A stretch of DNA of 64,000 nucleotides, from positions 774 to 64,773 of the forward strand of contig JAWBVE010000004.1 in the NCBI GenBank assembly GCA_038840695.1, in the 5' to 3' direction. The notes beneath the pieces are model-generated. The model searched no databases and had not been told where the DNA came from. It saw only the letters and a list, made by a program, of their open reading frames with translations. The DNA is from Candidatus Pacearchaeota archaeon (GTDB lineage: Archaea > Nanobdellota > Nanobdellia > Pacearchaeales > JAPDKA01). Positions 1 to 64,000 of the stretch are shown in pieces. Each line of letters begins with the position of its first letter. Position 1 is the stretch's first letter. A program made the translations under genes and the position numbers.

Positions 1-20
1 AAAAGCAGGAAGCGCGAGGC

Positions 21-860
21 ATGAGAAAGAGGCAAAAAATTTTTCAATGCGCGAGCAGGCAAGGCACGCAAAATACATGCTATGCACGGGGTGCGATAAC
101 GCTCTATGTTATTATCGCAATTCTCATTGTCGTTGTTGGGCTTTTTACTTTCAGCATTGTTGCCAGGAGCAGAACAAAGAAAGCTGTTGAGCCAGAGTGG
201 TTTAGAGATTATGTGAAGGGCTGCGTTAAGCAATGGCTAGACCGAGCTATTTTAACAGTAAATCTCTTTGCTTGTGGCACATTGCCTAGTGGCAAGCCAG
301 CCTGCTATGGCCAAATACCTTACTTTTGCTATAATGATGTGCCAGGCCAAAATTGCATCCCACAAGATCCGCTCGATTATTCAAGCATAATTAACATTGT
401 TAAGGGCAATGTATCACTGTGCATTAATAATGCTACAGCTGAAGCACAAAAAAAGGGCTTTGAAACTACGCCACAATCTTTCACTCCATCAAACATTGAT
501 GTCAATTTTAGCTCGACATTTGAGCTAATAAAGCTCGACATAACAGCGCCGATAACATTAAAAAGAGGCGATCTAACAATAAGTATGTCAAGATTTGATG
601 TCGAGACAGAAAACAAGGGGCAGATAGTTTGGGGCAATCTAGAAATGTTTAGAGATGTGGTAAATTCAATAGTACAGCTTGAAAGCATTGGAGACTATAC
701 CCTTAATGAATTAGCTGAAAACCAGGAAATTTTTAAAGATGTAATAATCAGCATTGAAGATGGCAATCCATTTTATCCTTTTGGTGGAGGAACAAGAGTT
801 TATGCTTTAGAAAAACAAGGCCAAAAGTTTAAATTTGCGATAAGAGAGATAAAATATTAG
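21..860 (+). CDS. hypothetical membrane-anchored extracellular protein with a pilin-like leader
   Basis: ATG at 21. Basic N-terminus (MRKRQK..ARG) followed by one hydrophobic segment (AITLYVIIAILIVVVGLF), then a soluble domain. No recognisable catalytic motif. Confidence 0.45.
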   Translation: MRKRQKIFQCASRQGTQNTCYARGAITLYVIIAILIVVVGLFTFSIVARSRTKKAVEPEWFRDYVKGCVKQWLDRAILTVNLFACGTLPSGKPACYGQIPYFCYNDVPGQNCIPQDPLDYSSIINIVKGNVSLCINNATAEAQKKGFETTPQSFTPSNIDVNFSSTFELIKLDITAPITLKRGDLTISMSRFDVETENKGQIVWGNLEMFRDVVNSIVQLESIGDYTLNELAENQEIFKDVIISIEDGNPFYPFGGGTRVYALEKQGQKFKFAIREIKY

Positions 861-882
861 AATAAAATAGACAAAAAATAGA

Positions 883-3800
883 ATGAAAAAAAAGAGTGCC
901 TGCGTAATTTTGATGACAATTTTATTGCTAGTGCTAATCCCTTTGAGTGCAGCAATTGTCTATCATCCAGGCCTGGTAAGAGATGCTTTTCCTACAGAGC
1001 AGAGCGGGTGCATAAATGAATTGAACAACTGCGGACGAGACATTAATTGTGTCAAAGACAAAAACAAAATATGTGAAAATAATCCTTATGTTACAATTGT
1101 GTGTAAGGAAGGAAATGTTTCAATTGGCGGCTCTATTGACACTTGCACAATCAATGAAAGCCAAATAATTTTTTCAGGAAATTATCTCTTGGTCTATAAC
1201 TTTACCAATTTTATGATTGAGAAAGGGCCTTTAAAATATAAAGATATTGAGCTTAGAGTTGTTTCATTGTCTACTCTTTTTGCTGATGAAGGGAGCGCTA
1301 AAGGCGGTAACACAACAAAAGGTAAGTTCAATCAATCGGGTGGGCGAGGTGGAAAAGGAGCAACATTGACAAGCTTTGCCTATGCAGGCACGAAGGGCAA
1401 TGACAGTGATAAAAAAGGTGGAGAAGGAGGCTATGGCGGAGGAAGCATAATTATTTATGCCAAAAATTTTACTAATTATGGAAGGCTTAATGCTAATGGC
1501 GTAGTAGGAGAGGCTGGGAGTGGATGCGAGGGTTGCCAAGGGAGTGGTGGAGGCGGCGGCGGAGGTGGAGGCTTGGTTGTAATAAATGCTGATTATTTTG
1601 ATAATCAGGGAACAATTTCTGCTGAGGGAGGAGTTGGCGGGCTAGGTGGAGAAGAGTATGGTGGAGGAGGTGGAGGCGGAGACGGAGGAACAATTCATCT
1701 TAATGTAAAAGAAATAAAAAATGAAGGAAATCTTTTTGTTGATGGAGGGCCTGGCGGATGCTCTGCGTGGAATCTTACTGAAGAAGGGGAAAAAGAAAAT
1801 ATTTTTTGTGGTGCTCAAGGTGGGTATGAGAATTGGCTAATCAAAACCTTTTGGTTTGCACGTAAAGAGGAAGAAATTAAAAAGGATGGAGAGAAAGGAA
1901 AGTGCTTAGCAGAAGAAGGAAAATGGAGAGGATGGGCGGTTTTGGATTCATGCGCGAGAATTGAATTTAATATATGTGACCCAACGCGTAATGTGCCTGA
2001 GGGGGAACCAAAATGTGAAAAAACGAAGGGTAATATGAATCATTCAATAGCCCTTAGAACTTATGAATGCGTGTCACACAAGATGTGGCATAAAGGTTAT
2101 AATTGCTTGGGCGCTGCAGCACCTGAAAGTGGAGATTTTGATGCCCCAACCATAGGCGAAGAAGAGCCGGGCCAAAATGGCGCAGATGGAACTATAATAG
2201 AAGCAAATTGCATTTATAAAGCATATAATGGATCGATCTTACTAAAAAACAATGGTGATTTTTGGTGTGATTATTTTAGTAATTATAATATAGAAGAGGG
2301 GGGTGATAAGGTGGGTACATTGCACATGTTGTTTTGGTGCAATGATGGGAAAATTGCTGCGTCGCAGCTTTCAAATAGAGCCCATATTTGCAAGGATGGC
2401 GAATTTGAGCTAAACCTTTTTTCTCAATGTTTTCAACTCAGCTCTGAGAATTGTGCAAACAATTGGCAATGTAGGAAAATTAATGACAAGTGTGTTCCAA
2501 AATATCCTTCAGCAGAAGCTGATTGCTCATATGGAAATAGCATTATAAAGGGAAATGGAGAATGTACTCTTAATTCTAGCACATATTTTCAACCTTACAA
2601 AGAGTGCGTCAGAGCGAGCTTAGGAAACAATGATTTAAATCCCTCTAAGGCCATTTGTAGCTCGGTCGGTGATTGTGGCAACAATAGCCACTTCTCAGAA
2701 GAGGTTTCCCTTGGTGAGGGCTACGATATTATTCCTCTCGACAATTCAAGCGCATTATTTAAATGCGAGAAGGTTGAGTTAAAGCCTCAGACTGAAGATA
2801 CATGCTCAACATGCAATGAAGAACCGCTATCTGAATATGGAAGATGTACTGATTATGTTTGCAGCAGTCTTGGAAGCGATTGTAAATATAATAGTGAAAC
2901 AAAACAATGTGAAAAGACTTATTCAGGAATAGAGCCTTATTTAACAGATATTGGTGTAAGCGCTGAAGGCTATGAATGCAAAATAGAAAAAGAAGTTGTA
3001 GAAGGAAAGGTGCTCCCTTCAATCACTTTGAGTTGTGCAACTGCTGGAGAATGCATTTTACCTTATTCAAAACTTAAGTTAACTTATAGCACAAATAATG
3101 ACACAATTTGTAAGATAGCAATTTATCCTAAAGGCCAATCTCTCAGTGCTTCCTGGGAAAACATGAGTAATGCAGATAATAATGCAAATTTCTTTACTAC
3201 GCAACATGTTTGGGACATTCCTGCATATTTTTTCCCAAAGCTTGATCAAGATGTGAGTGCTCATGCCTATCTTGTATGTAAAAATAGGTATGGCAAAAGT
3301 AAAACTTATGAAATAAACTTTTGTGTTTCAGGCACAGATAATATCCCGCCAGCAATCGAGACTTCTTATGTGGATAGAGAAGAAGTTGCACCAGGACCAC
3401 AAAGTATGAAAATTTATGTGAATGAGCCAGTAGAAAATTGCACAGTGACCTTATCATCAGGAGGACAACTATTACTTAATAAAAATAACTTTAGTTATTC
3501 GAGGGAAGGCAAAATTGTGGCGGAATTTTCATTTGATATGCCTACACAAGATTTAAGCATTCAAATACAATGTGAAGATGAGAGTGGAAATGTTGGAGGG
3601 AAAAGCCTAACTTTAATACCGGCCGTAAGAGGGATTTCTCTTGCTATCGAAAGCCCGCAAGATAATTCAATTTTTACTACTTGCTATGATGAAGTTGAAA
3701 TAAATTATGCACTGTCAGTAGACACTGCATGCAATTTAGTTGGTTGTTCTTTAAAGGCGTGTAACACTACTAGTTGCAAAACTTTTTCACTTGGCCAGGA

Positions 3801-4158
3801 ATTACAGGGGAAAATTAAATTGGGTAATGGAAGTTATGTGCTTAATTTCTCTTGTTCAGATAGCTGCAACTTTGAAGCAAGCCAAAATGTAAGTATAAGT
3901 GTTAATGTTGACAAAGAGGGGCCGCACGTAAAAAGACTATACAAGGAAGGAGGCAATCTTGTAATTATTACAGATAAAAAGGCAAGTTGTTATGAATTGG
4001 CAAGATGTAGAGATGTTACGCAGAATGAATTAATATTTATCAGCCCATTTTCTCAAAATGCAATAAATCATCTCTTACCTTGGCGATTAGCTCCTTATTA
4101 TGCGTGGTGTCAGGATGAATGTGGTGATGGAGAATGCAATATAATAAATCCACTTTAA
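883..4158 (+). CDS. large secreted Cys-rich surface protein with Gly-rich beta-helix-like repeat region
   Basis: N-terminal signal/TM (ILMTILLLVLIPLSAAIV). Gly-rich repeats at roughly nt 1280-1700 (GGEGGYGGGSIIIYAKNF..., GSGGGGGGGGGLVVINADYF..., GGGGGGGDGGTIHLNV). The protein contains more than 60 Cys in total. Stop TAA at 4156-4158. Confidence 0.6.
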   Translation: MKKKSACVILMTILLLVLIPLSAAIVYHPGLVRDAFPTEQSGCINELNNCGRDINCVKDKNKICENNPYVTIVCKEGNVSIGGSIDTCTINESQIIFSGNYLLVYNFTNFMIEKGPLKYKDIELRVVSLSTLFADEGSAKGGNTTKGKFNQSGGRGGKGATLTSFAYAGTKGNDSDKKGGEGGYGGGSIIIYAKNFTNYGRLNANGVVGEAGSGCEGCQGSGGGGGGGGGLVVINADYFDNQGTISAEGGVGGLGGEEYGGGGGGGDGGTIHLNVKEIKNEGNLFVDGGPGGCSAWNLTEEGEKENIFCGAQGGYENWLIKTFWFARKEEEIKKDGEKGKCLAEEGKWRGWAVLDSCARIEFNICDPTRNVPEGEPKCEKTKGNMNHSIALRTYECVSHKMWHKGYNCLGAAAPESGDFDAPTIGEEEPGQNGADGTIIEANCIYKAYNGSILLKNNGDFWCDYFSNYNIEEGGDKVGTLHMLFWCNDGKIAASQLSNRAHICKDGEFELNLFSQCFQLSSENCANNWQCRKINDKCVPKYPSAEADCSYGNSIIKGNGECTLNSSTYFQPYKECVRASLGNNDLNPSKAICSSVGDCGNNSHFSEEVSLGEGYDIIPLDNSSALFKCEKVELKPQTEDTCSTCNEEPLSEYGRCTDYVCSSLGSDCKYNSETKQCEKTYSGIEPYLTDIGVSAEGYECKIEKEVVEGKVLPSITLSCATAGECILPYSKLKLTYSTNNDTICKIAIYPKGQSLSASWENMSNADNNANFFTTQHVWDIPAYFFPKLDQDVSAHAYLVCKNRYGKSKTYEINFCVSGTDNIPPAIETSYVDREEVAPGPQSMKIYVNEPVENCTVTLSSGGQLLLNKNNFSYSREGKIVAEFSFDMPTQDLSIQIQCEDESGNVGGKSLTLIPAVRGISLAIESPQDNSIFTTCYDEVEINYALSVDTACNLVGCSLKACNTTSCKTFSLGQELQGKIKLGNGSYVLNFSCSDSCNFEASQNVSISVNVDKEGPHVKRLYKEGGNLVIITDKKASCYELARCRDVTQNELIFISPFSQNAINHLLPWRLAPYYAWCQDECGDGECNIINPL

Positions 4159-4166
4159 AAAGAGGC

Positions 4167-6440
4167 ATGAAAGGAAAGATGGGAAGAAAGTTAATTGCTT
4201 TGTTTATTTTGCTTAGTTTACTTAGCATGAGCTTTTGCCTTGCTCTTTCATCCTCAGATGAACTTACAAAAGTTAAGAGAGGATATAATTGGTTAAATGC
4301 TAATGCAATAAAGCCAGGCTCAAACGAAATTGAGCTTAGCATCTCAACCTTTGCTCTGAAAGAGAGGCTTTCCACTAATCAAATCAAGCTCATAAACAAA
4401 ACCTTGCTTGAAAAAAGTTATGGCAATGGCACATGCTGGCCAGGGCCGCAAGAAAATAGCTGTGATGTGCTAGTGACTGCCATAGTAAAATTTGGGCTTG
4501 ATAGCATTGGCTTAGACACAAGCAAAGCAACCGAATGGCTTAGAAGGCATTTTATTCCTATTATGATTAGCGACATAAAATGGTATTTGCAGCTTACATC
4601 GCCAAACGCTTTTACATGTTATCTTAGAATCAATGATAGCGCAGTCATTCAGAATGTTAGCTTTAACGAAGCTGGAAGCATCGTGGCTTCTTCTCTTACT
4701 GAATGTTTTTCAGAAGCCGCGGCAAAGTATTGGCTAGAAATAAATCAATCATGTCTTAATAAAAGCTTTGAGATAATTTGTGATAAAGATGTTAAAGCAA
4801 ATTTTATTTTTGCAAGTAGTGCAAGCGGTGCATGGTTTGTACCTGGTGAAACTTTTGAGCTTAGTGCTAATGTAGCTAGCAAGTTGAGTATTCCTGTTCA
4901 ATATTGTCTTGCTCCTACCAATACTTGTAATTATGAAGCAAGCGCTTGGATGGCCTTTGCACTTCAACAAGTTAACTCATCTCTTGCAAGAAGCTTTTTG
5001 CTTTATCTTCTTTCAAAAGCTAGCGAAAATCAAAAGTATCTGCCTTATGCCTTTCTTTATGCTTTAATGAATAGCAGTGAATATTCGAGCAATGTTGTTG
5101 CATTAAGAAAGCCAAGTGGCTTGATCGAAGCGCCGAGTAGTGCTTATAACGAATACTATGACACAGGGCTTGCTGGAATGACAGGAGCCTTAGAAGGAGT
5201 AAATTTGTCAGTAACTAAGGCAACGCTTTTAAGTAATCAAAGTGCTCAGGGCTTTTGGCTTGCAAGCAGGAACAATGATACAATAAGGGATACAGCGCTG
5301 ATCCTGGCTGGAATATGGCCTGGCTTTACAGGCTATTCTGCCTGTGAGCTTGCAGGTTATAGTTGTGTAGCCAATTGCAGTGCTACTGGCGGCATCTTGC
5401 AGGCATTTTCATGCTTTGTTGGGGAATGTTGTAATATAAATGGCATTGAGGGAGCATGCGAGATTAGAGGAGGAAATTGCACAACAAATACAACATGCTC
5501 TGCTAATGAAACACAAGTGCCTTATGCATGCAGCTCTGGAAAATGTTGTAAGCCATTAAGTCAATCACTCTGTGTAGCTGAGATAAATGGTAGTGTTTGT
5601 CTACCAAGCCAGAAATGTGTTGCAGCAGGCTCTGTAGTTCCTTTCATAAGCTCGAGTGATAGCAATTATTGCTGTAAGGGCAATTGTACTACGCCGACTC
5701 CAACAAAAAGCTGTGCAGAGCTTGGCGGCGAGATTTGTGATTCTAATGCAGGCAAATCATGCTCTCAAGGAAAGTGGCTTCTTAATGCAAATGATACAAG
5801 CTTTTGCTGTCAGCAAGGCTATTGCTCGGCTGCTCTACTTCCTTGTGCTCAGCAAAATGGCATTATTTGTAAGCCTGATGAGGAGTGCGTTGGTGGTTAT
5901 CCTGTCATAGCATCTGATACAGGCAATAAGCCGAGCTGCTGTACTCAAGGCGGGAGATGTGTAGCAACAACATGCCAATATAGCTCTTGTGCTGAAGACG
6001 AAGGCTGTAGTGGAAAGAGCTATGAAACAAGTGATGCGCTAAAATGCTGTGAGGGAGAATGTTTAAAAAGCTGCTCAGCTCTTGGAGGCCAGACTTGTAA
6101 TGCTAATCAAAAATGCAAAGGCGAGCTTGTGAGTGCTTCAGATGTGACAAGTTGTTGCATTGGCCAATGCAAAGAAAAAGCTGGCTTTCCTTTTGGCATT
6201 TTAATTTTTATTTTACTAGTTCTTGGTCTTGGCGTAGCAGGCTTTATCTTATTCAAGAAAGGAAAGCTAAGTAAGGAAAAAATTAAAGCAGCCTTTAGTG
6301 GGCTTGGAAAAATAATAAAAATAAAGAAAAAGCCAAGGCCAGGAACAGGAGCACAGGCAGGCATGCCAGCAGCAATGCCTCCAACAATGCCGGCAATTCC
6401 CCGAGGAATGCCAAGGCCAGCAGGGCCAGGCACAAAGTAA
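4167..6440 (+). CDS. secreted surface protein: N-terminal alpha/alpha-toroid (prenyltransferase/terpene-cyclase-like QxxxGxW) domain + tandem Cys-rich modules + C-terminal TM anchor with Pro-rich tail
   Basis: The track ORF starts at 4134 and overlaps the upstream gene; the ATG at 4167 follows the upstream stop. Signal peptide LIALFILLSLLSMSFCLA. Motifs GTCWPG, SASGAWFVPG and NQSAQGFWLA match QW-type repeats. About ten ~35-aa modules with spacing C..LGG..C...C.G....SCC.G.C lie at nt ~5340-6180. A C-terminal TM (FPFGILIFILLVLGLGVAGFILF) is followed by a PAMPPTMPAIPRGMPRP tail. Confidence 0.6.
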   Translation: MKGKMGRKLIALFILLSLLSMSFCLALSSSDELTKVKRGYNWLNANAIKPGSNEIELSISTFALKERLSTNQIKLINKTLLEKSYGNGTCWPGPQENSCDVLVTAIVKFGLDSIGLDTSKATEWLRRHFIPIMISDIKWYLQLTSPNAFTCYLRINDSAVIQNVSFNEAGSIVASSLTECFSEAAAKYWLEINQSCLNKSFEIICDKDVKANFIFASSASGAWFVPGETFELSANVASKLSIPVQYCLAPTNTCNYEASAWMAFALQQVNSSLARSFLLYLLSKASENQKYLPYAFLYALMNSSEYSSNVVALRKPSGLIEAPSSAYNEYYDTGLAGMTGALEGVNLSVTKATLLSNQSAQGFWLASRNNDTIRDTALILAGIWPGFTGYSACELAGYSCVANCSATGGILQAFSCFVGECCNINGIEGACEIRGGNCTTNTTCSANETQVPYACSSGKCCKPLSQSLCVAEINGSVCLPSQKCVAAGSVVPFISSSDSNYCCKGNCTTPTPTKSCAELGGEICDSNAGKSCSQGKWLLNANDTSFCCQQGYCSAALLPCAQQNGIICKPDEECVGGYPVIASDTGNKPSCCTQGGRCVATTCQYSSCAEDEGCSGKSYETSDALKCCEGECLKSCSALGGQTCNANQKCKGELVSASDVTSCCIGQCKEKAGFPFGILIFILLVLGLGVAGFILFKKGKLSKEKIKAAFSGLGKIIKIKKKPRPGTGAQAGMPAAMPPTMPAIPRGMPRPAGPGTK

Positions 6441-6459
6441 ACACAAAATATGTGAGCAG

Positions 6460-7050
6460 ATGAAAAATAAGAGCAAGGCCAGGCACAAGAAACACAAGCT
6501 CGAGAAAAACTTACTAGCTGGGCGAGAAGAATGGCTAGTCCGAGGCAGGCGAGGCTTTGAGCTAAGCTTTACTTTTATTTTTTCTCTTATCTTGATTGCT
6601 GTCTTTATTTATGTTGCAATATGGGCGATAAAGCATTTTCTCGAGCTCAAAGATAGAACACTCATTCAGGCATCAATTGATGACATAAAATCCGAAATCC
6701 AAGAAACTTGGCAGGCAGAGGGCAAGCAAGAAACACTAGAATTTTTATTTCCAAAATCTGTAACTTATATTTGCTTCGCAAATTTAACTTCATTAACTTG
6801 TTTAGGAAAAGCTTATTGCTCAGACCTTAATAATTACTCTGCCTACTCCTCCTTTAAGCAATACAACACTTTTGTTCTACCATTCAAGCTTAAGGCAAAG
6901 TATGGCATTCAAGGAGCTTATTTGATTAAATGTGGAGGCATTGATTGTCTTACCTTTGCTAATCCGACGTGTATTCAAAATAAGGCAGGAAAAGTTAAGA
7001 TAAAATTTAGTGGCGTAGCAGGCGGCTTAGTCAATGTGAGTGCTGGCTGA
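6460..7050 (+). CDS. pilin-like protein (class III / type IV pilin-type leader)
   Basis: Basic N-terminus, then RRG|FELSFTFIFSLILIAVFIYVAIW. A positively charged leader, Gly, then a roughly 20-aa hydrophobic segment is the prepilin architecture. First of four adjacent similar genes. Confidence 0.5.
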   Translation: MKNKSKARHKKHKLEKNLLAGREEWLVRGRRGFELSFTFIFSLILIAVFIYVAIWAIKHFLELKDRTLIQASIDDIKSEIQETWQAEGKQETLEFLFPKSVTYICFANLTSLTCLGKAYCSDLNNYSAYSSFKQYNTFVLPFKLKAKYGIQGAYLIKCGGIDCLTFANPTCIQNKAGKVKIKFSGVAGGLVNVSAG

Positions 7051-7091
7051 CTTTAAGCGCATTTTTTTAAACTTATGTGGATTCTTTTTTT

Positions 7092-8102
7092 ATGGAGTTT
7101 GCAAAAAGAGGGGCGCAGAAAGCATGCAAGAGAAAAGCGCAAAATGCACGAAAGGCCCAAATGGCGCGAAAGGTGCAAAAGGCGCGAGCACAAAAAGCAC
7201 AGCTTTCGAGCTTTGCCTGGATTTTTAGCCTTATCATAGGCGCTGTAATTCTTTTCTTTGCCTTCTTTTTTGTAACACAATATGGCAAGCAAGTAGCAAA
7301 GCCAACAAAAGAAGTAAGTGTAGAGAGTGGCATAAATATTTTGCTCGAGCCATTCTCTGAAGTAGGCTCACTTGTTGAGGCTCAAGGCACTGCACTTGAA
7401 TTTCCTGCAGATAGCTACACTGAATTTGGTTGTAATGCGAATAATGACTATAGCGAAATAAAGTGGCGAAATAGAAAAGAAAAAACTTTTTCAATAATAA
7501 AGCAAGTTCCGGACAAATATATTTTTAGTAAGCCTCTCATTACAACACAAAAAGAAACCTTTTTTGCTTTTTCAATGCCACTCAAAGATCCTTTCTTTAT
7601 TGCAACCCCAGTAATAATTGTGGATGGCAAATATTGCTTAACAAACTTGCCTTATCAATACCGAACTAAGCTAGAAGAAATTTCTAAAGATATTATTAGC
7701 AAAACAAAATCAGCGATTAATTTTACTAATTGCCCATCAGATTACTATAAAATAGATATTGGTTGTAGTGCTTGCAATTATGGCTTTGTTGATGGCAAGC
7801 CGTGGTTTTCTGACTTGATTTATGCAGCAATATTTTCAGATTTTGATACATATAATTGCAATCTTGATAGAATTTTGGCTAGAGCAAAGATCTTAGCTTC
7901 TATTTATAAAACAAAAGCCCAACTACTTAGGAATAAAGGTTGTACCATAGGCAACATCGAAGGAGCTTTAGATAGCTTTATTACAGCCATAGATACTTTC
8001 ATGAAAAGCAAAACAGGAAACAATCTAGGTTCTTTATACAATTCAATAGTGCAACTCAGAAATATAAATGCAGGGCTTGTTGCTGATTGCAAGCTTTTTT
8101 AA
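7092..8102 (+). CDS. pilin-like protein (class III leader)
   Basis: The track start 7077 is GTG; an in-frame ATG lies at 7092. Lys/Arg/Ala/Gln-rich leader (KRKAQNARKAQMARKVQKARAQKAQ) followed by LSSFAWIFSLIIGAVILFFAFFFV. Confidence 0.5.
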   Translation: MEFAKRGAQKACKRKAQNARKAQMARKVQKARAQKAQLSSFAWIFSLIIGAVILFFAFFFVTQYGKQVAKPTKEVSVESGINILLEPFSEVGSLVEAQGTALEFPADSYTEFGCNANNDYSEIKWRNRKEKTFSIIKQVPDKYIFSKPLITTQKETFFAFSMPLKDPFFIATPVIIVDGKYCLTNLPYQYRTKLEEISKDIISKTKSAINFTNCPSDYYKIDIGCSACNYGFVDGKPWFSDLIYAAIFSDFDTYNCNLDRILARAKILASIYKTKAQLLRNKGCTIGNIEGALDSFITAIDTFMKSKTGNNLGSLYNSIVQLRNINAGLVADCKLF

Positions 8103-8103
8103 A

Positions 8104-8679
8104 ATGAAAGCCACAGCAAAAAGCAAAACAAGAGCAAGCACTAAGGCGAGGCAAGCACAAATACAATTTCAGGAGATGGCTTTTGTTTTAGTTGGCTTAA
8201 TACTTTTTTTCGGCCTTATTCTTATTTTCTTTAGCATTTACCAATCAGCAAGGATAAAAGAGCTCGCCGAAACAACGAGAAGAGAGGAAACAATATCAAA
8301 GATTCAGTCTATAGCAAATAGCCCAGAGTTTGCTTGTAGAGAGGCTTATTGTGTTGATGAGGAAAAGTTGCTTGGTTTTGCAGCCCTTGATGCTAGTAAA
8401 AAGCAAAGATATGAGAAGATGTGGGAAGGAGCAAAGATTGTGCTAATAGCTTTCGAGCGAATTTGGCCACAAAAAAAACAAGCTCTATGCAATGAAAGAA
8501 ATCCTCCTCCAGACTGCACCATCCATGTCATCTATAATAAGACAGCAGGCAAAAATTGGGAAAGCCATTCAATATTTGTGCCACTTTGCCACTACTTATC
8601 ACAAACTAGCAGCAGTGGCCTCAGTGGCTATCGATGCACAATAGGAAAAGCAGTCGTAGCTTTCGAGACAACAAAATAA
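8104..8679 (+). CDS. pilin-like protein (class III leader)
   Basis: The track start 8068 overlaps the upstream gene. The ATG at 8104 lies 1 nt after the upstream TAA (8100-8102). Leader KSKTRASTKARQAQ|IQFQEMAFVLVGLILFFGLILIFF, with Glu at +5 after the AQ site as in bacterial type IV pilins. Confidence 0.5.
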   Translation: MKATAKSKTRASTKARQAQIQFQEMAFVLVGLILFFGLILIFFSIYQSARIKELAETTRREETISKIQSIANSPEFACREAYCVDEEKLLGFAALDASKKQRYEKMWEGAKIVLIAFERIWPQKKQALCNERNPPPDCTIHVIYNKTAGKNWESHSIFVPLCHYLSQTSSSGLSGYRCTIGKAVVAFETTK

Positions 8680-8838
8680 AGCAAGGCAAAAAGCAAAAGC
8701 AAGCAAAAAAGATGGAAAACAAAAATGTGCAACAAGAAAAAATAAAACAAATGCTAAGCAAAAATAGAAAACAAAAAAAGTAAAATCAAAAAGCAAAAAT
8801 CAAAAAGTAAAAAAGCAAAAAAAGCAAAAAAGGCAAAA

Positions 8839-9396
8839 ATGGAAGAAAAAAACAAAAGAAAAGAGAAAAGAGCATGCTCTGTGAGAGCGCGAAGGGCGCA
8901 GCAAGAAGTTTTTGGCTTTGTTATTATTGTGCTACTTGTAATTGTTATAGGCATCATTATGCTAGCTTTTTCAATGCAGCGCAGCTTGAGAAAGCCTACA
9001 GCAGTGGCTGACATAAAAGTTAATAGCCTGCTTAATGCAATCATGCAATACACAAGCGAGTGCAACAACAAAAAAATCAGTGAAGTGATTGCAATGTGTG
9101 CGAATAATGAGCAGTGTGATGGTGGGGGAAACGCTTGTGATTATCTAACAAAGAATCTGACGGCTATTTTGAGTGCGAGCTTTCCTACTGTGAAGGACGG
9201 CAAAGGTTTTTTTAGTGGTTATAATCTGACTATTGGGGCTATTGGGACGCAGCCGTTTATTTCTATTACAGGCGGCGAGCAGAAGGGCAATGTTGTGGCA
9301 GGCTACTGGATAGTTCCAATACCACCAACAACAGGGCAACCAGCAACGAGCGTCGAGGCAAGACTTTATCTTTATTATCGAACAACGCAAACTTAG
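8839..9396 (+). CDS. pilin-like protein (class III leader)
   Basis: Leader RACSVRARRAQ|QEVFGFVIIVLLVIVIGIIMLAF. Preceded by a 150-nt A-rich leader (8690-8838). Confidence 0.5.
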   Translation: MEEKNKRKEKRACSVRARRAQQEVFGFVIIVLLVIVIGIIMLAFSMQRSLRKPTAVADIKVNSLLNAIMQYTSECNNKKISEVIAMCANNEQCDGGGNACDYLTKNLTAILSASFPTVKDGKGFFSGYNLTIGAIGTQPFISITGGEQKGNVVAGYWIVPIPPTTGQPATSVEARLYLYYRTTQT

Positions 9397-9452
9397 CTTT
9401 CTTAGCTTTTAACTTAGCTCTTAGCTAGCTCTTGCTTATCTAGCAAGTTTTA

Positions 9453-10358
9453 CTAAAGCTCGAAGATATCAACAAGCATGACTGGCTTTTTCCTTATTAT
9501 TATCGTTGTCTCGGCCTGGCTTACTTTTGCCTTGCTGCTTTCAACTAACTCTTTATAATTATAAGCAACTCCTGTTTTTTCAAAAACTTTTAATGCAAGC
9601 AAGGCATTAGCAAAGCTTTTTTCGAGCCAGCGTTGTGAGAATGGCAGAAATGAATAATTTTTCTTTATAAATTCATAAACCTCTTTATAGAGCCTGGGCT
9701 TTTTATCTTTTAAAATCCAGATCGCACTTGGCCTTCCATCATTCACAAAACCACTAGCTTCTTTTAATGTTACAAAAGGTTCAATAGCTATTATCTCATT
9801 TTCTTTTAGCAAGGTTTTGTCGCCATTATTATAATTAGGAATATTCTTTCCAGAATGAAGGCTTTTAGCACTTATGCCATGACCACTCAAATTAAATATC
9901 GGCTTAAAGCCAAGCTCAGAAATTTTTTTCTCTATAGCCTTTCCTATTTCGCAAACCTCAACATCAGGCCTTGCAATTTTGAGAGCAGCACTTAAGGCTT
10001 GTTGACTTGCTTTAATAAGTGCTTTATTCTCTTCATTGCTGTCAAGATCAAGACTTATGGCAGCATCAGCAATGCCATCATCGCACTTAACTCCTATATC
10101 TACTTTTAATAAACCACTAGCCAAGCTCTTATCATTGCTAAAAGGACTGTAGTGAGCAGCAATTTCATTTATGCTTAAATTTGGAGGAAATGCAAGGCTC
10201 GCATTTTGCCTAGCTACAAAAGCTTCTATTTTCTCAGCAATTTCAAGTAGCAAGACATCTTTTTTACAAAGCCTTTTTGCTAAGCTAAGCGCTTTTTCGA
10301 CTATCTTCCCTGCTTTTTTATAACCTTCTAAACTTTTCTCCAAGCTTTTGTCTTGCAT
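9453..10358 (-). CDS. map: methionine aminopeptidase, type 2 (archaeal MetAP)
   Basis: The track start 10367 is TTG; an ATG lies at 10358. AFPPNLSINEIAAHYSP matches the MetAP2 AFPxNxSxNExAAHYxP block. Pita-bread fold length with a C-terminal helical insertion. Overlaps the upstream same-strand gene by about 41 nt. Confidence 0.85.
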   Translation of the reverse strand: MQDKSLEKSLEGYKKAGKIVEKALSLAKRLCKKDVLLLEIAEKIEAFVARQNASLAFPPNLSINEIAAHYSPFSNDKSLASGLLKVDIGVKCDDGIADAAISLDLDSNEENKALIKASQQALSAALKIARPDVEVCEIGKAIEKKISELGFKPIFNLSGHGISAKSLHSGKNIPNYNNGDKTLLKENEIIAIEPFVTLKEASGFVNDGRPSAIWILKDKKPRLYKEVYEFIKKNYSFLPFSQRWLEKSFANALLALKVFEKTGVAYNYKELVESSKAKVSQAETTIIIRKKPVMLVDIFEL

Positions 10359-12102
10359 ATTTTCCAAGCTCTCGCAATTTTTTTCTAAGTATGGCTTTTT
10401 TAACAGCCCTTACAACCTTATAAATAACAATAAAAATGAAAATAAGACTTAAAATAAGTGTTGCATAAAGAATTTCTTTGTAAATATATGGATAAGCTGT
10501 TGGCTTTTCTGTAGGAATTATTTTTACTATGAATGGAACTTCCTTAACATCAATTTTAATTTTTTTATAAGCTAAAAGAGTATTATTTGCTCTAACTAGA
10601 ATCCCAAATTCATAACCTTGCGCTTTTGTTTTTATGCTTGAGTTTATTGTTATTACTTTACTTATTTTTACATTCTTTTCCATTTTTTCTTTTTCAATTT
10701 TCTCTTGACTTAAGCTAAAATAGCTTTTATTTGGATTTTCTATTTCTATAACAAGTGATTCCCAATCTTCAAAGGGCACAAATTCTAGTTCAATGCTAAA
10801 ACTTTCACCTTGATAAACACTTTTTTGAGCTAAAATAATAAGTTGGTATCCTTTAATTGCTATGGCCTCTTTTATCTCACATATTGCCTCTCTTCGAGCT
10901 GCAGAAGGAGTTGGACTAGGGCCTATTTGAGTTGTTGGACAAGAGCAATAAATAAAGCTGTCAGATTGCCACTCACTGCAAGCTCCTTTTTCATCACAAC
11001 TTCGCACCGCCCATTCAACAAGTTGCGTCTGATTAAAACTAAAGCCTTTTGGGCTTGTCGCATTGTTATCAATGACAACGCCATTCAACATGAACTCATC
11101 ATGACAGAGTTGGCCTTCACTGTCAAAAGCTACAGATTGCCATTCAAAACTTATTGTACTATTACAGCTATCCGCTATAGCAGTTATATTTGGTTTTGGG
11201 CAAGGTAAATTTTGTATGCTAAAAGTGTCAGCTGCCCAATTGCTGCATTGCCAAAAATCACAGGCACGAACTTTCCATTCATGTAAGCCAAAGCTAAGTC
11301 CTTCAACAAGTTGAGGGCTTGTTACATTTTCTCTAAGCTCAGAATCAATCATGAAGTCATAGCTTATAGGATCGCCATCTGCATCGCTTGAATTTTGCCA
11401 TTGTAAAAGAACTGTGTTGTTATTTGTGTTTGGTTGATCGAGTAAAATTGGCATGGTAGGCACTGAATTTAAGATTGTGAAGTTATCATATGCTTCTTCT
11501 GAGCAACAATTAGCATTGCAAGTTTTTACTTTCCATTCATGGAAGCCTATAGGAAGATTAATTCTTGTTAAAGGCGCATTTGCAGTTTGCCATGTGCCAT
11601 CAAGATAGAACATATCATATGTTGGCAAACCATTTGGATCAATTCCAGAACTCCAATTAAAAATTATACTATAGTCTTTGCTTGGTGGGTGAAAATTATT
11701 TATTGCTTGTAAAATGGGCATGGATGGAGCCTCACAAAGTGTTAAGTTAAGACTCAAAATGCCATAGCTATCAGCTTGGCCCTGTTCTTCAATAAACCAA
11801 TTTCCTTTACTTACTTTAATAAGTCCATAACCATAGGGCTCAAGAGCAAGATTTGCAATCACATAATAGCCATTATCCTGGCTATAGGTCTGGCCAGAGC
11901 AATATTGCGGCGGGGCACTACAATTTATTACAAAAACATTAACTAAGGCATTGCTTGCTATGCTTCCATTTGAATAAAAAACAAAGCCATCAGCAACTCC
12001 GAGATAGATTTGCGCTTTTAAGAAAGGCAAAATTAAAATTAAAGCAATGATTGAACAAAAAAGTAAACTTACTACCAATTTTATTTTTTCTTTTATTTTC
12101 AT
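10318..12102 (-). CDS. secreted surface protein with three repeated W/C-rich (HEWKV) domains and a C-terminal TM anchor
   Basis: ATG at 12102 (minus). Signal peptide LVVSLLFCSIIALILILPFLKA. Repeats FHEWKVKTCNANCCSEEAY, LHEWKVRACDFWQCSNWAA and LVEWAVRSCDEKGACSEWQSD. C-terminal TM ILYATLILSLIFIFIVIY with a basic tail. Confidence 0.55.
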   Translation of the reverse strand: MKIKEKIKLVVSLLFCSIIALILILPFLKAQIYLGVADGFVFYSNGSIASNALVNVFVINCSAPPQYCSGQTYSQDNGYYVIANLALEPYGYGLIKVSKGNWFIEEQGQADSYGILSLNLTLCEAPSMPILQAINNFHPPSKDYSIIFNWSSGIDPNGLPTYDMFYLDGTWQTANAPLTRINLPIGFHEWKVKTCNANCCSEEAYDNFTILNSVPTMPILLDQPNTNNNTVLLQWQNSSDADGDPISYDFMIDSELRENVTSPQLVEGLSFGLHEWKVRACDFWQCSNWAADTFSIQNLPCPKPNITAIADSCNSTISFEWQSVAFDSEGQLCHDEFMLNGVVIDNNATSPKGFSFNQTQLVEWAVRSCDEKGACSEWQSDSFIYCSCPTTQIGPSPTPSAARREAICEIKEAIAIKGYQLIILAQKSVYQGESFSIELEFVPFEDWESLVIEIENPNKSYFSLSQEKIEKEKMEKNVKISKVITINSSIKTKAQGYEFGILVRANNTLLAYKKIKIDVKEVPFIVKIIPTEKPTAYPYIYKEILYATLILSLIFIFIVIYKVVRAVKKAILRKKLRELGKYARQKLGEKFRRL

Positions 12103-12121
12103 TCTTTATTAAATTTTGTAT

Positions 12122-12766
12122 TTAATTCAAGAGTTGACTGCGATTATAGGCAAGCACATGTTGTGTTTTGGCGAAAATAAATTGGCCTTCTCCGGCATTA
12201 ATGCTATCAAAGGGATTGTTTGAGGCGAGAGCAGAATAAATTTCAAAGGACTGACTATCTCTATTCCATTTCATTAAATATTTGTGCAAGGAAATATTAA
12301 AATATTTCGTTATGCTTGCATTAAATTCATAAGGCCATGAAGGACTATTCCAGCCTGAGAGCATTTCTATGCTTAAATCACTATTATTAGCTCCGCTCCA
12401 TCCTAAAGAAATGCTATTGCCAACAAGAATAAAATAACTTTCATTTAGCTCAGTTGTATTGAATGGATTATTTGTGGCGAGAGGCGAGTAAACATCGAAG
12501 CCTCCTTTGCTTGTGTTCCATCTTAATAAAAATCGAAATTGGCTAGCCTGATAATTAAATACTTCATCAACAAAACCGCTTTTGTTTACGCATACAGAAA
12601 CTAAATTCCAGCCAGGCTTTAGCTCAGTACCACATTTCGGCATTATATAAAAGTATATGTGCCCGTAAGCAACAGTCTTACCTGTAATTTCGAAACCAAA
12701 AGCTCTTTCTAAGAAAAAAATAAAAAAAATCAAAGCCAAAATAAAAAACAAGCTTTTATTTTTCAT
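12122..12766 (-). CDS. secreted protein with duplicated NNPF domain
   Basis: Signal peptide FFILALIFFIFFL. Two ~70-aa repeats: ..FDVYSPLATNNPFNTTELNESYFILV.. and ..FEIYSALASNNPFDSINAGEGQFIFA.. Confidence 0.45.
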   Translation of the reverse strand: MKNKSLFFILALIFFIFFLERAFGFEITGKTVAYGHIYFYIMPKCGTELKPGWNLVSVCVNKSGFVDEVFNYQASQFRFLLRWNTSKGGFDVYSPLATNNPFNTTELNESYFILVGNSISLGWSGANNSDLSIEMLSGWNSPSWPYEFNASITKYFNISLHKYLMKWNRDSQSFEIYSALASNNPFDSINAGEGQFIFAKTQHVLAYNRSQLLN

Positions 12767-12776
12767 TTTGTTTTAT

Positions 12777-13271
12777 TTACATTTCTATTTTTATTCTTCT
12801 CTCCTTTGGCACATAATTTAAAAGTTTTCCATCTTTTAAAAGCCCGCACCCTAGGAAATCATCGCCATGCTTTAAAATTACAAAGCCCTTGCCCTTGCTT
12901 TTGCCTTCTTCCAAGTTTTTTAAGTCTTTTATGTTTTTCCCCTGCATCCAAGCAACAAGCTCATCTCTCGTTAGCTCTAGTGTGTTGTGCATGTTATGTT
13001 TTGCCTGTTTGGCAAAAAGTTGTGTGGCATCAAAACTAAGCCTAAAGCCTCCTGCTTCAAGCTTGCCGAGATAAAAGCCTGCGCGCATCGCAATATCTAA
13101 AAAATTAAGGCTCTGCTTAGGTGCAATAAAAATTTTATTCTCAGATTTTAAAAGCACAAAGCCATGGCTTAAAGTTAGCCCATATTCTTTCAAATGCCTC
13201 ATTATCTCTTTCTCCTCTTTTTTGCTGAGCAGTTTAAATTTATTTTTAAATTTATTCTCTTCCTTTTTCAT
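12777..13271 (-). CDS. Nip7-like pre-rRNA processing protein homolog with C-terminal PUA domain
   Basis: About 164 aa. The C-terminal PUA-like block KGKGFVILKHGDDFLGCGLLKDGKLLNYVPKERR fits the G..V.V....LG.G......N..P..RR pattern. Lies directly upstream (same strand) of the Nop2/Sun methyltransferase; Nip7-Nop2 linkage is known from eukaryotes. Confidence 0.45.
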   Translation of the reverse strand: MKKEENKFKNKFKLLSKKEEKEIMRHLKEYGLTLSHGFVLLKSENKIFIAPKQSLNFLDIAMRAGFYLGKLEAGGFRLSFDATQLFAKQAKHNMHNTLELTRDELVAWMQGKNIKDLKNLEEGKSKGKGFVILKHGDDFLGCGLLKDGKLLNYVPKERRIKIEM

Positions 13272-13335
13272 TTTTGTTTTTTCATTCTTTCATTCTTTCC
13301 ATTCTTTTTCTTTTTTCTTTTTCCATTTTTCATTC

Positions 13336-14358
13336 TTATTTTTCAAGCCTTAGCTTTGCAATAAAAAAGCCCTCACTATCAAAGTCTTGCGGCATTATTC
13401 GAATAGCCTTTTTTATTTCTTTGCTATAGCTCTTGCCTTGCCATTCACTAATCCCTTGCCTCGTCGGAATTTTTAACTTTATTTTTTCAACTCTAAGTGG
13501 AAATTTTCTTAGCACATAATCAATCACTTCTTCATTTTCTTCTGGCGCAAGAGTGCACGTTGAATAAACAAGTATGCCGTCATTTTTTAATAAACCAATA
13601 GCTCTCGCCAAAATGCCTTTCTGAATCCTGCTAAGCCTTTTTATTGTTTTTTCACTCCAAAGCTTAAATAGCTCTTGATTTTTTCTTATTGTGCCTTCAT
13701 TGCTACATGGCGCATCAACTAAAATATAATCAAAGCTCAATTTTTTTGAAATAAGATTTTTTGCGAGAAGGCTGAAAGGCATAGTAGTTAGAATTGCATT
13801 TATTACTCCACATCTTTGCAAATTACTTGCTAGAGCTATGCCCCTTTCCCAGCTTATGTCATTAGCAACTATTAAGCCACTATTTGCCATTATAGCAGCT
13901 AGATGTGTTGTTTTGCTGCCAGGAGCTGCACAGCAATCAAGTACAAGCGAATTTGCTTGTGGCATTAAAACCTTTGCCGGGAGCATAGAGCTTATTGATT
14001 GAACATAATAGTAGCCAAGCACATGCTCAAGTGAGTTGCCAAGCGCGCCTGGCTCAAGCCTTGTTTTTATTACAAAACCTTCTTCTAAGCCATATTTGCC
14101 TAGCCATTCTATTTGCCACTTTTGCTCTAGCCTCTGCCTTAACTTCTCTATAGAAATTTTTAATGTGTTAGCCCTAATGCTAAAGAGCATCGGCTCATAG
14201 CATTTATCAAAGAAAAGCTCAACATCGCGTGCATTCTTCAGAAGTCTTGCGATCCTTGAAAAAAAAGCTGGCTTTGGCTTATACTTTTTATCTTTGTGCT
14301 TTTCAAGAATCTTCTCATAAACATCATCAAAACTAACTCCATCACTAACTTCAACCAT
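13336..14358 (-). CDS. NOL1/NOP2/Sun family RNA cytosine-C5 methyltransferase
   Basis: The track start 14376 is TTG; an ATG lies at 14358. Motifs LDCCAAPGSKTTHLA (SAM binding), VDAPCSNEGT (motif IV with catalytic Cys) and LVYSTCTLAPEENE (motif VI TC). Confidence 0.85.
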   Translation of the reverse strand: MVEVSDGVSFDDVYEKILEKHKDKKYKPKPAFFSRIARLLKNARDVELFFDKCYEPMLFSIRANTLKISIEKLRQRLEQKWQIEWLGKYGLEEGFVIKTRLEPGALGNSLEHVLGYYYVQSISSMLPAKVLMPQANSLVLDCCAAPGSKTTHLAAIMANSGLIVANDISWERGIALASNLQRCGVINAILTTMPFSLLAKNLISKKLSFDYILVDAPCSNEGTIRKNQELFKLWSEKTIKRLSRIQKGILARAIGLLKNDGILVYSTCTLAPEENEEVIDYVLRKFPLRVEKIKLKIPTRQGISEWQGKSYSKEIKKAIRIMPQDFDSEGFFIAKLRLEK

Positions 14359-14483
14359 ACAAAAATAAAGAGGCAAAATTTAAAAATGTGAAAATGAAAA
14401 ATAATGAATAAAACAAACAAAAAACCAAAACAAAAATAAAATAAAGTAAAACAAAACGAAAATAAAAATAAAATAAAAATAAA

Positions 14484-14906
14484 ATGAAAAAGATAAAAAA
14501 ATATGCAGGACTTGTTGGGCTTGTTTTAGCCACTTCACTTTTTCCAATGAGCTTACAGAGTAGAAAGGGATATGTGACAGCAACAACAGAGCTTAATTGC
14601 CTTGGAGTTGAAGTTGTTGCAAGAGGGCAATCTCAAGATGAGAGCGATTATGTTGGGTTATCTGTAAGGAATGAAAGAGGAGGATGGGATGACTTTCCAG
14701 CATATGAGGTTAGAGGAAAATTTGAGCAAAGATGGTGTTTCAATTATACAGGTATGGGCGCCTATGATCTTTTTAAATATCAGGGAAAAGAATTTACGGT
14801 TGCACTTTGGGACAGTAAAGTACCAGATCCAAGTCATCCTTTTGGTTATAGAATGTATGGTGAAATTGATAGAGCATACGGCGTGATTCCGAATTTAGGA
14901 ATGTAA
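14484..14906 (+). CDS. small secreted hypothetical protein
   Basis: Signal peptide YAGLVGLVLATSLFPMSLQS. No identifiable domain. Confidence 0.35.
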   Translation: MKKIKKYAGLVGLVLATSLFPMSLQSRKGYVTATTELNCLGVEVVARGQSQDESDYVGLSVRNERGGWDDFPAYEVRGKFEQRWCFNYTGMGAYDLFKYQGKEFTVALWDSKVPDPSHPFGYRMYGEIDRAYGVIPNLGM

Positions 14907-14945
14907 AATCAGGCCAACCAGGCAATCAGCAGGCAATAAGCCAGC

Positions 14946-17426
14946 TTAAAACTCGAGCTTTTTCTGCTTTTTTCCTTCTATTATTTCTTCACTTTTGATA
15001 TTAAAAACATTAAAAATGCTTTCTACTGCAGGAATGATCTGATTGTTTATATAATAATCCGAGTCATATTCCTTATCTTTAACTTCATCAGGCATCTTTA
15101 CTTTTTCTCTTATTCTCGCTTTCTTTTCCTTGCTCTCGCAAACAATCCACTCAGCCAAGCTTCCTGGCCTCACAGGAATTCCTCTTTGTTGCATTCTTCT
15201 TGCTATCTCAACATGTGGTGTATAAGCGGCATATGCTTCTATTTCTTTTTTTATCTGTGTTCTTATTACAAGTTTATCAAGCTCTATTTGCTTATTTTTT
15301 AGTTTCTTTATTATTTCACGAACATAATTAAGTGCCTTATCAGGCTTAGCCTCTTCGAGCACAGAAAGTAAAACCTTATTTTGTACTTCCTTAGCTAGCT
15401 CACACCAATCTCGCCTTACAGTTTCGAAGCCCCTTATTTTTAGCTCGCCTTTTTCACTTATCATAGCATACTTTTTCTTAGCTCCAATCTCGCCTTTTCT
15501 CGTTGTAACAAAAATTGCCCGCTTATAGAAATCCTCTAGCTCGAGCTCCATTCCCTTTGGCAGCTCAGCATTAACCTTTTTTAGCCATTCAAGTGCATAG
15601 GTTTTGCTTTTATCTTTTAACAAAATAGCAAGACTATCAGTGTCAGCATATATAACATCAAAGCCAGCTTTTTTTGCTTTTTCAATGGTCTGTGCTATAT
15701 GCCATCTTCCCAAAGCTGTTATGCTTGCAGCGCATTCCCTGCTATAATATCTTGCTCCAAAAAAGCCAAAGTAGCCATAATGTGCATTTGCAAGAGTTTT
15801 TAATGCTAAGTCCCTTGCCTCTAGGAGTGGAGAGGGATGAAGCTTTTTTTCTTGCTTAACTTTTTTTCTCATCTCGACAAGCTCTTTAAGTAAGAGAGGA
15901 ATGAAGGTGGGTTTCTCATCAAAATAAAATTGTACTTTTTTTCTATCAAGCTCAAATTCTGGAGTAGCTAGTGATGTTTTTTTTGTAGTTATGCTTGCAG
16001 GGCTGATGTTATAGCTTATTATTATGCTTGGATAAAGGCTTCTAAAGTCAAAGACAGCAAGGCCATCATAAAGTCCTGGCTTTGGCTCAAGTACAAAGGC
16101 TCCAGTATATTTTGGCATGAGTTTTCGCTTTGCGATCACATCCTGAAAAGGCCTATGCTCGGCTATCTCATTAAATTGCTTTAGTCCATGAATAATATAA
16201 CTTTCAACAAGCTGACTAAATGAGCTTCTAGTGACATTAAAGAGAGGCTCTTTGACAATTTTTGTAAGTTCAAACATTTGAGGCCATAGTTTATGAAAAA
16301 GCTTGTAGACGAGAATGCTATCCTGTAAATTGTAAAGGGCAAATTTTTCTAGCTCGCTATGCTGCTTGCCTTCTTGCCTGCTTTCTTTATCTTTCAAAAT
16401 TCCAAAATCAACCTCAAGCTTTTTTTCTCCGATAAGCTGAGATGCAACTTCGTTTAATGTTAATGTTTCTGTTCTTAACGAGGGAGCAACAAAATTTTCC
16501 ACAAACCTAAACAAATCAATATGGCAAATTCCAGCTGTTTTTGCAGAAGTTATTTTGCCTTTTTGCAGGCTAACTTCGCTTCCATCCAGGCCTATGCAGA
16601 GCTTTATCTTATTAGCTTTTGCCCTTTCCTTTAAGTAAGGCATATCAAAACCATCACTAAAATAGCCAACAAGATAGTCTGGCTTCTCAGAATTAACAAT
16701 ATCAACAAATTTTTTTATGAGTTCAGCCTCATCCTTGACAAATTCGATCCATCTCTGAGTTGTTGGGAATTTTTTCCAAGTTAGCACTTTTTTAAAATTA
16801 TCACTCATTAGGCTTATCATTATTATTTCACCTTTTCCTATCTCAAACTCGCTCGCCTCAATATCAAAAGTCAAAATTTTTGGCTTATACTCATATCTCT
16901 TGGCATCTTTTGCTATGCTCTTAACAAATCCGACGATATCTGCATTTATGCCATCTATTGAGCTTTTCCCAATGTCTTCAATCTCAACATTATACCAACA
17001 AAGCGGCGTTATGTCTTTCTCTATAATATAGCGTGTAATAAAATTTATATCATCTTCTTTATGTGCATGCTCAATGCTCTCACTGAATTTCTTTATTTTA
17101 TCTTTTAGAGGAATTATGTCCTTATGATTATAAGCAAAGATTTGTAATGCCTCAGTGGGCTTGCCAATAAAATTTTTTTTCACAACTTTGGCATCTTTAA
17201 CTTTTACTTGCCGTCCTGCATAGCTAAAAGAAATTGCTTTTATTTTTTCTATGTATTTTTCAAGCTGTGCCTTGCTTAAGCCAGGCTTAAAAAAGTGATA
17301 ATAATATTTTTCACAGTTATCAAGCAAGCAAACTATTTTGTTTCCACTTCTCCCCCAAAGCCTTATGTAATCTTTCTCGCCGATATCAAAATAATCTATA
17401 TCAGTCAAAAAAAACTCAAATTTCAT
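14946..17426 (-). CDS. polB: DNA polymerase, family B
   Basis: The track start 17486 is TTG; the ATG at 17426 gives MKFEFFLTDIDYFD, a typical PolB N-terminus. Exo I is FDIEA. Pol motif A is DFRSLYPSII, motif B is KTLANAHYGYFG, and motif C is YADTDS. Confidence 0.9.
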   Translation of the reverse strand: MKFEFFLTDIDYFDIGEKDYIRLWGRSGNKIVCLLDNCEKYYYHFFKPGLSKAQLEKYIEKIKAISFSYAGRQVKVKDAKVVKKNFIGKPTEALQIFAYNHKDIIPLKDKIKKFSESIEHAHKEDDINFITRYIIEKDITPLCWYNVEIEDIGKSSIDGINADIVGFVKSIAKDAKRYEYKPKILTFDIEASEFEIGKGEIIMISLMSDNFKKVLTWKKFPTTQRWIEFVKDEAELIKKFVDIVNSEKPDYLVGYFSDGFDMPYLKERAKANKIKLCIGLDGSEVSLQKGKITSAKTAGICHIDLFRFVENFVAPSLRTETLTLNEVASQLIGEKKLEVDFGILKDKESRQEGKQHSELEKFALYNLQDSILVYKLFHKLWPQMFELTKIVKEPLFNVTRSSFSQLVESYIIHGLKQFNEIAEHRPFQDVIAKRKLMPKYTGAFVLEPKPGLYDGLAVFDFRSLYPSIIISYNISPASITTKKTSLATPEFELDRKKVQFYFDEKPTFIPLLLKELVEMRKKVKQEKKLHPSPLLEARDLALKTLANAHYGYFGFFGARYYSRECAASITALGRWHIAQTIEKAKKAGFDVIYADTDSLAILLKDKSKTYALEWLKKVNAELPKGMELELEDFYKRAIFVTTRKGEIGAKKKYAMISEKGELKIRGFETVRRDWCELAKEVQNKVLLSVLEEAKPDKALNYVREIIKKLKNKQIELDKLVIRTQIKKEIEAYAAYTPHVEIARRMQQRGIPVRPGSLAEWIVCESKEKKARIREKVKMPDEVKDKEYDSDYYINNQIIPAVESIFNVFNIKSEEIIEGKKQKKLEF

Positions 17427-17530
17427 GAAAATTATATGGCTTGATTTTTTAAATATTTTTGACGTGTTTAACTCAAAATTTACCAAAGAAAGCGAAAACT
17501 TAAAAAATTCATAAAATGGAAATCAAAAAA

Positions 17531-17539
17531 ATATAAAAA
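17531..17539 (+). promoter_or_regulatory. TATA-box-like element upstream of fen
   Basis: ATATAAAAA is centred about 25 nt upstream of the FEN-1 ATG (17560) and lies in the divergent polB/fen intergenic region. Confidence 0.3.
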
Positions 17540-17559
17540 TCACGGGCTTGTTAAGAATA

Positions 17560-18588
17560 ATGGGTGTTGACATAGGCAAGATTGTGCCAAGGCACGAGAT
17601 AAGTCTTGATTTTTTGAGTGGTAAGATAATTGCTATCGATGCTTACAACATGCTTTATCAATTTTTAACTACAATAAGACAGCCAGACGGAACTTTGCTA
17701 ATGGACAGCCAAGGCAATATAACAAGTCACTTGAGCGGGCTTTATTATAGAACAATGAATTTACTTTACAAAAATATAAAGCCAATTTTTGTTTTCGATG
17801 GTAAAAGTCCAGAAGAAAAATACGGCGAGAAAGAGAAAAGAGAGAAAATAAAAAAAGAGGCTGCAATAAAGTATGAAAAAGCTCTCGAGGAAGGAGCTAT
17901 TGAAGAGGCAGCAAAATATGCAAGAATGACAGCATCGCTTACAGCTGATATGGTTAAAGAGGCTAAAGCATTAATTGATGCGATGGGCTTGCCCTGGATC
18001 CAGGCTCCGAGCGAGGGGGAGGCCCAAGCAGCTTATATGACGAGAAAAGATAAAGCAATTTTTGCTGTTGCAAGTCAGGATTATGATGCACTGATCTTTG
18101 GTGCTCAAAGGCTTGTTATTAATTTAACACTTGCAAAAAAGCGAAAGCTTGCAAGTGGTGCACTCGTGCCAATAAGTCCAGAGCTTGTGGTATTTGATGA
18201 ACTTCTTAACGTGCTTGGTATAGATCATGACATGCTAATTGCTCTAGCAATTCTTGTCGGAACAGACTTTAATCCTGGGGTAAGAGGCATAGGACCAATA
18301 AAAGGGCTAAAGCTTGTTAAGCAATTTAAAAGCCCTTACGAACTTTTTAAATGGGTTGAGAAAACTTATGGGCTAGAATTTAGTTGGCAAGAAATTTTTG
18401 AAATTTTTAAAAAGCCAAACATAAAGAGAGATTTTAGCTATAGCTTTGGTAAGCCAAACAAGCAAGCAATTATTGAGCTTCTATGCAATAAGCATGATTT
18501 CTCTGAAGAGCGAGTTCTTTCAGCTTTAGAAAAGCTTGAAAAAGAAAAAACAAAGCATAGCCAGGAAAGCCTCGGAAAATTTCTGTAG
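17560..18588 (+). CDS. fen: flap endonuclease 1 (FEN-1)
   Basis: The track start 17548 is TTG; the ATG at 17560 gives MGVDIGKIVPRHEISLDFLSGKIIAIDAYNMLYQFL, the canonical archaeal FEN-1 N-domain. The I-domain is GLPWIQAPSEGEAQAAYM. An HhH2 region is present. Confidence 0.9.
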   Translation: MGVDIGKIVPRHEISLDFLSGKIIAIDAYNMLYQFLTTIRQPDGTLLMDSQGNITSHLSGLYYRTMNLLYKNIKPIFVFDGKSPEEKYGEKEKREKIKKEAAIKYEKALEEGAIEEAAKYARMTASLTADMVKEAKALIDAMGLPWIQAPSEGEAQAAYMTRKDKAIFAVASQDYDALIFGAQRLVINLTLAKKRKLASGALVPISPELVVFDELLNVLGIDHDMLIALAILVGTDFNPGVRGIGPIKGLKLVKQFKSPYELFKWVEKTYGLEFSWQEIFEIFKKPNIKRDFSYSFGKPNKQAIIELLCNKHDFSEERVLSALEKLEKEKTKHSQESLGKFL

Positions 18589-18599
18589 AATAGCATAGA

Positions 18600-19685
18600 A
18601 TGGCAATCATAATGCATATTGACATGGATGCCTTTTTTGCTTCTATAGAAGAAAGAGAGCATCCAGAGCTAAGAGGAAAGCCGATCATCGTTGGTGCTGA
18701 TCCAAAGCAGGGCAAGGGCAGAGGTGTCGTGAGTACTGCAAACTATGAAGCAAGAAAGTATGGCATAAAATCAGGGATGTCAATAAGCAAGGCATGGAAA
18801 ATTTGTAGAGAGCACTGCAAAGATGCAGCTTTCTTAAGGCCTAGATTTGAGCTCTATGAGAAAGAAAGTGAAAAGATAATGGAAATAATAGCTGAGCATG
18901 GCACAATTGAGCAAGTAAGTATTGATGAAGCATTTCTTGATGTAAGTAAGCAATGCAAGGATTTTGAGCAAGCAAGAGCTTTGGCATTGCTAATAAAAAA
19001 TAAAATTTATGAGGCTACTGGACTTACTTGCAGTATAGGCATAGCCGAAAACAAGCTTCTTGCTAAAATAGCCTCTGATTTAAAAAAGCCAGATGGTTTA
19101 ACTATTATAGAGCATAATGGCAATTTTTTGGCAAGATTTAAGCCAAACATTATTCCTGGAATTGGCAAAAAAACACTAGCCTTCTTAAGACAAGAAGGAA
19201 TAAAAACAATTGCTGATCTGCAAAAGAAAAGTCCATTTTGGTTTCTCGAAAAATTTGGAAAAATAGGCATTTATTATTATCAGGCTGTGCATGGCATCGA
19301 CAAAAGCAAGGTTGAAGGCAAGGCAAGCAAGACAAGCAAGCAGATTGAATTTAAATCTATTGGTAAGGAAATTACTTTTGATGTTGACACACTCGATGAG
19401 AAATTTATATTTTATTATGTTGATAAGCTTTGTGAAGCTGTTTGGGATGAAGTGCGAGCAGAAAGACTTTATTTTAAAGCAATAGAAGTAAAAATTAGAT
19501 ACCAAGACTATGCAACCCATACTCATGAGCAAAAATTGCTTGTGCCAATCGATAACTTAAGCTATTTTAGCGAAATTGCTAAGGCAATGATAAAGCCATT
19601 TTTAATCAAACCAATTCGCTTAATTGGCATTCGCGCAAAACATTTTGTAAAAGAGAAGCAATTAAAGTTAACTACATCAGCTTAG
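18600..19685 (+). CDS. dinB: Y-family DNA polymerase (DinB/Dpo4-like)
   Basis: HIDMDAFFASIEEREHPELRGKPIIVG is the DxDxFFAxVE catalytic motif. SIDEAFLDV follows. IGIAENKLLAKIASD is the little-finger/HhH block. Confidence 0.85.
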   Translation: MAIIMHIDMDAFFASIEEREHPELRGKPIIVGADPKQGKGRGVVSTANYEARKYGIKSGMSISKAWKICREHCKDAAFLRPRFELYEKESEKIMEIIAEHGTIEQVSIDEAFLDVSKQCKDFEQARALALLIKNKIYEATGLTCSIGIAENKLLAKIASDLKKPDGLTIIEHNGNFLARFKPNIIPGIGKKTLAFLRQEGIKTIADLQKKSPFWFLEKFGKIGIYYYQAVHGIDKSKVEGKASKTSKQIEFKSIGKEITFDVDTLDEKFIFYYVDKLCEAVWDEVRAERLYFKAIEVKIRYQDYATHTHEQKLLVPIDNLSYFSEIAKAMIKPFLIKPIRLIGIRAKHFVKEKQLKLTTSA

Positions 19686-19689
19686 CAAA

Positions 19690-20517
19690 ATGTATGAGCA
19701 AATAGGAAAAATAGTAATAATAAATGTGAAGGGAAAGCCTAAAATTAAAGAGCTTAAGGAGCTTAAGGCATTAGCAAAAAAGCTCTTGAGTGAGCATAGA
19801 CATATAGAGGCTATTTTTCTTAAGCAAGAAAAAGTTAAAGGAAGGCTAAGAAAAGCAAGCTATAAGCTACTTGCAGGAAAGCCTGTCTATGAAACTTTGT
19901 ATAGAGAAAATGGCTGCACTTTCAAGCTAAACATTAAAGATGTTTATTTCTCGTCGAGGTTAGCAAGCAATAGGCTATGGCTTGCTCAAAAGATAGTCGA
20001 ACTAGTAAAACAGAAAAAGAAGCAAAGGCCAAAAATTCTTGTGCAATTTGCAGGAATTGGTGTTTATGGAATTGTCATAGCAAGGCAACTTGCCCAGGCT
20101 GGCTTTGATTTTGATATGGTAATGATAGAGCTAAATAGAAAAGCTGTAAAGTATATGAAAGAGAACATATTGCTTAATCATTTTCCTAACATAGAATGCA
20201 TTCAGGGAGATGTGAAAAAAATATTACCAAAGCTTAACAAACTTAGCAAGCTCGGTATTGATAAATTTGATTTTATTGTTATGCCAAGACCAAAGCTTGA
20301 TTATGATTTTTTCAAGGAAGCATTTATTAATGCAAAAAAAGGAAGTATTGTTTTTTATTTTGATTTTGTTGATGAGGATGAAATTGCTAGAGAAAAGGAA
20401 AAGTTGGAAGAGAAAGCTAGAAAGCTTGGAAAAAAAATAAAATTTCTCGAGCTAAAAAAAGCAGGACAAATAGGCACTAGAAGATGGCGCATAGCAGCAG
20501 TTTTTGAAGTTTGCTAG
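19690..20517 (+). CDS. Trm5/Tyw2 (Met-10+ like) family tRNA methyltransferase
   Basis: YFSSRLASNRLWLAQKIV matches YFSPRL..ER. FAGIGVYGIVIA matches FAGVGPFSI. IELNRKAVKYMKENILLN matches the D/E-hNP.A block. FDFIVMPRPK matches the hMNLPK motif. Confidence 0.65.
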   Translation: MYEQIGKIVIINVKGKPKIKELKELKALAKKLLSEHRHIEAIFLKQEKVKGRLRKASYKLLAGKPVYETLYRENGCTFKLNIKDVYFSSRLASNRLWLAQKIVELVKQKKKQRPKILVQFAGIGVYGIVIARQLAQAGFDFDMVMIELNRKAVKYMKENILLNHFPNIECIQGDVKKILPKLNKLSKLGIDKFDFIVMPRPKLDYDFFKEAFINAKKGSIVFYFDFVDEDEIAREKEKLEEKARKLGKKIKFLELKKAGQIGTRRWRIAAVFEVC

Positions 20518-21756
20518 TCACTCAGCTTCATAATTAATTATTCTTACATTTTCTCGCGGCACACCTCTAATAACTATTGTCATATCGTCAAACTCAACTA
20601 CTATCTCCTCTTCCTCTCCCTCTTCCTCCTTGCTCTTGCTTTCCTCTTTTCTAGTTTTGATTATCCTTTTTTCGCTTTTACTTCCCCCACTTTCGCTTCT
20701 CCCACTTTTGCTTTTACTTTCATAACTTCTTTTATCGCCCTCATTTCCAACCTCATTTCCATAGCTCTTACTTTCTTCTTTCCTTTCTTCTTCTCTCGCT
20801 TTTCTAGCTGTTTCCAAATCTTTAGTAGTTTGCATGGTTTGCGTTTGTGTGATGGTTTGCGTGATCTGAGTAGATGAAATAGTTGATGTTGGATATTCAA
20901 AATTTTCAAAATCTTTTCCATAAATTAGCTTTACTTTTTCTTCAAGCGTTGCTTCTCTGCCTAATTTGCATTTTTCGGGCAAAAAGATCAATTGACCTAC
21001 TCTCAAGACATCAATGCTTCTCTCTACTTGTGGATTTAATTCATCAACTTCCGGGCCACAAATTCTTATAAGCTTTCTAAGAGAGTCGCCATACTTTGCA
21101 TTATATACTTTTGCTCTCGAGAAAGCATCATAATCAGTGGCATCATAATCAGTGCCTTTATTTTCTTTGCTTTTTTCAATTTTATAACAGGCATTTATTG
21201 TCTCAAAAACATTTTCAATATATTGCCTAACTATGGGCATTCTATTCCATCTTCCAACTTTATCTTCGCCGGCAACATAAGCAACTAAGGCATTTTCAAG
21301 GCTGCCATACTTTTCCATGCCCTCTTTTATTTCAGCAGCCCCAGCAATAACGCTAAAAGGTGAAAACCTCCAATCTTCAAAGCCATTTATTTCAAGCCCA
21401 TACTTTCTTGCGGTGAATTTCATAAGCTGCACAGGCCCGGCAGCTCCTTTGCTTGAGTAAGCATTTGGATTTCCTTTTGATTCAATAGCAATCAAGCCAG
21501 CCAATATGCAATAATCAAGTCCAAACATTTTTGCTGCTAGCTCAACAATCCCTCGATAGCTGTCAATATTTTTTAAATATCTTGCATAGTCATCATCACA
21601 GCTTTTCTTCTTGCAGTAGCTCATTACTTCACGCAAGGCAATAGGAACTAAAGAGCCATCTTGTGCTTTCGCATTGATAGGCATAAAGCTTAGTGTAAAT
21701 GGCAACGCAATTGGCAGCAAGGAAATATATTTTTTTACTTTTTCTAAAGCCCCCAT
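20518..21756 (-). CDS. secreted lytic transglycosylase (SLT/GEWL domain) with LysM domain and charged low-complexity C-terminal tail
   Basis: Signal peptide ISLLPIALPFTLSFMPINAKA. SLT catalytic block LIAIESKGNPNAYSSKGAAGPVQLMKFTA (ES..N....S..GA.G.MQ). LysM-like block YNAKYGDSLRKLIRICGPEVDELNPQVERSIDVLRVGQLIFLP. The tail is TQITQTITQTQTMQTT plus a K/E/S-rich stretch. Confidence 0.7.
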   Translation of the reverse strand: MGALEKVKKYISLLPIALPFTLSFMPINAKAQDGSLVPIALREVMSYCKKKSCDDDYARYLKNIDSYRGIVELAAKMFGLDYCILAGLIAIESKGNPNAYSSKGAAGPVQLMKFTARKYGLEINGFEDWRFSPFSVIAGAAEIKEGMEKYGSLENALVAYVAGEDKVGRWNRMPIVRQYIENVFETINACYKIEKSKENKGTDYDATDYDAFSRAKVYNAKYGDSLRKLIRICGPEVDELNPQVERSIDVLRVGQLIFLPEKCKLGREATLEEKVKLIYGKDFENFEYPTSTISSTQITQTITQTQTMQTTKDLETARKAREEERKEESKSYGNEVGNEGDKRSYESKSKSGRSESGGSKSEKRIIKTRKEESKSKEEEGEEEEIVVEFDDMTIVIRGVPRENVRIINYEAE

Positions 21757-21821
21757 TTTAGCCTCATTTTAGCTTCATTTTTAGTGTCACTATTTTACAA
21801 TTAATAATAAAATCGAAAGGT

Positions 21822-21830
21822 TTAAAAATT
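21822..21830 (+). promoter_or_regulatory. TATA-box-like element upstream of M23 peptidase gene
   Basis: TTTAAAAAT lies about 25 nt upstream of the ATG at 21850. Confidence 0.25.
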
Positions 21831-21849
21831 TTTTTTATTAATTTTTTCC

Positions 21850-22656
21850 ATGACTTTTATTAAAGCTATACTGCTTGCATCCGCTATTATAATCGGCCAA
21901 CAAGGCCAAGGCCAACAAGGGAAAACTTCATTAGAAAGTGAACTAGAAAAAATAGCTGCAATTTATTCTAGTTGTAGCTATGGCAACTATGAGAGCTGCA
22001 TTAAGGCATTTAGCATGTTACAAAAGCTGAGAAATGATGGCGATAGTTATGGAGTAAGGGCAATAAGAAAGAATAAGCGAGCTCTCGAGAAAAGCTTGAG
22101 TGAAATAATTAATAGGATTGATGAGGAAATTGCCGAGAGAGGATATGAATTTGATTCTAAGCTATTCTTCCCATTAAAAAATGTAAAATTAAGCGATATA
22201 GGCCTTGGTGGGTTTGTGGCTAGAAACTATGATTGGCTTGAAGGAAGTTTTTATAAGGGCCATCCAGCCTATGATATTTTTGTTTATGATAGGAATAGAG
22301 ATAGCTTAGATGATAGAACAAAAAAGCCAATAAAGATTTTTGCAGCGGCTGATGGCATTATTGTTTCTGTGTTTGATGAATGGGAAAAAAGTGGCAAAGG
22401 CAATGGAGGAAATTATATTTATCTTTATAACAGCAAACTGAAATATTTCTTTTACTATGCACACTTAGGCAAGATTTTTGTAAAGGAAGGTGATTTCGTG
22501 AGAGGAGGAGATGTTATTGCATATCTTGGCAGAACAGGGCGAGCAGCTGAGAGGCCTACTCATTTGCACTTTGCAATTTATTATTTTGATAAAGCCAAGA
22601 AAAATTTAGTTCCGGTTGATTGGATAAAGGAAAGATTATTTGATCTCCATTTGTAA
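21850..22656 (+). CDS. M23 family metallopeptidase (LytM/lysostaphin-like peptidoglycan endopeptidase)
   Basis: N-terminal signal (ILLASAIIIGQQGQG). HPAYDIF is the HxxxD motif. FAAADGIIVSV is present. NYIYLYNSKLKYFFYYAHL is followed by GRTGRAAERPTHLHFAI, the HxH zinc site. Divergently transcribed from the SLT gene. Confidence 0.75.
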   Translation: MTFIKAILLASAIIIGQQGQGQQGKTSLESELEKIAAIYSSCSYGNYESCIKAFSMLQKLRNDGDSYGVRAIRKNKRALEKSLSEIINRIDEEIAERGYEFDSKLFFPLKNVKLSDIGLGGFVARNYDWLEGSFYKGHPAYDIFVYDRNRDSLDDRTKKPIKIFAAADGIIVSVFDEWEKSGKGNGGNYIYLYNSKLKYFFYYAHLGKIFVKEGDFVRGGDVIAYLGRTGRAAERPTHLHFAIYYFDKAKKNLVPVDWIKERLFDLHL

Positions 22657-22685
22657 TATTGCTTATAAATTGCTAAATTGCCTAA

Positions 22686-23993
22686 TTATTCTCTCTTTTC
22701 AACTTTCACAGCTGTCGGAGCTTCGCCACCATGCCAAGTAAATCGTGGTCTAATCCTGATGCTATATATTCTTTCACTGTTATCATCAAGAACAAGAGCA
22801 GAGCCTTTGTAGCGAGGCAAGTCATTCATATAGGCAATTATATCTTCAGCAAGATAAGTTTGCATTATCTCACTAAGTGCATCTAGGTCAGGCTTTGCAG
22901 TAAGTCTATGACTTATAATTATGTCAGCCTGTGTGATTGCATCAGTATGCAATTTTCCTGGCTGTTGTGTTGCAAAAACCATGCTTATGCCAGGCTGCCT
23001 TCCTTCTCGCAGGAGCTGTATCAATGCATCACTTGCAGCCGTCTTGCCTTCTTTAGGCAAAAACTCATGCATCTCGTCAATGAAAATCCAGACAAGTGGC
23101 AGTTCTCGCTTTTTGAAAGCTAAATACTCTATCCCTCTTCGCACAGCTTCAACTTCTTCAAGCTTTCTTGCAAGCATTCGTTCATTAAAAAGTTTTTTGC
23201 ATAGAAGGCCTATTACAAGAGCCCTAACATTATAAACCCCAACACTGCTATACATGCTTAAATCAAGTACAGTAGTTGTTCCTGCCTCGAGTAGCTCGCG
23301 AGTTGTTGTTGCTTTTTCAGCCTTACTTGCAAATATGCCCCAAGCCTTGGCAGCATTAAAAAGATTTATTGCAGCAAGTTTATACCTGTCCTCTACTTCT
23401 TTATCAGCTTTTATTTCTTCTATTATGTCATCAATATCATAGTTACTTCTTGTTTTTTTTAGCTTTATTACGGCCTTTTGTATTGCTATGCCGACGGGAT
23501 GTGTAAAGCCTAAATTAAAAGTTATGAGCCAATCTTCGTGGCTAACATCAGGAACACTAAGCGCAAATGGCAATATTTTGCCAATACCTCTTTTCACAAA
23601 TTCATCATAATAGGCATAGGGCACAAAAACTCTGACAGGCAAATTTTTTGGCTTTAGATTCCACTGTCTTAACAAATCGATCTCTTTATCATTTCTATAA
23701 GCCATACTCCAATAAATTCCCATCGTATCAAAAATGAGCGGCGCAATATTTTCCTTAACTTCTGGCGGCATATCTGTTATGCCTTCAGCAATAACGCCAA
23801 GAGAATAAGACTTGCCACTTCCACGCTTACCGCAAACCATGATAACATGATTTCTTGCAATGTCAAGTAGCACTGGATTGCTCAAATTAACAAGATGCTC
23901 CATCCTAACCCAAAGCCTGCCTATAGGAATTAATCCCTTATCTCCAAATTTCTTTGTGTCTTCCTCACTTCTACCAATCCATATGTCCGGCAT
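22686..23993 (-). CDS. HerA/FtsK-class P-loop ATPase (DUF87-like)
   Basis: Walker A HVIMVCGKRGSGKSYSLG. Walker B VWIFIDEMHEFLP. Arg-finger region LLREGRQPGISMVFATQQP, matching the RxGRKxG...TQxP signature of the HerA/VirB4-like clade. Confidence 0.6.
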   Translation of the reverse strand: MPDIWIGRSEEDTKKFGDKGLIPIGRLWVRMEHLVNLSNPVLLDIARNHVIMVCGKRGSGKSYSLGVIAEGITDMPPEVKENIAPLIFDTMGIYWSMAYRNDKEIDLLRQWNLKPKNLPVRVFVPYAYYDEFVKRGIGKILPFALSVPDVSHEDWLITFNLGFTHPVGIAIQKAVIKLKKTRSNYDIDDIIEEIKADKEVEDRYKLAAINLFNAAKAWGIFASKAEKATTTRELLEAGTTTVLDLSMYSSVGVYNVRALVIGLLCKKLFNERMLARKLEEVEAVRRGIEYLAFKKRELPLVWIFIDEMHEFLPKEGKTAASDALIQLLREGRQPGISMVFATQQPGKLHTDAITQADIIISHRLTAKPDLDALSEIMQTYLAEDIIAYMNDLPRYKGSALVLDDNSERIYSIRIRPRFTWHGGEAPTAVKVEKRE

Positions 23994-24184
23994 TTTACAT
24001 CTAACCTCTTTTTTCTTAATATATTTGCTTGTTAATATTTTTATTTCTTTGCTTTTTTTGATTCTGTTAACTTAACATATCGCGAGGGAATAAGGAGTCA
24101 GAACTGAGGATTTTCCAAAGCTGTCAAACTCTTAGCAAATTCAAGCCTGAAGCAGCATTGGCTTCACTTTGCCTTCACTTTGCT

Positions 24185-24778
24185 CTAGCTTCCCTCTTTC
24201 TTTTTCGATTTTAATATTTTATTTATCAAAAATCCGACGAGATAGCCAATAAAAGCGCCAAAGGCAACATCACTAAAATAATGATAGCCCCAATAAACTC
24301 TTGAAAAGGCAACTAACAAGCTTAGCAAAAGCCAAACAATCAAAGCAAGCCCCTCGAAGAAAGCAAGTAGCGAGAAGAGGGCATTGGTATGATTGCTTGG
24401 AAAAGAGCTGCTAAGATAAAAGCCTTCAGTAGGCCTTGCTCTTCCAATGATAGCTTTTAACAAAAAACCAAGCAAAACAGCTATAACCAAAGCACTTGCC
24501 TCTTTCTTTAGGTTTGACTTATAAATCCTGTTAAAGAAAACCCCGGCGAGGAAAATTAAAAGTGCTAGGCTGATATAGCTGTAAGCCCCAGCAAGCGGCG
24601 CAAGCAGGCTATCAAGAAATTGACTTCTCGGGATTTTTATTTTATCGAGCCAAATAAACGAGATAAAAATAAAAGAAACAAGAAAAGCAAATATTAAAGG
24701 TATTTTAAAAACTTTTTTTCCTTTTTCTCTTAGCTCTTGTCTTTCAAGTCTTTCAACCTCTTTTTTCGTTTTTTTCAT
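24185..24778 (-). CDS. PAP2 family lipid phosphatase
   Basis: KAIIGRARPTE is the KxxxxxxRP motif. SFPSNHT is PSGH-like. SRVYWGYHYFSDV is the SRxxxxxHxxxD motif. Five or six TM segments. Confidence 0.8.
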   Translation of the reverse strand: MKKTKKEVERLERQELREKGKKVFKIPLIFAFLVSFIFISFIWLDKIKIPRSQFLDSLLAPLAGAYSYISLALLIFLAGVFFNRIYKSNLKKEASALVIAVLLGFLLKAIIGRARPTEGFYLSSSFPSNHTNALFSLLAFFEGLALIVWLLLSLLVAFSRVYWGYHYFSDVAFGAFIGYLVGFLINKILKSKKKEGS

Positions 24779-24937
24779 TTTTCTTTTTTCATTAATTTAA
24801 AATCCTTTTATTAAAAAATTTATCTTAATTTGTTGCATAGCTAATAGAATAAAATTAATAGAAAAGTTAAAATGGGATAAAAATTATGGGATTAAGGAAA
24901 GAAAAAAATTAGAAATAAAATCAAACTAAAACCAAAG

Positions 24938-25573
24938 ATGGCATGCAAGAATTGTAAGGAGAGGACGGTTTATGTTGATATAAGTGGTAAGCCTCTTTGT
25001 GCGAGCCATTTTAGACAGCTTTATGAAAAAAAGATCTTAAAAACTATAAGAAAATTTAGGCTGATAGAAAAAGGAGACAAGTTGCTAATGCCTGTCGATA
25101 TTAATTATTGTAGTTTAGCTCTTTTACATTTTCTAGAAAAGTATTGCGCGCAGAGGCGCATAGAGTTGCAAATTAAAAGAGGCAAAGGAGCAAGCTTAAG
25201 TGGCTTTACTAAATTAGTAAGAGCTGATTGCCTCGATAAGATAGCAGGAATGATAATTGAAAACTTTTTGCAAAAAAGCCCTAATTGGGATGGATGTTTT
25301 CCAAAAAATAAAATTAAAAGCAAAAATGGAAAAAAGCGTGGAAAAGAGCTTATAGAAATAAGGCCACTCTATTTTATAAGTGAGAAAGAGAGTGAGCTCT
25401 ATTGTAAACTAAATAAAATAAAAGTAAATAAAATAAAAGGTAAAATAAAAGGCGAGAAAGCACAAAATAAATTTGCTAATTTACTTGCAGAGGTCGAAGC
25501 TAAACATCGTGGCACAATGAATGCGATTGTGAACACTTTCTTGAAAATATCTGGTTTTTTATCTGCAAAATGA
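24938..25573 (+). CDS. TtuA/Ncs6-like protein with degenerate PP-loop
   Basis: N-terminal Zn-ribbon-like CKNCK...C. The position of the SGGKDS P-loop reads MPVDINYCS. The C-terminal IRPLYFISEKESELYC resembles the TtuA RPL..ExE..Y block. Compare the intact paralog at 45861..46808. Confidence 0.3.
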   Translation: MACKNCKERTVYVDISGKPLCASHFRQLYEKKILKTIRKFRLIEKGDKLLMPVDINYCSLALLHFLEKYCAQRRIELQIKRGKGASLSGFTKLVRADCLDKIAGMIIENFLQKSPNWDGCFPKNKIKSKNGKKRGKELIEIRPLYFISEKESELYCKLNKIKVNKIKGKIKGEKAQNKFANLLAEVEAKHRGTMNAIVNTFLKISGFLSAK

Positions 25574-25647
25574 TAAAAATGATAAATTTAAAAACGCTAA
25601 ATAATTAAAGAATACATAGAATTGGAAATAATTGAAAATGAAAAAAT

Positions 25648-27099
25648 ATGAAAATAATTAAAAAATATAAAAATCAAATGAGCCGAAAAAACAAACTGCT
25701 ATTGCTTTCAGCAATTATTGGGTTAATCCTAGCTGTATCAGTGATTGCAATTATCTTTTCATTTCGCCATCCAGCAGCAATAGCAGAAAAGACTAGAATA
25801 AAGGCTGAATATGCTATTTATGCTGATGGCAAGCTCTATGAGACAGAGCAAATAAGTTTTTATGAAGGCGAGCTCTCTCGGAAGCTTGGGCTTGCGAGTG
25901 ATAAACTTGATCAAGTGCTTGATCAAATGCTAGTTAATAAAAGTGACGAAGGGGATAAAGAATTTAATATAAGCTTAAGCCCTGAAGAGGCTTATGGAAG
26001 CTATGATGAAAGTTTGAGGAGAGTTGTTGATAGAACAATAAAGCAAAGCCGATTTAATGAGATAGAGCTTAGCGGCACTATCACAAAAGATCAATTTATT
26101 CAGGCTTTTGGCCAAGAGCCTCTTGTAAATCAAAGCTATGTCACAGCAGGCCTTATTTTTCCTATAAAAGTTATTTCTGTAAGCGATGTGGTTAAATTTG
26201 AGCTTGATGTTAAGCCAGGCGATGTTTCTAGAAAGGATCAATTTGGTTTTTGGCTTGAAGTTGTTGAAATCAATAGGGCCAATAACAGCGTTAAGTTAAA
26301 ATTGAGTGGAAATGCAACACAGATTCCAAGCCAATTTGGTTTAATCGATGTAAGTTTTGATAGCGAGAATGTTTATTATAAACTAAACCCTATAATTGGC
26401 GAAGAACTAATGTGGCAAAATGAAGAAGGTATAGTAGTTAGTTTCAATGAAACTTCAATTGTGCTTGATAGAAATCACCCTCTTGCAGGCAAACCAATCA
26501 TTGTAAACATAAAAATTCTAAGCAAAGAGGCTATGAAGGCAGTGGCAGGAGCAGTAATGGATGTTTTCATAATGAGTTATTGTCCTTATGGCTTGCAGAT
26601 TGTTAAAGGATTGCTGCCAGTATGGAAAGCATTTGAGGATAAAGCCAATATTACTGTTAGATTTGTTAGTTATACCATGCATGGCCAAAAAGAAGCTGAT
26701 GAAAATGCAAGGATGGCCTGTATAAGAGAGGAGCAAAGCAATAAATATATGGATTATCTTGAATGTTTTGTAGAGAGTGGAAATGCCCAGGAATGTTTAG
26801 AAAAAGTTGGCATAGATAAAGCAAAGTTAAATAGCTGCATTACAGAGCGAGCTAAAAGCTATTTAGCCTATGATGCTGAACTTAATGAAAGATATGGCGT
26901 TAAAGGAAGCCCGACTGTTGTGATAAACGGCGAGCAAGTAGAAATTTGGCCAAGAAGTCCAGCCAACATAGCAAGCAAGCTTTGCGAGTATTTCAGTGAA
27001 AAGCCACAGGAGTGCAGCATGTCTTTCAGCAAAGAAAACCCAAGCCCTGGCTTTGGTTCAAAACAGACAAGTAGCAGTGGAGGAAGCTGTGGTGGCTAA
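25648..27099 (+). CDS. membrane-anchored protein with C-terminal DsbA-like thioredoxin-fold domain
   Basis: N-terminal TM LLLLSAIIGLILAVSVIAIIF. The C-terminal block FIMSYCPYGLQIV...YGVKGSPTVVINGEQV is the DsbA cis-Pro GSPT..ING motif. The active-site position is CPYG with a single Cys. Confidence 0.5.
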   Translation: MKIIKKYKNQMSRKNKLLLLSAIIGLILAVSVIAIIFSFRHPAAIAEKTRIKAEYAIYADGKLYETEQISFYEGELSRKLGLASDKLDQVLDQMLVNKSDEGDKEFNISLSPEEAYGSYDESLRRVVDRTIKQSRFNEIELSGTITKDQFIQAFGQEPLVNQSYVTAGLIFPIKVISVSDVVKFELDVKPGDVSRKDQFGFWLEVVEINRANNSVKLKLSGNATQIPSQFGLIDVSFDSENVYYKLNPIIGEELMWQNEEGIVVSFNETSIVLDRNHPLAGKPIIVNIKILSKEAMKAVAGAVMDVFIMSYCPYGLQIVKGLLPVWKAFEDKANITVRFVSYTMHGQKEADENARMACIREEQSNKYMDYLECFVESGNAQECLEKVGIDKAKLNSCITERAKSYLAYDAELNERYGVKGSPTVVINGEQVEIWPRSPANIASKLCEYFSEKPQECSMSFSKENPSPGFGSKQTSSSGGSCGG

Positions 27100-27177
27100 G
27101 AGATGATTAAGAGAATTTAAGCTGGCCTTTAAGCTGGCCTAAATTTTGATAATATTTTGATAATAGTTCAGACATTA

Positions 27178-27627
27178 TTATTTTGCCCTTATAAAATTTT
27201 CAATTGCTTTCATAAAATTTTCAAACTTATTTTGAACTTCACTAAACTTTGTCATGTCAAGAGTGATTACTTCATTATTAACAAAAATCTTCATTGTTAG
27301 GCCTTTCCTAAATTCGCTTTCAGTAACTTTTTTGTACTTATCTATATTCCTCATTGTTTCATAAAAGCCTAAGAAGTCAATAATTGCCTTTTCTTTCTTG
27401 AAAATTTTTTTTGCTAGCTCAAGTTGCTCAAGAGGCGTTTTTGGCACAACTTTAATGAGCTTTTTCTTTTTAGCATGCTCGAGTGCTATTTGTAAGCTAA
27501 GTGCAACGACTTCAACCATTTTCTTAATCACACTTACCATCAACTCGCCAGTTTTTGTGTATTTTAAGCTTGTGTAAAATAAATGCTGTTCCTCTCGCTT
27601 TTCTCGCTCAAGTTTTTTCAATGGCAT
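27178..27627 (-). CDS. hypothetical alpha-helical protein
   Basis: ATG at 27627. No recognisable motif. Same strand and 44 nt from the next gene. Confidence 0.35.
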   Translation of the reverse strand: MPLKKLEREKREEQHLFYTSLKYTKTGELMVSVIKKMVEVVALSLQIALEHAKKKKLIKVVPKTPLEQLELAKKIFKKEKAIIDFLGFYETMRNIDKYKKVTESEFRKGLTMKIFVNNEVITLDMTKFSEVQNKFENFMKAIENFIRAK

Positions 27628-27671
27628 TTTTTATTCTTTCTTTTTTACTTTTTATTTTTATTCTTTTATTT

Positions 27672-28166
27672 TTACGCTTTACTTTTTATTTTTTCTAAGT
27701 ATCTTGCCATAATTAAATCTTTTCTTAGCCTTTCTTCAATTTTTGCATAAAGCTCTTGAAGTTTTGAAAATTCCTGCTTTGCATCATCTATACTAAAAGC
27801 AATAAAATTTCCATTTTCTTTCATTGCAACATAGCTATTTTGTTTTAAAAAATTTACACTTGAATTTTGAATAAGCTCAGCTTTTGAAATGCAATGCTCA
27901 ATAAATTCTATCTCACTAATGTTAAGATAGCGCTTTGCTATTTTTTTAAATCCATCCAAGCTAAAGCCCTTAACATTTATTCTTTTATAAGCTTGTTCAT
28001 ATAAAAGCAAGGCTTCAGCCAAGTTTTTTGTTGCTTTTCCAATATCAAGAAAAATTTTCTCTAAAATTTTTTTATCTTTAAGTCTTGGGTAGAGCATATG
28101 GATGAAATAATTAATGCTCCTCAGCGATTCTTTTCCTGTTAAAAATATTTTGGCTATTTCTTCCAT
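27672..28166 (-). CDS. hypothetical alpha-helical protein
   Basis: ATG at 28166. No recognisable motif. Confidence 0.35.
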   Translation of the reverse strand: MEEIAKIFLTGKESLRSINYFIHMLYPRLKDKKILEKIFLDIGKATKNLAEALLLYEQAYKRINVKGFSLDGFKKIAKRYLNISEIEFIEHCISKAELIQNSSVNFLKQNSYVAMKENGNFIAFSIDDAKQEFSKLQELYAKIEERLRKDLIMARYLEKIKSKA

Positions 28167-28221
28167 GATAAATAAAGCCTTGTGACTATAAAAATATTTT
28201 TAGCCAAAAATTAGCAAAAAT

Positions 28222-28377
28222 TTATCCAAAAATATTTAGCAAAAGCTCGAGAATAATGAATATGATAATGATTAAGATCAGCAAGGTTGGTTTTATTTCT
28301 ATCCTGCTTTTATATTCTTCAAAATATCTTGTGAGCCCGCCAAAGCTCGGTGGCAACATAACTTTTTCTTCTGCCAT
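28222..28377 (-). CDS. secG: preprotein translocase subunit Sec61beta/SecG (archaeal)
   Basis: The ATG at 28377 gives the 52-aa MAEEKVMLPPSFGGLTRYFEEYKSRIEIKPTLLILIIIIFIILELLLNIFG. The GL.RYF.E...I...P plus C-terminal TM pattern is typical of archaeal Sec-beta. The longer track ORF (to 28443) is rejected. Confidence 0.7.
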   Translation of the reverse strand: MAEEKVMLPPSFGGLTRYFEEYKSRIEIKPTLLILIIIIFIILELLLNIFG

Positions 28378-28439
28378 CTTTTGCTTATGAATTTTGTAAG
28401 CAGGATATAAGCAGGAGGTAGGCCTCCTTTTGTTGCTCA

Positions 28440-28660
28440 GCATTAAGCAATGAGCAACCTAGCATCCTACTAAGCGGCTGTGCCTTTCACTCTTGGGTTG
28501 GCCGTTTCATCCCAGCGCCATGCGCATGGGTCTCGTTTCTGTGCCAGAGCCATGCTTTTCAGCATATGCCTTTAAGCATCAAGAGCTTGCAAAGGCAAGC
28601 TGAAGTGGGAGGACCTTCCTCACTATGCAGCGAGAGCTAGGCTCCTGCTTATTTTAGAAA
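28440..28660. ncRNA. GC-rich structured noncoding island (candidate structural RNA, class unresolved; SRP RNA or RNase P RNA-like considered)
   Basis: About 220 nt, clearly GC-richer than the flanks, with no ORF. Perfect hairpins AGCUUGC-AAAG-GCAAGCU, AUGCU-UUUC-AGCAU and CCAUG-CG-CAUGG. The termini are near-complementary (AAGCAAUGAGCAACCUAGC ... GCUAGGCUCCUGCUU), giving a long closing helix. Strand undetermined. Confidence 0.35.
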
Positions 28661-28765
28661 TAAAATTTTAAAATTTAAAAATTTTTTTAAAGTAAAAAAT
28701 AAAGCAAAAATAAACAAAGCGAAAGCAAAACGACAAAAGAAGACAAAATAAATGCAAAGAACAAA

Positions 28766-29122
28766 ATGAAAGCGCATGCTTATTTTGTGCTAATTCTCAC
28801 CTTTATTGCCTTTATTGCTTTAATCCTATGCTCAGGATGCAAAGAGAAATTGAGTGAGGATAGAGGCTTGAAGGAAGGCACAAAAGAATTAGAGTTGTGC
28901 ATGGCAGCTTGCTTAAGCGCGTTAGCAAAAAATCAAAGCCTTGAAAACGGGCCTTGCTTACTTGATCCAATAGAGAATAGCGATTGGGTCTGTGATATCG
29001 CGCATTGGCCAAGAGAACAAATAGATAATTTACGCGAAAATCAATGTAATGCTTGGCACAATGGCACAGCAAAGCATTTCATCGAGCTAACTCCAGAATG
29101 TAAATTCATAAGAGCGCTGTAA
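28766..29122 (+). CDS. small secreted Cys-containing hypothetical protein
   Basis: Signal peptide with lipobox-like FIALILCSGC. Eight Cys. Preceded by a 105-nt A-rich leader. Confidence 0.4.
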   Translation: MKAHAYFVLILTFIAFIALILCSGCKEKLSEDRGLKEGTKELELCMAACLSALAKNQSLENGPCLLDPIENSDWVCDIAHWPREQIDNLRENQCNAWHNGTAKHFIELTPECKFIRAL

Positions 29123-29251
29123 TGCTTGGCTTTGGCGTTAGCGAAGGCTTTAGCAGATGTAGCAAACATTAGCAAAATTTAAATTATTGATTTTATTATA
29201 AAGAGCAAGACGGGCAAGCTTCGTGCTTTTCATGGCGCTTGCGGTGCTTGC

Positions 29252-29323
29252 GCCTCGGTAGCTCAGTGGTAGAGCAATCGCTTCGTAAGCGATGGGTCAT
29301 GGGTTCGAATCCCATCCGAGGCT
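29252..29323 (+). tRNA. tRNA-Thr (anticodon CGU)
   Basis: Hand-folded. Acceptor GCCUCGG/CCGAGGC. D arm GCUC-AGUGGUA-GAGC. Anticodon arm AUCGC-UUCGUAA-GCGAU. T arm AUGGG-UUCGAAU-CCCAU. Discriminator U. No encoded CCA. Confidence 0.9.
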
Positions 29324-29366
29324 TCTTTTATCCTCTTCTTTTATCCTTTTATCTTTTATTTCAATT

Positions 29367-30671
29367 TTATTTCACCAATTTTTCAATAACCTCTCTTTCA
29401 TTAAGAAGTTCCTCTTTACCATTAATCATATTTCTTAATCTTAACTTACCACTTTTGAGCTCATTTTCGCCGATAATTAGACAAAATTCGATACCTTCTT
29501 TGTTTGCATAATCAAGAGCCTTGCTTAGTTGCTTATCAGAAATGTCAGTATTTATTCCACTTGCCCTTAAGCTTTGTGCTATTTTTAAACATTTTTCTAG
29601 TGTGTTGATTGGAATTATTAAAACTTTTGGCACTGGCATTTTTTTTATTTTTTCTAACTTTATTTTTTTCTCTTTTAGCACTTCATAAATAACATCAAGA
29701 CCAAAACTCATGCCACTGGCAGGATAGGCTCTGCTAGTATTGAGCATTTTACTTATTAAATTATCCCATCTTCCTCCAGCAGCAATACTTCTTTTTTGCT
29801 TAGAATTTTTCAAATAAACTTCCCAGATTGGGCCAGTGTAATAAGCCAAGCCCCTAGCTAAGCTAGGAACAAATATTACATCTTTTAGGCCTAGCACTTT
29901 GCAAAGTCTCAATAGCTCTTCTATTTCTTTCAAGCCCTCAATTGCTAAGCTATTTCTCAAATTTCTTTTAAAAAACTCAAGCTTTTTCTCATTATTTTTT
30001 TCTCTCTCGCTTCTTGCTTTGTCAAAAAAGGCAAACAATTTTTTTATGCTTTCATCACGCAAGCCCTTCGCTTTCAATTCATTAATAATAGACTGCTTGC
30101 CATATTTCTCTAGCTTATCAATGCTCAAGATAGCACTATCTATTTTATCTTTTTCAATACCACATTCTTCCATCAGGCCAGAAAGAAATTTTCTGCTATT
30201 TAACTCAACATAAACCTCGAGACCAAGCTCTTTAAAGATATCAAATGTCAATGCTAGTAATTCAGCATCAACAGCTAAGCTTTCACTTCCAACGCAGTCA
30301 ACATCGCATTGCACAAATTCACGCATTCTTATTGAACTTACAGGACCATCTCGAAAAACTTTCCCTATTTCATAGCGCTTAAAAGGCATTCTTAAATTTG
30401 GATTTAGGCCAATAAGTTTTGCTAGCTTAAAAGTTAACTCATAACGTAAACAAAGGTCTCGATTGCCCCTGTCTCTTAATCGATAAATCTCACTTACAAT
30501 TTCATTTCCAGCCTTGCTTGAAGCAAATTCATAAAAATCAAGAATGCTGGTTTCAACCGGCTTATAGCCATATCTTCTAAAATTTTTCTTCAAAATTTCA
30601 ATTATAGTCTCTCTCAACTCTTGCTCTTCTGGCAAATAATCTCGCGTGCCTTTCAAAACAGGAATTTTCAT
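29367..30671 (-). CDS. hisS: histidyl-tRNA synthetase
   Basis: The N-terminus MKIPVLKGTRDYLPEE contains the GTRD motif. Class II motif 2 is RYEIGKVFRDGPVSSIRMREFVQCDVD. A C-terminal anticodon-binding domain is present. Confidence 0.9.
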   Translation of the reverse strand: MKIPVLKGTRDYLPEEQELRETIIEILKKNFRRYGYKPVETSILDFYEFASSKAGNEIVSEIYRLRDRGNRDLCLRYELTFKLAKLIGLNPNLRMPFKRYEIGKVFRDGPVSSIRMREFVQCDVDCVGSESLAVDAELLALTFDIFKELGLEVYVELNSRKFLSGLMEECGIEKDKIDSAILSIDKLEKYGKQSIINELKAKGLRDESIKKLFAFFDKARSEREKNNEKKLEFFKRNLRNSLAIEGLKEIEELLRLCKVLGLKDVIFVPSLARGLAYYTGPIWEVYLKNSKQKRSIAAGGRWDNLISKMLNTSRAYPASGMSFGLDVIYEVLKEKKIKLEKIKKMPVPKVLIIPINTLEKCLKIAQSLRASGINTDISDKQLSKALDYANKEGIEFCLIIGENELKSGKLRLRNMINGKEELLNEREVIEKLVK

Positions 30672-30863
30672 AATAAAAGAGCACTATGCAATTTTTAAAT
30701 TTACTTTTTTTAAATTTACTTTTTAATCTTGGCTGCAGAGGTCGCGCACAGCCAATAATCAACTCTTTTTTTCTGAATTGGAGTTTGCACCAGCTGCAGA
30801 AGCGCAGAGAGATCAATCAAACAAGTTTTAAAACCCTGTAGGCTTTAATTATTAGCAAGAAAA

Positions 30864-31253
30864 ATGAAAGAAAAAAGAGGGCTTTCATTTTTGATGCAGG
30901 TTGTTATAGAAATTTTATTTGTTATAGCCGTCTTTGCATTTCTTGCTTTCTTTATTAGTTCTGCAAAATATCTTGACACTAAGCGAGTAGCATTAGAGGA
31001 GCTTGCTTATAGTGCAACTATTCTCGATGAAGCTGAAATTAGCTTTAATACAAGCGAGTTCAATGCAAGTGAATTAAGGCTTGAAGATAGCACTTTTTCC
31101 TTGTCTTTAGCTCCTCTTATATCTTATAAGGCCAAAATTTATGCGAGCAAAGAAATGACACTTGAAGGAAATCATTTGAAAATTGGAAAGACAAAGGCCG
31201 AGACAAAGGCCAAAGCCAAAGACCAGACAAAAGCTGTTAGAGAAGAAGCTTGA
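30864..31253 (+). CDS. pilin-like protein (class III leader)
   Basis: MKEKRG|LSFLMQVVIEILFVIAVFAFLAFFISS, a canonical KRG plus hydrophobic leader. Confidence 0.5.
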   Translation: MKEKRGLSFLMQVVIEILFVIAVFAFLAFFISSAKYLDTKRVALEELAYSATILDEAEISFNTSEFNASELRLEDSTFSLSLAPLISYKAKIYASKEMTLEGNHLKIGKTKAETKAKAKDQTKAVREEA

Positions 31254-31273
31254 AGCTCTTAAATCTTGTTAAA

Positions 31274-31690
31274 ATGAAAAAGAAATTCAGCAAAGAAAAA
31301 GAAAGAAAGGGAAAAAAAGCGCAGCTTTTAGGCTCAGAGATTTTGCTTTGGTTTTATAGGTTTTGGTTGATTGCACTTGTTGCGATTGGCACATTGATTA
31401 TAGTAGGCAAATATCAAAGTATTACTCTTGATAAAAATCCTTTTATTGCTAGTAAGCTTGTTGCAGAAGTTATAAACTGTGAAGGCGATGACAGGCTAGA
31501 TTGCCTTAGCATAGGCCCTGAAGATGACATTTATGTAAGTTATGATGGCAAGGCGAAAGGAAATGAAAATTACAGGCTTTATTGTGAGTTAATAAAGCAA
31601 GGTAGAGAAGTTACTCATTTAGATTTATATTGTAAGGAATATAAAATTTTTGATAAAACTTTATATCTTGCTGTTGCAAGAAAAAAATGA
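31274..31690 (+). CDS. pilin-like protein (class III leader)
   Basis: The track start 31250 is TTG and overlaps the upstream stop; an ATG lies at 31274. Leader KERKGKKAQ|LLGSEILLWFYRFWLIALVAIGTLIIV, with Glu at +5. Confidence 0.5.
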   Translation: MKKKFSKEKERKGKKAQLLGSEILLWFYRFWLIALVAIGTLIIVGKYQSITLDKNPFIASKLVAEVINCEGDDRLDCLSIGPEDDIYVSYDGKAKGNENYRLYCELIKQGREVTHLDLYCKEYKIFDKTLYLAVARKK

Positions 31691-32094
31691 TTGCGAAAAG
31701 AGCAAAGAAAGCAAAAAAAGCTAGGAAAGCACAAACAAGCTTTTTAGGCTTGATGCTGACAACTTTTATCCTTGTTTTCTTAATTCTTCTTTTCTTTATT
31801 GCATCTTTTTTTGTGTCTGGAAAAAAGACAACAATAAAGCTTGGCGAGAGGCTAACAGAAAAAAATTTGAATTATTTTTTGCTTCATAACATAACAGGCT
31901 CCAGTCTAGACAGCATTTATAAATGTGTGCTCAACAAAGAAAGTTGCTCTGCTGAACTTGATAAGCTCAATAGGCTTGAAATTAATTTCTTGAACATAGA
32001 AAAAATAGCCACTATAGAAGCCATGCAAGAGGAAGAGCTTCTCTTGCCCTTTACTGAGTCAAAAGTAATTTTAGTTAAGGTAAGAGAAAAGTAA
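31687..32094 (+). CDS. pilin-like protein (class III leader)
   Basis: ATGA overlap with the upstream gene. Leader KKAKKARKAQ|TSFLGLMLTTFILVFLILLFFIASFFV. Confidence 0.5.
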   Translation: MIAKRAKKAKKARKAQTSFLGLMLTTFILVFLILLFFIASFFVSGKKTTIKLGERLTEKNLNYFLLHNITGSSLDSIYKCVLNKESCSAELDKLNRLEINFLNIEKIATIEAMQEEELLLPFTESKVILVKVREK

Positions 32095-32274
32095 AAGAAA
32101 AATAAAATAAGTTGCAACAAAGCGAAAAAAAGAAAAAAGCAAACAAGAAAAAAGAAAAGAAAAAAAGAGAAATCAATGAAAAAGTGCAATAAAAAAAGGT
32201 TAAAGCAAAAAACAAAAAGATAAAACAAAAGAAAATCAAAAACAGCAAAGAGAATAAACAAAAGAAATCGCAAA

Positions 32275-33063
32275 ATGAAAAAAAGCAAAAAAGGCTTTGC
32301 ACTTTTTCCAATACTTATTGTTATCGTCGCTTTAATTATCTTTAATATGGCCTTTTATGGCTTGTTGACAAAAACAAAGCAAAAAATAAAAAATATCGAG
32401 CAGCTTGACGAGATTTTAGACTATAGATGGTTTGTTGAAAGCTCAGAACTTTTTTTAAACAACTCAATTAAACTTGCGTATTCAAATTCACTGAAAGAGT
32501 TTTTTTTGCAAATTGATAGAAGCGAAACTTGTAGAGTAACAGAGTTTCAAGGAATGAAATGCTTTTCGCTTAGCAATTGCTACTTTGATAAAACAATCTT
32601 TCTTGAAAATTTTAATACTAATTTTAATAAATATCTCGAGAGCTTGAAAAGAATAAGCGAGAGGCGGGGAATAAACTTAACTTATGCCTGTAGCATAACT
32701 GACGGCGAAGGCAAGACACTTCGATGTAATCTTGTCTTTGAAAAAAACTTTACTCACCAATTTTTAAATTTAAGCATAAAGAAAAAAATAGAATATAAAA
32801 GCGACCTTGATTTTAGTGAGCTTGACAAGCTTGAAAGCGCGAGAAAAGCTCTGTTAAAGTTAAAAGAGGCAAACAAACTTGGACAGGGCGAACTTGAGCA
32901 GAGCGAGCAGAGTATTAGCTTTGATGAGATTGGGGCTGAAATAAGGGGGCAAGATCAAGACCAAGGCGGGAGGCTTTATGCTATTATAAAAACAAAAGAA
33001 AAGTTTTTTGTTCAAGGCGAGCAACTTAAATATGAGCCTATTGAAGTATGTTTTATTTTTTGA
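32275..33063 (+). CDS. pilin-like protein (class III leader)
   Basis: MKKSKKG|FALFPILIVIVALIIFNMAFYGLL. Preceded by a 180-nt A-rich spacer. Confidence 0.5.
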   Translation: MKKSKKGFALFPILIVIVALIIFNMAFYGLLTKTKQKIKNIEQLDEILDYRWFVESSELFLNNSIKLAYSNSLKEFFLQIDRSETCRVTEFQGMKCFSLSNCYFDKTIFLENFNTNFNKYLESLKRISERRGINLTYACSITDGEGKTLRCNLVFEKNFTHQFLNLSIKKKIEYKSDLDFSELDKLESARKALLKLKEANKLGQGELEQSEQSISFDEIGAEIRGQDQDQGGRLYAIIKTKEKFFVQGEQLKYEPIEVCFIF

Positions 33064-33153
33064 TATTTTTTTGATTTTTTGATATATTTTTATATTTTTA
33101 TTTATATTTTGTTTTTATCCATTAAATTTTAAAATATGTTGCAATAGAATTTT

Positions 33154-34128
33154 ATGCTTGATTCAAGGCTTGCTGAAATTATAGAGAAAATAGCAAAGTT
33201 TGGAAATACAAGCAAGGAAGAAGTGCAAAGAAGAATAGAGGCAAAAAAAGAAGCACTCGGTGGGCTTATAAGCTATGAGGGAGCAGCACAAATTGTAGCT
33301 GCTGAACTTGGAATAAGATTTGATAGCATAAAACTTAATCTTAGCGATCTCTTGCCTGGAATGAGAAAAGTAAATGTTATCGGCAAGATAGTTGAGCTTT
33401 ATCCAATTAGAAATTATAGGAAAGGTGATAAAGAACTAAAACTTGCATCTTTTCTTCTTGCAGATTCAACTGATGCTATTCGAGTTGTGCTTTGGGACAC
33501 TAAGCATATCGCTTTGATAGAGCAAGGTAAAATAAAAGAAGGCGATACAGTTGAAATAAGCAATGGATTTGTGAGGGGCGATATGAATAGCAAGGAGATA
33601 CATTTAACTGGCCTTTCTGATATCGCTTTATCAAGCATAAAACTCGAGCAAATAGTTGAGAAAGAAAAATATCCTTTCAAGCTTATAGCTGAATTAGCTC
33701 TAAATACAAGAGCTAAAATTAAAGCAAATATTGTTCAGGCATTTTCTCCTTCTTTTTATGATTTTTGTCTTGTATGTAATAAAAAAGCAGAAAATTGCGG
33801 CCATGCTGAATTTGAGAAGCGTGGGGTTTTTGCTTTTATTGTTGATGATGGAAGCGAGAGTATAAGATGCATTGCATTTAATGATACCATATTGAAAATA
33901 CTAGGCATTGATAGCATTGATGAAATTTCTAGTGAGGCAAGTGCGAGTGAAAAAGCAAGCGAAAAACTTCAAGCAAAACTCCAAGCAATTTTAGGGGATG
34001 AATTTTGGTTTGTTGGTAGGGTTAGAAAAAACACCTTTCGAGATAGACTTGAGTTTGTTGTTGATGATGCCGAGCAAGTTGATGTTAAAGAATTGATTGA
34101 AAAGCTGCAGAGCTCGTCCCTAAAATGA
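33154..34128 (+). CDS. replication protein A (RPA)-like ssDNA-binding protein with OB folds and Zn ribbon
   Basis: The N-terminal helical domain (EEVQRRIEAKKEALGGLISYEGAAQIVAAELGI) resembles archaeal RFA N-termini. OB-fold region NVIGKIVELYPIRNY..KLASFLLADSTDAIRVVLWD. Zn-ribbon CLVCNKKAENCGH. Confidence 0.55.
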   Translation: MLDSRLAEIIEKIAKFGNTSKEEVQRRIEAKKEALGGLISYEGAAQIVAAELGIRFDSIKLNLSDLLPGMRKVNVIGKIVELYPIRNYRKGDKELKLASFLLADSTDAIRVVLWDTKHIALIEQGKIKEGDTVEISNGFVRGDMNSKEIHLTGLSDIALSSIKLEQIVEKEKYPFKLIAELALNTRAKIKANIVQAFSPSFYDFCLVCNKKAENCGHAEFEKRGVFAFIVDDGSESIRCIAFNDTILKILGIDSIDEISSEASASEKASEKLQAKLQAILGDEFWFVGRVRKNTFRDRLEFVVDDAEQVDVKELIEKLQSSSLK

Positions 34129-34475
34129 AAATTGCTTCAGTTGGAACTAATGGGAAGTAAAACAACTGCAGCCATGAAATTGTCGCTTTACTAAAAAAGA
34201 GCTCTTTTGATGAGTCATTTAGAAAAAGTAGCAAGGAAATGTCCTTTGCCGATAAACGAAGAAACAACTAAAGAAAGTCAAAAATGGATTTTTTTATTCA
34301 CATTTAGCTTATGAGTTGACATTACGCTTATGAGAGAACCACAAAAAGATGAAGCAAGATCGACTAATAAAAATTTTAAGAAGAAATTGATATAATAATA
34401 AGAAATTTTTTTGAGAAGTTTAAGATTGACTATTCAGAATATAAAAATCAGAAGATGCAGTAGAAAAAATAAAAG

Positions 34476-35480
34476 CTACTCTTCCTTATCGCTAATTCCT
34501 TGTGGGGTTATGAAAATTATGGTCTCATTGTCTGGGAGATTTGGGCTATCAATAAGCTTAATTATCCTGCTATTCCCTTTTCCTCTTCTAAAATAAAGCC
34601 TGTAAGTTGATGCATGTCCAACTATATGTCCGCCAATAGCTCTTGTTGGGTCACCAAACATCATCGATGGATCAGCCATTACTTGATTTGTAACATAAAC
34701 AGCAAGATTGTACTGCTCAGCTAGCCTCATTAATGTATGCAAATACTTGTTCAATTTCTGCTGTCTGTCAGCAAGAGTGCCACGCCCAATATATTCTGCT
34801 CTAAAATGACTTGTTAATGAATCGACAATAATAAGCTTAATATGCTCGCCTTCTCTAAGCATTTCTTGGATTTTGTCAAGGAGGAGTATTTGGTGATCAC
34901 TATTAAAAGCTCTTGCAACAAAAATATTATTGAGTGTTTTCTCAGGATCAAGGCCTTTAGCCAAAGCAAGCTGCTTTATTCGTTCTGGCCTAAAAGTTCC
35001 TTCAGTGTCAATGTAAATTGCTTTTCCTCCAGCACCACCTTCCTCAAGAGGTAGTTGTACATTAATAGCAAGTTGATGTGCTACTTGTGTTTTACCAGAG
35101 CCAAATGCACCAAAAGCTTCTGTTATGGCTTTTGTTTCAACACCCCCTCCAAGTAAATTGTCAAAATTTTTACTGTTTGTTGTTATTTTTATTATCTCTT
35201 TCCTTCTTTTTTCGTAAGCAAGGCCAGTATCAAAGTCAAGTTTTAGGAATTTTCTTGCAGCAGCAATAATCTTTCTTGCAACACCTTCAGAAGCCTCAAT
35301 TGTTGTAGCAAGCTCTGCAGGAGGCATAACCGCTATTGCCATCAAGTCAGTAAAGCCAGCCTCTTCAAGCTTTTTTAATGTTGCAGCTCCAACACCAGGC
35401 AAATCCTTCAGCTCAAACTCCTTTTCTCTTTCCTCTTTTTCCTTCTTTTCTTTTTTCTCTTCTTTTTCTTTCTCAGCCAT
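34476..35480 (-). CDS. radA: DNA repair and recombination protein RadA
   Basis: The track start 35486 is TTG; an ATG lies at 35480. HhH region [17 protein letters not shown]. Walker [24 protein letters not shown] is present. Walker [15 protein letters not shown]-rich N-terminal extension. Confidence 0.9.
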
Positions 35481-35574
35481 AATCAAAAAAAGCCCTTTTA
35501 TTTATAAAGCTTGTTGATTTTTTTTGCTACTAAGCATAAATAGCAAGCTATAACACAGCTATGCAGTTCTATAG

Positions 35575-36612
35575 CTATGCTTTGTATACTTTGCTATGCT
35601 CCTTCCTTTTATTCTTTTTATACCTGCAATAACCACTTTTTCCATTACTTTTTGCTTGCATCATTGCTTCATCGGCATGCTTCAAAAGCTCGAGCATTGA
35701 AAAAGAATCATAGCCATAAGTTGCACCACCTACACTAATCTCTATTCTGCCCTTAAACTCAGGCACTTCTTTTGCAAATTCGATTGTGGCATAGTTGCTT
35801 ACTTCTTTGACAATTCGCTCTCCAATTTTATCAACTTCTTTTGGCAATGTTTCTGGGATAATAACAACAAATTCATCACCTTTATAACGTCTTCCTATTA
35901 TGTCAGTAGTACGGCAATACCTTTTCAAGCCCTCAGCAATCAGCTTTAACGCAAGATCGCCTCTTAAATGATTATAGTTATCATTTATTGCCTTAAAATT
36001 GTCAACATCGATAAAAAGAAGCGAGACATATTTTTTCTTTTTGCTTCTTTTTGCTCGCTCTACTTCTTTTTTTAATTGCTCCATGATATATCTCTCATTA
36101 TATAGACCAGTAAGACTATCTATTATAGCTTCTTGTTTTAATGTTTCTATTGCTCTAGTTTGCTTTGCTCCTAGAAAATGAACTAACCAATCAAGTTTTT
36201 GCATTTCTTTCCAAAGCTCAATTGCTTGTTTTCTTGCCTTTCTTGATAAGTAAAATCTCAACTTTGATATTCTATCAGGAATCTTCGGTGCAAGATAGTT
36301 AAGCATTATCTCTGCAAATTGATTTTTTCTTGCCCTTTCTTCTTCATAACTTGAATCTGTAACTACTTCTGACATAAGTGTATATTGCCTTTTTAGAATT
36401 GTTTTAAGATTCCCAATGAGTTCTCTAAGTTTTATTCTTATATTTATGTAATCATTATATTTGAAGTGAACATTTATTGGCTGTTTTAGTGCTTCTTTTT
36501 TCCAAGAAAGAAATTCTTCCTGACTACTTAACTCTTTTAGAAATCTCTCTACATAAACCTTTACCTTTCTATCAGCATTTTTTAATTTTTCTTCAAAAGC
36601 TATATTTTTCAT
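35575..36612 (-). CDS. GGDEF-domain protein (diguanylate-cyclase fold) with KGDEF signature variant and N-terminal helical domain
   Basis: DSLTGLYNERYI. FIDVDNFKAINDNYNHLRGD. GRRYKGDEFVVIIPET, with KGDEF in place of GG(D/E)EF. ISVGGATYG. HADEAMMQAKSNGKSG. Confidence 0.75.
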   Translation of the reverse strand: MKNIAFEEKLKNADRKVKVYVERFLKELSSQEEFLSWKKEALKQPINVHFKYNDYINIRIKLRELIGNLKTILKRQYTLMSEVVTDSSYEEERARKNQFAEIMLNYLAPKIPDRISKLRFYLSRKARKQAIELWKEMQKLDWLVHFLGAKQTRAIETLKQEAIIDSLTGLYNERYIMEQLKKEVERAKRSKKKKYVSLLFIDVDNFKAINDNYNHLRGDLALKLIAEGLKRYCRTTDIIGRRYKGDEFVVIIPETLPKEVDKIGERIVKEVSNYATIEFAKEVPEFKGRIEISVGGATYGYDSFSMLELLKHADEAMMQAKSNGKSGYCRYKKNKRKEHSKVYKA

Positions 36613-37682
36613 TTTTCTCTTCCTTTTTTCTCTTTTTTCTTTTCTTCCATATTAATAATTAGAAAATTAGTATCTGAAATAACTTGTTGAATTTCAGGTA
36701 GCTCTTCACTTTGATCCTCACTTTGATCTTCACTTCGTCCATTTTCTTTACCTTTTTCTTCTTTTTCAATTGCAATTTCAAGTTCATATTCATCATCTAT
36801 ATTTTTTTCTTTACTGCCTAAAATGCCAGGATCAAAAAAAATCTTTTCGATTTCACTTGGCCTAAGTTCACTATTGTCACTTTCTTCCTCAACTTCGACC
36901 TCTATCTCATATTCTTCTATCTTTTCCAATTTTGTTCGCTTATCTTCAATTAGATCTTTTATCATGCTGACATCATAGTCTTTCATAGATTCCTTAGCTT
37001 TATCTTTAACCTTAATGTTCCTATATTGCTCTTCAGAATAAAAATTAATCGCGTGAAGATTATCTTTTATTAGTTCTTTGATTTTTTCATAGCCAGAAAC
37101 ATCATCTAAGGCCTTTATAAACCATTCTTTAAAGACCATCAACTCATCAAACCAATAGCGATGTGCAACTTCGGAAAGCTCTTTCTTTAGATCATAGGCT
37201 GGATCGTAGGAATTTGCATAAATATCAGCAATTTTTTCGCATAGATCACTAAGCTCCTTAATTAATCTTTCATGTTCAGTTTTTTCAATTAATGTCGAGC
37301 CAATTCGAATTTTTTCTTCTCTTTCCATTTTTTCTAATTCACCCCCATCAACCTTACTCTCAACCTCAACCTTTTCTATTTCTAAAGGATCTTCATCGTA
37401 AACCCAATTACCAAGTGCATCGTTTGTCCTTATATAATTAATAATTAAACTTAAGTCACCTTCAAACGCTCTTTTGAAAGCTTCAATAAGTCTTTCTCTT
37501 GTCATCCCCCCTCCAATTTTCATTGCTTTATCCGAATTTGAAAACCAACCAAGCCATCCAATAATCTGCGAACAATCGAAATTGTTATCGTAAATTTCAT
37601 TCCCGAAATATTTCTTAATATCGCGAGCTATTTCCTCCATTATTTTTTCATATTCTTTTTTGCTAATTTTTTTCTTTTTCAT
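36609..37682 (-). CDS. acidic hypothetical protein, translationally coupled to the GGDEF gene
   Basis: ATG at 37682. The stop overlaps the GGDEF start (ATGA at 36609-36612). Highly acidic E/D-rich protein. No known motif. Confidence 0.4.
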   Translation of the reverse strand: MKKKKISKKEYEKIMEEIARDIKKYFGNEIYDNNFDCSQIIGWLGWFSNSDKAMKIGGGMTRERLIEAFKRAFEGDLSLIINYIRTNDALGNWVYDEDPLEIEKVEVESKVDGGELEKMEREEKIRIGSTLIEKTEHERLIKELSDLCEKIADIYANSYDPAYDLKKELSEVAHRYWFDELMVFKEWFIKALDDVSGYEKIKELIKDNLHAINFYSEEQYRNIKVKDKAKESMKDYDVSMIKDLIEDKRTKLEKIEEYEIEVEVEEESDNSELRPSEIEKIFFDPGILGSKEKNIDDEYELEIAIEKEEKGKENGRSEDQSEDQSEELPEIQQVISDTNFLIINMEEKKKEKKGREK

Positions 37683-37792
37683 TTCAAAATTTGCGAGTTA
37701 GCTTGGCTTTTGCTCTTTATTTTAATAAGCTAAAGCCATTTATAAATTTTTTGATTTATTAACTACATAGTAGTAAAGTTTATAAATTTTAA

Positions 37793-38209
37793 ATGCCTTT
37801 CAAAATTGGGAAAATAAAATCAAAACTCAAAATGAAAAGTGAAAAAGGCAAAATGGAAAGCCCAGAAGAAAAAGTAAGAAAGATAAGGGAAGAAATAATG
37901 CATATGAGAGATGAAGATTTAGTTAAATATGGAGACTTAGCTTCCTATATATTATTTGGATATTTGCACGGGGACAGAAATTTAATTGAAGAAGTAAGAT
38001 ATTATATAAACTCCCGTGATCCATTAATTCATGATGCGGATTGGTTTAGGCCAATAAGGATACAACAAAGTTTTGTTGATAAGCTAATATATTTTATAAA
38101 TATCCTTCGAGAAATTCAAAGGAGAGAAAATATTGATGAATTTACAAAAGAGTATGCCGTAGAGCTTTTAGAAAAAATTAGAGCACATTATTTAAAAAAA
38201 GATAAATAA
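37793..38209 (+). CDS. hypothetical protein
   Basis: ORF with an ATG start. Lys-rich N-terminus. No motif. Confidence 0.3.
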   Translation: MPFKIGKIKSKLKMKSEKGKMESPEEKVRKIREEIMHMRDEDLVKYGDLASYILFGYLHGDRNLIEEVRYYINSRDPLIHDADWFRPIRIQQSFVDKLIYFINILREIQRRENIDEFTKEYAVELLEKIRAHYLKKDK

Positions 38210-38210
38210 A

Positions 38211-38942
38211 ATGAGAAAGAAATTAGCAGCAATTATCTTCAGCCTTGCACTTGCTGGCTTTGTAGGCTGTGCAGGAATGAGGAGCCAGGTTAGTTGGGTT
38301 AAAAGTTATTATAAGAAATATTATGCAGCGCTTAGTAGCAAAGAAAATTATAGTAAAAATTTAAAAAAACTTGAAGAGGATGAATATGTGCTGCCAAATG
38401 ATGTTTTTGAAGCTTATGCAAAAATAGTCATGGGGAATTACCCTCTCCCCCCAGAACAAATAGGAGGATACATAAATGTGCCACTGAACTCTAAAAACTA
38501 CGAAAAATTTAGGAATGCATTGAAAGACAACTATAGCGAACAAGAAATAGCACTTTTTTATTCAATACTAAGCAAAAAAGGTAATATAATAATTAAGGAA
38601 AAAGCCTTAGATGAAGCCTTAAATGATCCGGATTTGGATACAATCTTAATTCACGAAAGAACTCATAAAGAATTTGATAAGTTAAGTAATAAAGAAAAGA
38701 ATAAAGTATGTAAAGTTCATGAGCTCTTTAAGCAAATGAAAAATCCTGATGGAACGTATTTTTTGAATTTTAAAAGGTCGTCTATGGGCTTCGGCAATTT
38801 TATCGAGCTCTACGCAAATTGTGATGAATTTTTTCCTTTCCTTGTTACAGATTCATTACGCCAAGAAGTGGAGCAAGAGCTAAGAAAATATCCTGATGTT
38901 TATAAAATCTTTGAAAAAATCAAGGCAAAAGTTAAAAAGTAA
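38211..38942 (+). CDS. putative lipoprotein with HExxH motif (possible zinc metallopeptidase)
   Basis: Lipobox-like LALAGFVGCAG. LDTILIHERTHKEF contains H-E-R-T-H. Starts 2 nt after the upstream gene. Confidence 0.4.
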   Translation: MRKKLAAIIFSLALAGFVGCAGMRSQVSWVKSYYKKYYAALSSKENYSKNLKKLEEDEYVLPNDVFEAYAKIVMGNYPLPPEQIGGYINVPLNSKNYEKFRNALKDNYSEQEIALFYSILSKKGNIIIKEKALDEALNDPDLDTILIHERTHKEFDKLSNKEKNKVCKVHELFKQMKNPDGTYFLNFKRSSMGFGNFIELYANCDEFFPFLVTDSLRQEVEQELRKYPDVYKIFEKIKAKVKK

Positions 38943-38960
38943 AAGTTAAAACATTTTGGA

Positions 38961-39033
38961 TGCCCCCACGAGGACTCGAACCTCGATTACAGGCTCCGCA
39001 AGCCCGTGGCCTATCCAATTAGCCGATGGGGGC
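38961..39033 (-). tRNA. tRNA-Arg (anticodon GCG)
   Basis: The reverse complement folds as acceptor GCCCCCA/UGGGGGC, D arm GGCU-AAUUGGAUA-GGCC, anticodon arm CGGGC-UUGCGGA-GCCUG, T arm CGAGG-UUCGAGU-CCUCG, discriminator A. Confidence 0.85.
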
Positions 39034-39113
39034 TGCAAGCAGGCACAAGCAGGCACAAATTTAAAAGCATTCAAATTTTAAAAACATAAATACGAGATTT
39101 TAAAAGCTAAAGT

Positions 39114-39542
39114 TTAACTGCCAGCTATTATATCAGCAATAAATGCAACAGCCATGCTCAACGTTAATAAATCAATTATGAAGCAATATCTGCATACAGC
39201 TTTTATCACAAAAAACTGCAAAAATATAAGATAGAGTGAGAATAATGACATAGCAACGAGGAGAAAAAATATAGCTTTATCTTTAGTATTGCTTGGATTT
39301 TTTATTTGTGCAGCACTCAGCAAGGCTAAAATCAAAAATGCAAGTATGCCTAGAATGCTTAAGGGCATTCCAGCAATATCAGAGAAAGCACTTGCATCGA
39401 CAATCGCACAGCCTCCACTGACAAAGCAAGAGTCAGCAGGCTTGAGTTTGTTAATTTCAATGTAGGCAGAAATAACTAAGCTTATTATTGAAACAATTAA
39501 TATATATGCAAGCACGATTTTTTTTCTTTTTTTAGCTTCCAT
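39114..39542 (-). CDS. VKOR-like (vitamin K epoxide reductase family) membrane protein
   Basis: Four TM segments. Loop Cys pair SCFVSGGCAIVDASAFSDIAGMPLSILG (C......C..V..S.....G.P...G). CRYC (CxxC) in the last TM region. Confidence 0.55.
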   Translation of the reverse strand: MEAKKRKKIVLAYILIVSIISLVISAYIEINKLKPADSCFVSGGCAIVDASAFSDIAGMPLSILGILAFLILALLSAAQIKNPSNTKDKAIFFLLVAMSLFSLYLIFLQFFVIKAVCRYCFIIDLLTLSMAVAFIADIIAGS

Positions 39543-39623
39543 ATAACATGAAGACTTTTAACTTTTTAAGCCTTTTGGAAAAATTTAAAAAGTGTGCCAC
39601 TATAGAGTAATACGAAAATCAAT

Positions 39624-40403
39624 ATGAAGATCAAATCGAAGTTGCTGGCTTTCATCTCAGCATTATTTTTGGCTGGCAGTGGCACTAGCAATGCCTTTGA
39701 AGAGGCCACGCACTTTTTTATTAATCTAAATCCTCTACCCTATGCTATAGAAAAAGAAATAAGTGAGGATAATGACAGCGAAGAGTCAAGCCAATTAGGC
39801 CAATTAAGCAAAGAAATCAGACATTATTATGTTGATGCAAGCAGAGAGGAGGGCGAAGAAGAGCTAAAAAAGTTAATGCATAATGAGTATGGAGCTGAGG
39901 AAGCCTGGTTTTATGTTAAGGGCAAACTTCGTAATGGCATGCTCATTGAAAGATGGTTTGAATGCGGCGAGGGTGAGACAACTTCATTAATAAGAGAAAC
40001 AGTTAATCCAGGATTAGTAATAGATTACTTTACTAATATAGAGAATTTTATTGGCTATCATATTCATCCAATCTGCCAAGCAAAAGCCAAGACATTTTGC
40101 ACGAGCAATTTTCCAAGCATGGATGATCTTTATGCAGCTTTCGCGCTTAAGCTAATCATAACTTCAGAAGCAAGTGAGCGAGGAGTTCCGATTAAAAGAA
40201 TAAGCTCTGGGATTGTTACTCCAATTGGAGTTTATGATATCGATGTTCCTGAAATTAATGATAATAATCAGGAGGAGATAAAATCCAGAATAATAAACTA
40301 TGCTGTTGAACTTTTATTAAATAACCCGGATGAGGTTGAAGAAAATTTGGATAGCTTACTAAAAAAGTTAGGCTGGATTAAGCTAAGGCGGTATAAAAAG
40401 TGA
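39624..40403 (+). CDS. secreted hypothetical protein with JAB/RadC-like HxH...PSxDD motif
   Basis: Signal peptide LLAFISALFLAGSGTSNA. GYHIHPICQAKAKTFCTSNFPSMDDL resembles the JAMM/RadC HNHP...PSxxD motif, but with a longer Cys-containing spacer. Confidence 0.35.
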   Translation: MKIKSKLLAFISALFLAGSGTSNAFEEATHFFINLNPLPYAIEKEISEDNDSEESSQLGQLSKEIRHYYVDASREEGEEELKKLMHNEYGAEEAWFYVKGKLRNGMLIERWFECGEGETTSLIRETVNPGLVIDYFTNIENFIGYHIHPICQAKAKTFCTSNFPSMDDLYAAFALKLIITSEASERGVPIKRISSGIVTPIGVYDIDVPEINDNNQEEIKSRIINYAVELLLNNPDEVEENLDSLLKKLGWIKLRRYKK

Positions 40404-40664
40404 AAAAAGAGAATTAATGCTTCTGCATAAAACGAGGCTAAGGGCTCGACAGATAAAGAACTATACCAAAAGCAAGCTAATACAGATAGCTTATTAAATT
40501 CATAATACAGAGGAAAGTATGTTAAAGGTAAATTTCAAAACATCTGAGAAATATGATATAGAAGTTATGAGGAGATATGCTCTTCCTGGTAGAGGGGACT
40601 GGAACTGGAGCGACCATGTTTTTTTATTTCACCCAAAACTAAGACAAAAATTAAGAATATAAAG

Positions 40665-41279
40665 TTGAGGAAAGAGAAAGAAAGAGTAATAGAAAGATAT
40701 GTGAGAGAATTTTACGATAGGGAAATCTTTAATTTAAATAAGAAAAAAGAATATTTTAAAAGAGAATGGAAAAAAATAAACAACCAATATGAAAAAGCAC
40801 TTTGTGAATTGATGGAAATAAATCCTATGGCTATAAAAATAGAAGCAACATGTATTATTTCTATATGCCCTATATGCCCTCGAGATTTAAAGAAAAAAAC
40901 TTTTTCTGTTTTTTACAAACAAAAAATAAAACAAGCCAGACTAACAATTGCTCATGAAATTTTACATTTTTATTATTTTTACAAATGGAAAAAGATTTTT
41001 CAAAAAAACAATGAAAAAAATTTTGATGGGCCGCATATAATCTGGCATCTTAGCGAGATATTGGCACCAGTTATCTTAAATACCAAAAGAATACAAAAGC
41101 TTCTAAGAGAGAAAGCGAGAGGGTATAAGGAGCATGAAGCTTTTAAAATAAAAGGCAAAAATTCGATAGCACATTTTAAAGAATTATATAGTAAGCATGG
41201 CAAAGAAGGTTTTTCAGAATTTCTTAAGAAAGCATATATGGAAATTAAAAAGTATAAGAAAGAAATTCAGAAAATTTAG
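40665..41279 (+). CDS. hypothetical basic protein with HExxH motif (YgjP/DUF45- or SprT-like putative metal-dependent hydrolase)
   Basis: TIAHEILHFYYF contains H-E-I-L-H. CPICP lies upstream. The track start is TTG with no nearby ATG, so the start is uncertain. A 47-aa ATG ORF (40519-40660) lies just upstream in another frame. Confidence 0.3.
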   Translation: MRKEKERVIERYVREFYDREIFNLNKKKEYFKREWKKINNQYEKALCELMEINPMAIKIEATCIISICPICPRDLKKKTFSVFYKQKIKQARLTIAHEILHFYYFYKWKKIFQKNNEKNFDGPHIIWHLSEILAPVILNTKRIQKLLREKARGYKEHEAFKIKGKNSIAHFKELYSKHGKEGFSEFLKKAYMEIKKYKKEIQKI

Positions 41280-41406
41280 GCTGGCCCACACTTTATTCAG
41301 CCTCCTTTTTGCACAGAATGAGCAAGAAGGAGCAACGACCGAAAGATTTATAAATTGTTACTACTTAGTAATAATATAAAAAATTAAATTAAAAACCAAA
41401 ACAAAA

Positions 41407-41724
41407 ATGAAAAGACTATATAATTTAATTGCTGCAGGCGGATTGGCTGCTTTATTGGGTTGTGCGCATGTTGATGTAGCAAAAGCGCCAGCATGGCTTT
41501 ATAATGTTCCAGAGAAATGTGCAGTAGGAAAGGCAGAGAGAGGAACTAATGCCTATCTAGCAAGACTACGCGCAGAAAGTGCTGCAAGACGAGAGCTTGC
41601 CTTAAAGTATGGCCAATGCAAAGAGAAAAATGGTAGAAAAGAATGCGTGCAAGTGCAAAGAGGCGTGAGCTTTGAATTTTACGACGATGGAAATAACCTT
41701 TATGCACTAGGTTGCATGCGCTAA
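41407..41724 (+). CDS. small lipoprotein-like hypothetical protein
   Basis: Lipobox-like LAALLGCAHV. 105 aa. Confidence 0.35.
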   Translation: MKRLYNLIAAGGLAALLGCAHVDVAKAPAWLYNVPEKCAVGKAERGTNAYLARLRAESAARRELALKYGQCKEKNGRKECVQVQRGVSFEFYDDGNNLYALGCMR

Positions 41725-41788
41725 TAAAAAATAAGAAAGGCAGTCATTTGCTTACAAAAGCTTTTTAATTTGTTTTTTTTCTTTATTT

Positions 41789-43267
41789 ATGGAAAAGCTT
41801 GAGCTTATAAATGGGATAGCATTAAAAAGAGGCTTTTTTATGCCATCTGCAGAAATTTATAGGGGCAAGGCAGAGCTTGGTGGACTTTATTGCTATGGCC
41901 ATCTTGGAAAAGCACTAAAGCTAAAATTTGAGAATTTATGGAAGGCTTTTTTCTTAAAGCTTCATGATAACTTTCATGAAATTGAGGGAACTTGTATTTT
42001 GCCAAAAGCAGTTTTTGAGGCTAGTGGCCATCTTGAGCATTTTAATGATCCTCTCGTGGAATGCCTAAAATGCCACTTCAGATTTAGAGCAGACAATTTC
42101 TTAGAAGATGAATTAAACATAAAGGTTGAAGGGCTTAGTATTGAGGATATGGACAAGCTAATCAAGAAAAACAAGCTTAAGTGCCCAAAATGCAAATCAT
42201 CTCAACTAAGTGATGTTCATTTCTATAATATGATGTTTGGGTTAAGTTTGGGGGCAATAGGAGGGAATATTAATGCATACTTAACTCCTGAAACAGCCCA
42301 GCAAAGCTATCTTGCATTTGCTCGTGAGTTTGAGGCTTTGAGAAAGCAATTGCCGCTAGGCTTAGCTGTTATAGGAAAAGTTTTTAGAAATGAAATAAGC
42401 CCTAGGCAACTTTTTTTCAGGCTTAGAGAATTTACTCAAGCGGAACTTCAAGTTTTTATAGCTCCTGAAATGCTTGAGCAGGATTTATTTAATGCGTGGG
42501 AGAAAATTAAAGACAAAAAACTGCCAATAAAACTTGTTAAAGACAAGACAGCAAGAGAGCATTCACTTGCCGAGCTGAACAAGAGCTATCCAAAACTTTA
42601 TCTTTATTTTCTTTACAAAATTTATGAATTTTATACAGAGAAGATAAAAATTCCTCGAGAGAAGCTTAGGTTTAGAGAGCTTAGTGAGGAAGAAAGAGCT
42701 TTTTATAACAAAGCCCACTTTGATATAGAGCTTTTTATAGAAAGCCTTGGAGGCTTTAAGGAAGTAGGTGGCTTGCATTATAGGGGTGATTATGACTTAA
42801 GTAGGCATCAAAAGCATAGCAAAGAAAGGCTTGAGATATTTTGGGCTAACAAGAAAATTATTCCCCATGTAATAGAGCTAAGCTTTGGTGTCGATAGGAA
42901 CATTTTCGCTTTTCTTGACATTTTTTTCAGGCAAGAAAAAGAAAGATGCCTTTTCAGTTTTCCAGCTTCGATTGCGCCAATCGACATAGCAATTTTTCCT
43001 CTTGTTAACAAAGATAAGCTTCCAGAAAAAGCGAGAGAAGTTTATAACATGCTAAAAGGCTGGTTTAAATGCTATTATGATGAGGCTGATAGTATTGGTA
43101 GACGCTATAGAAGACAAGATGAGATAGGAACCCCATTTTGCATAACTATTGATTTTCAGAGCTTGGAAGATAATACTGTTACTGTAAGAGATCGCGATAG
43201 CATGAAACAAGAGAGAATTGCTATAGACAAGCTTATTGATTATTTTTGCAAAAAATTTACTTCTTGA
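41789..43267 (+). CDS. glyS: glycyl-tRNA synthetase, archaeal/eukaryotic alpha2 type
   Basis: LKRGFFMPSAEIYRGKAELGGLYCYGHLG matches RRGF..PS.EIYGG..G.YDYGP.G. AVFEASGHLEHFNDPLVEC is present. The C-terminal anticodon-binding domain contains IAPIDIAIFPL. Confidence 0.85.
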   Translation: MEKLELINGIALKRGFFMPSAEIYRGKAELGGLYCYGHLGKALKLKFENLWKAFFLKLHDNFHEIEGTCILPKAVFEASGHLEHFNDPLVECLKCHFRFRADNFLEDELNIKVEGLSIEDMDKLIKKNKLKCPKCKSSQLSDVHFYNMMFGLSLGAIGGNINAYLTPETAQQSYLAFAREFEALRKQLPLGLAVIGKVFRNEISPRQLFFRLREFTQAELQVFIAPEMLEQDLFNAWEKIKDKKLPIKLVKDKTAREHSLAELNKSYPKLYLYFLYKIYEFYTEKIKIPREKLRFRELSEEERAFYNKAHFDIELFIESLGGFKEVGGLHYRGDYDLSRHQKHSKERLEIFWANKKIIPHVIELSFGVDRNIFAFLDIFFRQEKERCLFSFPASIAPIDIAIFPLVNKDKLPEKAREVYNMLKGWFKCYYDEADSIGRRYRRQDEIGTPFCITIDFQSLEDNTVTVRDRDSMKQERIAIDKLIDYFCKKFTS

Positions 43268-43320
43268 GATAGAAAAATATTTAAAGAAAAATATTTAAAC
43301 TCTGAAGTAATTAATTTTTT

Positions 43321-43599
43321 ATGACATTAGATGAGAAAATTAAGGAGAATGAATTTGAGATTAGCAGAGTGAATGATAAGGAGGCAAATGAAGAAAAAAA
43401 TGCTTTGAGTGCAGTACTTTATATGATTCCTATAATTGGCGATATAGAATTAGTTAAAGGATTAAAGGAAATACCTGAGCCAAGGTTTCATAAGTATGGT
43501 TTTTTCACTATTTTTGAAATTACAAAATATGGCGTTTGGCTCGGCTTAGGATATGCAGCTTATAAAATTTTTGATGCACTAAGTAAGATCCTTCATTAA
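43321..43599 (+). CDS. small hypothetical protein
   Basis: 92-aa ORF with an ATG start and one hydrophobic segment. Confidence 0.3.
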   Translation: MTLDEKIKENEFEISRVNDKEANEEKNALSAVLYMIPIIGDIELVKGLKEIPEPRFHKYGFFTIFEITKYGVWLGLGYAAYKIFDALSKILH

Positions 43600-43738
43600 A
43601 CTACTTATTTTAAAATTCCGCAAGAAATCTGCCTGTTTTCGTCGATGGATGAATTGTGTTTAATTATATCTGAGATTTTTGAAATGAGGTAAGTAAATCA
43701 AGCTTTTGGGTGATTTCTGAGCTGCAGGCGCCGGTGTG

Positions 43739-44041
43739 TCAATCAATAGAAAAATATTTTTTATTTTTTCCTTTAATTTTCCAAAATTCAAGGCGTGCTC
43801 CTGCATCAAGCCACGCATGAGCATAATAGATAGCTGCGATTGCTCGCAAATAATCTTTTTGTTTAAAAAAATACATTGAATCGCTTAGATAAGATTCAGC
43901 CATTTCAACAAATTCTCTAGCTTTTTCGAGCTTTGCCTTATCTTTAGTTAAATTTTTCTTCGCAATTTCCAAAGCTCTTTTGCTAAAATTAAATTCTTTT
44001 TTTATATACTCAATTTGCTTAGCATTTCCTTCTTTTTTCAT
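43739..44041 (-). CDS. small hypothetical alpha-helical protein
   Basis: 100-aa ORF with ATG at 44041. YAHAWLDAG block. Family unresolved. Confidence 0.3.
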   Translation of the reverse strand: MKKEGNAKQIEYIKKEFNFSKRALEIAKKNLTKDKAKLEKAREFVEMAESYLSDSMYFFKQKDYLRAIAAIYYAHAWLDAGARLEFWKIKGKNKKYFSID

Positions 44042-44170
44042 TAACTAGCATTATTCTCAAAATTAAAAATCTTGGCTTTGTACACTTGCTTGCACTCGCT
44101 TTGCAAATATTTTTAATAATTCAAAGCTATTTTTAAAATTCAAAGCAAGATAAAAAACAAGATAAAAAAA

Positions 44171-44566
44171 ATGGAAAGCAAAACGGGAAATAAAATGGAA
44201 GAAAGAGAAAAAGAAAAAGTGAAAAGAGAAAATTTAAAAAAGATGTTTAATAGTGAGAGAGGAGGAATGTATTATCTTTTGATGCGCGAGAGTGTTGGAG
44301 GAAATGCTGGCTATTACGGGGATAAGCCTTGCGTGGCCGCAAATTTTCTTTATAATGAGAAAGGCGAGATCGTGGAATTTACAAATTATAGAGAAGGCAA
44401 AAAATTATATAAAGGAACTTTTAGAATAGTTGTAAACCCAAAAGGAAAAAAATCTTATAAGGAAATATATGAAAAAATAGTCAATGTTTTTCTCGACAAA
44501 GATAGTCCAAAAGAAAGTCAAGAAATCATTAAAAAGTGTGCAGAAGAATATAACAAGCTAGAGTAA
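44171..44566 (+). CDS. hypothetical protein
   Basis: 131-aa ORF with an ATG start and a K/E-rich N-terminus. Confidence 0.3.
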   Translation: MESKTGNKMEEREKEKVKRENLKKMFNSERGGMYYLLMRESVGGNAGYYGDKPCVAANFLYNEKGEIVEFTNYREGKKLYKGTFRIVVNPKGKKSYKEIYEKIVNVFLDKDSPKESQEIIKKCAEEYNKLE

Positions 44567-44616
44567 AAGACTCGTAAAAGACTCGAGTAAAAGACAGCGA
44601 TAGAGAGTAAAAAGAT

Positions 44617-44630
44617 AAAATATTAAAAAA
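44617..44630 (+). promoter_or_regulatory. TATA-box-like element upstream of tRNA-Ala
   Basis: AAAATATTAAAAAA is centred about 27 nt upstream of the tRNA 5' end (44651). Confidence 0.3.
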
Positions 44631-44650
44631 CTAAAGATATGCTTCTTTGA

Positions 44651-44722
44651 GGGCTCGTAGTTCAATGGTAGAACGCTCCCTTGGCTAGGGAGAGGTTCCG
44701 GGTTCAAGTCCCGGCGAGTCCA
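44651..44722 (+). tRNA. tRNA-Ala (anticodon GGC)
   Basis: Acceptor GGGCUCG/CGAGUCC with the G3:U70 Ala identity pair. D arm GUUC-AAUGGUA-GAAC. Anticodon arm CUCCC-UUGGCUA-GGGAG. T arm CCGGG-UUCAAGU-CCCGG. Discriminator A. Confidence 0.9.
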
Positions 44723-44732
44723 TTTTTATAAC

Positions 44733-45206
44733 ATGCAAACTTCAATTTTAACTTCAATTTTAGTAGCTATTTTACTTTCAATGCTGCCAATAAGTGAGCT
44801 ACGCGGAGGTTTGATTTATGCCTTTGCATCTAAACTAAATCCTGTCTTAGCCTTTTTTGTTTGTGTTTTATCTAATCTTTTAATTGCACCACTTTTGTTT
44901 TTATTTTTATCATCTTTGCACTTAGCACTTTACAAAATTAAAACTTATAGAAAATTATTTGATGCTTATATAAGAAGCTTAGATAAAAAAGTTGAGAAGT
45001 ATGAGAGAAGGCATAAAGTTCTAGGTTATCTTGCCTTAACTTTGTTTGTTGCAGTCCCATTACCTTTTACAGGAGCATGGACAGCAAGCTTTATAGCATG
45101 GATACTTGGCTTAGATAAGAAAAAGAGCATTTTTGCTATAAGCGTTGGCGTTATTATTGCAGGACTTATCATTACAGCATTAGCTTTGTCAGGCAGGCTT
45201 TTATGA
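44733..45206 (+). CDS. small integral membrane protein (COG2426 / putative small multidrug-export family-like)
   Basis: Four TM segments. N-terminal [19 protein letters not shown] motif. Starts 11 nt after tRNA-Ala. Confidence 0.45.
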
Positions 45207-45268
45207 TGTTTTTTGGCTTTTGTTTTTTCGATAGAAAAATTTTTAAATTTTTTTTAAAAAATGCTATA

Positions 45269-45832
45269 ATGAAAGATCCAGTAACTGTTTCTGATCCAAA
45301 GCCTGTCAAAAAAGGAACGAGAACATATGAAAATTTGTTGAAAGCATTCGCTGGCGAGTCACAAGCAAGAAATAGATATAGCTTTTTTGCCAAAATTGCT
45401 AGAGAACAAGGACTTCATCACATTGCAGCAATTTTTGAGGAGACAGCAAATCATGAAGCAGAGCATGCAAAAATGATATGGAAGCTCCTAGGAGAGTGGT
45501 CTAGCACAGCAGAAAATCTTAAGAAAGCAATTCAAGGAGAAAATTATGAGCATACAAAAATGTACCCTGAATTTAAGAAAATAGCTGAGGAAGAAGGATT
45601 TAAGGATGCTGTTAGATTTTTTACCGAGGTTGCCGAGGTCGAAGAGCAACACGAGAAAAGATATAGAAAACTTTTAGAGGAGTTAGAAAAAGGAAAGGTT
45701 TTTAAGAAGGAAAAAGAAGTGATGTGGGTTTGTAGAAATTGTGGTTATGTGCATATAGGCAAAGAAGCTCCGAAGGAGTGCCCTAATTGCAGACATCCAC
45801 AAAGTTATTTTGAGGTGAGATGTGAATATTGA
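45269..45832 (+). CDS. rbr: rubrerythrin
   Basis: The ATG at 45269 is preferred over the track start 45203. Diiron ExxH helices ([60 protein letters not shown]). C-terminal rubredoxin-like CRNCGY...CPNC. Confidence 0.85.
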
Positions 45833-45860
45833 AGAATATTGAAGAATATTGAAGTCTGCA

Positions 45861-46808
45861 ATGAGATGGTGGAGGGAGGTTGGGGAAAACGAGAAAAAAG
45901 TAATTCGTTGCCATTTTTGTAAAAAAATAAAAGAAGGAGTGCATTTAAGAAGTTATAATTTGAGAGTTTGTTTTGATTGTTTTTTAAATTTTTTTAGGAA
46001 AAGAGTACAGGAAACAATAGAGAAATTTAAAATGTTTAACAAAGAAGAAAAAATTGCAGTAGCAATTTCTGGCGGCAAAGATTCTGTTGCTTTGGCGAGG
46101 GTTTTGAAGGATTTAGGATATAAAATTTCTCTTTTTCATATTAATACTAACATTAAAGAAGAAAATTATGCTGAAAATTCAGAAAAGGCAGTAAAAGAAT
46201 TTGCTCAGCGAGAAAATTTGCCATTAAAAATTATAAAGCTCGAAGATGAAATTGGGGTTGATATTAAATTAGCTTCTAAAATTTCAAAAAAAGAAATTTG
46301 TGGAATTTGTGGGATGATAAAGAGATATCTCTTAAATAGAGAAGCAAAAGATTTTGATGTAATAGTAACTGGCCATACTTTAGATGATGAAGCGGCTTCG
46401 CTTTTATCTTCTCTAATTTTTTGGAAAGAATTTGTTGCTAGACAGTGGCCAATACTTAATGAAAAAGAAACTTTAAAGAGAAAAGCAAAACCATTAAGTT
46501 TGGTTTTTGAAAAAAATACTGAACTTTTTTGCCAAATATTGAATCTTCCTTACAATCCTCAGCCATGCCCATTGAGGGGAGGCACTTATATATTTTTTAA
46601 AAATTTTATCCATTCTTTAGAGAAAGCGATGCCTTCTTCCGTCTTAAATTTTTATAAAGGGTTCTTGCGAAGAAAGAAACAAATTTTATGGCAAGATGAA
46701 GATGAAAAATTAGAGCCCTGTGAGAAATGCGGGTATCTTACTGTTGCAAAAATTTGCAGTTTTTGTAGGTTAAAAGAAAAAATAGAAAGATGGAAAAACA
46801 AAAGTTAA
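45861..46808 (+). CDS. ttuA: TtuA/Ncs6-type tRNA 2-thiolation PP-loop ATPase
   Basis: The track start 45849 is TTG; an ATG lies at 45861. N-terminal Zn finger CHFCKK..CFDCF. PP-loop IAVAISGGKDS. C-terminal Zn finger CEKCGY...CSFC. Confidence 0.75.
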   Translation: MRWWREVGENEKKVIRCHFCKKIKEGVHLRSYNLRVCFDCFLNFFRKRVQETIEKFKMFNKEEKIAVAISGGKDSVALARVLKDLGYKISLFHINTNIKEENYAENSEKAVKEFAQRENLPLKIIKLEDEIGVDIKLASKISKKEICGICGMIKRYLLNREAKDFDVIVTGHTLDDEAASLLSSLIFWKEFVARQWPILNEKETLKRKAKPLSLVFEKNTELFCQILNLPYNPQPCPLRGGTYIFFKNFIHSLEKAMPSSVLNFYKGFLRRKKQILWQDEDEKLEPCEKCGYLTVAKICSFCRLKEKIERWKNKS

Positions 46809-47455
46809 AACAAAAATTAAAAAGGACAACGAGCCAAAAAAGAAAATTAGCTCTTTTGCAATTGCAAAAAATAAAAGCCATTCTCAAGAGAGAAGCTAAA
46901 AAAATAAGGTTGGCAGCTGAGTGGCGTGAGCCATGGCAAGTGTTAATTGCAACTATCTTATCTGCTCAAAGCAGGGATGAAAAAACAATTGAAGTAGCAC
47001 AAAAACTTTTTAAAACTTATAGCTCATTAAAGGCTCTTGCTAATGCTGAAATAAGCAAGGTAGAAAAAATTATTCGTGAAATAAATTTTTATAGAACAAA
47101 GGCGAGGGCCATAGTAAGGACAGCACGAATAATAATTAAAAAATATAAAGGCAAAATTCCTGCTCAGCGAGAAGAGCTGATGAAGTTGCCAGGTGTAGGG
47201 CGAAAAGTTGCAAATGTTTATCTTGTGCAAGTTCATAAAGCTGCAGCAATTGGCGTTGATACTCATGTTGCTTTTTTGTCTAGAGTTTTAGGATGGACAA
47301 AAAGCAAAAGCCAAATCAAAATAGAAAAAGACCTCGAGGCTTTATTCCCAAGCCGCTATTGGAATGAAATCAATTATGTTCTTGTTAGATTTGGTAGGCT
47401 TTATAGGACAAGAAAAATGCAAGTAGAAAAGTTAAAAGCAGAAGGCATTATATGA
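46790..47455 (+). CDS. nth: endonuclease III-like HhH-GPD DNA glycosylase, no Fe-S cluster motif
   Basis: LIATILSAQSRDE is present. The HhH-GPD block is LMKLPGVGRKVANVYLV...GVDTHV. There is no C-terminal Cys4 cluster. Confidence 0.8.
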   Translation: MEKQKLKQKLKRTTSQKRKLALLQLQKIKAILKREAKKIRLAAEWREPWQVLIATILSAQSRDEKTIEVAQKLFKTYSSLKALANAEISKVEKIIREINFYRTKARAIVRTARIIIKKYKGKIPAQREELMKLPGVGRKVANVYLVQVHKAAAIGVDTHVAFLSRVLGWTKSKSQIKIEKDLEALFPSRYWNEINYVLVRFGRLYRTRKMQVEKLKAEGII

Positions 47456-47467
47456 AAGTATATTGGC

Positions 47468-47725
47468 TTAGGAGCAGCCAGTCTTTTTTAGAGCTTCTTT
47501 AATTTTTTCTCTACTTGAGCTTTTTACTTTTGTAGTTGTAGGATATTTTTTGACTTTATACTTCACAAAAAGCTTAATTTCACCCTCTCCAAGATTTTTA
47601 TATGTTTTTTTCAGTGCCCAAAATTTTCCAATAGCACAGTCCTCTTCAAGCGGCTTTTTCATTAGTCCAATAACAAAAAACAAATGAATAACAAAATAAA
47701 TAAATAACAAGAAAGTCAAAATCAA
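47468..47725 (-). CDS. small hypothetical membrane protein
   Basis: 85-aa ORF with a TTG track start. Weak support. Confidence 0.2.
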   Translation of the reverse strand: MILTFLLFIYFVIHLFFVIGLMKKPLEEDCAIGKFWALKKTYKNLGEGEIKLFVKYKVKKYPTTTKVKSSSREKIKEALKKTGCS

Positions 47726-47844
47726 ATCAGTAAAAATTAAAAAATAAATTAAAAAATAAATTAATTTAAACTAAAACCTAAGAACTAAAAATCTAAAACT
47801 AAATCTCAAAAATTGGAAAATCAAAAGCTGCTGCATGTTGAAAA

Positions 47845-48333
47845 ATGATACAACGAACACTTGTGCTATTGAAGCCTGATGCAGTGAAAAGGGGCTTGAT
47901 TGGCAGAATTATCCAGCGTTTTGAGGATGCAGGATTGAAAATAGTGGCTGCAAAGATGGTTTGGGCTAGTAAAGAGCAAGCAGATAAGCATTATTTTGAT
48001 CTTGGCATAAGGCGTGGAGAACATGTTAAGAAAAGAATGATTGACTTCCTTACACAGGGCCCTATATTGGCTCTTGTGCTGGAAGGAATAGAAGCAGTCG
48101 ATGTTGTGAGAAAAATGGTAGGAGGCACTGAACCGAAAACAGCGCCGCCAGGAACAATTCGAGGCGATTTTGCACATCAAAGCTTTATGTATGCTGATGC
48201 AAAAAATAAAGGAGTTCCTAACTTAATTCATGCTTCCAGTAGCCTTGAAGAAGCCAAGAAAGAGATAAAGCTATGGTTTAAGGATAGCGAAATTCATAGC
48301 TATAAAACTGTTCATGAAGAATTTGTGTTCTGA
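47845..48333 (+). CDS. ndk: nucleoside diphosphate kinase
   Basis: RTLVLLKPDAVKRGLIGRIIQRFE is present. The active-site block is NLIHASSS (N.IHGSD-type with the catalytic His). 162 aa. Confidence 0.9.
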   Translation: MIQRTLVLLKPDAVKRGLIGRIIQRFEDAGLKIVAAKMVWASKEQADKHYFDLGIRRGEHVKKRMIDFLTQGPILALVLEGIEAVDVVRKMVGGTEPKTAPPGTIRGDFAHQSFMYADAKNKGVPNLIHASSSLEEAKKEIKLWFKDSEIHSYKTVHEEFVF

Positions 48334-48412
48334 TTTAAAAATGCAAAGAGCGCAAAGGCGAAGAAGGCAAAAAGAGCGAGAGGAGCATAAAGAAAAAGCA
48401 AAAGCGAGAGGA

Positions 48413-49093
48413 ATGGCAGAAATAGCGCGAGGAGCAGAAGCAGTTCTTTATAGAAGCAATGGCAAGCTCTTGAAAATAAGAGAGAGTAAAGAATATAGAC
48501 ATAAAGAAATTGATGTAGAGCTAAGAAAATATAGAACAAGGCATGAGGGAAGAATTATTCAGAGACTTTCTCATATAATTCCAGTGCCGATTGTTTATGA
48601 AGTTAATGAGGAGAGCAGTAAGATTGTGATGGAATTTATTGAAGGAAAAAAGTTAAGTGAAAGCCTAGAAAGCTTTAGTCACGCAGAGCGAGAGATTATT
48701 GCTACACAGGTAGGAGAGAGCATTGCATTGATGCATAATGTAGGCATTATACATGGTGATCTAACGACGAGTAACATGATCTATAGAGAAGGAAAGGTCT
48801 ACTTTATTGATTTTGGTCTTGCTTTTCATAGCCAGCGAATAGAAGATAAGGCGGTAGATATCTACTTGCTTATTCAAGCTTTGAAGGCAAAGCACTATAA
48901 AATATGGCGCGCCTTTGTTGAAGCCATATTAAAAGCTTATTTTAAAAAAGTAGATAATGGCCAAGCAATAAAGGCACAACTCGCAAAAGTCGAGGCTCGA
49001 CGAAGATACAAGGGAAAGGCAACCAAAGAAGGCAAGGAAAGTGCAAAAGGAGAAGGCGAGGAAGGCATGAGCGAAAGCATTGAAATGCATTGA
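48413..49093 (+). CDS. bud32: KEOPS complex kinase Bud32 (RIO-type)
   Basis: The ATG at 48413 follows the ndk stop; the track start 48314 overlaps ndk. RTRHEGRIIQRL is present. MEFIEGKKL is present. The catalytic loop is IIHGDLTTSNMI. FIDFGLA is present. Confidence 0.75.
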   Translation: MAEIARGAEAVLYRSNGKLLKIRESKEYRHKEIDVELRKYRTRHEGRIIQRLSHIIPVPIVYEVNEESSKIVMEFIEGKKLSESLESFSHAEREIIATQVGESIALMHNVGIIHGDLTTSNMIYREGKVYFIDFGLAFHSQRIEDKAVDIYLLIQALKAKHYKIWRAFVEAILKAYFKKVDNGQAIKAQLAKVEARRRYKGKATKEGKESAKGEGEEGMSESIEMH

Positions 49094-49114
49094 AATCAAT
49101 TTTTAAATCAATTT

Positions 49115-50887
49115 TTAAGGCTCAATTTCTATTTTCCAGTCTGGGAGTGCTTTCTCCAAGAGATGGGCTGTGACAATTCTCGGTTCATAGCCATATTTAC
49201 TGTCACTTTTGCATACTTTGATTTTTTTATTTTTTGAATCAATTTCCATCAATCCTCCACCAATGGGTTTAATGTGATAATCCTCTATAATGTCAGAAAC
49301 TCCCTTTTCTCTAGTATCACATACAAGAGATAAATAACCATCTCTATTAAGCCCAAGTACAAATGATCCTTCTTCCTTAGGTTTTTCCCCATAAACTAAC
49401 TCTACATAAGCATCATATGGAAAGTAAAGTACTTTTTTTTCTATCCGCTCTCCAGCTCTCACAACATGGATGCCTTCTTTTCTTGCATATTCCTCTATCT
49501 CTTCAGGGAAAAGGCTCTCAACCTTTTTTGGCACTTTTAACTTTATTCCTAAAATTTCCGCCTCTTTCTCCATTCCCCTTGCAAAATTAACGAGCCCTTT
49601 CCTCAATGCTGATAAATATGCTTCACTTAATTTTTCTGCAGCTTTTTCTTCATTTAGTTTTATCCTTTGCTTCTCTGCATATTCCTTAACCCATTTTCCC
49701 CTCACATAATCAGTGGTTGAGCTTAGAGCATGTAAATATCCTTCATTTAAGGCTTCGTTAACTTTTTCTCCTTTTTCTAGTTCTATCCCTTTTCTTTTTG
49801 CATAATTCTCAATCCTTTCTGCTTCCTTTACATCACCTTCTCTTAAGCATCGTAAATATCCTTCATTTAAAGCCCCTTCAATTTCTTTTTTTAGTTCAAT
49901 GTCAACATACTTTGCTAAATCTTCAATTTCATATACTTTCTCTAATTTACCTTCTTTTAACTTAGTAACAAATGCTTTATCAAGTGCTTCCTTTATTTTT
50001 CTTTTGTCTAGCTCAATTCCTTTTTCTTTTGCGATATATGTAATATCTTTTGCAGAATTAAAGTATCCTTCCTCTATATCATTTAAACACTCTTGCCCTA
50101 ATTTTTCTTTCAATTTTTTGCTTAATTTCTCACCTAAATTTTTTTCTACATATTCCTTAATTTCTTTGTTGGATTTATATTTTTCTTCAATTTTTTTGGT
50201 AGAAGCTCTTCCAGACTCTGTCACAATTTTTCTTAAATGCTCTATATAACCTTCAGCTAGCGCATCATCAAATTTTTCATCTTTTTCTAATTTTATAGAT
50301 CTTTCTGTTGCATATTCTTCAATTTCTTTTATTTGTTTGAGTTTTTTGTCCTTTATATCCTTCAAAGTTTTTAAATATCCTTCCTTCAAAGCTTCTTTTA
50401 CTTCTCTATCTACTTCTAATTTTATTTCTTTTTCTCTTGCATATTCCTCTATTTCTTTTGCATAGTTAATCTCGCCCTCCTTTAAAACATTTAAATACCC
50501 TTTTTTAATTGCTTTTTCTATCTCTTTTCCTTTTAATTCTATACCTTTCTTTTCAGCATATTCTTCGATATCTTTTGCTATTAATATTCTCCCTTCGCTT
50601 AATTCCTTGAGGTATGCATTATTAATTGCACCTTCCAATTTATCTTTTTCTAGTTCTAATTTTATTCCTTTCTCTTTTGCATATTCCTCAACCTTTCTTG
50701 CAGAAGCTATTCTTCCTTGCTCAATACAACCTATCAGTCCTTCTTCCAATGCTTTTTTTGAAAAAGGAATAGATTCTATTATTTGCTTTTCTATAGTTTC
50801 TATGTACTCTTCCTTGTGAAATGTTGCTTTTGTCTTTTTTAATTTCTCAATTCCAGCCCCACACCCTTTAAAACTTACAATCGTCAT
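49115..50887 (-). CDS. tandem-repeat protein (~12 copies of a ~37-aa EYAxEKGIxL...GYL..LxEG helical repeat) with unique C-terminal domain
   Basis: ATG at 50887. The repeat is obvious in translation (IEEYAREKEIKLEVDREVKEALKEGYLKTLK, etc.). C-terminal ~110-aa domain FVLGLNRDGYLSLVCDTREKG...IKPIGGGLMEID. Convergent with bud32. Confidence 0.5.
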   Translation of the reverse strand: MTIVSFKGCGAGIEKLKKTKATFHKEEYIETIEKQIIESIPFSKKALEEGLIGCIEQGRIASARKVEEYAKEKGIKLELEKDKLEGAINNAYLKELSEGRILIAKDIEEYAEKKGIELKGKEIEKAIKKGYLNVLKEGEINYAKEIEEYAREKEIKLEVDREVKEALKEGYLKTLKDIKDKKLKQIKEIEEYATERSIKLEKDEKFDDALAEGYIEHLRKIVTESGRASTKKIEEKYKSNKEIKEYVEKNLGEKLSKKLKEKLGQECLNDIEEGYFNSAKDITYIAKEKGIELDKRKIKEALDKAFVTKLKEGKLEKVYEIEDLAKYVDIELKKEIEGALNEGYLRCLREGDVKEAERIENYAKRKGIELEKGEKVNEALNEGYLHALSSTTDYVRGKWVKEYAEKQRIKLNEEKAAEKLSEAYLSALRKGLVNFARGMEKEAEILGIKLKVPKKVESLFPEEIEEYARKEGIHVVRAGERIEKKVLYFPYDAYVELVYGEKPKEEGSFVLGLNRDGYLSLVCDTREKGVSDIIEDYHIKPIGGGLMEIDSKNKKIKVCKSDSKYGYEPRIVTAHLLEKALPDWKIEIEP

Positions 50888-50996
50888 TTTTTGTCTTTTT
50901 CGACTTATGATTTATTTAATCATTACATTTTTTAAATATTTTGCAGGCAAGCCGAGAAGATTGCAGAATGCGCTTATTGCATGGCATTTAATTAAG

Positions 50997-51006
50997 TTTT
51001 TAAAAT
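50997..51006 (+). promoter_or_regulatory. TATA-box-like element upstream of tRNA-Gln (and the S8 protease gene)
   Basis: TTTTTAAAAT is centred about 27 nt upstream of the tRNA-Gln 5' end (51029). Confidence 0.3.
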
Positions 51007-51028
51007 TCTCGGCGCTTTTATAATAAGC

Positions 51029-51101
51029 AGCCCCGTGGTGTAGCGGTCAAGCATACAGGCCTTTGGAGCCTGTGACGTCGGTTCGAATCCGACCGGGGCT
51101 A
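51029..51101 (+). tRNA. tRNA-Gln (anticodon UUG)
   Basis: Acceptor AGCCCCG/CGGGGCU (A1:U72). D arm GUGU-AGCGGUCAA-GCAU. Anticodon arm CAGGC-CUUUGGA-GCCUG. T arm GUCGG-UUCGAAU-CCGAC. Discriminator A. Confidence 0.85.
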
Positions 51102-51107
51102 TAAGAA

Positions 51108-54100
51108 ATGGAATCGAAAAGAGGGCAGGGAAAAAAGCAAAAGTTAAAGCTTAAAGGCAAGAGCTTGAGCTTTCTTTTTCTTTTTATTTTATTTTTGCTT
51201 TTATTGCTTTGCCTTGCTTCTTATTTTTCTCTTTCTTATTCCAAAGCTTTGACTTTTTCATTCTTTCCTTATTTTATTAAGGAAGAGATAAGTAAGATAA
51301 GCACTGGTGAAAATATGGGCAGCAGTAGCGAGAATGTTAAGATAAGTGAGGATGTGTTGGAAGCACTGACGGCAGGGCAAAAGGTCAGAGTTGCAGTTGT
51401 TTTAAAAAGAGAGAAAAGAAATTTGAAAGGAATAAATGAAATTTCAAACCTGATTGAAAGCTCGGTTGGGAAAAAAATAAAGCATAAATTTTCTAATGCC
51501 ATAATAACTCTTGATGTTACAGAGCCAGAGCTTGAGGCTTTGAGGCATTTGAAAGGAATTGAGAGGATAGAAAAAGTTGGCATAAAGCAGGTTTTCTTGC
51601 AAGATAGTGTTAATATTGTAAATGCAAGTCAAGTCTGGAATTTGCAAGTTAATGGTGTTAATATAACGGGAGCAGGCGAAAGTGTTTGTGTTATTGATAC
51701 TGGCATAAATTATTCGCATGCTGATTTAGGTGGTTGCTTTGGGGCTGGCTGTAAAGTTATTAGCGGCTATGATTTTTGTGCAGATGACTCAACTTGTAGT
51801 ACTAGCGACTCTGATCCGAGAGATGTTCATGGTCATGGCACGCATGTTGCAGGCATTATAGCTGCTAGCGGCTCTATTAAAGGCATAGCTCCTGATGCTA
51901 AGCTTATTGCTTTAAAAGTTTGTAATGCAACAGGCTCTTGTTGGGATGATGATGTAAAAGCGGCAATTGATTGGTGTATTGCAAATGCATCTATCTTTAA
52001 CATTTCAGTCATAAGCATTTCTCTTGGCGGCGGACTTTATGCTAACTATTGTGACTATATTGATGATCCGCAAAATATAACTGCAAGTATAAATAGCGCA
52101 GTAGCTAATAACATATCAGTAATAGCGGCTAGTGGCAATCAAGGAAGTACAACACGCATTGCAAGCCCTGCATGTATAAGGAATGTAACAGCTGTAGCAG
52201 CAACAACGAAGAGTGATGCAATATGGAGTTCATCAAATAGAAATAATATAACAGATCTAGTGGCCCCTGGAGAAAACATAAACTCAACTTGTATAGATGG
52301 CAGTTATTGTTTAAAAAGCGGCACGAGCATGGCAACTCCTCATGTTTCAGGAGCTTTTGCTCTGATTAGGCAATTTAAAAGATTAGAAAAAAATAAAATC
52401 TTAACACCTCAACAAATTCAGGATGTGTTAAATAATAGCGGCAAGCTAATTTATGATTCAGGAAGCGGCTTAAATTTTTCTCGCATTAACGTTTATTCAG
52501 CAATTTTAAGCATAGACGAGACCGCTCCTGAAATTCAATTTGTTGCTCCGACAGAGGCGAGTGGTGCATTGTTGAGCAGAAATTATATTCAAGTAAATGT
52601 TACAGCAAGCGATAGCATTAGTGGATTAAAAAATATGACGGCTTATTTATATAATGCAACACATCTAATTAATTCAACAAGCTCGAATGGGGCAAGTGGA
52701 ACTTTATTTATCAATTTCACTAATCTTAGTGATGGCGTTTATTATTTTAATGCAACAGCCTACGACAATGCTGGCAACTTGAATGTTACAGAAACACGAA
52801 ATGTAACAATCGACACAACAAGCCCGGCCATTCAATTTGTTGCTCCTACGCCGAGCAATGGCAGCTTTGTAAATGCTAGCTGGATTTTTATTAATATAAG
52901 CTCAAATGAGGCTTTGAGCATGGCAATTCTTGAGTGGAATGGCACAAATGAGAGCATGCAAGGTAGTGGAAGCAATTGGTATCTTAACAAAACATCTCTT
53001 GCTGAAGAAAGTTATAGCTTTAAGGTCTATGCTAATGACTCTGTTGGCAATACGAATGTAACACAAGAAATGATTGTTTCAATTGATCTTACACAACCAA
53101 CAATAGAATTTAATCCAGATAGCGATATAAGCGGAACTTATGAGAGAGATTGGATTTTTGTTAATGTAAGTTGCTCTGATTTGCATAAAAGTTTAGTATT
53201 ATTAAATTGGAATGGAACAGATGAAGGTTTTGATAGCAGTGAAGGCGATAGCTATTGGAAAAACAAAACTGGCTTGAGCGATGGAGAGCATATCTTTTAT
53301 GCCTGGTGCAATGATGCTGCTGGAAATAGCAATTTCACTGAAGCACGAGTAGTAATTATTGCTGCACAACCACCTGCAATAGCTCTTGAAAGTCCGCCGG
53401 GTGAATTAGCAACAAACAATGTAACAATTCAGTTTAATTGTTCTGCAAGTGATGGAAATGGTTTAGCCAATATTACACTCTGGCACAACTTTGGTGGATG
53501 GCATGCAAATGAGACTCATGCTGTGAGTGGGCAAAGTAATGCTACAGTATTCATAAAGGAATTTGCCGATGGAAACTATGTCTGGAGTTGTTCTGCATGT
53601 GATAGTTTTGGGCAATGCAATGAAAGCGGTCAAAACAGAAGTTTTGTGATAGATACCATTATGCCAAGCATTGATAATGTGAATGTTACAGGGCTAACTT
53701 CTTCGAGTGCAACAATTGTTTGGGATACTAGTGAAAGCAGTAATTCGAGTATAAATTATGGCAAAAGTCTTGCTTTAGGAATGCTAAGAGCAGATGCCAA
53801 CTTAGTTTTGCAGCATTCAATTACTTTAAATGGCTTAAGTGCATCGACTCTTTATTATTACAATGTAACTAGCTGTGATATTGCAGGCAATTGCAATACA
53901 ACAGGGCCTTTCAATTTCACTACCCTCGCTGGCGGAGGAGGCGGCGGTGGCGGAGGCGCAGGCGGTGGTGGAGCTGGAGGAGGAGCTGGAGGAGGAGCAG
54001 CAGGCGGAGCTGGCGGCGGTTTTGGCGGAGTAAGCGAAGCGAGCCAAACTGAAAAAGGCAGCACATTTGATATTTCACAAGAGCTTGAGACAAATTTATT

Positions 54101-54677
54101 TTCTAAAGTAGAAGTTAAAGCCAAGGATAAAATTATTTTTAAATTAAAAGCCGAGCAGCATACTATTTTTATTGAAGCTATAGGAAGCGATTTTATTGAG
54201 ATAACTGTTAAGAGTAATGAAATAAGAAAAAGAATTTATTTAAATGAGAAAGTCAGCTTTGATATTGATGCTGATAACAAGGCCGATTTTTCTCTAACTT
54301 TAGAAAGAATTATTGACAGAAAAGCTGTAATAAAGCTTGAGCTTCTTTGTGATTGCCCGCAATGCAGTGCATGGAGTGCTTGTGTTAATGGCACAACGAG
54401 CAGGGAATGCTATCGATGTGTGCTTGGAGAGTGCCAAGCCTTTAACGAGACAATATCGTGCCAAGTGCCAAAACAAATAAAAGCAGCAAAATTACTTAAG
54501 CTTTTCTTAGTGCTTGGGGTAATAATTTCCATAATTCTTGCATTAATTGTTATTGGAATAATGAGACTTCTAAGAGAAGAGAAAAGGGAAGGGAGGAAAG
54601 AAGAAAGAGGAGAGGAGAAAAAAGAAGAAAAAAGCAGGCAGAAAATATTTGAAAAAGCACAAATAGAGGGAACATAA
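51108..54677 (+). CDS. membrane-anchored subtilisin-like serine protease (S8) with I9 propeptide, multiple Ig-like/FN3-like domains and poly-Gly/Ala linker
   Basis: Signal peptide. The catalytic triad is Asp (VCVIDTGINYSHADLGG), His (HGTHVAGIIAA) and Ser (GTSMATPHVSGAFAL). Repeated beta-domains carry NxT/S motifs. GGGGGGGGAGGGGAGGGAGGGAAGGAGGG at nt ~53928-54030. C-terminal TM LVLGVIISIILALIVIGIM with a charged tail. Confidence 0.85.
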   Translation: MESKRGQGKKQKLKLKGKSLSFLFLFILFLLLLLCLASYFSLSYSKALTFSFFPYFIKEEISKISTGENMGSSSENVKISEDVLEALTAGQKVRVAVVLKREKRNLKGINEISNLIESSVGKKIKHKFSNAIITLDVTEPELEALRHLKGIERIEKVGIKQVFLQDSVNIVNASQVWNLQVNGVNITGAGESVCVIDTGINYSHADLGGCFGAGCKVISGYDFCADDSTCSTSDSDPRDVHGHGTHVAGIIAASGSIKGIAPDAKLIALKVCNATGSCWDDDVKAAIDWCIANASIFNISVISISLGGGLYANYCDYIDDPQNITASINSAVANNISVIAASGNQGSTTRIASPACIRNVTAVAATTKSDAIWSSSNRNNITDLVAPGENINSTCIDGSYCLKSGTSMATPHVSGAFALIRQFKRLEKNKILTPQQIQDVLNNSGKLIYDSGSGLNFSRINVYSAILSIDETAPEIQFVAPTEASGALLSRNYIQVNVTASDSISGLKNMTAYLYNATHLINSTSSNGASGTLFINFTNLSDGVYYFNATAYDNAGNLNVTETRNVTIDTTSPAIQFVAPTPSNGSFVNASWIFINISSNEALSMAILEWNGTNESMQGSGSNWYLNKTSLAEESYSFKVYANDSVGNTNVTQEMIVSIDLTQPTIEFNPDSDISGTYERDWIFVNVSCSDLHKSLVLLNWNGTDEGFDSSEGDSYWKNKTGLSDGEHIFYAWCNDAAGNSNFTEARVVIIAAQPPAIALESPPGELATNNVTIQFNCSASDGNGLANITLWHNFGGWHANETHAVSGQSNATVFIKEFADGNYVWSCSACDSFGQCNESGQNRSFVIDTIMPSIDNVNVTGLTSSSATIVWDTSESSNSSINYGKSLALGMLRADANLVLQHSITLNGLSASTLYYYNVTSCDIAGNCNTTGPFNFTTLAGGGGGGGGGAGGGGAGGGAGGGAAGGAGGGFGGVSEASQTEKGSTFDISQELETNLFSKVEVKAKDKIIFKLKAEQHTIFIEAIGSDFIEITVKSNEIRKRIYLNEKVSFDIDADNKADFSLTLERIIDRKAVIKLELLCDCPQCSAWSACVNGTTSRECYRCVLGECQAFNETISCQVPKQIKAAKLLKLFLVLGVIISIILALIVIGIMRLLREEKREGRKEERGEEKKEEKSRQKIFEKAQIEGT
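53928..54030 (+). repeat. GGN/GCN codon microsatellite encoding poly-Gly/Ala linker inside the S8 protease gene
   Basis: ggcggaggaggcggcggtggcggaggcgcaggcggtggtggagctggagg... is continuous GGN/GCN and translates to GGGGGGGGAGGGGAGGGAGGGAAGGAGGG. Confidence 0.8.
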
Positions 54678-54733
54678 ATAGAGCCTAGTAGGGCTTAGCA
54701 AATCTTTTTAAAACTTAATCAAATATTCTTGGA

Positions 54734-55195
54734 ATGGAGAGCGAGAAAAAGAAAGAGAAAAGTGAGAAAGAAAAGGAGAGAAAAGAAGAAAAAAAGAAAA
54801 AAGTGAAAGTGACAAAGGTGGGGCGAGCAGAGAAAGCAGAGAGGATGGCGATTGGGGAGAAAGCGCAAATGCCAAAATCAGATGAAGTTGAAAAGCTTGT
54901 AGTTGAGCTTTTTAAGCAAGGTAATAGCCCGGAAAAAATAGGAATGATTCTGCGTGATAGCTATGGCATTGGCGATGTTAAAGCTATAACTGGAAAAAAA
55001 ATTACTCGAATTTTAAAAGAAAAAGGTTTTAAGGTTTTTCCTCCAGATCTTCTTGCCCTGCAAGAAAAAATGAAAGCTTTGCAGAAACATTTTGAAAAGC
55101 ATAAGCATGATTATGTTGCAAAGCGGAGACTACAAAGGCTCGAAGCACAAATAAGAATTTTGACTGATTATCATAAAAGAAGACATAATATATAG
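54734..55195 (+). CDS. rps15: 30S ribosomal protein S15 (uS15, S13e-type) with K/E-rich N-terminal extension
   Basis: VEKLVVELFKQGNSPEKIGMILRDSYGIGDVKAITGKKITRILKEKGF and the C-terminal helical YVAKRRLQRLEAQIRILTDYHKR match archaeal S15. Confidence 0.75.
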   Translation: MESEKKKEKSEKEKERKEEKKKKVKVTKVGRAEKAERMAIGEKAQMPKSDEVEKLVVELFKQGNSPEKIGMILRDSYGIGDVKAITGKKITRILKEKGFKVFPPDLLALQEKMKALQKHFEKHKHDYVAKRRLQRLEAQIRILTDYHKRRHNI

Positions 55196-55407
55196 CAGCA
55201 AAGCCAGGAGAGAGAACGAACGGAGCAACACGGGCTAGGCAATGGAGGCAGGAAAAATGAACGAGACAGGCAAAAGAGACGAGACGCGAGAGAGTTGAGA
55301 GGCAAGAGGTACAAGATGAGAAGCTTTGAGGCAGTTGAGTTAAACATTGAGTTTGGTTATTGGAAAGGAGTTCTAAAAGCTTTTAAATTAAGGCCTTAAG
55401 CTTTTTT

Positions 55408-57045
55408 ATGGAAATACTTGAATTTATAAAAAAAACTGCAAGTGCTTTTTCTAAAGCAATAGAAAGCAATAAGCAAATAGCTCTTTTTTGCCATTATGAT
55501 GCAGATGGCCTAAGCTCAGTAGCTCTTTTCGCTAAAGTGCTCAAAGCCTTAAACAAAAAATTTTTTATTAGAGTTTTAAATAGCTTAGATGAATCAATTG
55601 TCAAAGAAATAAAACAAGAAAGCAAAAATTTTTCAGCAGCAGTCTTTCTTGATCTGGCTTCTAATGCCGATTTTTCAGGATTTGAGTGTGATGTGTTTGT
55701 TATTGATCATCATATAATAAGGAAGCAAAGTCAAGAAGAAAGCCAAGAACAAGAAGAGCAAGAGAGGCAAGATTGGCAAGACGTGCAAGATTGGCAAGAT
55801 GGAAAAGATGTGCAAGTGCAAGAGGAGGAACGAGAGGGGCAGCCAGGAGCAAAGCAAGAGCAAGATTGGCAAGAGCAAGAAAGTCAAGAGCAGAGAAAAA
55901 GAGTGCATTTAATTAATTACAGGCTATTTCAAGATAGCGAGGATTATGAAACAAGCGCGAGCATTTTGAGTTATTTTTTTGTTTCAAGCTTGGATTTTGT
56001 GCATAAAAGCCATAGCCATAAAAGCCTTGAGCTAAAGCAACTTAAGCCAATAGCTCTTATTGGGCTTATTGGTGATGGCCTTGATAGGAGGCTCAGTAAG
56101 CTTAGTAGCTTTTTTTTAAAAAAAGCAAGAGAAAGCGGGGCAATTGATATTAAAAAAGGAATTAGCATTTTTTCATATTCGAGGCCAATTCATAGAGCTA
56201 TTGAATTTAGCTCAATATACATTCCGGGAATAACTGGTAATAGCGAAGCTGTGGTAGAATTTCTTAGAAGTTTAGGCATTGAATTAAAAGAGGGCAATAA
56301 ATATAGAACATTTGCTGATTTAAGCAAAGAAGAGATTTCAAGGTTAATAACTGCCATTGCCACTTTAAGAGCTTATGAAAACAAAGGGATTGATTTTATA
56401 GGAAATGTTTACTTGGCTAGATTTTTTGATACAGTAGAAGATGCAAAAGAAATAACAACAGCAATAAATGCATGTGGCAGACTTGGCAAAGGCTATTTGC
56501 CTCTTGCCTACTTGCTTGGGAACAAAAGGGCTCAAGAGCTTATAGAAAAAACATATGCTGAATACAAGTTTGAAATAATGAAAGCATTTGAATATATAAA
56601 TGAAATACAGCAAAATGAAACAAATCAGGAAAATGAGATAAATGAAAAAGGTGAAATGAATGAGAGAAATCAAATTATTAAAAATCGAATTATCAAAGGA
56701 GATAATTGGATAATCATAGACGGGCATGATAAAATAAAGGATAGCATAATAGGTGTTATCTGCTCAATGATTGCTAACTCTGGCATTTATAAAGATGGCT
56801 CTGTAATAGTTGGGTTAGCAGATAGGCACGATGGAGATGAAGTTAAAACCAAGGTTAGCATAAGAACTGTCAATAGCCCAAAAGCTCTTGCTTTATTGAA
56901 TAAAGTGGCTCAAGTTGTGAATATTAGTGAGATGGGAGGCCATGAGATGGCCGCCGGAGCATGGCTTGATATTAGGCAAAAAGGAGCATTTTTAAAATGT
57001 ATAGAAAAAATTTTGCAAGAAGAAAGCGTGACAATAAAAATTTAA
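55408..57045 (+). CDS. recJ: RecJ/GAN (Cdc45-like) DHH-family phosphoesterase with low-complexity Q/E/W insertion
   Basis: DHH motif I CHYDADGLSS. Motif III VFVIDHH. DHHA1 block MGGHEMAAGAW. The insertion (QDWQDVQDWQDGKDVQ...) lies at nt ~55725-55900. rps15-recJ adjacency is the conserved archaeal arrangement. Confidence 0.75.
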   Translation: MEILEFIKKTASAFSKAIESNKQIALFCHYDADGLSSVALFAKVLKALNKKFFIRVLNSLDESIVKEIKQESKNFSAAVFLDLASNADFSGFECDVFVIDHHIIRKQSQEESQEQEEQERQDWQDVQDWQDGKDVQVQEEEREGQPGAKQEQDWQEQESQEQRKRVHLINYRLFQDSEDYETSASILSYFFVSSLDFVHKSHSHKSLELKQLKPIALIGLIGDGLDRRLSKLSSFFLKKARESGAIDIKKGISIFSYSRPIHRAIEFSSIYIPGITGNSEAVVEFLRSLGIELKEGNKYRTFADLSKEEISRLITAIATLRAYENKGIDFIGNVYLARFFDTVEDAKEITTAINACGRLGKGYLPLAYLLGNKRAQELIEKTYAEYKFEIMKAFEYINEIQQNETNQENEINEKGEMNERNQIIKNRIIKGDNWIIIDGHDKIKDSIIGVICSMIANSGIYKDGSVIVGLADRHDGDEVKTKVSIRTVNSPKALALLNKVAQVVNISEMGGHEMAAGAWLDIRQKGAFLKCIEKILQEESVTIKI

Positions 57046-57093
57046 GCAAAAATTTAAGCAAACTTAAGCAAAAACTTTAAAAAGAAAGAGAAT

Positions 57094-57130
57094 AAAAATT
57101 ATCATAAAGAGTAAAAATTATCATAAAGAG
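57094..57130 (+). repeat. 18-nt tandem duplication (aaaaattatcataaagag x2) immediately upstream of psmA
   Basis: Two perfect copies separated by 1 nt. The second copy ends 7 nt before the psmA ATG (57138). Confidence 0.7.
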
Positions 57131-57137
57131 AAGAAAA

Positions 57138-57866
57138 ATGACAGATGGTGACTTTCAAAGTCAGTTGATGGGATATGATAGAGCGAGTACACTCTTCAGT
57201 CCAGAAGGACGTATCTTTCAAGTAGAGTATGCAGAAAAGACAGTTAGGCTTGGTGCAGATAGTATGGGCTTTGTTTGTAAGGACGGAGTTTTACTTATGG
57301 CTGATAAGAGAATGCTTGATAGCTTGATGGTTGGAAAAAGTATTTTTAAGATTTATGAAATAGACAACCATATCATAGCAAGTGCAGCCGGAATTTTGAG
57401 CGATGCGAGAGTATTGATTGAAAGGGCTCAGCTTTATGCACAACAGCATAGAGTAACTTTCGATGATGATGTTGAGATAGAGGCAGTTGTTAGGGATATA
57501 TGTAATATAAAGCAGGCATTTACTCAATATGGTGGTGTAAGGCCTTTTGGCGTTCAAATTATGCTTGCTGGAATAAATATTGATGGCTCAAAAAGACTTT
57601 ATGTTACTGATGTGACCGGAAACTATAATGCATATTATGCTTTTGCAATTGGTGAGCATGATGAAAAAATCAAGGAAATTTTGCGTAAAGAGTATCGAGA
57701 AAGTACAATTAATGAAACAATAAAATTTGGCTTGAAGATATTTAAAAAAATTCTTGGCAAAGATTTTAATTATGAGAGGATTGATGTGATGTATGTTAGG
57801 GATAAGGACAGAAAGGCTGTAAAATTAGATCCTGAAGATATCAAAAAGCTTGATAAAGAAAAATAA
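57138..57866 (+). CDS. psmA: proteasome subunit alpha
   Basis: YDRASTLFSPEGRIFQVEYAEKTV is the canonical alpha-subunit N-terminal signature. 242 aa. Confidence 0.9.
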   Translation: MTDGDFQSQLMGYDRASTLFSPEGRIFQVEYAEKTVRLGADSMGFVCKDGVLLMADKRMLDSLMVGKSIFKIYEIDNHIIASAAGILSDARVLIERAQLYAQQHRVTFDDDVEIEAVVRDICNIKQAFTQYGGVRPFGVQIMLAGINIDGSKRLYVTDVTGNYNAYYAFAIGEHDEKIKEILRKEYRESTINETIKFGLKIFKKILGKDFNYERIDVMYVRDKDRKAVKLDPEDIKKLDKEK

Positions 57867-57869
57867 GCA

Positions 57870-58622
57870 ATGGAACATCCAAAAAGGCTTGAGGCGAATA
57901 TAGCTAGAATAAAAAAACTTGGCAAAGATTTTGAAATTATTCTTGATGATGTTGAAGAAGCTTTGAGGCTGAGAGAAAAGTTGAGGCAGTCTAGGAAGCA
58001 AGGCAAAAAAGTTGAGGAGACAGAGATTATTGACAGCATACAGAAAATTTGTCCGGTAAATACAATCTTTCTTGATGAAAAAAAAGGCTTGAAGCCGACA
58101 GAAGCTCAACTTAATGAGGCTTTTGGCACGACTGATTTTTTTACAATAGCTGCAGAAATAATTGAGAGCGGTGATATTGTGTTGCCGCTTGAATTAAGAA
58201 AAAAGTTGAGAGAGCAAAAATTTAGACAGATTGTTGATTTCATAGCAAGAAATGCTATCGATCCAAGGACAAAGACTTTGCATCCTCCAGAGCGTGTCGA
58301 GGCAGCCCTTAAGCAGATTGGAGCTAAAATTGATGAGATGAAAAGCATAGACGAGCAAATACAACAAATTGTAAATGACTTGTCAAAAGTGCTGCCAATA
58401 AAACTTGAAACAAGAAAGCTAGAAGTGATTGTGCCAGCAGCATTCACTGCTAAGGCCTATGGGTTAATCACAAAATATAACAGGCAGCAAGAGGAGTGGC
58501 TAGATGATGGAAGCTTGAAAGTTATCATAGCTTTGCCAAGTGCGCTTCAGCCAGAATTTTTCGATAAGCTTAATAAAGCCACTAACGGCACAGCACTAAC
58601 AAAAGATCTCGGCGAAGCTTGA
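57870..58622 (+). CDS. sdo1: ribosome maturation protein SBDS/Sdo1 homolog
   Basis: FYSH-domain blocks KLGKDFEIILDDVEEALRL and LNEAFGTTDFFTIAAEIIESGDIVLP. Starts 3 nt after psmA, matching the conserved psmA/SBDS/exosome operon. Confidence 0.7.
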   Translation: MEHPKRLEANIARIKKLGKDFEIILDDVEEALRLREKLRQSRKQGKKVEETEIIDSIQKICPVNTIFLDEKKGLKPTEAQLNEAFGTTDFFTIAAEIIESGDIVLPLELRKKLREQKFRQIVDFIARNAIDPRTKTLHPPERVEAALKQIGAKIDEMKSIDEQIQQIVNDLSKVLPIKLETRKLEVIVPAAFTAKAYGLITKYNRQQEEWLDDGSLKVIIALPSALQPEFFDKLNKATNGTALTKDLGEA

Positions 58623-58791
58623 TTGCTTTTTTGCTTTTTGGCTAGAGCTTGTAACATATAAAGTAAAACAAAAAGTTTTAAATAAAAATGACTTATTCTG
58701 CAAAACTAAAAAATAAACAAAAAAAATAAAAACTAAAAAAACCAAAATAAAAACCAAAATAAAAACTAAAAATAAAAACTGGAAATAAAAA

Positions 58792-59214
58792 ATGGTAAGG
58801 GATATATTTGATGAGATATTTGAGAAGATGGCAAGACTTAGGAGAGAGCTTGAGTTAGGCTTTGAGAGATTTGAGAAAGAAATGCGAGTGCCAATGTTAG
58901 ATTTGCGAGAAACGGAGAATGAACTTATTGCGTCTATAGAAATGCCTGGAATTGACAAAAAAGATATAGAGCTAATACTTACAGAAGACAGCCTTGAAGT
59001 TAAGGCTGAAAAAAAGAAAGAGGCAAAGGTGGAGAAAGAAGGCTATATCAAGGCAGAAAGAGCTTATAAGGGCTTTCATAGGTTTATAAGTCTTCCAGTA
59101 AAAATTATTCCAGAGCAGGCAAGCGCAAGCTACAAAGATGGCATTCTCGAAGTCAGAATGCCAAAGGCAGAGAAGAAAAAAGTTAAGAAAGGACTAAAAG
59201 TAGAAATAAAGTAG
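58792..59214 (+). CDS. hsp20: small heat shock protein, Hsp20/alpha-crystallin family
   Basis: Alpha-crystallin domain LDLRETENELIASIEMPGIDKKDIELILTEDSLEVKAE...YKGFHRFISLP...ASYKDGILEVRMPK. Confidence 0.8.
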   Translation: MVRDIFDEIFEKMARLRRELELGFERFEKEMRVPMLDLRETENELIASIEMPGIDKKDIELILTEDSLEVKAEKKKEAKVEKEGYIKAERAYKGFHRFISLPVKIIPEQASASYKDGILEVRMPKAEKKKVKKGLKVEIK

Positions 59215-59372
59215 ATCAAGTGAAAGAAGAGGAAAAAGAGGTCCAATATAGCTTCGCATACCTTCTTTTGTTTCCTAAAAGAATAGAAAAGAATAGATTT
59301 GCAAAGATTTAAAAATACCAATTTTCTATTTAAAAAGAAAAGAAAAAGAAAAAATTAATTTATTATTAAAAG

Positions 59373-60269
59373 ATGAATGAAGCTATTAAAGAAAAAAAGG
59401 AGAAAGTTCTAAAGCAAGTTAAAAAAAGTGAAGCCGCCGAAGCCACCGAAGCCACAGAAGCTAGCGAGCTTAAAAAAGTCGAGCTAGAACATAAGGAAAG
59501 AAAGCTTGTTGTGCCTGGCGAAGTTGTGGCTAGTGGCTATGAGTATTTGGCAGGAGAGGGCTGTGCACGAGAGGAAAGAGATATAGTTGCTATTAAATTC
59601 GGGATTTTGAGTAGAGAAGGAAATTTATTTAAAGTTATACCTATAGGAGGTGTTTATTTGCCTCGCGTGGGGAATGTAGTTATAGGGCAGATCATTGATG
59701 TTACTTTTAATGGCTGGTTTGTTGATATATATGCTCCTTATCAGGCATTCTTGCCAGTCACAGAAGTAATGAGTAAAGCAACAAGTAAATGGGATAGTGA
59801 AAATTTCATTAACTATTATGATATTGGCGATATAATAATAACAAAAGTTAAAGCAGTTCAACCGAGGAGTGTAACCTTAACGATGCATGATCGTGGGCTA
59901 ACTAAAATAACTTCTGGCCTACTTGTTAAAATTGGGCCTTCGAGAGTAGCTAGAATAATTGGAAAGCAAGGAAGTATGGTTAATGTTATTAAAGATATAA
60001 CCAAGACAAAAATAATTGTTGGCCAGAATGGCATAGTTTGGGTAAAAGGCGAGAATGCCGAATCAGAACTTCTTGCTAAGGAAGCTATCGAGCTTGTTGC
60101 AGAAAATCCCTTACTTGATGGCTTGACAGAAAAAGTTAAAAAACTCTTAGAAGAAAAGATGAAAAAAGTTGAGGAAGGGAGCAAGAAAGAAAGGAAAGAA
60201 AAAATGGAAGAAAAAGAAAGAAAAGAAGAAAGAAAAGAAGAAAAAATGGAAGAAAAGAAGAAAAGTTAA
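59373..60269 (+). CDS. rrp4: exosome complex RNA-binding subunit Rrp4 (S1 + KH)
   Basis: The N-terminal VVPGEVVA is present. S1 domain GNVVIGQIIDVTFNGWFVDI. KH domain RIIGKQGSMVNVIKDITKTKIIVGQNGIVWVKG. K/E-rich C-terminal tail. Confidence 0.8.
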   Translation: MNEAIKEKKEKVLKQVKKSEAAEATEATEASELKKVELEHKERKLVVPGEVVASGYEYLAGEGCAREERDIVAIKFGILSREGNLFKVIPIGGVYLPRVGNVVIGQIIDVTFNGWFVDIYAPYQAFLPVTEVMSKATSKWDSENFINYYDIGDIIITKVKAVQPRSVTLTMHDRGLTKITSGLLVKIGPSRVARIIGKQGSMVNVIKDITKTKIIVGQNGIVWVKGENAESELLAKEAIELVAENPLLDGLTEKVKKLLEEKMKKVEEGSKKERKEKMEEKERKEERKEEKMEEKKKS

Positions 60270-60292
60270 GAAAAAAGTGAAAAAAAGTTAAG

Positions 60293-61006
60293 ATGGCATA
60301 CACAAAGCGGTTTGATGGTAGAGCATTTGATGAAGTAAGACCAATTAGAGCAGAAGTCGGAATTATAGAGAATGCTGATGGCTCTGCTCTATTTGCTTTC
60401 GGCGATACTGTAGCCATAGCAGCTGTCTATGGCCCAAGACAGCTTTATCCACAGCATTTACAAAATCCAGAAAAAGCTTTACTTAGAGCTTATTATGATA
60501 TGCTCTCTTTTTCTGTTAAGGAAAGAAAAAAGCCGGGCCCTTCGAGGAGAAGTGCTGAAATAAGCCATGTCACAACACAGGCACTTGCACCAGTTTTACT
60601 TTTAAATAAATTTCAAAATTGTGTTATCGATGTTTATATACAGATTGTCCAAGCCAATGCCTCAACTAGAACAGCAGGAATAAATGCAGCAAGTCTTGCC
60701 TTGGCTCATGCAGGAATTCCTATGAAAGACCTTGTATGTAGTGTTTCTGCCGGCAAGATTGGAAATGCCATAGTTGTTGATTTAACAAAGGAGGAAGAGG
60801 ATTATAAAGAAAATAATGTTAAGGAAGCAACAGATATTGCTCTTGCCTTTGAAGCTAAAAGCAAAGACATATGCTTGCTACAGCTTGATGGAAAAATAAG
60901 CCCGGCAGATCTTTTTAAGGCAATAGAACTTGCAAGAAAAGCAAGCAGTAAGGTTTATGAAGCTCAAGTAAAAGCATTAAAAGGAATAAAAGCAAAATGG
61001 ATTTAA
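60293..61006 (+). CDS. rrp41: exosome complex exonuclease Rrp41 (RNase PH fold)
   Basis: RPIRAEVGIIENADGSALFAFGDTVAIAAVYGP... is the RNase PH domain 1 signature. 237 aa. Confidence 0.85.
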   Translation: MAYTKRFDGRAFDEVRPIRAEVGIIENADGSALFAFGDTVAIAAVYGPRQLYPQHLQNPEKALLRAYYDMLSFSVKERKKPGPSRRSAEISHVTTQALAPVLLLNKFQNCVIDVYIQIVQANASTRTAGINAASLALAHAGIPMKDLVCSVSAGKIGNAIVVDLTKEEEDYKENNVKEATDIALAFEAKSKDICLLQLDGKISPADLFKAIELARKASSKVYEAQVKALKGIKAKWI

Positions 61007-61027
61007 AATTTCAAAAAGGATTGAAAA

Positions 61028-61831
61028 ATGGAAACGTCTAAAGTAATGCGTGCCACTTTAGTAGGGCTTTTAAAGAAAGGGAAGAGGTTAGATGAAAGAA
61101 AGCTCGACGAATATAGAAAAATTCAGGTAAGGTCGGGGATAAGTAATAATGCTGAGGGAAGTGCTGAAGTGAGGCTTGGCAAAACTATTGTGTATGTAGG
61201 AGTAAAAATTGACATAGGCGAGCCTTTCCGTGATGCCCCTGATGAAGGTATACTTGTTGTTAATGCAGAACTTTTGCCTCTATCTTATCCTGGCTTTGAG
61301 CCTGGTCCACCAGGTATTGATGCTATTGAACTTGCAAGGATTGTTGATAGAGGCATTAGAGAGAGTGAGTTCATAAAGTTAAAAGAGCTTTGCATTGAGC
61401 CAGGAAAAAAAGTTTATTCTGTCTTTATTGATATTTATCCTATAAACTATGATGGCAATCTTGTTGATGCAAGTTTTTTAGCTAGTATTATTGCTTTAAG
61501 ACAAGCCTTCTTGCCAAAACTTGAGAAGCAAGGAGAGGATTGGCAGATAGTTTACGGCGAGAAAACAAATAAAAAACTTCCTTTAAATTCAAAAATACCA
61601 TTGATGGTGACTGTTTATAAGATGGAAGACGTACTTTTTCTTGATCCAAATCTTACAGAGGAAAAGGCCTGTGATGCAAAAATAAGCCTTGGGTTTACTG
61701 AAGATAAAAAAGAGCTAATCATACATGCAATGCAAAAGCTCGGAGAAGATAAATTAAAACAAGCCCAATTACAAGCCATAATCGAACTTGCAAAAAAAGG
61801 TGCAGAACAAATAAAAAAATTTTTAATTTGA
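61028..61831 (+). CDS. rrp42: exosome complex subunit Rrp42 (RNase PH-like, inactive)
   Basis: NAEGSAEVRLGKTIVYVGVK...DEGILVVNAELLPLSYPGFEPGPPG. Follows rrp41 by 21 nt. Confidence 0.8.
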   Translation: METSKVMRATLVGLLKKGKRLDERKLDEYRKIQVRSGISNNAEGSAEVRLGKTIVYVGVKIDIGEPFRDAPDEGILVVNAELLPLSYPGFEPGPPGIDAIELARIVDRGIRESEFIKLKELCIEPGKKVYSVFIDIYPINYDGNLVDASFLASIIALRQAFLPKLEKQGEDWQIVYGEKTNKKLPLNSKIPLMVTVYKMEDVLFLDPNLTEEKACDAKISLGFTEDKKELIIHAMQKLGEDKLKQAQLQAIIELAKKGAEQIKKFLI

Positions 61832-61849
61832 AAAGATTGATAGGTTAGC

Positions 61850-62278
61850 ATGGCTGAAAAGGCAAAAGCTGGGAGAGAAGAGAGAGGCAAGAGCGAAGAG
61901 AGCTATACGAGATATGAAATAGCGCGAATAATTGCTGCTCGAGCATTACAACTTAGCATGAATGCTCCAATTCTTTTAAAGCTCTCAAAAGAGCAATTAG
62001 AAAGCTTGGCTTATAATCCTATTAAGATAGCCGAACTTGAATTTAAGGAAGGAGTATTGCCTATTACTGTGAAGAGGCCAAGGCCGAGACCACTATTATT
62101 AGTACCTTACGAAGAAGAACTGCCAGAAAAAATTGTAGAGGCTGGAACAGAAGAAGAGAAAGAAAAAGAGAAAGAAGAAGTAGTCGCAGAAACAATAGAA
62201 AGTGAGCTCGAGCCTGTTGAGATTGAGGAAAAAGAGGTTATTGAAGAGGAAGAAGAAAAAGAGGGCTTTGAGGAATAA
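61850..62278 (+). CDS. rpoK: DNA-directed RNA polymerase subunit K (Rpo6/RpoK) with acidic C-terminal extension
   Basis: YTRYEIARIIAARALQLSMNAPILL...NPIKIAELEFKEGVLPITVKR matches the RpoK/Rpb6 core. rpoK-eno adjacency is conserved in archaea. Confidence 0.8.
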   Translation: MAEKAKAGREERGKSEESYTRYEIARIIAARALQLSMNAPILLKLSKEQLESLAYNPIKIAELEFKEGVLPITVKRPRPRPLLLVPYEEELPEKIVEAGTEEEKEKEKEEVVAETIESELEPVEIEEKEVIEEEEEKEGFEE

Positions 62279-62337
62279 AGCGCGATGGGTATAAGGCTGG
62301 TAGGCGAAGTAAGGCGGCTTGTTAAAAGCTTATATTT

Positions 62338-63636
62338 ATGAAATTGAGTCAAATAAAAGCTTCAAAGGTTTATGATTCGAGAGGAAAAGCTACGATAGAA
62401 GTTACCATAAACTTTAATAGTACTAGCGTGAGTGCAAGTGCGCCTAATGGCACTTCTCGAGGGAAAAAAGAGGTTATCGATTTCTCTAGGAAAGGCGTAG
62501 ATTATAGCATAGAGTTAGTGAATAAAGTTGGGGCCGAGATATTGAGTAAGGGGCTTAAGTTTGAGAGCTTCGAAGATTTGGCAAAGATAGAGGAAATTAT
62601 TAGGAAATATGATAGCAGTTCTGATTATCGGATTTTCGGCGGGAATGCAGTTTATGCTCTCGAGGCAGCTATGCTAAAAGCTATTGCAAAAGCCAATGAG
62701 CTAGAGACATGGCAATTGCTTGAAAGCAGGGCAAAAGCAAAGCCAAAAATGCCCTTACCTCTTGGCAATTGCATTGGAGGAGGAAAGCACATTAAGGAAA
62801 GCGAAAAGCCAGAATTTCAGGAATTTTTGCTTACACCAAGAACAAAAAAATTTTTTGAGGCAGTTTTTATTAATCGAGAGGCTTATAAAAGGGCAAAAGA
62901 GTTTTTGCAAAAAAAAGGAAAGTTGACTGGCTTGACTATTGAAAATGCTCTTTTTGGGCCTTTTAGCAATGAAGAAGCCCTCTCTATTCTTGAAGAAGTT
63001 AGGGAAAGCATAAAAGAAAGCTTTGGCATAAAGCTAGAGCTTGGCGTAGACATAGCGGCTACAAGCTTTTATAGCAAAAGCAAAAATGCATATTATTACT
63101 CAAAGCCTGCCAGGCCTGCCCAGCCAGCCCAGCCAGTCCAGCCAGTTGAGCTCACCAAGCCTGCTAAGTCTATCAGGCCAGCCATTCTTTCAGCATCGGC
63201 CCAGCTTGACTATATAAGTGAATTAATAAAAAAGCATGGCTTATTTTATGTTGAAGATCCTTTCCATGAAGATGACTTTAAAAGTTTTTCAAAGCTATCG
63301 GCACTTACAAAATGCCTAATTGTAGGGGATGACTTGACTTGCACTAATGCAGAAATTATAAAGAAGGCAATAGCATGCAAGGCTATAAAGGGAGTAATAA
63401 TAAAGCCAAATCAGGCAGGAAGCTTGATTGCAACAAAGCAGGCTTTTGATCTTGCAAGGCGCGCAGGCCTAAAAACGATAATAAGCCATCGAAGCGGCGA
63501 AACAGAGGATGATTTCATAGCAGATCTTGCAGTTGGCTGGCAGGCAGATTTTATTAAGGCAGGCATAATTGGCAAAGAGAGAGAAGCAAAGCTCAAGAGA
63601 GTTGTTGCTATAGAAAAATCTCTGACTGGAGAGTGA
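62338..63636 (+). CDS. eno: enolase (divergent, with Pro-rich low-complexity loop)
   Basis: The N-terminus KVYDSRGKATIEV...APNGTSRGKKEV is present. GGGKHIKE...FQEFLLTP matches the GG.H..FQEF block. VIIKPNQAGSL carries the catalytic Lys. SHRSGETEDDFIADLAVG is present. A loop is replaced by PARPAQPAQPVQPVEL. Confidence 0.85.
   Translation: MKLSQIKASKVYDSRGKATIEVTINFNSTSVSASAPNGTSRGKKEVIDFSRKGVDYSIELVNKVGAEILSKGLKFESFEDLAKIEEIIRKYDSSSDYRIFGGNAVYALEAAMLKAIAKANELETWQLLESRAKAKPKMPLPLGNCIGGGKHIKESEKPEFQEFLLTPRTKKFFEAVFINREAYKRAKEFLQKKGKLTGLTIENALFGPFSNEEALSILEEVRESIKESFGIKLELGVDIAATSFYSKSKNAYYYSKPARPAQPAQPVQPVELTKPAKSIRPAILSASAQLDYISELIKKHGLFYVEDPFHEDDFKSFSKLSALTKCLIVGDDLTCTNAEIIKKAIACKAIKGVIIKPNQAGSLIATKQAFDLARRAGLKTIISHRSGETEDDFIADLAVGWQADFIKAGIIGKEREAKLKRVVAIEKSLTGE
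63118..63144 (+). repeat. 9-nt tandem repeat (gcccagcca x2 + gtccagcca) inside eno
   Basis: Direct tandem copies encode PAQPAQPVQP within the enolase coding frame. Confidence 0.8.
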
Positions 63637-63740
63637 GAAAGTAATCCGGCCAGAGCAAGGCTCTTATGGTTTTATGTTTTCCCAAGCTAATTCGCTATTT
63701 TGACTCAATAAATTTTTAAAATACCTTTCAATTTTTTATT

Positions 63741-64000
63741 ATGTTTGAATTTTTAATCAACCCGAAAAAAGCTGAAAAGAGGCCGTGGGAAATGTTTTTT
63801 ATAGGCCTACTCTATAGTGCAATTGCTCTAGGCCTTGTTGATCTTGTCTTTATAAAAAATCCTGTCTTCAAGAACTATGCAAGCATGATGATAATCCTAT
63901 TTACAGTAATGCTTTGTATTCCTTTTGTTTTTTATCTTTTTGCTTACGAAGAAAGAGAAGATCTTACTTTAAAAAAAGAAAGAGAAATTTTAAAAGAGCA
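63741..64000 (+). CDS. partial CDS (5' part) of a membrane protein, runs off window end
   Basis: ATG at 63741 with an open frame to position 64000. Two hydrophobic segments (FFIGLLYSAIALGLVDLVFI, MMIILFTVMLCIPFVFYLFA). Confidence 0.35.
   Translation, partial: MFEFLINPKKAEKRPWEMFFIGLLYSAIALGLVDLVFIKNPVFKNYASMMIILFTVMLCIPFVFYLFAYEEREDLTLKKEREILKE

Follow-up and report, generated by a model that had tools for sequence, protein, structure and literature searches.

[quoted passage not shown]

On a contig of Candidatus Pacearchaeota (DPANN), four consecutive plus-strand ORFs (P1 to P4, 6460-9396) code for proteins of one build, namely a basic leader, a single N-terminal hydrophobic helix and a Cys-containing ectodomain. 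Together with an ORF further upstream (ORF A) they probably represent five distinct type IV pilin-like families with class III signals, most likely a minor-pilin-like set. We favour a minor-pilin-like role because the proteins are single-copy and mutually dissimilar, stand in a fixed order with one member being much larger, and are encoded beside large Cys-rich surface proteins. The window, i.e. the whole stretch of DNA analysed, comprises 64,000 nt, and all positions refer to it. Its features are listed in Table 1.

Table 1. Features of the pilin-like locus and its surroundings. Arrows indicate predicted cleavage sites; hydrophobic segments are given as residues.
Feature	Position	Strand	Length	Hydrophobic segment	Predicted site	Remarks
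ORF A	21..860	+	279 aa		YARG24↓A25ITLYVIIAILIV	single N-terminal TM segment
G1	883..4158	+	1091 aa			57 Cys; large, Cys-rich, either secreted or anchored
G2	4134..6440	+	768 aa			51 Cys; N-terminal signal; C-terminal TM anchor (residues 679-711)
P1	6460..7050	+	196 aa	31-63	RRG32↓F33ELSFTFIFSLILIAV	leader 32 aa, net charge +9; ectodomain 6 Cys
P2	7092..8102	+	336 aa from ATG	36-66	QKA36↓Q37LSSFAWIFSLIIGAV	ORF opens at GTG 7077; largest member; ectodomain 8 Cys
Tandem repeat in P2 leader	7132..7187	+	18-nt unit, 3.1 copies			in-frame; encodes RKAQxA units
P3	8104..8679	+	191 aa from ATG	18-51	ARQA18↓Q19IQFQEMAFVLVGLILFF	ORF opens at 8068; ectodomain 6 Cys
P3-P4 spacer	8680..8838	+				A-rich, low-complexity
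P4	8839..9396	+	185 aa	19-51	ARRA20↓Q21QEVFGFVIIVLLV	ectodomain 4 Cys
Hairpin, then T-run	9431..9447	+				35 nt past P4 stop; consensus scan
Second operon	30864..33063	+				four pilin-like genes: 30864-31253, 31250-31690, 31687-32094, 32275-33063

A preliminary description of this DNA had reported four adjacent genes of one shared architecture, a spacing of 1 nt at one junction and two giant Cys-rich proteins directly upstream. All of this is reproduced here. Every ORF shows one N-terminal hydrophobic segment and one basic leader, and the starts of P1 to P4 agree with the deposited annotation of the contig. The 1-nt gap separates the P2 stop (TAA, 8100-8102) from the ATG of P3 (8104), and the upstream giants are G1 and G2. 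The hairpin behind P4 may represent the end of the transcription unit, whereby it stems from a consensus scan only and the hairpin count was not above that of shuffled controls. Cys counts of the proteins are even and the Cys positions are conserved in orthologues. A VKOR and a DsbA-like protein are encoded in the window, which we counted in favour of extracellular folding. A GGDEF protein is encoded in the same window.

The restriction of this architecture to four genes did not hold, as ORF A and the second operon share it. ORF A is a fifth pilin-like family and the first gene of the conserved module. Its homologues adjoin the cluster in 36 loci with the logo K-[RK]-G↓Q-V-T-I-F-I-I-I, and it belongs to no Pfam or NCBIfam family. 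Relatives of G1 are located directly 5' of P1 in 30 loci, and in several genomes the G1-like proteins themselves begin in a class III-like manner, e.g. MNNRG↓QIALSEIMILIVG in locus L042. G2, the start of which corresponds to window position 4167 in the deposited annotation, has relatives in only 8 loci. Two more pairs of a Cys-rich and a G1-like gene are found upstream of the window; hence the copy number of the Cys-rich genes varies. For the second operon, which concerns the window of this genome only, cleavage is predicted at KRG↓LSF, KKA↓QLL, RKA↓QTS and KKG↓FAL. Its protein Q3 resembles the N-terminal region of P2 (BLASTP E=8e-5), and the product of the last gene touches TIGR01707 gspI with its N-terminus only (E=0.049). 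The second operon may thus hold further pilins of the same system, with its 129-aa protein possibly being a small major-pilin candidate.

The leaders of P1 to P4 carry a net charge of +6 to +12 and, with 18-36 aa, are unusually long in this genome. Among orthologues the commonest shortest leaders measure 5-8 aa, and those of P2 orthologues mostly 4-6 aa; P1 orthologues include N-termini such as MEKRG↓FELSF and MNKKG↓QIKISFGMIF. Family logos from ~70 genomes consistently show K at -3, K/R at -2, G or A and less often S at -1, and Q at +1 (F/Q/Y/L in P2), directly abutting the hydrophobic helix. Gln at +1 is found in 29/35 members of ORF A, 53/73 of P1, 63/68 of P3 and 65/68 of P4. The P3 logo reads K-K-[AGS]↓Q-x-K-I-Q-[QE]-M-A-F with Q19, Q23 and F27 invariant, the P4 logo K-K-[AGS]↓Q-E-E-x-x-G-F, while F41, W43, G50 and six Cys are (nearly) invariant in the P2 family. 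The defining arrangement, a basic leader ending in [K/R]-[G/A/S] followed by a ~20-residue hydrophobic stretch, is present in the window proteins and in the logos as judged against 307 controls taken from the same loci, all with an N-terminal anchor but outside the five families. In four of the five families, 70-90% of the members have [KR][GAS]Q ahead of their first hydrophobic segment, compared with 13 of the 307 controls (4%).

These logos bear on the cleavage sites as originally proposed. The site in P1 (G32↓F33) stands, whereas those in P2, P3 and P4 had been placed one residue late, after the Gln, since family conservation puts the cut before it. The residue at +5 is S in P1, S/F in P2, Q in P3, V in P4 and F in ORF A; hence a +5 Glu, as is typical of bacterial and Methanococcus pilins, is not conserved. 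In the logos, Glu stands at +2/+3 in P4 and Q/E at +6 in P3, and an N-terminus of the type G↓F-E is confined to P1 and some P2 members. As far as can be read from the sequences, three observations speak clearly for pilin-like proteins with class III leaders: the conserved K-[KR]-[G/A/S]↓Q in ~70 genomes, the short orthologue leaders and a pilin-style divergence, in which the families are alike only over their N-terminal ~55 residues. The predicted signal is archaeal class III (prepilin), closest to that of EppA-type substrates.

Another view would be that of ordinary bitopic (signal-anchor) membrane proteins, in which the helix is a permanent anchor, the leader a positive-inside topology signal, and no cleavage takes place. 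In line with this, a strict FlaFind-like regular expression recovers no window proteins other than ORF A and P2, and misses P1, P3 and P4. The long, repeat-expanded leaders of this genome point in the same direction. However, topology does not need K-[KR]-[GA]-Q at a fixed position, and exactly this motif is kept in five otherwise unrelated families and is rare in the controls. The minimal classic prepilin leaders of some orthologues (MEKRG↓ and MNKKG↓Q) likewise argue against a mere anchor. We consider uncleaved anchors improbable; the strict pattern is too narrow for this clade.

The 18-nt repeat lies within the P2 leader, which is therefore lengthened in this genome. NCBI annotates P2 as 'acid shock protein', probably because of this repeat. 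We rejected that name, as it rests on the K/A/Q-rich, repeat-expanded leader, which is absent from the orthologues.

Beyond the N-terminus the families have little in common. Similarity is restricted to the first ~55 residues (hhalign, P1-P4 91%, E=1e-6; P3-P4 78%), and no Pfam, NCBIfam or PDB family claims P1 to P4. Pfam and NCBIfam scans of the window proteins yielded no model at gathering score. When repeated on 35-50 orthologues per family, they gave only sub-threshold N-terminal matches to DUF7248, Pilin_N and classIII_w_PIP. DUF7248 was touched by 8/50 P1 members and Pilin_N (PF07790) by 4/50 P4 members at E>=0.02, well under the threshold, and by no member of the other families. Profile searches of PDB sequences with P3, ORF A and P4 returned nothing relevant. 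Weak links to pilins were nevertheless obtained: the best match of the P1 profile is the N-terminus of a type IV pilin (8pfb_G, E=0.0038), and 9 of 17 matches at E<1 of a joint N-terminal profile are type IV pilins. This enrichment among the top PDB matches is a further point against ordinary bitopic proteins.

In the AlphaFold2 models of both P2 and P4 a long N-terminal helix precedes a head that contains beta structure. In the P2 model (pLDDT 89.6) a helix (39-85) leads to a beta domain (98-240) and a helical bundle (242-327); in the P4 model (pLDDT 76.7) a helix (2-51) is followed by three short helices and four strands at 125-180. The preliminary description had proposed a comparison of such models with the pilin fold. 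Foldseek retrieved no solved pilin with either model (best E 0.047 and 0.02, TM<0.3), an outcome that would suit permanently anchored proteins as well.

Relatives of P2 were found in 82 species genomes, and the P2 family comprises 1963 cluster representatives at E<=1e-3 (~2000 at 50% identity). All four families occur together in 58 of 79 independent loci. In each of these 58 complete loci order and strand are the same, P1-P2-P3-P4, with median gaps of 11, -5.5 and -4 nt. Together with the motif enrichment, this exceeds what chance would produce. The closed genome CP061211.1 carries the operon as well (locus L004). The long P3-P4 spacer is hence specific to this genome. ORF A and large Cys-rich proteins often accompany P1 to P4 in related genomes. 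The set is restricted to this clade, and literature searches returned no description of it.

Could the operon be a mobile or virus-derived surface module and not a core cellular appendage? The variable copy number of the neighbouring Cys-rich genes would fit, as would the toxin-antitoxin-like nucleotidyltransferase/HEPN pairs that interrupt or flank the operon in some genomes. Against this, the chromosomal context is conserved across the clade (PCNA, primase, proteasome and exosome genes), composition is uniform over the whole window, and neither integrase nor capsid genes were seen. A mobile origin is therefore highly improbable.

The assembly machinery was searched for in ~81 kb, made up of the window, 10 kb upstream and 7.3 kb downstream. 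Neither a prepilin peptidase nor a T2SSE ATPase nor a platform gene was found in this region, which again is compatible with uncleaved bitopic proteins. The upstream part holds only more Cys-rich proteins, the downstream part housekeeping and glycosylation genes. A motif scan of the fetched loci (L001-L093) revealed no polytopic GxGD protein as expected of an A24 peptidase, and no platform gene was seen in any related locus examined. A T2SSE ATPase is located beside the cluster in one of ~80 related lineages (L079), where it is divergent and adjoins P1 (Pfam E=2.7e-109). It is of the bacterial (Patescibacteria-like) PilB type with no PilC adjacent. As its relatives are mostly bacterial PilB/GspE, it is uninformative on the genome of the window. 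Stand-alone copies of this ATPase type were found in archaeal contexts, namely in another Pacearchaeote and on a metagenome contig. PilC, a peptidase and pilins are all missing from the ATPase neighbourhoods L088, L089 and L093. In archaea, pilin genes frequently lie at a distance from those for the ATPase (PMC4858521).

Behind the operon, most related genomes encode a wHTH regulator, an S-layer protein (S_layer_C, E=1.6e-10), a pair of small membrane proteins and a DedA-like protein. This cell-envelope island suggests another function for class III-processed proteins: a membrane-proximal pseudopilus-like scaffold, not a pilus, that would serve as an anchor or organiser for the S-layer and the giant Cys-rich proteins, similar to the sugar-binding 'bindosome' of Sulfolobus. 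Such a scaffold would also account for the lack of an obvious major pilin in the P1-P4 cluster and for a cluster-linked ATPase in L079 only. Moreover, PibD-type peptidases have a broad substrate range and also process non-pilin proteins (PMC4858521; PMC6098224). However, the bindosome members known so far bind substrates, and the P1-P4 ectodomains match no substrate-binding family. In this window there is also no link to an S-layer gene, the cluster being followed by a methionine aminopeptidase. Furthermore, tip complexes of true filaments are usually laid out in this way, with a large adhesin-like protein beside four or five distinct pilin-like ones. We hence regard the scaffold as unlikely and retain a minor-pilin-like set as the preferred reading.

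Among known systems, the EppA-processed pilin-like proteins of Methanococcus maripaludis (Epd pilus; DUF361) come closest in their signal. Methanococcus EppA-type pilin-like proteins have leaders of 5-13 aa ending in G and a conserved Gln at +1 (PMC3875500), and class III processing has been placed N-terminal to the H domain (PMC6098224); the predicted sites match both descriptions. The same signature of a +1 Gln behind a 5-13-aa leader ending in Gly is found here, with P2 using F/Q/Y/L and with A/S also allowed at -1. Both sets thus share a short basic leader, a small residue at -1 (G there, G/A/S here), the +1 Gln and an N-terminal hydrophobic helix kept after processing, as is predicted for P1 to P4. 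Both also comprise several different pilin-like genes, some in operons, and some large 'minor' pilins (PMC3875500). Unlike the M. maripaludis proteins, P1 to P4 lack a class III Pfam/NCBIfam match and the conserved +5 Glu, and their ectodomains are larger and Cys-rich. The Epd cluster of 11 genes moreover includes an ATPase, two platform genes and a dedicated peptidase, none of which is linked to P1-P4.

The PibD-processed type IV pilins of haloarchaea and Sulfolobus (Pilin_N, PF07790) share K/R at -2, G/A/S at -1 and the lack of a +5 Glu with our families, and their genes are also often far from pilB/pilC (PMC4858521). In contrast to them, PF07790 is barely touched by P4 and not at all by the other families. 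DPANN lineages are reported to hold type IV filament systems with pilins and an adhesin (bioRxiv 10.64898/2026.04.22.720090). The archaeal filament subsystem 4A/4B with its PilY-like adhesin and system 1 in DPANN are defined around ATPase and platform genes, whereas the P1-P4 locus has neither.

The bacterial sets FimU-PilV-PilW-PilX and GspH-I-J-K likewise combine four distinct pilin-like proteins, whose genes keep a constant order in the operon. P2 is about twice the size of the other members and has an extra helical domain, reminiscent of GspK; the position of P1-P4 beside G1, a large non-pilin or pilin-fused adhesin candidate, is reminiscent of PilY1. Unlike in bacterial minor pilins and pseudopilins, the heads of P1 to P4 show no sequence or fold similarity, and the signal is of the archaeal type, with Q at +1 in place of the bacterial G↓F-T-L-I-E. 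Neither the bacterial minor-pilin consensus G↓[F/M]-x-x-x-E nor homologous heads were found. A priming or tip-complex role is thus suggested purely by analogy with the bacterial sets; the likeness lies in gene-set logic, not in demonstrable ancestry.

How a minor-pilin-like set would work can be outlined as follows. The basic leader would hold the N-terminus in the cytoplasm until cleavage by a PibD/EppA-like prepilin peptidase between the conserved G/A and the Q (F in P1). The mature protein would retain its hydrophobic N-terminal helix, with the disulfide-bonded, probably glycosylated ectodomain pointing outward. The helices may then bundle and so give a pilus or short pseudopilus its tip or priming complex, with the Cys-rich proteins being carried or presented as adhesins. 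Genes for the assembly machinery would lie in another part of the genome. For ultrasmall cells and Pacearchaeota, appendages resembling pili and a strong attachment to hosts have been reported (PMC7906910). That P1 to P4 would form a filament and bind a host, i.e. the adhesive filament for host attachment put forward in the preliminary description, can reasonably be inferred.

A far more specific scheme is conceivable, in which ORF A, a Cys-rich protein of ~570 aa, a G1-like giant and P1-P4 constitute a seven-gene attachment organelle specific to Pacearchaeota/Woesearchaeota. Its short stalk, built of five pilin-like proteins whose head folds have not been seen before, would display fast-diversifying Cys-rich adhesins, and the organelle would explain at the molecular level the pili-like contacts with hosts that cryo-EM has shown. 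Its assembly would involve no linked canonical archaeal ATPase/platform pair; in some lineages a PilB acquired horizontally from Patescibacteria would drive it, possibly controlled by the GGDEF protein of this window. Taken as a whole, this scheme is unlikely.

Pacearchaeota and their relatives are abundant, uncultured and host-dependent. The locus described here is a concrete, clade-wide candidate for the molecular basis of their host attachment, in which five pilin-like families that lack annotation adjoin large and variable surface proteins rich in Cys. One of these families, P2, has no database name despite its size. Even if no filament is formed, the annotation remains useful for a protein that the NCBI pipeline currently assigns to acid shock. 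If the proteins do form a filament or tip complex, they would provide handles for antibodies, for assignment in cryo-electron tomography and for host-range studies, and they would widen the range of head domains known from the type IV filament superfamily.

The window carries archaeal genes (for family B DNA polymerase, FEN1, RadA, exosome and proteasome), and its GC content of 32-40% shows no compositional break at the four pilin-like genes P1-P4. Each of them encodes a strongly basic leader (net charge +6 to +12) followed by exactly one N-terminal-proximal hydrophobic segment. P3 begins 1 nt behind the P2 stop codon, and the two genes upstream of P1, G1 and G2, encode large Cys-rich proteins (1091 aa with 57 Cys and 768 aa with 51 Cys). 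Shared architecture, narrow spacing and Cys-rich neighbours had all been described correctly from the first reading of the sequence. The extent of four genes, however, is right only as far as it goes. ORF A, which heads the gene string with the N-terminus ..YARG/AITLYVIIAILIV (slash: predicted cleavage), and a second operon share this architecture.

The ectodomains of P1-P4 contain even numbers of Cys (6, 8, 6 and 4, respectively), with 1-3 N-glycosylation sequons each. A VKOR homologue and a membrane-anchored DsbA/thioredoxin-like protein are also encoded in the window. Together they could serve extracytoplasmic disulfide formation, in keeping with the Cys-rich giants and with the even Cys numbers that P1-P4 conserve. 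The 159 nt between P3 and P4 consist largely of an A-rich stretch of low complexity, which extends into the first P4 codons and is not found in the orthologues.

Positions of the genes and sequence features discussed (window coordinates unless a locus is named)
Feature	Position	Strand	Remarks
ORF A	21-860		fifth pilin-like gene; plus strand
G1	883-4158		Cys-rich protein
G2	4134-6440		Cys-rich protein
P1	6460-7050	+	196 aa; start as in deposited annotation
P2	7092-8102	+	336 aa; start as in deposited annotation
18-nt tandem repeat	7132-7187		in frame, P2 leader
P3	8104-8679	+	191 aa; start as in deposited annotation
A-rich stretch	8756-8874		low complexity
P4	8839-9396	+	185 aa; start as in deposited annotation
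SLT lytic transglycosylase, M23 peptidase, HerA/DUF87-type ATPase	20518-23993	-, +, -	side by side
DsbA/thioredoxin-like protein	25648-27099	+	membrane-anchored
Second operon	30864-33063	+	four small pilin-like genes; 129, 146, 135, 262 aa
GGDEF domain protein	35575-36612	-	diguanylate cyclase domain; Pfam E=3e-37
VKOR homologue	39114-39542	-
Subtilisin (S8)	51108-54677	+	1189 aa; membrane-anchored
T2SSE ATPase	L079 7465-9294 = L089 3969-5798	- in L079	Pfam E=2.7e-109

A protein search with P2 returned 59 relatives, none with a Pfam domain and, where the source is named, mostly labelled Pacearchaeota. At E<=1e-3 the exhaustive profile search gave 1963 cluster representatives, nearly all of them full-length (about 300-335 aa). 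Scanning one genome per species yielded 82 relatives, in genomes labelled Pacearchaeota, Woesearchaeota or Nanoarchaeota, and the loci of 80 of these were retrieved. When the ORFs of 87 loci were searched with the window proteins, P1 was present in 80, P2 in 83, P3 in 78 and P4 in 74, ORF A in 36 and G1 in 30. P1-P4 are complete in 58 of 79 independent P2-bearing loci. In each of the 58 the genes run P1-P2-P3-P4 along a single strand, and the median gaps between them are 11, -5.5 and -4 nt; the incomplete loci mostly lie at contig ends. P1-P4 are a core, clade-specific operon and no chance run of membrane proteins.

The surroundings are conserved in many loci, though not in all. Upstream, primase, PCNA, ORF A, a ~570-aa Cys-rich protein and a ~750-aa G1-like protein follow one another. 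Downstream of P4 (about 2-10 kb from it in L037 and L042), most related genomes encode a winged-helix regulator of the HVO_A0114-like kind and an S-layer protein, then two small membrane proteins anchored at their N-termini, and a DedA-like protein. In the sub-lineage of the window (L006, L008, L055) methionine aminopeptidase and the DNA polymerase replace these downstream genes. A polytopic protein of 165-170 aa stands after the DedA-like gene in L037 and L042; it is archaeosortase-like by eye only.

The leaders of P1-P4 in the window are 18-36 aa long and look atypical. This is settled by orthologues, namely MEKRG/FELSF (P1), ..RARA/QLQIQEMAF (P3), MKARKKKA/QQEVFGF (P4) and MSKRG/AVTIYV (ORF A) in L006, as well as MNKKG/QIKISFGMIF, MKNKG/LQVSFAWLF, ..NKKG/QMKIQQMAF, MMKKRG/QEEMIGF and ..GKKG/QVAIFIII in L037/L042. 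The commonest shortest leaders across the families have 5-8 residues. All members were tabulated with the [KRQN][GAS] nearest to the helix on its N-terminal side as reference point, an anchor that biases positions -2 and -1 and leaves -3, +1 and the downstream positions unbiased. The resulting pattern is K at -3, K or R at -2, G or A and less often S at -1, followed at +1 by Q in ORF A, P1, P3 and P4 and by F/Q/Y/L in P2. Residues at -3, +1 and downstream are conserved in a family-specific manner. The motif [KR][GAS]Q precedes the first hydrophobic segment in 27/35, 54/77, 50/67 and 64/71 cases in the cluster families, against 13/307 among the remaining N-terminally anchored proteins in these loci. 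As far as sequence can tell, the N-terminal motif of ORF A and P1-P4 is an archaeal class III signal, in line with the preliminary description. The cleavage it had placed after Q in P2, P3 and P4 should move one residue upstream according to the conserved -1/+1 pattern. That P1-P4 are unprocessed signal-anchor proteins, one of the two main alternatives, is hard to reconcile with such a position-specific conserved motif.

Since Ala or Ser often occupies -1, the peptidase is probably a broadly specific one, given what is known of PibD. In class III processing the cut is made N-terminal to the hydrophobic domain (PMC6098224). The closest described subtype are the EppA substrates of Methanococcus, with leaders of 5-13 aa ending in Gly and a conserved +1 Gln (PMC3875500). 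The conserved +5 Glu of EppA substrates is not kept in our families. The P2 leader of the window genome is extended by an in-frame tandem repeat (RKAQxA, three times) that orthologues lack; the database name 'acid shock protein' probably stems from it.

Profile-profile comparison links P1 with P4 (91%, E=1e-6) and P3 with P4 (78%), in both cases over the first ~55 residues only, and comparing the window proteins with one another by BLASTP gives the same N-terminal likeness. Pilin families usually have their N-terminal module in common in this way, while their heads are unrelated. Window proteins and 35-50 orthologues per family gave no Pfam or NCBIfam match at threshold. Below threshold, DUF7248, a 58-position N-terminal model, was hit by 8/50 P1 members (best E=3.5e-5, 24 bits vs a cutoff of 27), Pilin_N by 4/50 P4 members and one class III model by 1/50 P1 members. 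The best match of the P1 profile among PDB sequences is a type IV pilin N-terminus (8pfb_G, E=0.0038). With a joint N-terminal profile of the five families, 9/17 matches at E<1 are type IV pilins, none individually significant and mixed with other single-helix membrane proteins.

Neither the P2 nor the P4 model matched a solved pilin in Foldseek. P2 was modelled confidently (pLDDT 89.6, pTM 0.77). Behind its leader come a helix of 47 residues (39-85), a domain rich in beta strands (98-240) and, at the C-terminus, a bundle of helices (242-327). The P4 model is moderate (pLDDT 76.7, built on seven sequences only) and shows a helix reaching residue 51, a further three short helices and a sheet of four strands.

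Neither a T2SSE ATPase nor a T2SSF/TadC/FlaJ platform protein nor an A24 peptidase was found among the window ORFs; the sole large P-loop ATPase near the cluster is HerA/DUF87-like. The 10 kb upstream of the window (L001 1-9650) hold two more pairs of large, paralogous Cys-rich proteins (503+/918 aa and 678/786 aa), which suggests that the putative adhesin genes expanded and diversified in this genome. The 7.3 kb downstream of the window encode SpoIIM, a proton-pumping pyrophosphatase, a glycosyltransferase and an AglB/STT3-like oligosaccharyltransferase (weak Pfam match). Motif scans of all fetched loci returned no GxGD polytopic peptidase and one T2SSE ATPase, divergently adjacent to P1 in a single Pacearchaeota lineage (L079/L089) and closest to Patescibacteria PilB/GspE. 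Related copies stand alone among archaeal housekeeping genes in another Pacearchaeote (L088) and an unassigned metagenome contig (L093), and no PilC adjoins any of these ATPase genes. The clade hence has at least some secretion ATPases, and these look like horizontal transfers from bacteria. The second main alternative is that P1-P4 are processed but non-filamentous and build an envelope scaffold tied to the S-layer. The missing linkage is weak evidence against the pilin model, because according to published surveys archaeal pilin loci often lie apart from ATPase loci (PMC4858521) and type IV filament systems occur in DPANN genomes (bioRxiv 10.64898/2026.04.22.720090).

The first three genes of the second operon overlap by 4 nt and the fourth follows ~180 nt after the third. 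All four carry K-[KR]-[GA] and then L, Q or F before the hydrophobic helix, and the Cys-free first product (129 aa) could be a candidate major pilin. Other genes of the window include one for a GGDEF domain protein; cyclic-di-GMP often controls pili and adhesion in bacteria and is, to our knowledge, a rare signal in archaea. The lytic transglycosylase and the M23 peptidase beside it degrade murein; their presence in an archaeon hints that bacterial cell walls are a target of interaction. The subtilisin is another large surface protein; it contains Ig-like repeats, fibronectin type III repeats and a long run of Gly/Ala.

By analogy, ORF A and P1-P4 would form a tip or priming complex that displays the Cys-rich proteins, a proposal with about an even chance of being right. 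The analogy is to bacterial sets of minor pilins or pseudopilins and their adhesin, which the locus resembles in three ways: its five proteins are single-copy, unlike one another and fixed in order, one of them is twice as large as the rest, and large Cys-rich proteins adjoin them. Some of the Cys-rich proteins in other genomes have an N-terminus that is itself pilin-like. As a kind, pilin-like proteins bearing class III signals are well known; the present families are large and match neither a Pfam/NCBIfam family nor a solved structure, and our literature searches found no paper describing the P1-P4 gene set. A putative role of the cluster in attaching to hosts agrees with published pili-like contacts and with the strong host attachment reported for Pacearchaeota (PMC7906910).

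Follow-up and report, generated by a model that had tools for sequence, protein, structure and literature searches.

The GC-rich island at positions 28407-28652 of the window (the whole stretch of 64,000 nt of DNA that was analysed) almost certainly encodes, in single copy and on the minus strand, the archaeal RNase P RNA of a member of the Pacearchaeota (DPANN). RNase P RNA is a ribozyme with the housekeeping task of trimming tRNA precursors at their 5' ends, and the RNA described here is an ordinary essential housekeeping gene in unusually trimmed form, of a kind that is found by a standard Rfam scan. It is a genuine RNase P RNA whose catalytic core and specificity-domain motifs are intact and have been kept by compensatory evolution, and in architecture it matches none of the archaeal types A, M, and T exactly.

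Identity, strand, and limits of the RNA gene

The Rfam model for archaeal RNase P RNA (RF00373, RNaseP_arch) matches only the minus strand of the interval 28407-28652, over model positions 1-288, with 123.7 bits (gathering score 84; E = 3.6e-34). This was the one non-tRNA match in an Rfam scan of the whole window at gathering thresholds, and the archaeal model is the best member of the Rfam clan for this interval; the Plasmodium RNase_P model gave only a weak match, located outside the RNA. The original prediction, made from the letters of the sequence, had proposed a structural RNA at this place, had considered SRP RNA, RNase P RNA, a reduced or divergent form of a known RNA, or a novel RNA, and had suggested an Infernal search and folding as checks. 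The covariance search thus confirms one of these candidates over the full length of the model, and the word "reduced" was apt, since both P12 and the P15-17 module are truncated. SRP RNA is not supported, as its model (RF01857) found nothing at E ≤ 1 in 28200-28900 and nothing at the gathering threshold in the whole window. Nor is a novel RNA supported: no other family reached its gathering score in the region, the next best match in a permissive Rfam scan of 28200-28900 having an E-value of 0.18 and 21.6 bits vs a gathering score of 78. Minimum free energy folding yielded stable structures on both strands (z = -3.2 for the minus strand, z = -3.4 for the plus strand) but did not separate them; the minus strand is assigned because of the covariance model and the strand-specific conserved regions.

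The difference in composition that had been noticed is real. GC content is 0.49-0.56 in 100-nt windows across about 28400-28650 and 0.16-0.33 in the flanks on both sides, and the 246-nt RNA has a value of 0.516, vs a mean of 0.354 (sd 0.049) for 246-nt windows across the 64-kb window, 0.2% of which reach 0.52. The sole other 246-nt window with a GC content like that of the island lies at about 53750-54000 within an ORF of 1189 aa (51108-54677); it tops the GC ranking and has no Rfam match at the gathering threshold. The limits of the island, which had been set at 28440-28660, are to be corrected to 28407-28652, since a start at 28440 leaves out 33 nt, among them one strand of the terminal helix. 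The statement that the block is free of ORFs holds for real genes: a 73-aa mechanical ORF (28222-28443) enters the RNA only via a spurious N-terminal extension. It is an over-extended form of the neighbouring Sec61beta gene, for which PF03911 fits the 51-aa version, the ortholog in the closest relative (L065) has 50 aa, and the record of GCA_038846035.1 has 51 aa.

The 246-nt RNA is 100% identical in four independent Logan assemblies derived from different SRA runs, and because of this identity the extra hairpins described below are not assembly artefacts; the source samples are those of the sites of SRR27730045, SRR27730034, SRR27730044, or SRR21619491. The adjoining HisRS is 100% identical to the NCBI protein of a Candidatus Pacearchaeota MAG (GCA_038846035.1, JAWBQH010000001.1). 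For the annotation of this MAG, the assignment fills in an essential gene, explains the GC island, and exposes the over-extended 73-aa ORF.

Architecture of the RNA

The elements of the RNA are listed below in 5' to 3' order. Nucleotide n of the RNA corresponds to window position 28653 - n, and the map was derived from the Rfam alignment and hand-checked against the sequence.

28407-28652, minus strand: RNase P RNA gene, 246 nt (RF00373; identical in four Logan assemblies; syntenic homologue in L065)
28642-28652, minus strand: P1 5' strand, nt 1-11, pairing with 28407-28417 (nt 236-246) in 11 perfect bp
28636-28641, minus strand: P2 5' strand, nt 12-17, CCUAGC, pairing with 28458-28463 (nt 190-195, GCUAGG)
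28619-28634, minus strand: P3, a very short hairpin with the loop GCAU, nt 19-34 (Rfam alignment, folding)
28608-28621, minus strand: CR-I and P4 5' strand, nt 32-45, GAGGAAGGUCCUCC, bulged U40 retained
28584-28601, minus strand: extra 7-bp hairpin AGCUUGC-CUUU-GCAAGCU, nt 52-69 (18 nt), between the 5' strands of P5 and P7
28566-28579, minus strand: P8, nt 74-87, AUGCU-UAAA-GGCAU (Rfam alignment and covariation)
28552-28565, minus strand: P9, nt 88-101, AUGCU-GAAA-AGCAU, with a GNRA loop (Rfam alignment and covariation)
28531-28551, minus strand: 5' strands of P10/P11 and CR-II (ACAGAAACGA), invariant in the alignments
28511-28530, minus strand: P12, nt 123-142, a 20-nt hairpin of 8 bp and one bulged U, no K-turn motif (Rfam alignment, fold)
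28496-28511, minus strand: CR-III (GAUGAAACGG) and 3' strands of P11 and P10 (Rfam alignment)
28476-28487, minus strand: J5/15 (AAAG) and P15 stub GGC-ACA-GCC, nt 169-177, replacing L15/P16/P17/P6
28464-28475, minus strand: CR-IV / J15/2 (GCUUAGUAGGAU) (Rfam alignment)
28434-28456, minus strand: hairpin at the P19 position, nt 197-219 (23 nt), UGCUCA...UGAGCA, between the P2 3' strand and CR-V
28419-28433, minus strand: CR-V and P4 3' strand (ACAAAAGGAGGCCUA) (Rfam alignment)

The universal features of the family are complete: all five conserved regions CR-I to CR-V are present, including the CR-I sequence GAGGAAGGUCC and the CR-IV motif GCUUAG..GAU, and P4 is intact. P4 is composed of nt 37-39 and 41-45 pairing with nt 226-233, U40 being the universal bulged U, and contains a compensatory G38-C232 pair in place of the usual A-U, which is also found in the Pacearchaeota RNA L032. 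P5 is formed by nt 46-49 with 162-165 and P7 by nt 70-73 with 158-161. The core helices P1, P2, P3, P5, P7, P8, P9, P10/11, and P12 are likewise conserved; covariation was counted formally for P8/P9, and compensatory changes in P1, P2, and P12 were read from the alignments of the relatives. According to the Rfam alignments, P1 shows compensatory differences in L065, L233, L234, and L235, and P2 reads GUCAAC/GUUGAC in L234 and GCCGAC/GUCGGC in L235.

Most of the hairpins that had been picked out by eye correspond to elements of this structure: AGCTTGC-AAAG-GCAAGCT (28584-28601) is the extra hairpin between P5 and P7, ATGCT-TTTC-AGCAT (28552-28565) is P9, and the complementary termini, 28642-28652 and 28407-28417, are the two strands of P1. 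The letters of CCATG-CG-CATGG are present at 28519-28530, but the proposed pairing is not native, as the segment lies in P12 and pairs in another register; as a hairpin of its own, CCAUG-CG-CAUGG would have a 2-nt loop and clash with the conserved closing pairs of P12, and it was rejected.

The RNA departs from the RF00373 model in four elements, namely a short P12, the P15 stub, the P5/P7 hairpin, and the hairpin at the P19 position. The P12 segment of the model is reduced from 46 to 13 nt and the whole of P12 from about 52 to 20 nt; folded alone, P12 forms CCCA.GCGC/GCGCUGGG, with closing pairs in register with those of the relatives, two of which (L234 and L235) retain a 46-nt P12 segment with a K-turn-like GAUGAU...UGA. 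The distal part of P15 is reduced from 39 model positions to 3 nt and is devoid of the L15 loop, P16, P17, and the P6 pseudoknot. The P5/P7 hairpin (-9.3 kcal/mol, z = -3.0) is missing in the five closest relatives, in which CR-I and CR-II are spaced by 55-56 nt vs 68 nt here, and strain variants, found via a 99% identical copy of a neighbouring 164-aa ORF, have a 100% identical RNA and hence provide no covariation data for it. Its absence from the closest relatives marks this hairpin as a recent insertion at the level of the species, and covariation lends it no support. The hairpin at the P19 position represents a 20-nt insertion with respect to the Rfam model (-13.1 kcal/mol, z = -4.7). In addition, the 3' strand of P1 is duplicated in tandem at 28397-28416 (minus strand, nt 237-256), UCCUGCUUA occurring at nt 237-245 and again at nt 248-256 with an 11-nt period, and the P1 3' strand of L065 has exactly the sequence of the second copy (CCUGCUUAC); because of this duplication, the mature 3' end of the RNA is ambiguous.

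Relatives, covariation, and comparison with the named types

Relatives were obtained in several ways. One genome per GTDB species was scanned for CR-II and CR-III with a short P12 between them. This pattern matched many DPANN MAGs, and, as short P12 was selected, the resulting DPANN sample is biased toward reduced RNAs. The closest relative is L065, from a Pacearchaeota MAG (83 bits with nhmmer, 145 bits with the Rfam model), and HisRS homologues led to four further RNase P RNAs (L232-L235; 152-180 bits); at three other loci of this HisRS synteny walk (L236-L238), no RNase P RNA was found within reach. With 145-180 bits for the homologues of this close group, the 123.7 bits obtained here are the lowest RF00373 score. 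A metagenome scan with GCTCTGGMACAGAAACGAKACC, in which P12 and P15 were unconstrained, provided control RNase P RNAs, mostly ordinary type A RNAs among the matches listed, none of which is closer than L065.

P15 stub, P19, P8, and P9 are supported by covariation in these relatives. Among the six closest RNAs, P8 and P9 are 100% paired and 8 of their 10 pairs are changed on both sides, a result reached by none of 500 shuffles, with slid controls at 20-55%; P8, 100% paired in the close group, has all 5 pairs changed on both sides. For the 3' half of the catalytic domain, a MAFFT segment alignment of nine RNAs was used, in which pairing of P15 stub and P19 helix amounts to 88.5% (shuffles: 60%) and each of the 10 pairs, including all 6 of P19, shows changes on both sides. 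A covariance model built on this alignment matched in 47 RNase P RNAs of genome-derived loci. In the 47 RNAs as aligned with this model, pairing reaches 90.6% in the P15 stub, where GC, CG, UA, and AU are all common, and about 87-88.5% in the P19 helix where aligned, slid controls being at 33-46%. Overall, pairing of the two elements amounts to 88.5-89.7% vs 51-60% in shuffles and 33-51% in slid controls; the 47-RNA alignment was fitted to the structure of the model and is therefore biased toward pairing, but both the slid controls and, independently, the MAFFT result speak for a real signal. A full-length MAFFT alignment misaligned P1-P3 and was left out of the pair counts, for which segment alignments and the covariance model were used instead.

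The P15 hairpin comprises 9-15 nt in total in all 46 RNAs from DPANN MAGs and 44 nt in the euryarchaeal control Methanofollis (L044), and it is likewise a stub in L234 and L235, which were reached by synteny and have a full-length P12. Among the matches listed, 78 of 80 control RNAs have a P15-17 module of 35-68 nt. A P19 insert of at least 12 nt is present in 38 of the 47 RNAs, and, again among the matches listed, a P19 hairpin of 30-61 nt occurs in 13 of the 78 controls with a normal module and in L171, which has a P15 stub. It is the P15 stub, not P19, that characterises the DPANN set. In Iainarchaeota-type RNAs (L050, L054, L081, L088, L099, and L103), GNRA-capped covarying hairpins are located exactly between P5 and P7, with stems such as AUC/GAU, ACUA/UAGU, GUCA/UGAU, and CUGUUC/GAACAG; the same RNAs have a two-part P19 helix with a CUUU-type loop. 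The hairpin and P19 may form a tetraloop-receptor brace in these RNAs that replaces P6/P16/P17, and the P5/P7 junction tolerates, and possibly favours, a hairpin once P6 is lost. In five other DPANN RNAs (L018, L045, L060, L077, and L084), CR-I and CR-II are separated by 42-45 nt with a single hairpin, which indicates that P8 is missing too and that these RNAs are fully type-M-like, outside Methanococcales and Archaeoglobus.

The reductions could also be the signs of decay. The RNA would then be a non-functional relic, and the 5' ends of tRNAs would be matured by the protein-only HARP or would not need maturation owing to leaderless tRNA transcripts, which were reportedly found in Nanoarchaeum equitans by Randau and co-workers in 2008. 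The distal part of P12 and the L15/P16/P17/P6 module have indeed been lost, the Rfam score is the lowest of the close group, the DPANN lineage concerned is one with reductive evolution, and a Pfam scan of 26 ORFs of the 64-kb window detected none of the RNase P proteins Pop5, Rpp30, Rpp29, Rpp21, and L7Ae, which says nothing on the rest of the genome. However, this reading is very unlikely: all five conserved regions and P4 with its bulged U are intact, and the compensatory changes in P1, P2, P4, P8, P9, P15, and P19 point to purifying selection on structure. The same reductions, moreover, recur across the 46 DPANN RNAs, and type M RNAs with the same losses in the catalytic domain are active together with proteins (PMC4919922, PMC5499556).

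Still more improbable is a structured RNA of another kind, be it SRP RNA, a novel noncoding RNA of the plus strand, or simply the structured leader of the Sec61beta mRNA. In its favour, folding of the plus strand is no less stable than that of the minus strand, and the Sec61beta start codon, on the strand of the RNA itself, follows after a gap of 30 nt that is free of oligo-T, so that the RNA may belong to that transcript. Against this, no other Rfam family comes near its threshold, the strand-specific motifs and covarying helices are those of RNase P, and co-transcription with Sec61beta would leave the identity of the RNA unchanged.

Three types of archaeal RNase P RNA, A, M, and T, are currently recognised (PMC13462272, 2026). 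Type A, found in Pyrococcus furiosus and Methanothermobacter, has P1-P5, P7-P12 including P8, and CR-I to CR-V in common with the RNA described here, and both are devoid of P13/P14/P18; P19 also occurs in some type A RNAs (PMC2858038, Table 3). Type A differs by its L15 internal loop, P16, P17, and P6 pseudoknot (35-68 nt), where the RNA here has a 9-nt stub, and by a P12 with a double K-turn, where P12 here has 20 nt and none; in short, P8 is present, whereas a P15 with L15, P16, P17, and P6 is not. Type M, found in Methanococcales and Archaeoglobus, shares the simple P15 hairpin and the absence of P16, P6, and the RCCA-binding loop L15, that is, the substrate-recognition loop of P15 (PMC4919922). 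In contrast to the covarying P8 of the RNA here, however, type M RNAs are devoid of P8; their P12 is long and carries a double K-turn (PMC5499556), and P19 is absent from them (PMC2858038), the RNA here being the opposite in both respects. Because it has the catalytic-domain losses of type M and yet keeps P8, it conforms to the definition of neither type. Type T RNAs have deleted the specificity domain and CR-II and kept P15-17/P6 (PMC13462272), the reverse of the situation here, where the RNA retains CR-II, CR-III, and P7-P12 but has no P15-17/P6; what the two share is that both are minimised archaeal RNAs of about 200-250 nt.

Parallels also exist outside the archaea. Bacterial type B RNAs, such as that of Bacillus subtilis, have lost P6/P16/P17 and in their place have P5.1, between P5 and P7, as well as P19 (PMC2858038). 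The RNA here belongs to another domain of life and another Rfam model, has no P10.1, P15.1, or P18, and thus does not show the type B combination of P5.1, P10.1, and P15.1 with a P18 core. The resemblance is one of position only and at most convergent, and no contact of the L5.1-L15.1 type can be proposed. The nuclear RNase P RNA of eukaryotes has a reduced P15 without RCCA-binding loop, in many cases P19, a conserved P8/P9, and, as here, a P12 without double K-turn (PMC2858038, PMC5499556, PMC4919922). The RNA here differs from it in scoring as archaeal (RF00373) and in the absence of the eukaryote-type P3 internal loop, and the parallel in the short P15 and P19 is again a resemblance without membership.

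It is possible, though less likely than not, that the DPANN archaea (Pacearchaeota/Woesearchaeota, Iainarchaeota, Aenigmatarchaeota, and Micrarchaeota) have a distinct, unnamed class of RNase P RNA. Such a class would combine a type-M-like catalytic domain (P15 stub, no L15/P16/P17/P6) with an often type-A-like P8, a conserved P19, and a recurrent P5.1-like hairpin between P5 and P7, and in lineages like the Pacearchaeota one described here P12 would be truncated and without L7Ae K-turn sites. If true, it predicts an L7Ae-independent archaeal RNase P with at most four proteins. No description of the structure of DPANN RNase P RNAs was found in an open-access subset of the literature, which is not proof of novelty, and a survey of 2019 in which DPANN are mentioned was restricted to proteins (PMC6380272). 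The RNA described here is a further member of a known family, and the residual interest, a modest one, lies in the misfit of DPANN RNAs with the A/M/T scheme. For the biology of RNase P, its value is comparative, as an M-like catalytic domain, an A-like P8, P19, and a hairpin at the position of P5.1 are combined with the loss of both L7Ae regions. Provided that the pattern of the 46 DPANN RNAs holds, these RNAs are natural minimal variants for testing which peripheral RNA elements and protein cofactors are dispensable.

Predicted function and genomic neighbourhood

The RNA folds into the two domains usual for the family, a catalytic domain (P1-P5, P15, CR-I, CR-IV, and CR-V) and a specificity domain (P7-P12, CR-II, and CR-III). 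The former, built round the P4 pseudoknot with the bulged U, is predicted to cleave the 5' leader from pre-tRNAs, and the latter to recognise the tRNA elbow. In the ribonucleoprotein, Pop5-Rpp30 would be bound to the catalytic and Rpp21-Rpp29 to the specificity domain, and like type M RNAs, the RNA here is probably inactive without proteins. The two added hairpins, that of the P19 position and the P5/P7 hairpin, probably take over from the lost peripheral elements in bracing the core.

In type A RNAs, the L15/P16/P17/P6 module base-pairs with the 3'-RCCA of the tRNA, and it has been reasoned that L15 is missing from the RNAs of organisms whose genomes do not encode CCA (PMC4919922). The RNA here presumably does not read the 3'-RCCA. 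CCA is not encoded by any of the four tRNA genes in the window, and the loss of L15 therefore fits, as it does in type M and in eukaryotes (PMC4919922). Binding of L7Ae is documented for K-turns of P12, which has a double K-turn in types A and M, and for K-turns of P16-17 in type A (PMC5499556). Because both of these regions are missing here and no tandem G.A motif was seen elsewhere in the 246-nt RNA, it is a reasonable inference from the sequence that L7Ae is no longer recruited.

Two further features border the RNA gene:

28222-28377, minus strand: Sec61beta gene, 51 aa (Pfam PF03911), same strand as the RNA, start 30 nt downstream of it
28653-28690, minus strand: upstream spacer with 16% GC and runs of the TTTAAAT/TAAAAT type about 25-30 nt before nt 1 (by inspection)

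The spacer is a putative archaeal TATA region, inferred from its position and letters and not statistically distinguishable in such AT-rich DNA. A scan for sigma-70 promoters and intrinsic terminators gave counts at shuffle expectation, the models used being not applicable to archaea. The flanking gene that had been called secG is the Sec61beta gene, and the arrangement of RNase P RNA followed by Sec61beta on the same strand occurs in the window (28222-28407) as well as in L065 (5535-5745), L234 (750-937), and L232 (2157-2662). The conservation of this adjacency in several Pacearchaeota contigs suggests co-transcription of the ribozyme gene with the mRNA of a small membrane protein, and RNase P RNA and Sec61beta may thus share a transcript; the gap between the RNA and the Sec61beta start is 30 nt and contains no oligo-T.

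The gene order in L065 is the same as in the window, with a 149-aa ORF, an ORF of about 160 aa, Sec61beta, RNase P RNA, a tRNA gene, and HisRS. The neighbour on the other side of the RNA, described earlier as a small secreted-protein gene, is a 118-aa ORF (28766-29122, plus strand) between the RNA and tRNA-Thr; it has a hydrophobic N-terminus (LILCSGC), many cysteine residues, and no Pfam match. It is absent at the equivalent site in L065, and L232 has a 121-aa ORF at the equivalent place.

Pop5 and Rpp30 often reside in exosome/proteasome clusters. The window contains a cluster at 54734-63636 that resembles the exosome/proteasome superoperon, with S15, PsmA, SBDS, Hsp20, Rrp4, and RpoK/Rpb6, as well as a 545-aa ORF that is RecJ-like by eye, an enolase-like ORF, and two RNase-PH-like ORFs. 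ORFs of this cluster were among the 26 covered by the Pfam scan, and PsmA has neither Pop5 nor Rpp30 as a neighbour. Downstream of Sec61beta, two lineage-specific conserved ORFs of 149 aa and 164 aa are located at 27178-28166 (minus strand) in the window and at 4533-5485 in L065. Neither belongs to a Pfam family, and the 164-aa protein has one homologue cluster, a 99% identical copy, in a database of 5.8 billion proteins.

Follow-up and report, generated by a model that had tools for sequence, protein, structure and literature searches.

Signalling by c-di-GMP is regarded as essentially bacterial. Published censuses describe archaea as nearly devoid of GGDEF domains (PMC5847659, PMC8646023), in agreement with the rarity asserted in a preliminary description of the present locus, and reviews describe GGDEF as almost absent in archaea and the metagenomic archaeal instances as possibly contamination (PMC5847659, PMC10086821). 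The 64-kb stretch of archaeal DNA analysed here (the window) carries a gene for a GGDEF-domain protein whose start is overlapped by the reading frame of a highly acidic protein. The locus raises the question whether the gene belongs to an archaeon, whether its product retains the chemistry of a diguanylate cyclase with an altered signature motif, and whether the acidic protein is its partner. Both reading frames were found on the minus strand at the positions originally described (Table 1).

Table 1. Coordinates of the features at the GGDEF locus (positions refer to the window).
Feature	Position	Strand	Basis or remark
radA (Rad51/RadA recombinase), next gene downstream of GGDEF; flank of the insertion spot, conserved	34476..35486	(-)	Pfam Rad51 1e-96
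GGDEF-domain protein gene, 345 aa	35575..36612	(-)	ORF, Pfam, TIGR00254, AF2 model, exact-sequence look-up
GGDEF catalytic domain, residues 162-325	35638..36129	(-)	Pfam envelope, residue mapping
Remodelled signature hairpin R241-R242-Y243-K244-G245-D246-E247-F248	35869..35892	(-)	sequence, alignments
RxxD R234-T-T-D237, candidate inhibitory I-site	35902..35913	(-)	alignment, motif census
Stalk helix, residues 124-163, leading straight into the GGDEF domain	36124..36243	(-)	AF2 model
N-terminal lineage-specific helical domain, residues 1-~123	36244..36612	(-)	AF2 helices, no Pfam match
ATGA stop/start overlap of acidic ORF and GGDEF gene, 4 nt	36609..36612	(-)	sequence
Acidic orphan ORF, 357 aa, upstream of the GGDEF gene and overlapping its start	36609..37682	(-)	NCBI MEM1534992.1, 'hypothetical protein'
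Two uncharacterised ORFs, 138 aa and 243 aa	37793..38942	(+)	ORFs; part of the insertion with the acidic ORF
tRNA-Arg(GCG)	38961..39033	(-)	ARAGORN, Rfam; variable insertion spot immediately 3'
VKOR-family gene, conserved flank opposite radA	39114..39542	(-)	Pfam VKOR 2e-21

An exact-sequence look-up identified the 345-aa product as NCBI MEM1534993.1, annotated as 'GGDEF domain-containing protein [Ca. Pacearchaeota archaeon]'. The protein matched PF00990 with E=3e-37 and 128.3 bits (cut-off 23.8) and NCBIfam TIGR00254 with 140.9 bits against a cut-off of 37.4; the match to Pfam GGDEF_GdpP was weak and under its cut-off (26.9 bits, cut-off 30). The AF2 model has a pLDDT of 90 overall and of 94-98 across most of the GGDEF domain. 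A Foldseek comparison of this model with the PDB gave 102 matches at E<=1e-3. All 50 of the matches listed are GGDEF-domain proteins and nearly all of these are diguanylate cyclases, the top matches being the stalk/coiled-coil enzymes PadC (5llx), WspR (3bre), DgcR (6zxb) and DgcB (6ttr). The protein is strongly basic, with a pI of 9.6, and has a Lys/Arg-rich C-terminal tail.

The N-terminal domain is all-helical in the model, as had been proposed, with helices at residues 4-11, 15-30, 32-41, 52-80, 89-107 and 117-122. Pfam gave no match within the N-terminal ~160 aa, and when 1.84 billion cluster representatives were searched exhaustively with HMMER, the domain was recovered in two of them only, P0002 and P0122. 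An alignment of the N-terminal region, used to scan GTDB genomes and JGI metagenomes, yielded one locus from each, and the domain was seen solely on contigs with archaeal gene content. We regard it as a putative sensor or interaction domain. The 40-residue helix ahead of the GGDEF domain, modelled in a monomer, resembles the stalks of WspR, PadC and DgcR, and the HMMER alignment with DgcR and WspR reaches into it; it is a putative coiled-coil dimerisation element.

The window contains the archaeal markers RNase P RNA, RadA/Rad51, RPA, PolB, FEN1, exosome subunits, proteasome alpha and Rpb6, and its RadA is 100% identical to a protein from a Candidatus Pacearchaeota MAG at NCBI (P0123). The GGDEF gene is contiguous with RadA, RPA and the archaeal RNase P RNA, and its GC and GC3 (0.24) are like those of the neighbour genes. 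Galperin et al. caution that archaeal contigs with GGDEF genes can be contaminated (PMC5847659), and an assembly or binning artefact would mean that a bacterial GGDEF gene was misjoined to archaeal DNA. We consider the chance of this to be virtually nil in the present case: the gene is flanked on both sides by archaeal genes on one contig, identical junctions occur on at least five contigs from different samples, and the same locus was found in several independent assemblies and in three lineages, two of them other than that of the window. The base composition and the restriction of the N-terminal domain to contigs with archaeal gene content point in the same direction. The contamination reading was rejected on synteny and composition, and the GGDEF gene is a genuine chromosomal gene of a Pacearchaeota (DPANN) archaeon.

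The active-site residues of the window protein and of the related proteins P0001 and P0002 were mapped against 55 bacterial GGDEF sequences, and alignments to DgcR and WspR were made in addition. All GGDEF blocks of the preliminary description are present (DSLTGLYNER, DVDNFKAINDNYNHLRGD, RRYKGDEF and SVGGATY), except that the first one reads N-E-R and not N-R. The mapped residues are D202, K207, N210, H215, D219, R242, G245, D246, E247, F248, K321 and K325; we take the corresponding positions of PleD to be D327, K332, N335, H340, D344, R366, G369, E370, E371, K442 and R446. None of the metal-binding or catalytic residues is lost in these alignments, and the Mg2+-, guanine- and phosphate-binding residues of characterised diguanylate cyclases are all kept in the window protein. 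The metal-binding residues D202 and D246 are invariant in the three archaeal proteins and D/E in 55/55 bacterial sequences. Conservation of the guanine-recognising N210 and D219 (equivalent to PleD N335 and D344) predicts GTP, not ATP, as the substrate. The phosphate-binding residues K207, K321 and K325 are present together with R242 (equivalent to PleD K332, K442, R446 and R366). Lys is the commonest residue in the K325 column of the bacterial set too; P0002 is without this second phosphate-binding basic residue.

The signature hairpin departs from the canonical GG[D/E]EF sequence. Its first Gly is replaced by K244, a substitution that had been reported before and that proved to be real, with K/R conserved in the clade: the motif reads KGDEF in the window protein and RGDEF in P0001, and G245, D246, E247 and F248 are intact. 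The hairpin is also longer by one inserted residue, R241 (GRRYKGDEF compared with GRYGGDEF), which had escaped notice in the earlier description. The R241 column is occupied in 0/55 bacterial sequences, and the K244 column contains G in 52, A in two and S in one. Among the best 121 GGDEF matches the first motif position is G (111), A (6), S (3), H (2), I (1) or D (1), and K/R, like its combination with the inserted Arg, was found solely in the archaeal proteins. The GRRY[K/R]GDEF hairpin is conserved across three lineages; pLDDT falls to 84 at this hairpin, the lowest confidence of the model. The RxxD sequence of a possible I-site is present as RTTD. It is located six residues before the motif and not the usual five (five in 111 matches, six in the archaeal pair alone) and is one position out of register in an ungapped alignment with WspR, a shift in spacing caused by the inserted Arg. 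Literature searches for KGDEF/RGDEF and archaeal diguanylate cyclases found no papers, and a search for Pacearchaeota with diguanylate cyclase found nothing specific.

Four archaeal GGDEF domains are mutual best matches. The nearest non-archaeal GGDEF domains are bacterial (40-47% identity), and for this reason a bacterial origin of the archaeal gene, suggested at the outset as horizontal acquisition, is plausible. The GGDEF proteins of three lineages are 57-72% identical. The protein of the window is identical in at least four MAG records, and its gene shows four synonymous and no nonsynonymous differences from the copy on the same-strain contig L005; as judged from these comparisons, it is under purifying selection. 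The fourth archaeal relative, P0122, represents a clade on JGI metagenome contigs (L007) with full-length homology to the window protein at 44% identity. It has the N-terminal domain and the stalk in common with the window protein, yet it carries the canonical NRR and GRYGGDEF without the insertion, and its first metal-binding Asp is replaced by E. The genes next to it are of archaeal type, deoxyhypusine synthase included, and unlike the window gene it adjoins neither radA nor tRNA-Arg. Because this relative is canonical, the comparison demonstrates, at the level of sequence, that the GRRY[K/R]GDEF state derives from a canonical GRYGGDEF ancestor, and this state is under purifying selection.

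The surroundings of the gene vary between related genomes. Synteny of VKOR was seen in L001 and in L008-L010. In L001 the order is VKOR, tRNA-Arg, GGDEF, radA, and the window has the 243-aa ORF, the 138-aa ORF and the acidic ORF in addition. L008 and L010 contain VKOR, tRNA-Arg and radA in this order with no GGDEF gene at the locus; in L009 VKOR is followed by radA, and neither tRNA-Arg nor GGDEF was found. These relatives, with RadA proteins 77-85% identical, have no GGDEF gene between VKOR and radA. The GGDEF gene is accessory cargo 3' of tRNA-Arg(GCG), between VKOR and radA, in one sub-clade. Inspection of the insert for signs of an integrative element revealed neither an integrase nor an att-like copy of the tRNA 3' end, the repeats present being of low complexity and due to chance; PADLOC gave no match and PHROG no informative one. 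The 138-aa and 243-aa ORFs have no Pfam or NCBIfam match. By tblastn they were found only in L005 and are absent from L001 and the other relatives examined.

Partners of c-di-GMP signalling were searched for in the whole window. Neither phmmer with EAL, HD-GYP and HDOD queries nor Pfam on the 62 largest non-overlapping ORFs (>=100 aa), which was inspected for EAL, HD-GYP, HDOD and PilZ, gave a match, so that the partner search proposed earlier found none of these within the 64 kb. Rfam detected no c-di-GMP riboswitch in the window. We know of no c-di-GMP receptor in archaea. A defence function of the mCpol/Cas10-like or CBASS-like type was considered and rejected: PADLOC gave no match, and the domain scores as a classical GGDEF.

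The acidic protein has a pI of 4.71 with 91 D+E versus 61 K+R. It matched nothing in Pfam, NCBIfam, PHROG or PADLOC, in line with its first description as an acidic protein without known domain, and its AF2 model, calculated from the single sequence, is unusable (pLDDT 34). It had been proposed that this protein and the GGDEF protein form a dedicated two-gene module in which the acidic protein acts as effector or receptor. The ATGA overlap, which was confirmed, the common strand and the lack of room for an intergenic promoter ahead of the GGDEF gene in the window strain would fit such a module. However, the acidic ORF is located upstream of the GGDEF gene, and not downstream as claimed, with its stop codon overlapping the GGDEF start. 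A word-indexed search of 5.8 billion clusters found just ~99% identical copies from the same population, and the ORF is missing beside the GGDEF gene in each of the three related lineages (L001, L004 and L007), whose GGDEF genes are preceded by an upstream region of their own with TTTATAAATA boxes. The strict TTTATAAA box is present at 4/62 genes of the window genome, too rare to prove or disprove an internal GGDEF promoter, and was used as a hint only. Polymorphism in the acidic ORF is mostly nonsynonymous: seven residues vary among four variants, and window and L005 differ by three synonymous and five nonsynonymous changes, compared with four and none in the GGDEF gene. The module is largely refuted by these comparative data, and we regard it as extremely unlikely; that an orphan gene overlaps its neighbour by ATGA should not be taken as evidence for a functional module. 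The acidic ORF belongs to a later strain-specific three-gene insertion and is not a conserved functional partner. A link to the gene on the other side, in which the GGDEF protein would be a recombination or DNA-damage signalling enzyme that reports on or regulates RadA, is also very unlikely. In bacteria disA-radA(sms) pairs a dinucleotide cyclase with a RecA-family protein, the order GGDEF-radA-RPA is conserved in three lineages with GGDEF proteins only 57-72% identical, and the high pI and the basic C-terminal tail could be taken in favour of this idea. The adjacency is explained by the insertion hot-spot, since equally related genomes keep VKOR-radA-RPA (with tRNA-Arg in L008 and L010) without GGDEF. 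Furthermore, radA has its own TATA-like box (TTTATAAATA, 28 nt ahead of the ATG at 35480), the canonical-motif relative in L007 lies beside unrelated genes, and bacterial RadA/Sms is not an ortholog of archaeal RadA.

The consequence of the altered hairpin for catalysis is the more difficult question. K/R and the insertion could abolish cyclase activity and leave a GTP- or cyclic-dinucleotide-binding sensor or scaffold, for which PdeA/CC3396, PopA, PelD and FimX are precedents. In the one systematic scan of the first motif position, saturation mutagenesis of a different protein, V. cholerae VCA0965, yielded activity with A, G, H and M only, K and R not being among them (PMC3974145). The remodelled hairpin with its lower model confidence, the shifted RxxD spacing, the missing K325 equivalent of P0002 and the lack of a phosphodiesterase, PilZ protein, other effector or riboswitch in the window also count against retained activity. 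On the other hand, characterised receptor-type GGDEF domains usually lose several catalytic residues, whereas D202, K207, D246 and E247 are all retained at divergence down to 57% identity. Hunter et al. reported that tolerance at the first motif position is context-dependent (PMC3974145), and the insertion could be compensatory. We consider a catalytically dead domain possible and somewhat unlikely. A more far-reaching proposal, which is tentative and rather improbable, is that the [K/R]GDEF clade is an active archaea-native cyclic-dinucleotide synthase in which K/R and the inserted Arg provide a new solution for substrate or transition state, possibly with altered product or feedback control. 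If true, a DPANN symbiont would thereby possess second-messenger signalling of the bacterial kind, which could serve, for example, in attachment to a host, and GGDEF signalling would have its first demonstrated case in Archaea.

Taken together, the reading that we prefer, with chances a little above even, is that of a genuine archaeal GGDEF protein that is dimeric, binds GTP and is probably GGDEF-active, encoded by accessory cargo and without the acidic protein as partner. The lineage-specific helical domain is followed by the ~40-residue stalk helix and the GGDEF domain; the protein would dimerise through the stalk and bind GTP-Mg2+, and the N-terminal domain may gate its activity. The chemistry would most probably be retained as synthesis of c-di-GMP, perhaps at a low rate or under different regulation. 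In one sub-clade the gene was inserted 3' of tRNA-Arg(GCG), with VKOR and radA as flanks; the acidic ORF arrived later at the same spot with the three-gene strain-specific insertion and now provides the upstream transcription and translation context of the GGDEF gene through the ATGA overlap. In three Pacearchaeota lineages the GGDEF gene occupies one fixed chromosomal site, and a sister clade is present on other archaeal contigs. With this fixed site, host-like composition, purifying selection and the sister clade the gene is a good candidate for the first biochemistry on an archaeal diguanylate cyclase, and the locus is a clean counter-example to the view that GGDEF in archaea is absent or contamination. 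The protein also represents a natural experiment on how far the hairpin can be altered (Lys/Arg plus insertion) with the remaining active site kept.

Of the known systems, the stalk diguanylate cyclases WspR (3BRE), PleD (1W25/2V0N), DgcR (6ZXM), PadC (5LLX) and DgcB (6TTR) have the same GGDEF fold (Foldseek E 1e-15 to 1e-10) at 26-33% identity. They share with the window protein identical metal-, guanine- and phosphate-binding residues, the helix running into the domain and an RxxD ahead of the motif. Unlike these enzymes, the window protein has Lys (P0001 Arg) at the first Gly, an Arg inserted before R-Y, an RxxD spacing of 6 instead of 5, NER for NRR and, in an archaeal host, an orphan helical N-terminal domain in place of a REC, PAS, GAF or phytochrome input. 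VCA0965 (AGDEF) and ECA3270 (SGDEF) likewise deviate solely at the first motif position with the remaining active site kept, and demonstrate that c-di-GMP synthesis can survive variation at this position (PMC3974145). Their residues are small (A, S), or H/M in mutants, and there is no insertion, in contrast to the Lys plus insertion of the window protein. The receptor-type degenerate GGDEF domains of PdeA/CC3396 (GEDEF), PopA, PelD, FimX and GdpP also deviate in the signature motif, which raises the possibility of binding without catalysis. In those proteins EAL or other output domains are joined to the GGDEF domain by fusion or pairing, and several catalytic residues have usually been lost, whereas in the window protein the GGDEF domain is the sole recognisable output and one residue of the motif differs.

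An archaeal RNase P RNA, together with genes for RadA, RPA, PolB, FEN1, a Y-family polymerase, exosome subunits, proteasome alpha, SBDS and Rpb6, identifies the window DNA as archaeal. NCBI holds exact matches to both the RadA and the GGDEF protein in records of Candidatus Pacearchaeota MAGs, where the latter is labelled 'GGDEF domain-containing protein'. ORF calling confirmed the two overlapping genes of the preliminary description, with ATGA joining the stop codon of the acidic ORF to the start of the GGDEF gene. The GGDEF domain was recovered by Pfam (E=3e-37, residues 162-325 of 345) and by NCBIfam (TIGR00254, 140.9 bits). The neighbouring product is indeed acidic (pI 4.71) and had no matches in Pfam, NCBIfam, PHROGs or PADLOC. 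Two details needed correction: the acidic ORF had been placed downstream but is the upstream gene on the minus strand, and the first motif block, given as NR, reads NER.

Coordinates of features in the window
Feature	Position	Strand	Size
Seven ORFs in a row	21-9396	+	1091 aa and 768 aa among them
SLT lytic transglycosylase	20518-21756	-	
Peptidase_M23 protein	21850-22656	+	
Four small genes in a row	30864-33063	+	129, 146, 135, 262 aa
GGDEF-domain protein gene	35575-36612	-	345 aa, ORF call
Acidic ORF	36609-37682	-	357 aa, ORF call
Two ORFs co-inserted with the acidic ORF	37793-38942	+	138 aa, 243 aa
tRNA-Arg(GCG)	38961-39033		
DHH / DHH-CID / DHHA1 protein	55408-57045	+	545 aa

An AlphaFold2 model calculated from a 58-sequence alignment (mean pLDDT 90) places a helical N-terminal region before a 40-residue helix (124-163) and the GGDEF domain. 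All 50 Foldseek matches listed of 102 were GGDEF-domain proteins, nearly all of them diguanylate cyclases. Family membership and fold are established. Residues were mapped by comparison with 55 bacterial GGDEF domains and by HMMER alignments to DgcR and WspR, and are given with their PleD equivalents. The equivalences are D202 (PleD D327), K207 (K332), N210 (N335), H215 (H340), D219 (D344), R242 (R366), G245 (G369), D246 (E370), E247 (E371), F248 (F372), K321 (K442) and K325 (R446). All 12 are kept in the window protein and its two full-length homologs P0001 and P0002, except that the K325 equivalent is missing from P0002. The metal-binding and catalytic residues, among them D202, D246 and E247, are thus conserved, and the alignments show an intact nucleotide- and metal-binding site.

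The signature hairpin, where the model has its lowest confidence, is shown by the same kind of comparison to be remodelled. Lys in place of the first Gly, as noted before, is real and belongs to a clade-wide change: this residue is K244 in the window protein and Arg in P0001, an additional residue (R241) found in 0 of 55 bacterial sequences is inserted, and NER replaces NRR. Among the 121 best GGDEF matches the first motif residue was G in 111, A in 6, S in 3, H in 2, I in 1 and D in 1, and K or R occurred in archaeal proteins only. In the same set the spacing from RxxD to the motif was 5 for 111 matches, and a spacing of 6 was confined to the archaeal pair. We found no mention of KGDEF or RGDEF in the literature.

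A search of 5.8 billion clusters yielded only two full-length homologs, P0001 from a Pacearchaeota MAG (72% identity, RGDEF) and P0002 from a JGI metagenome (57% identity, KGDEF). With the N-terminal 160 residues as query, an exhaustive HMMER search of 1.84 billion representatives found only P0002 and P0122, the representative of a 9-member cluster with contigs of up to 735 kb. P0122 shares the N-terminal domain and the stalk, whereas its motifs are the canonical NRR and GRYGGDEF; deoxyhypusine synthase and further genes compatible with an archaeon lie at its locus, L007. In this archaeal sister clade (P0122; L007, 9917-11053) the first metal-binding Asp is Glu (EID for DxD) and the following ND is NT. 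Tested against the bacterial set, the four archaeal GGDEF domains were mutual best matches; the architecture of N-terminal domain, stalk and GGDEF therefore arose once, and the K/R and insertion state is derived. The nearest bacterial domains, in the GAF-GGDEF proteins P0008, P0011 and P0016, have Ser for the guanine-binding Asp (GHLVGS), an exchange associated with Hypr GGDEF enzymes making cGAMP. The literature describes archaea as almost devoid of GGDEF domains; the more than 300 BLAST hits that it mentions for MAGs of Asgard and DPANN archaea are unverified, with contamination a stated worry (PMC5847659, PMC8646023, PMC10086821). The present proteins form a genuine archaeal GGDEF family, in which the N-terminal domain is an orphan and the signature variant is real and previously undescribed.

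GGDEF immediately precedes radA in the window and in two related loci (L001, L004); an RPA-like gene and four small genes come next. Three radA loci of relatives (L008, L009, L010; RadA 77-85% identical) have GlyRS, VKOR, tRNA-Arg(GCG) (L008, L010), radA, RPA and small genes in common with the window, and neither gene calls nor tblastn revealed a GGDEF gene at the radA locus of any of them. The order is VKOR, 55-aa ORF, tRNA-Arg, radA in L010 (tRNA-radA gap 65 bp); VKOR, tRNA-Arg, two small ORFs, radA in L008; VKOR, radA in L009, where tRNA-Arg was looked for and not found; VKOR, tRNA-Arg, GGDEF, radA in L001; and VKOR, tRNA-Arg, 243-aa ORF, 138-aa ORF, acidic ORF, GGDEF, radA in the window. 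Directly 3' of the tRNA (window, L001, L008, L010) the cargo varies between none, two small ORFs, GGDEF, and GGDEF with three orphan ORFs, and this spot is therefore a recurrent gene-gain site. The GGDEF gene is accessory cargo of one sub-clade, and recurrent gain explains its adjacency to radA without a functional link. No att-like repeat or integrase was detected at the insert. The mechanical radA ORF begins at TTG 35486; the likelier start is ATG 35480, which lies 28 nt downstream of a TTTATAAATA box and fits the 334-aa database protein P0123.

The proposed two-gene module is not supported: the acidic ORF was gained in a later, strain-level insertion, and GGDEF stands next to radA without it in L001, so that the basis for a conserved module is gone. 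In L001 and L004, GGDEF is preceded by an AT-rich region of its own containing TTTATAAATA boxes. In the window the acidic ORF fills this space and a TTTATAAATA box lies 64 nt upstream of it, which makes co-transcription in this strain likely, as a secondary state. Compared with the near-identical strain L005 (99.2% identical), the GGDEF gene has 4 synonymous and 0 nonsynonymous differences, the acidic ORF 3 and 5, and the neighbouring 138-aa ORF 1 and 3. No fewer than four MAG records carry the identical GGDEF protein; the acidic product has 7 polymorphic residues in the 4 variants compared. In GC and GC3 the GGDEF gene matches adjacent genes, and the substitution pattern shows purifying selection on it. 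The co-inserted 138-aa and 243-aa ORFs gave no Pfam or NCBIfam matches and were seen in the same strain only; the N-terminus of the latter is lipoprotein-like (…LAGFVGC), and its sequence contains an HExxH motif (HERTH).

Elsewhere in the window, the adjoining SLT lytic transglycosylase and Peptidase_M23 genes both encode cell-wall hydrolases of bacterial type; their presence in a Pacearchaeota genome might hint at an interaction with bacteria. The four small genes keep their place beside the RPA gene in every relative examined (L001, L004, L008-L010); each product is pilin-like, with a hydrophobic helix after a basic N-terminus, and had no Pfam or NCBIfam matches. The seven same-strand ORFs had no Pfam matches, the two largest even at E<=0.1. 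Judged by its CID domain, the DHH protein is more probably a GAN/RecJ-Cdc45-like nuclease than a phosphodiesterase for cyclic dinucleotides.

The GGDEF protein would dimerise via the stalk helix, bind GTP-Mg2+ and perform a GGDEF-type condensation under the control of the N-terminal domain. On balance we consider it slightly more likely than not that the enzyme retains GTP turnover; a non-catalytic sensor binding GTP or a dinucleotide seems less likely to us, though a serious alternative. Catalysis is the point of greatest doubt. K and R are absent from the active variants (A, G, H, M) of V. cholerae VCA0965, the sole protein in which the first motif position was scanned by saturation mutagenesis; the authors stress that tolerance there is context-dependent (PMC3974145), and the inserted Arg may be compensatory. 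The implied c-di-GMP signalling circuit is not supported, since no EAL, HD-GYP, HDOD, PilZ or riboswitch was detected within the 64-kb window. The protein lacks the first Gly, one of the features that define active cyclases, and is therefore filed as a GGDEF-domain protein of probable diguanylate-cyclase function and not as a proven cyclase; its best Foldseek matches are the stalk/coiled-coil enzymes PadC, WspR, PleD, DgcB and DgcR.
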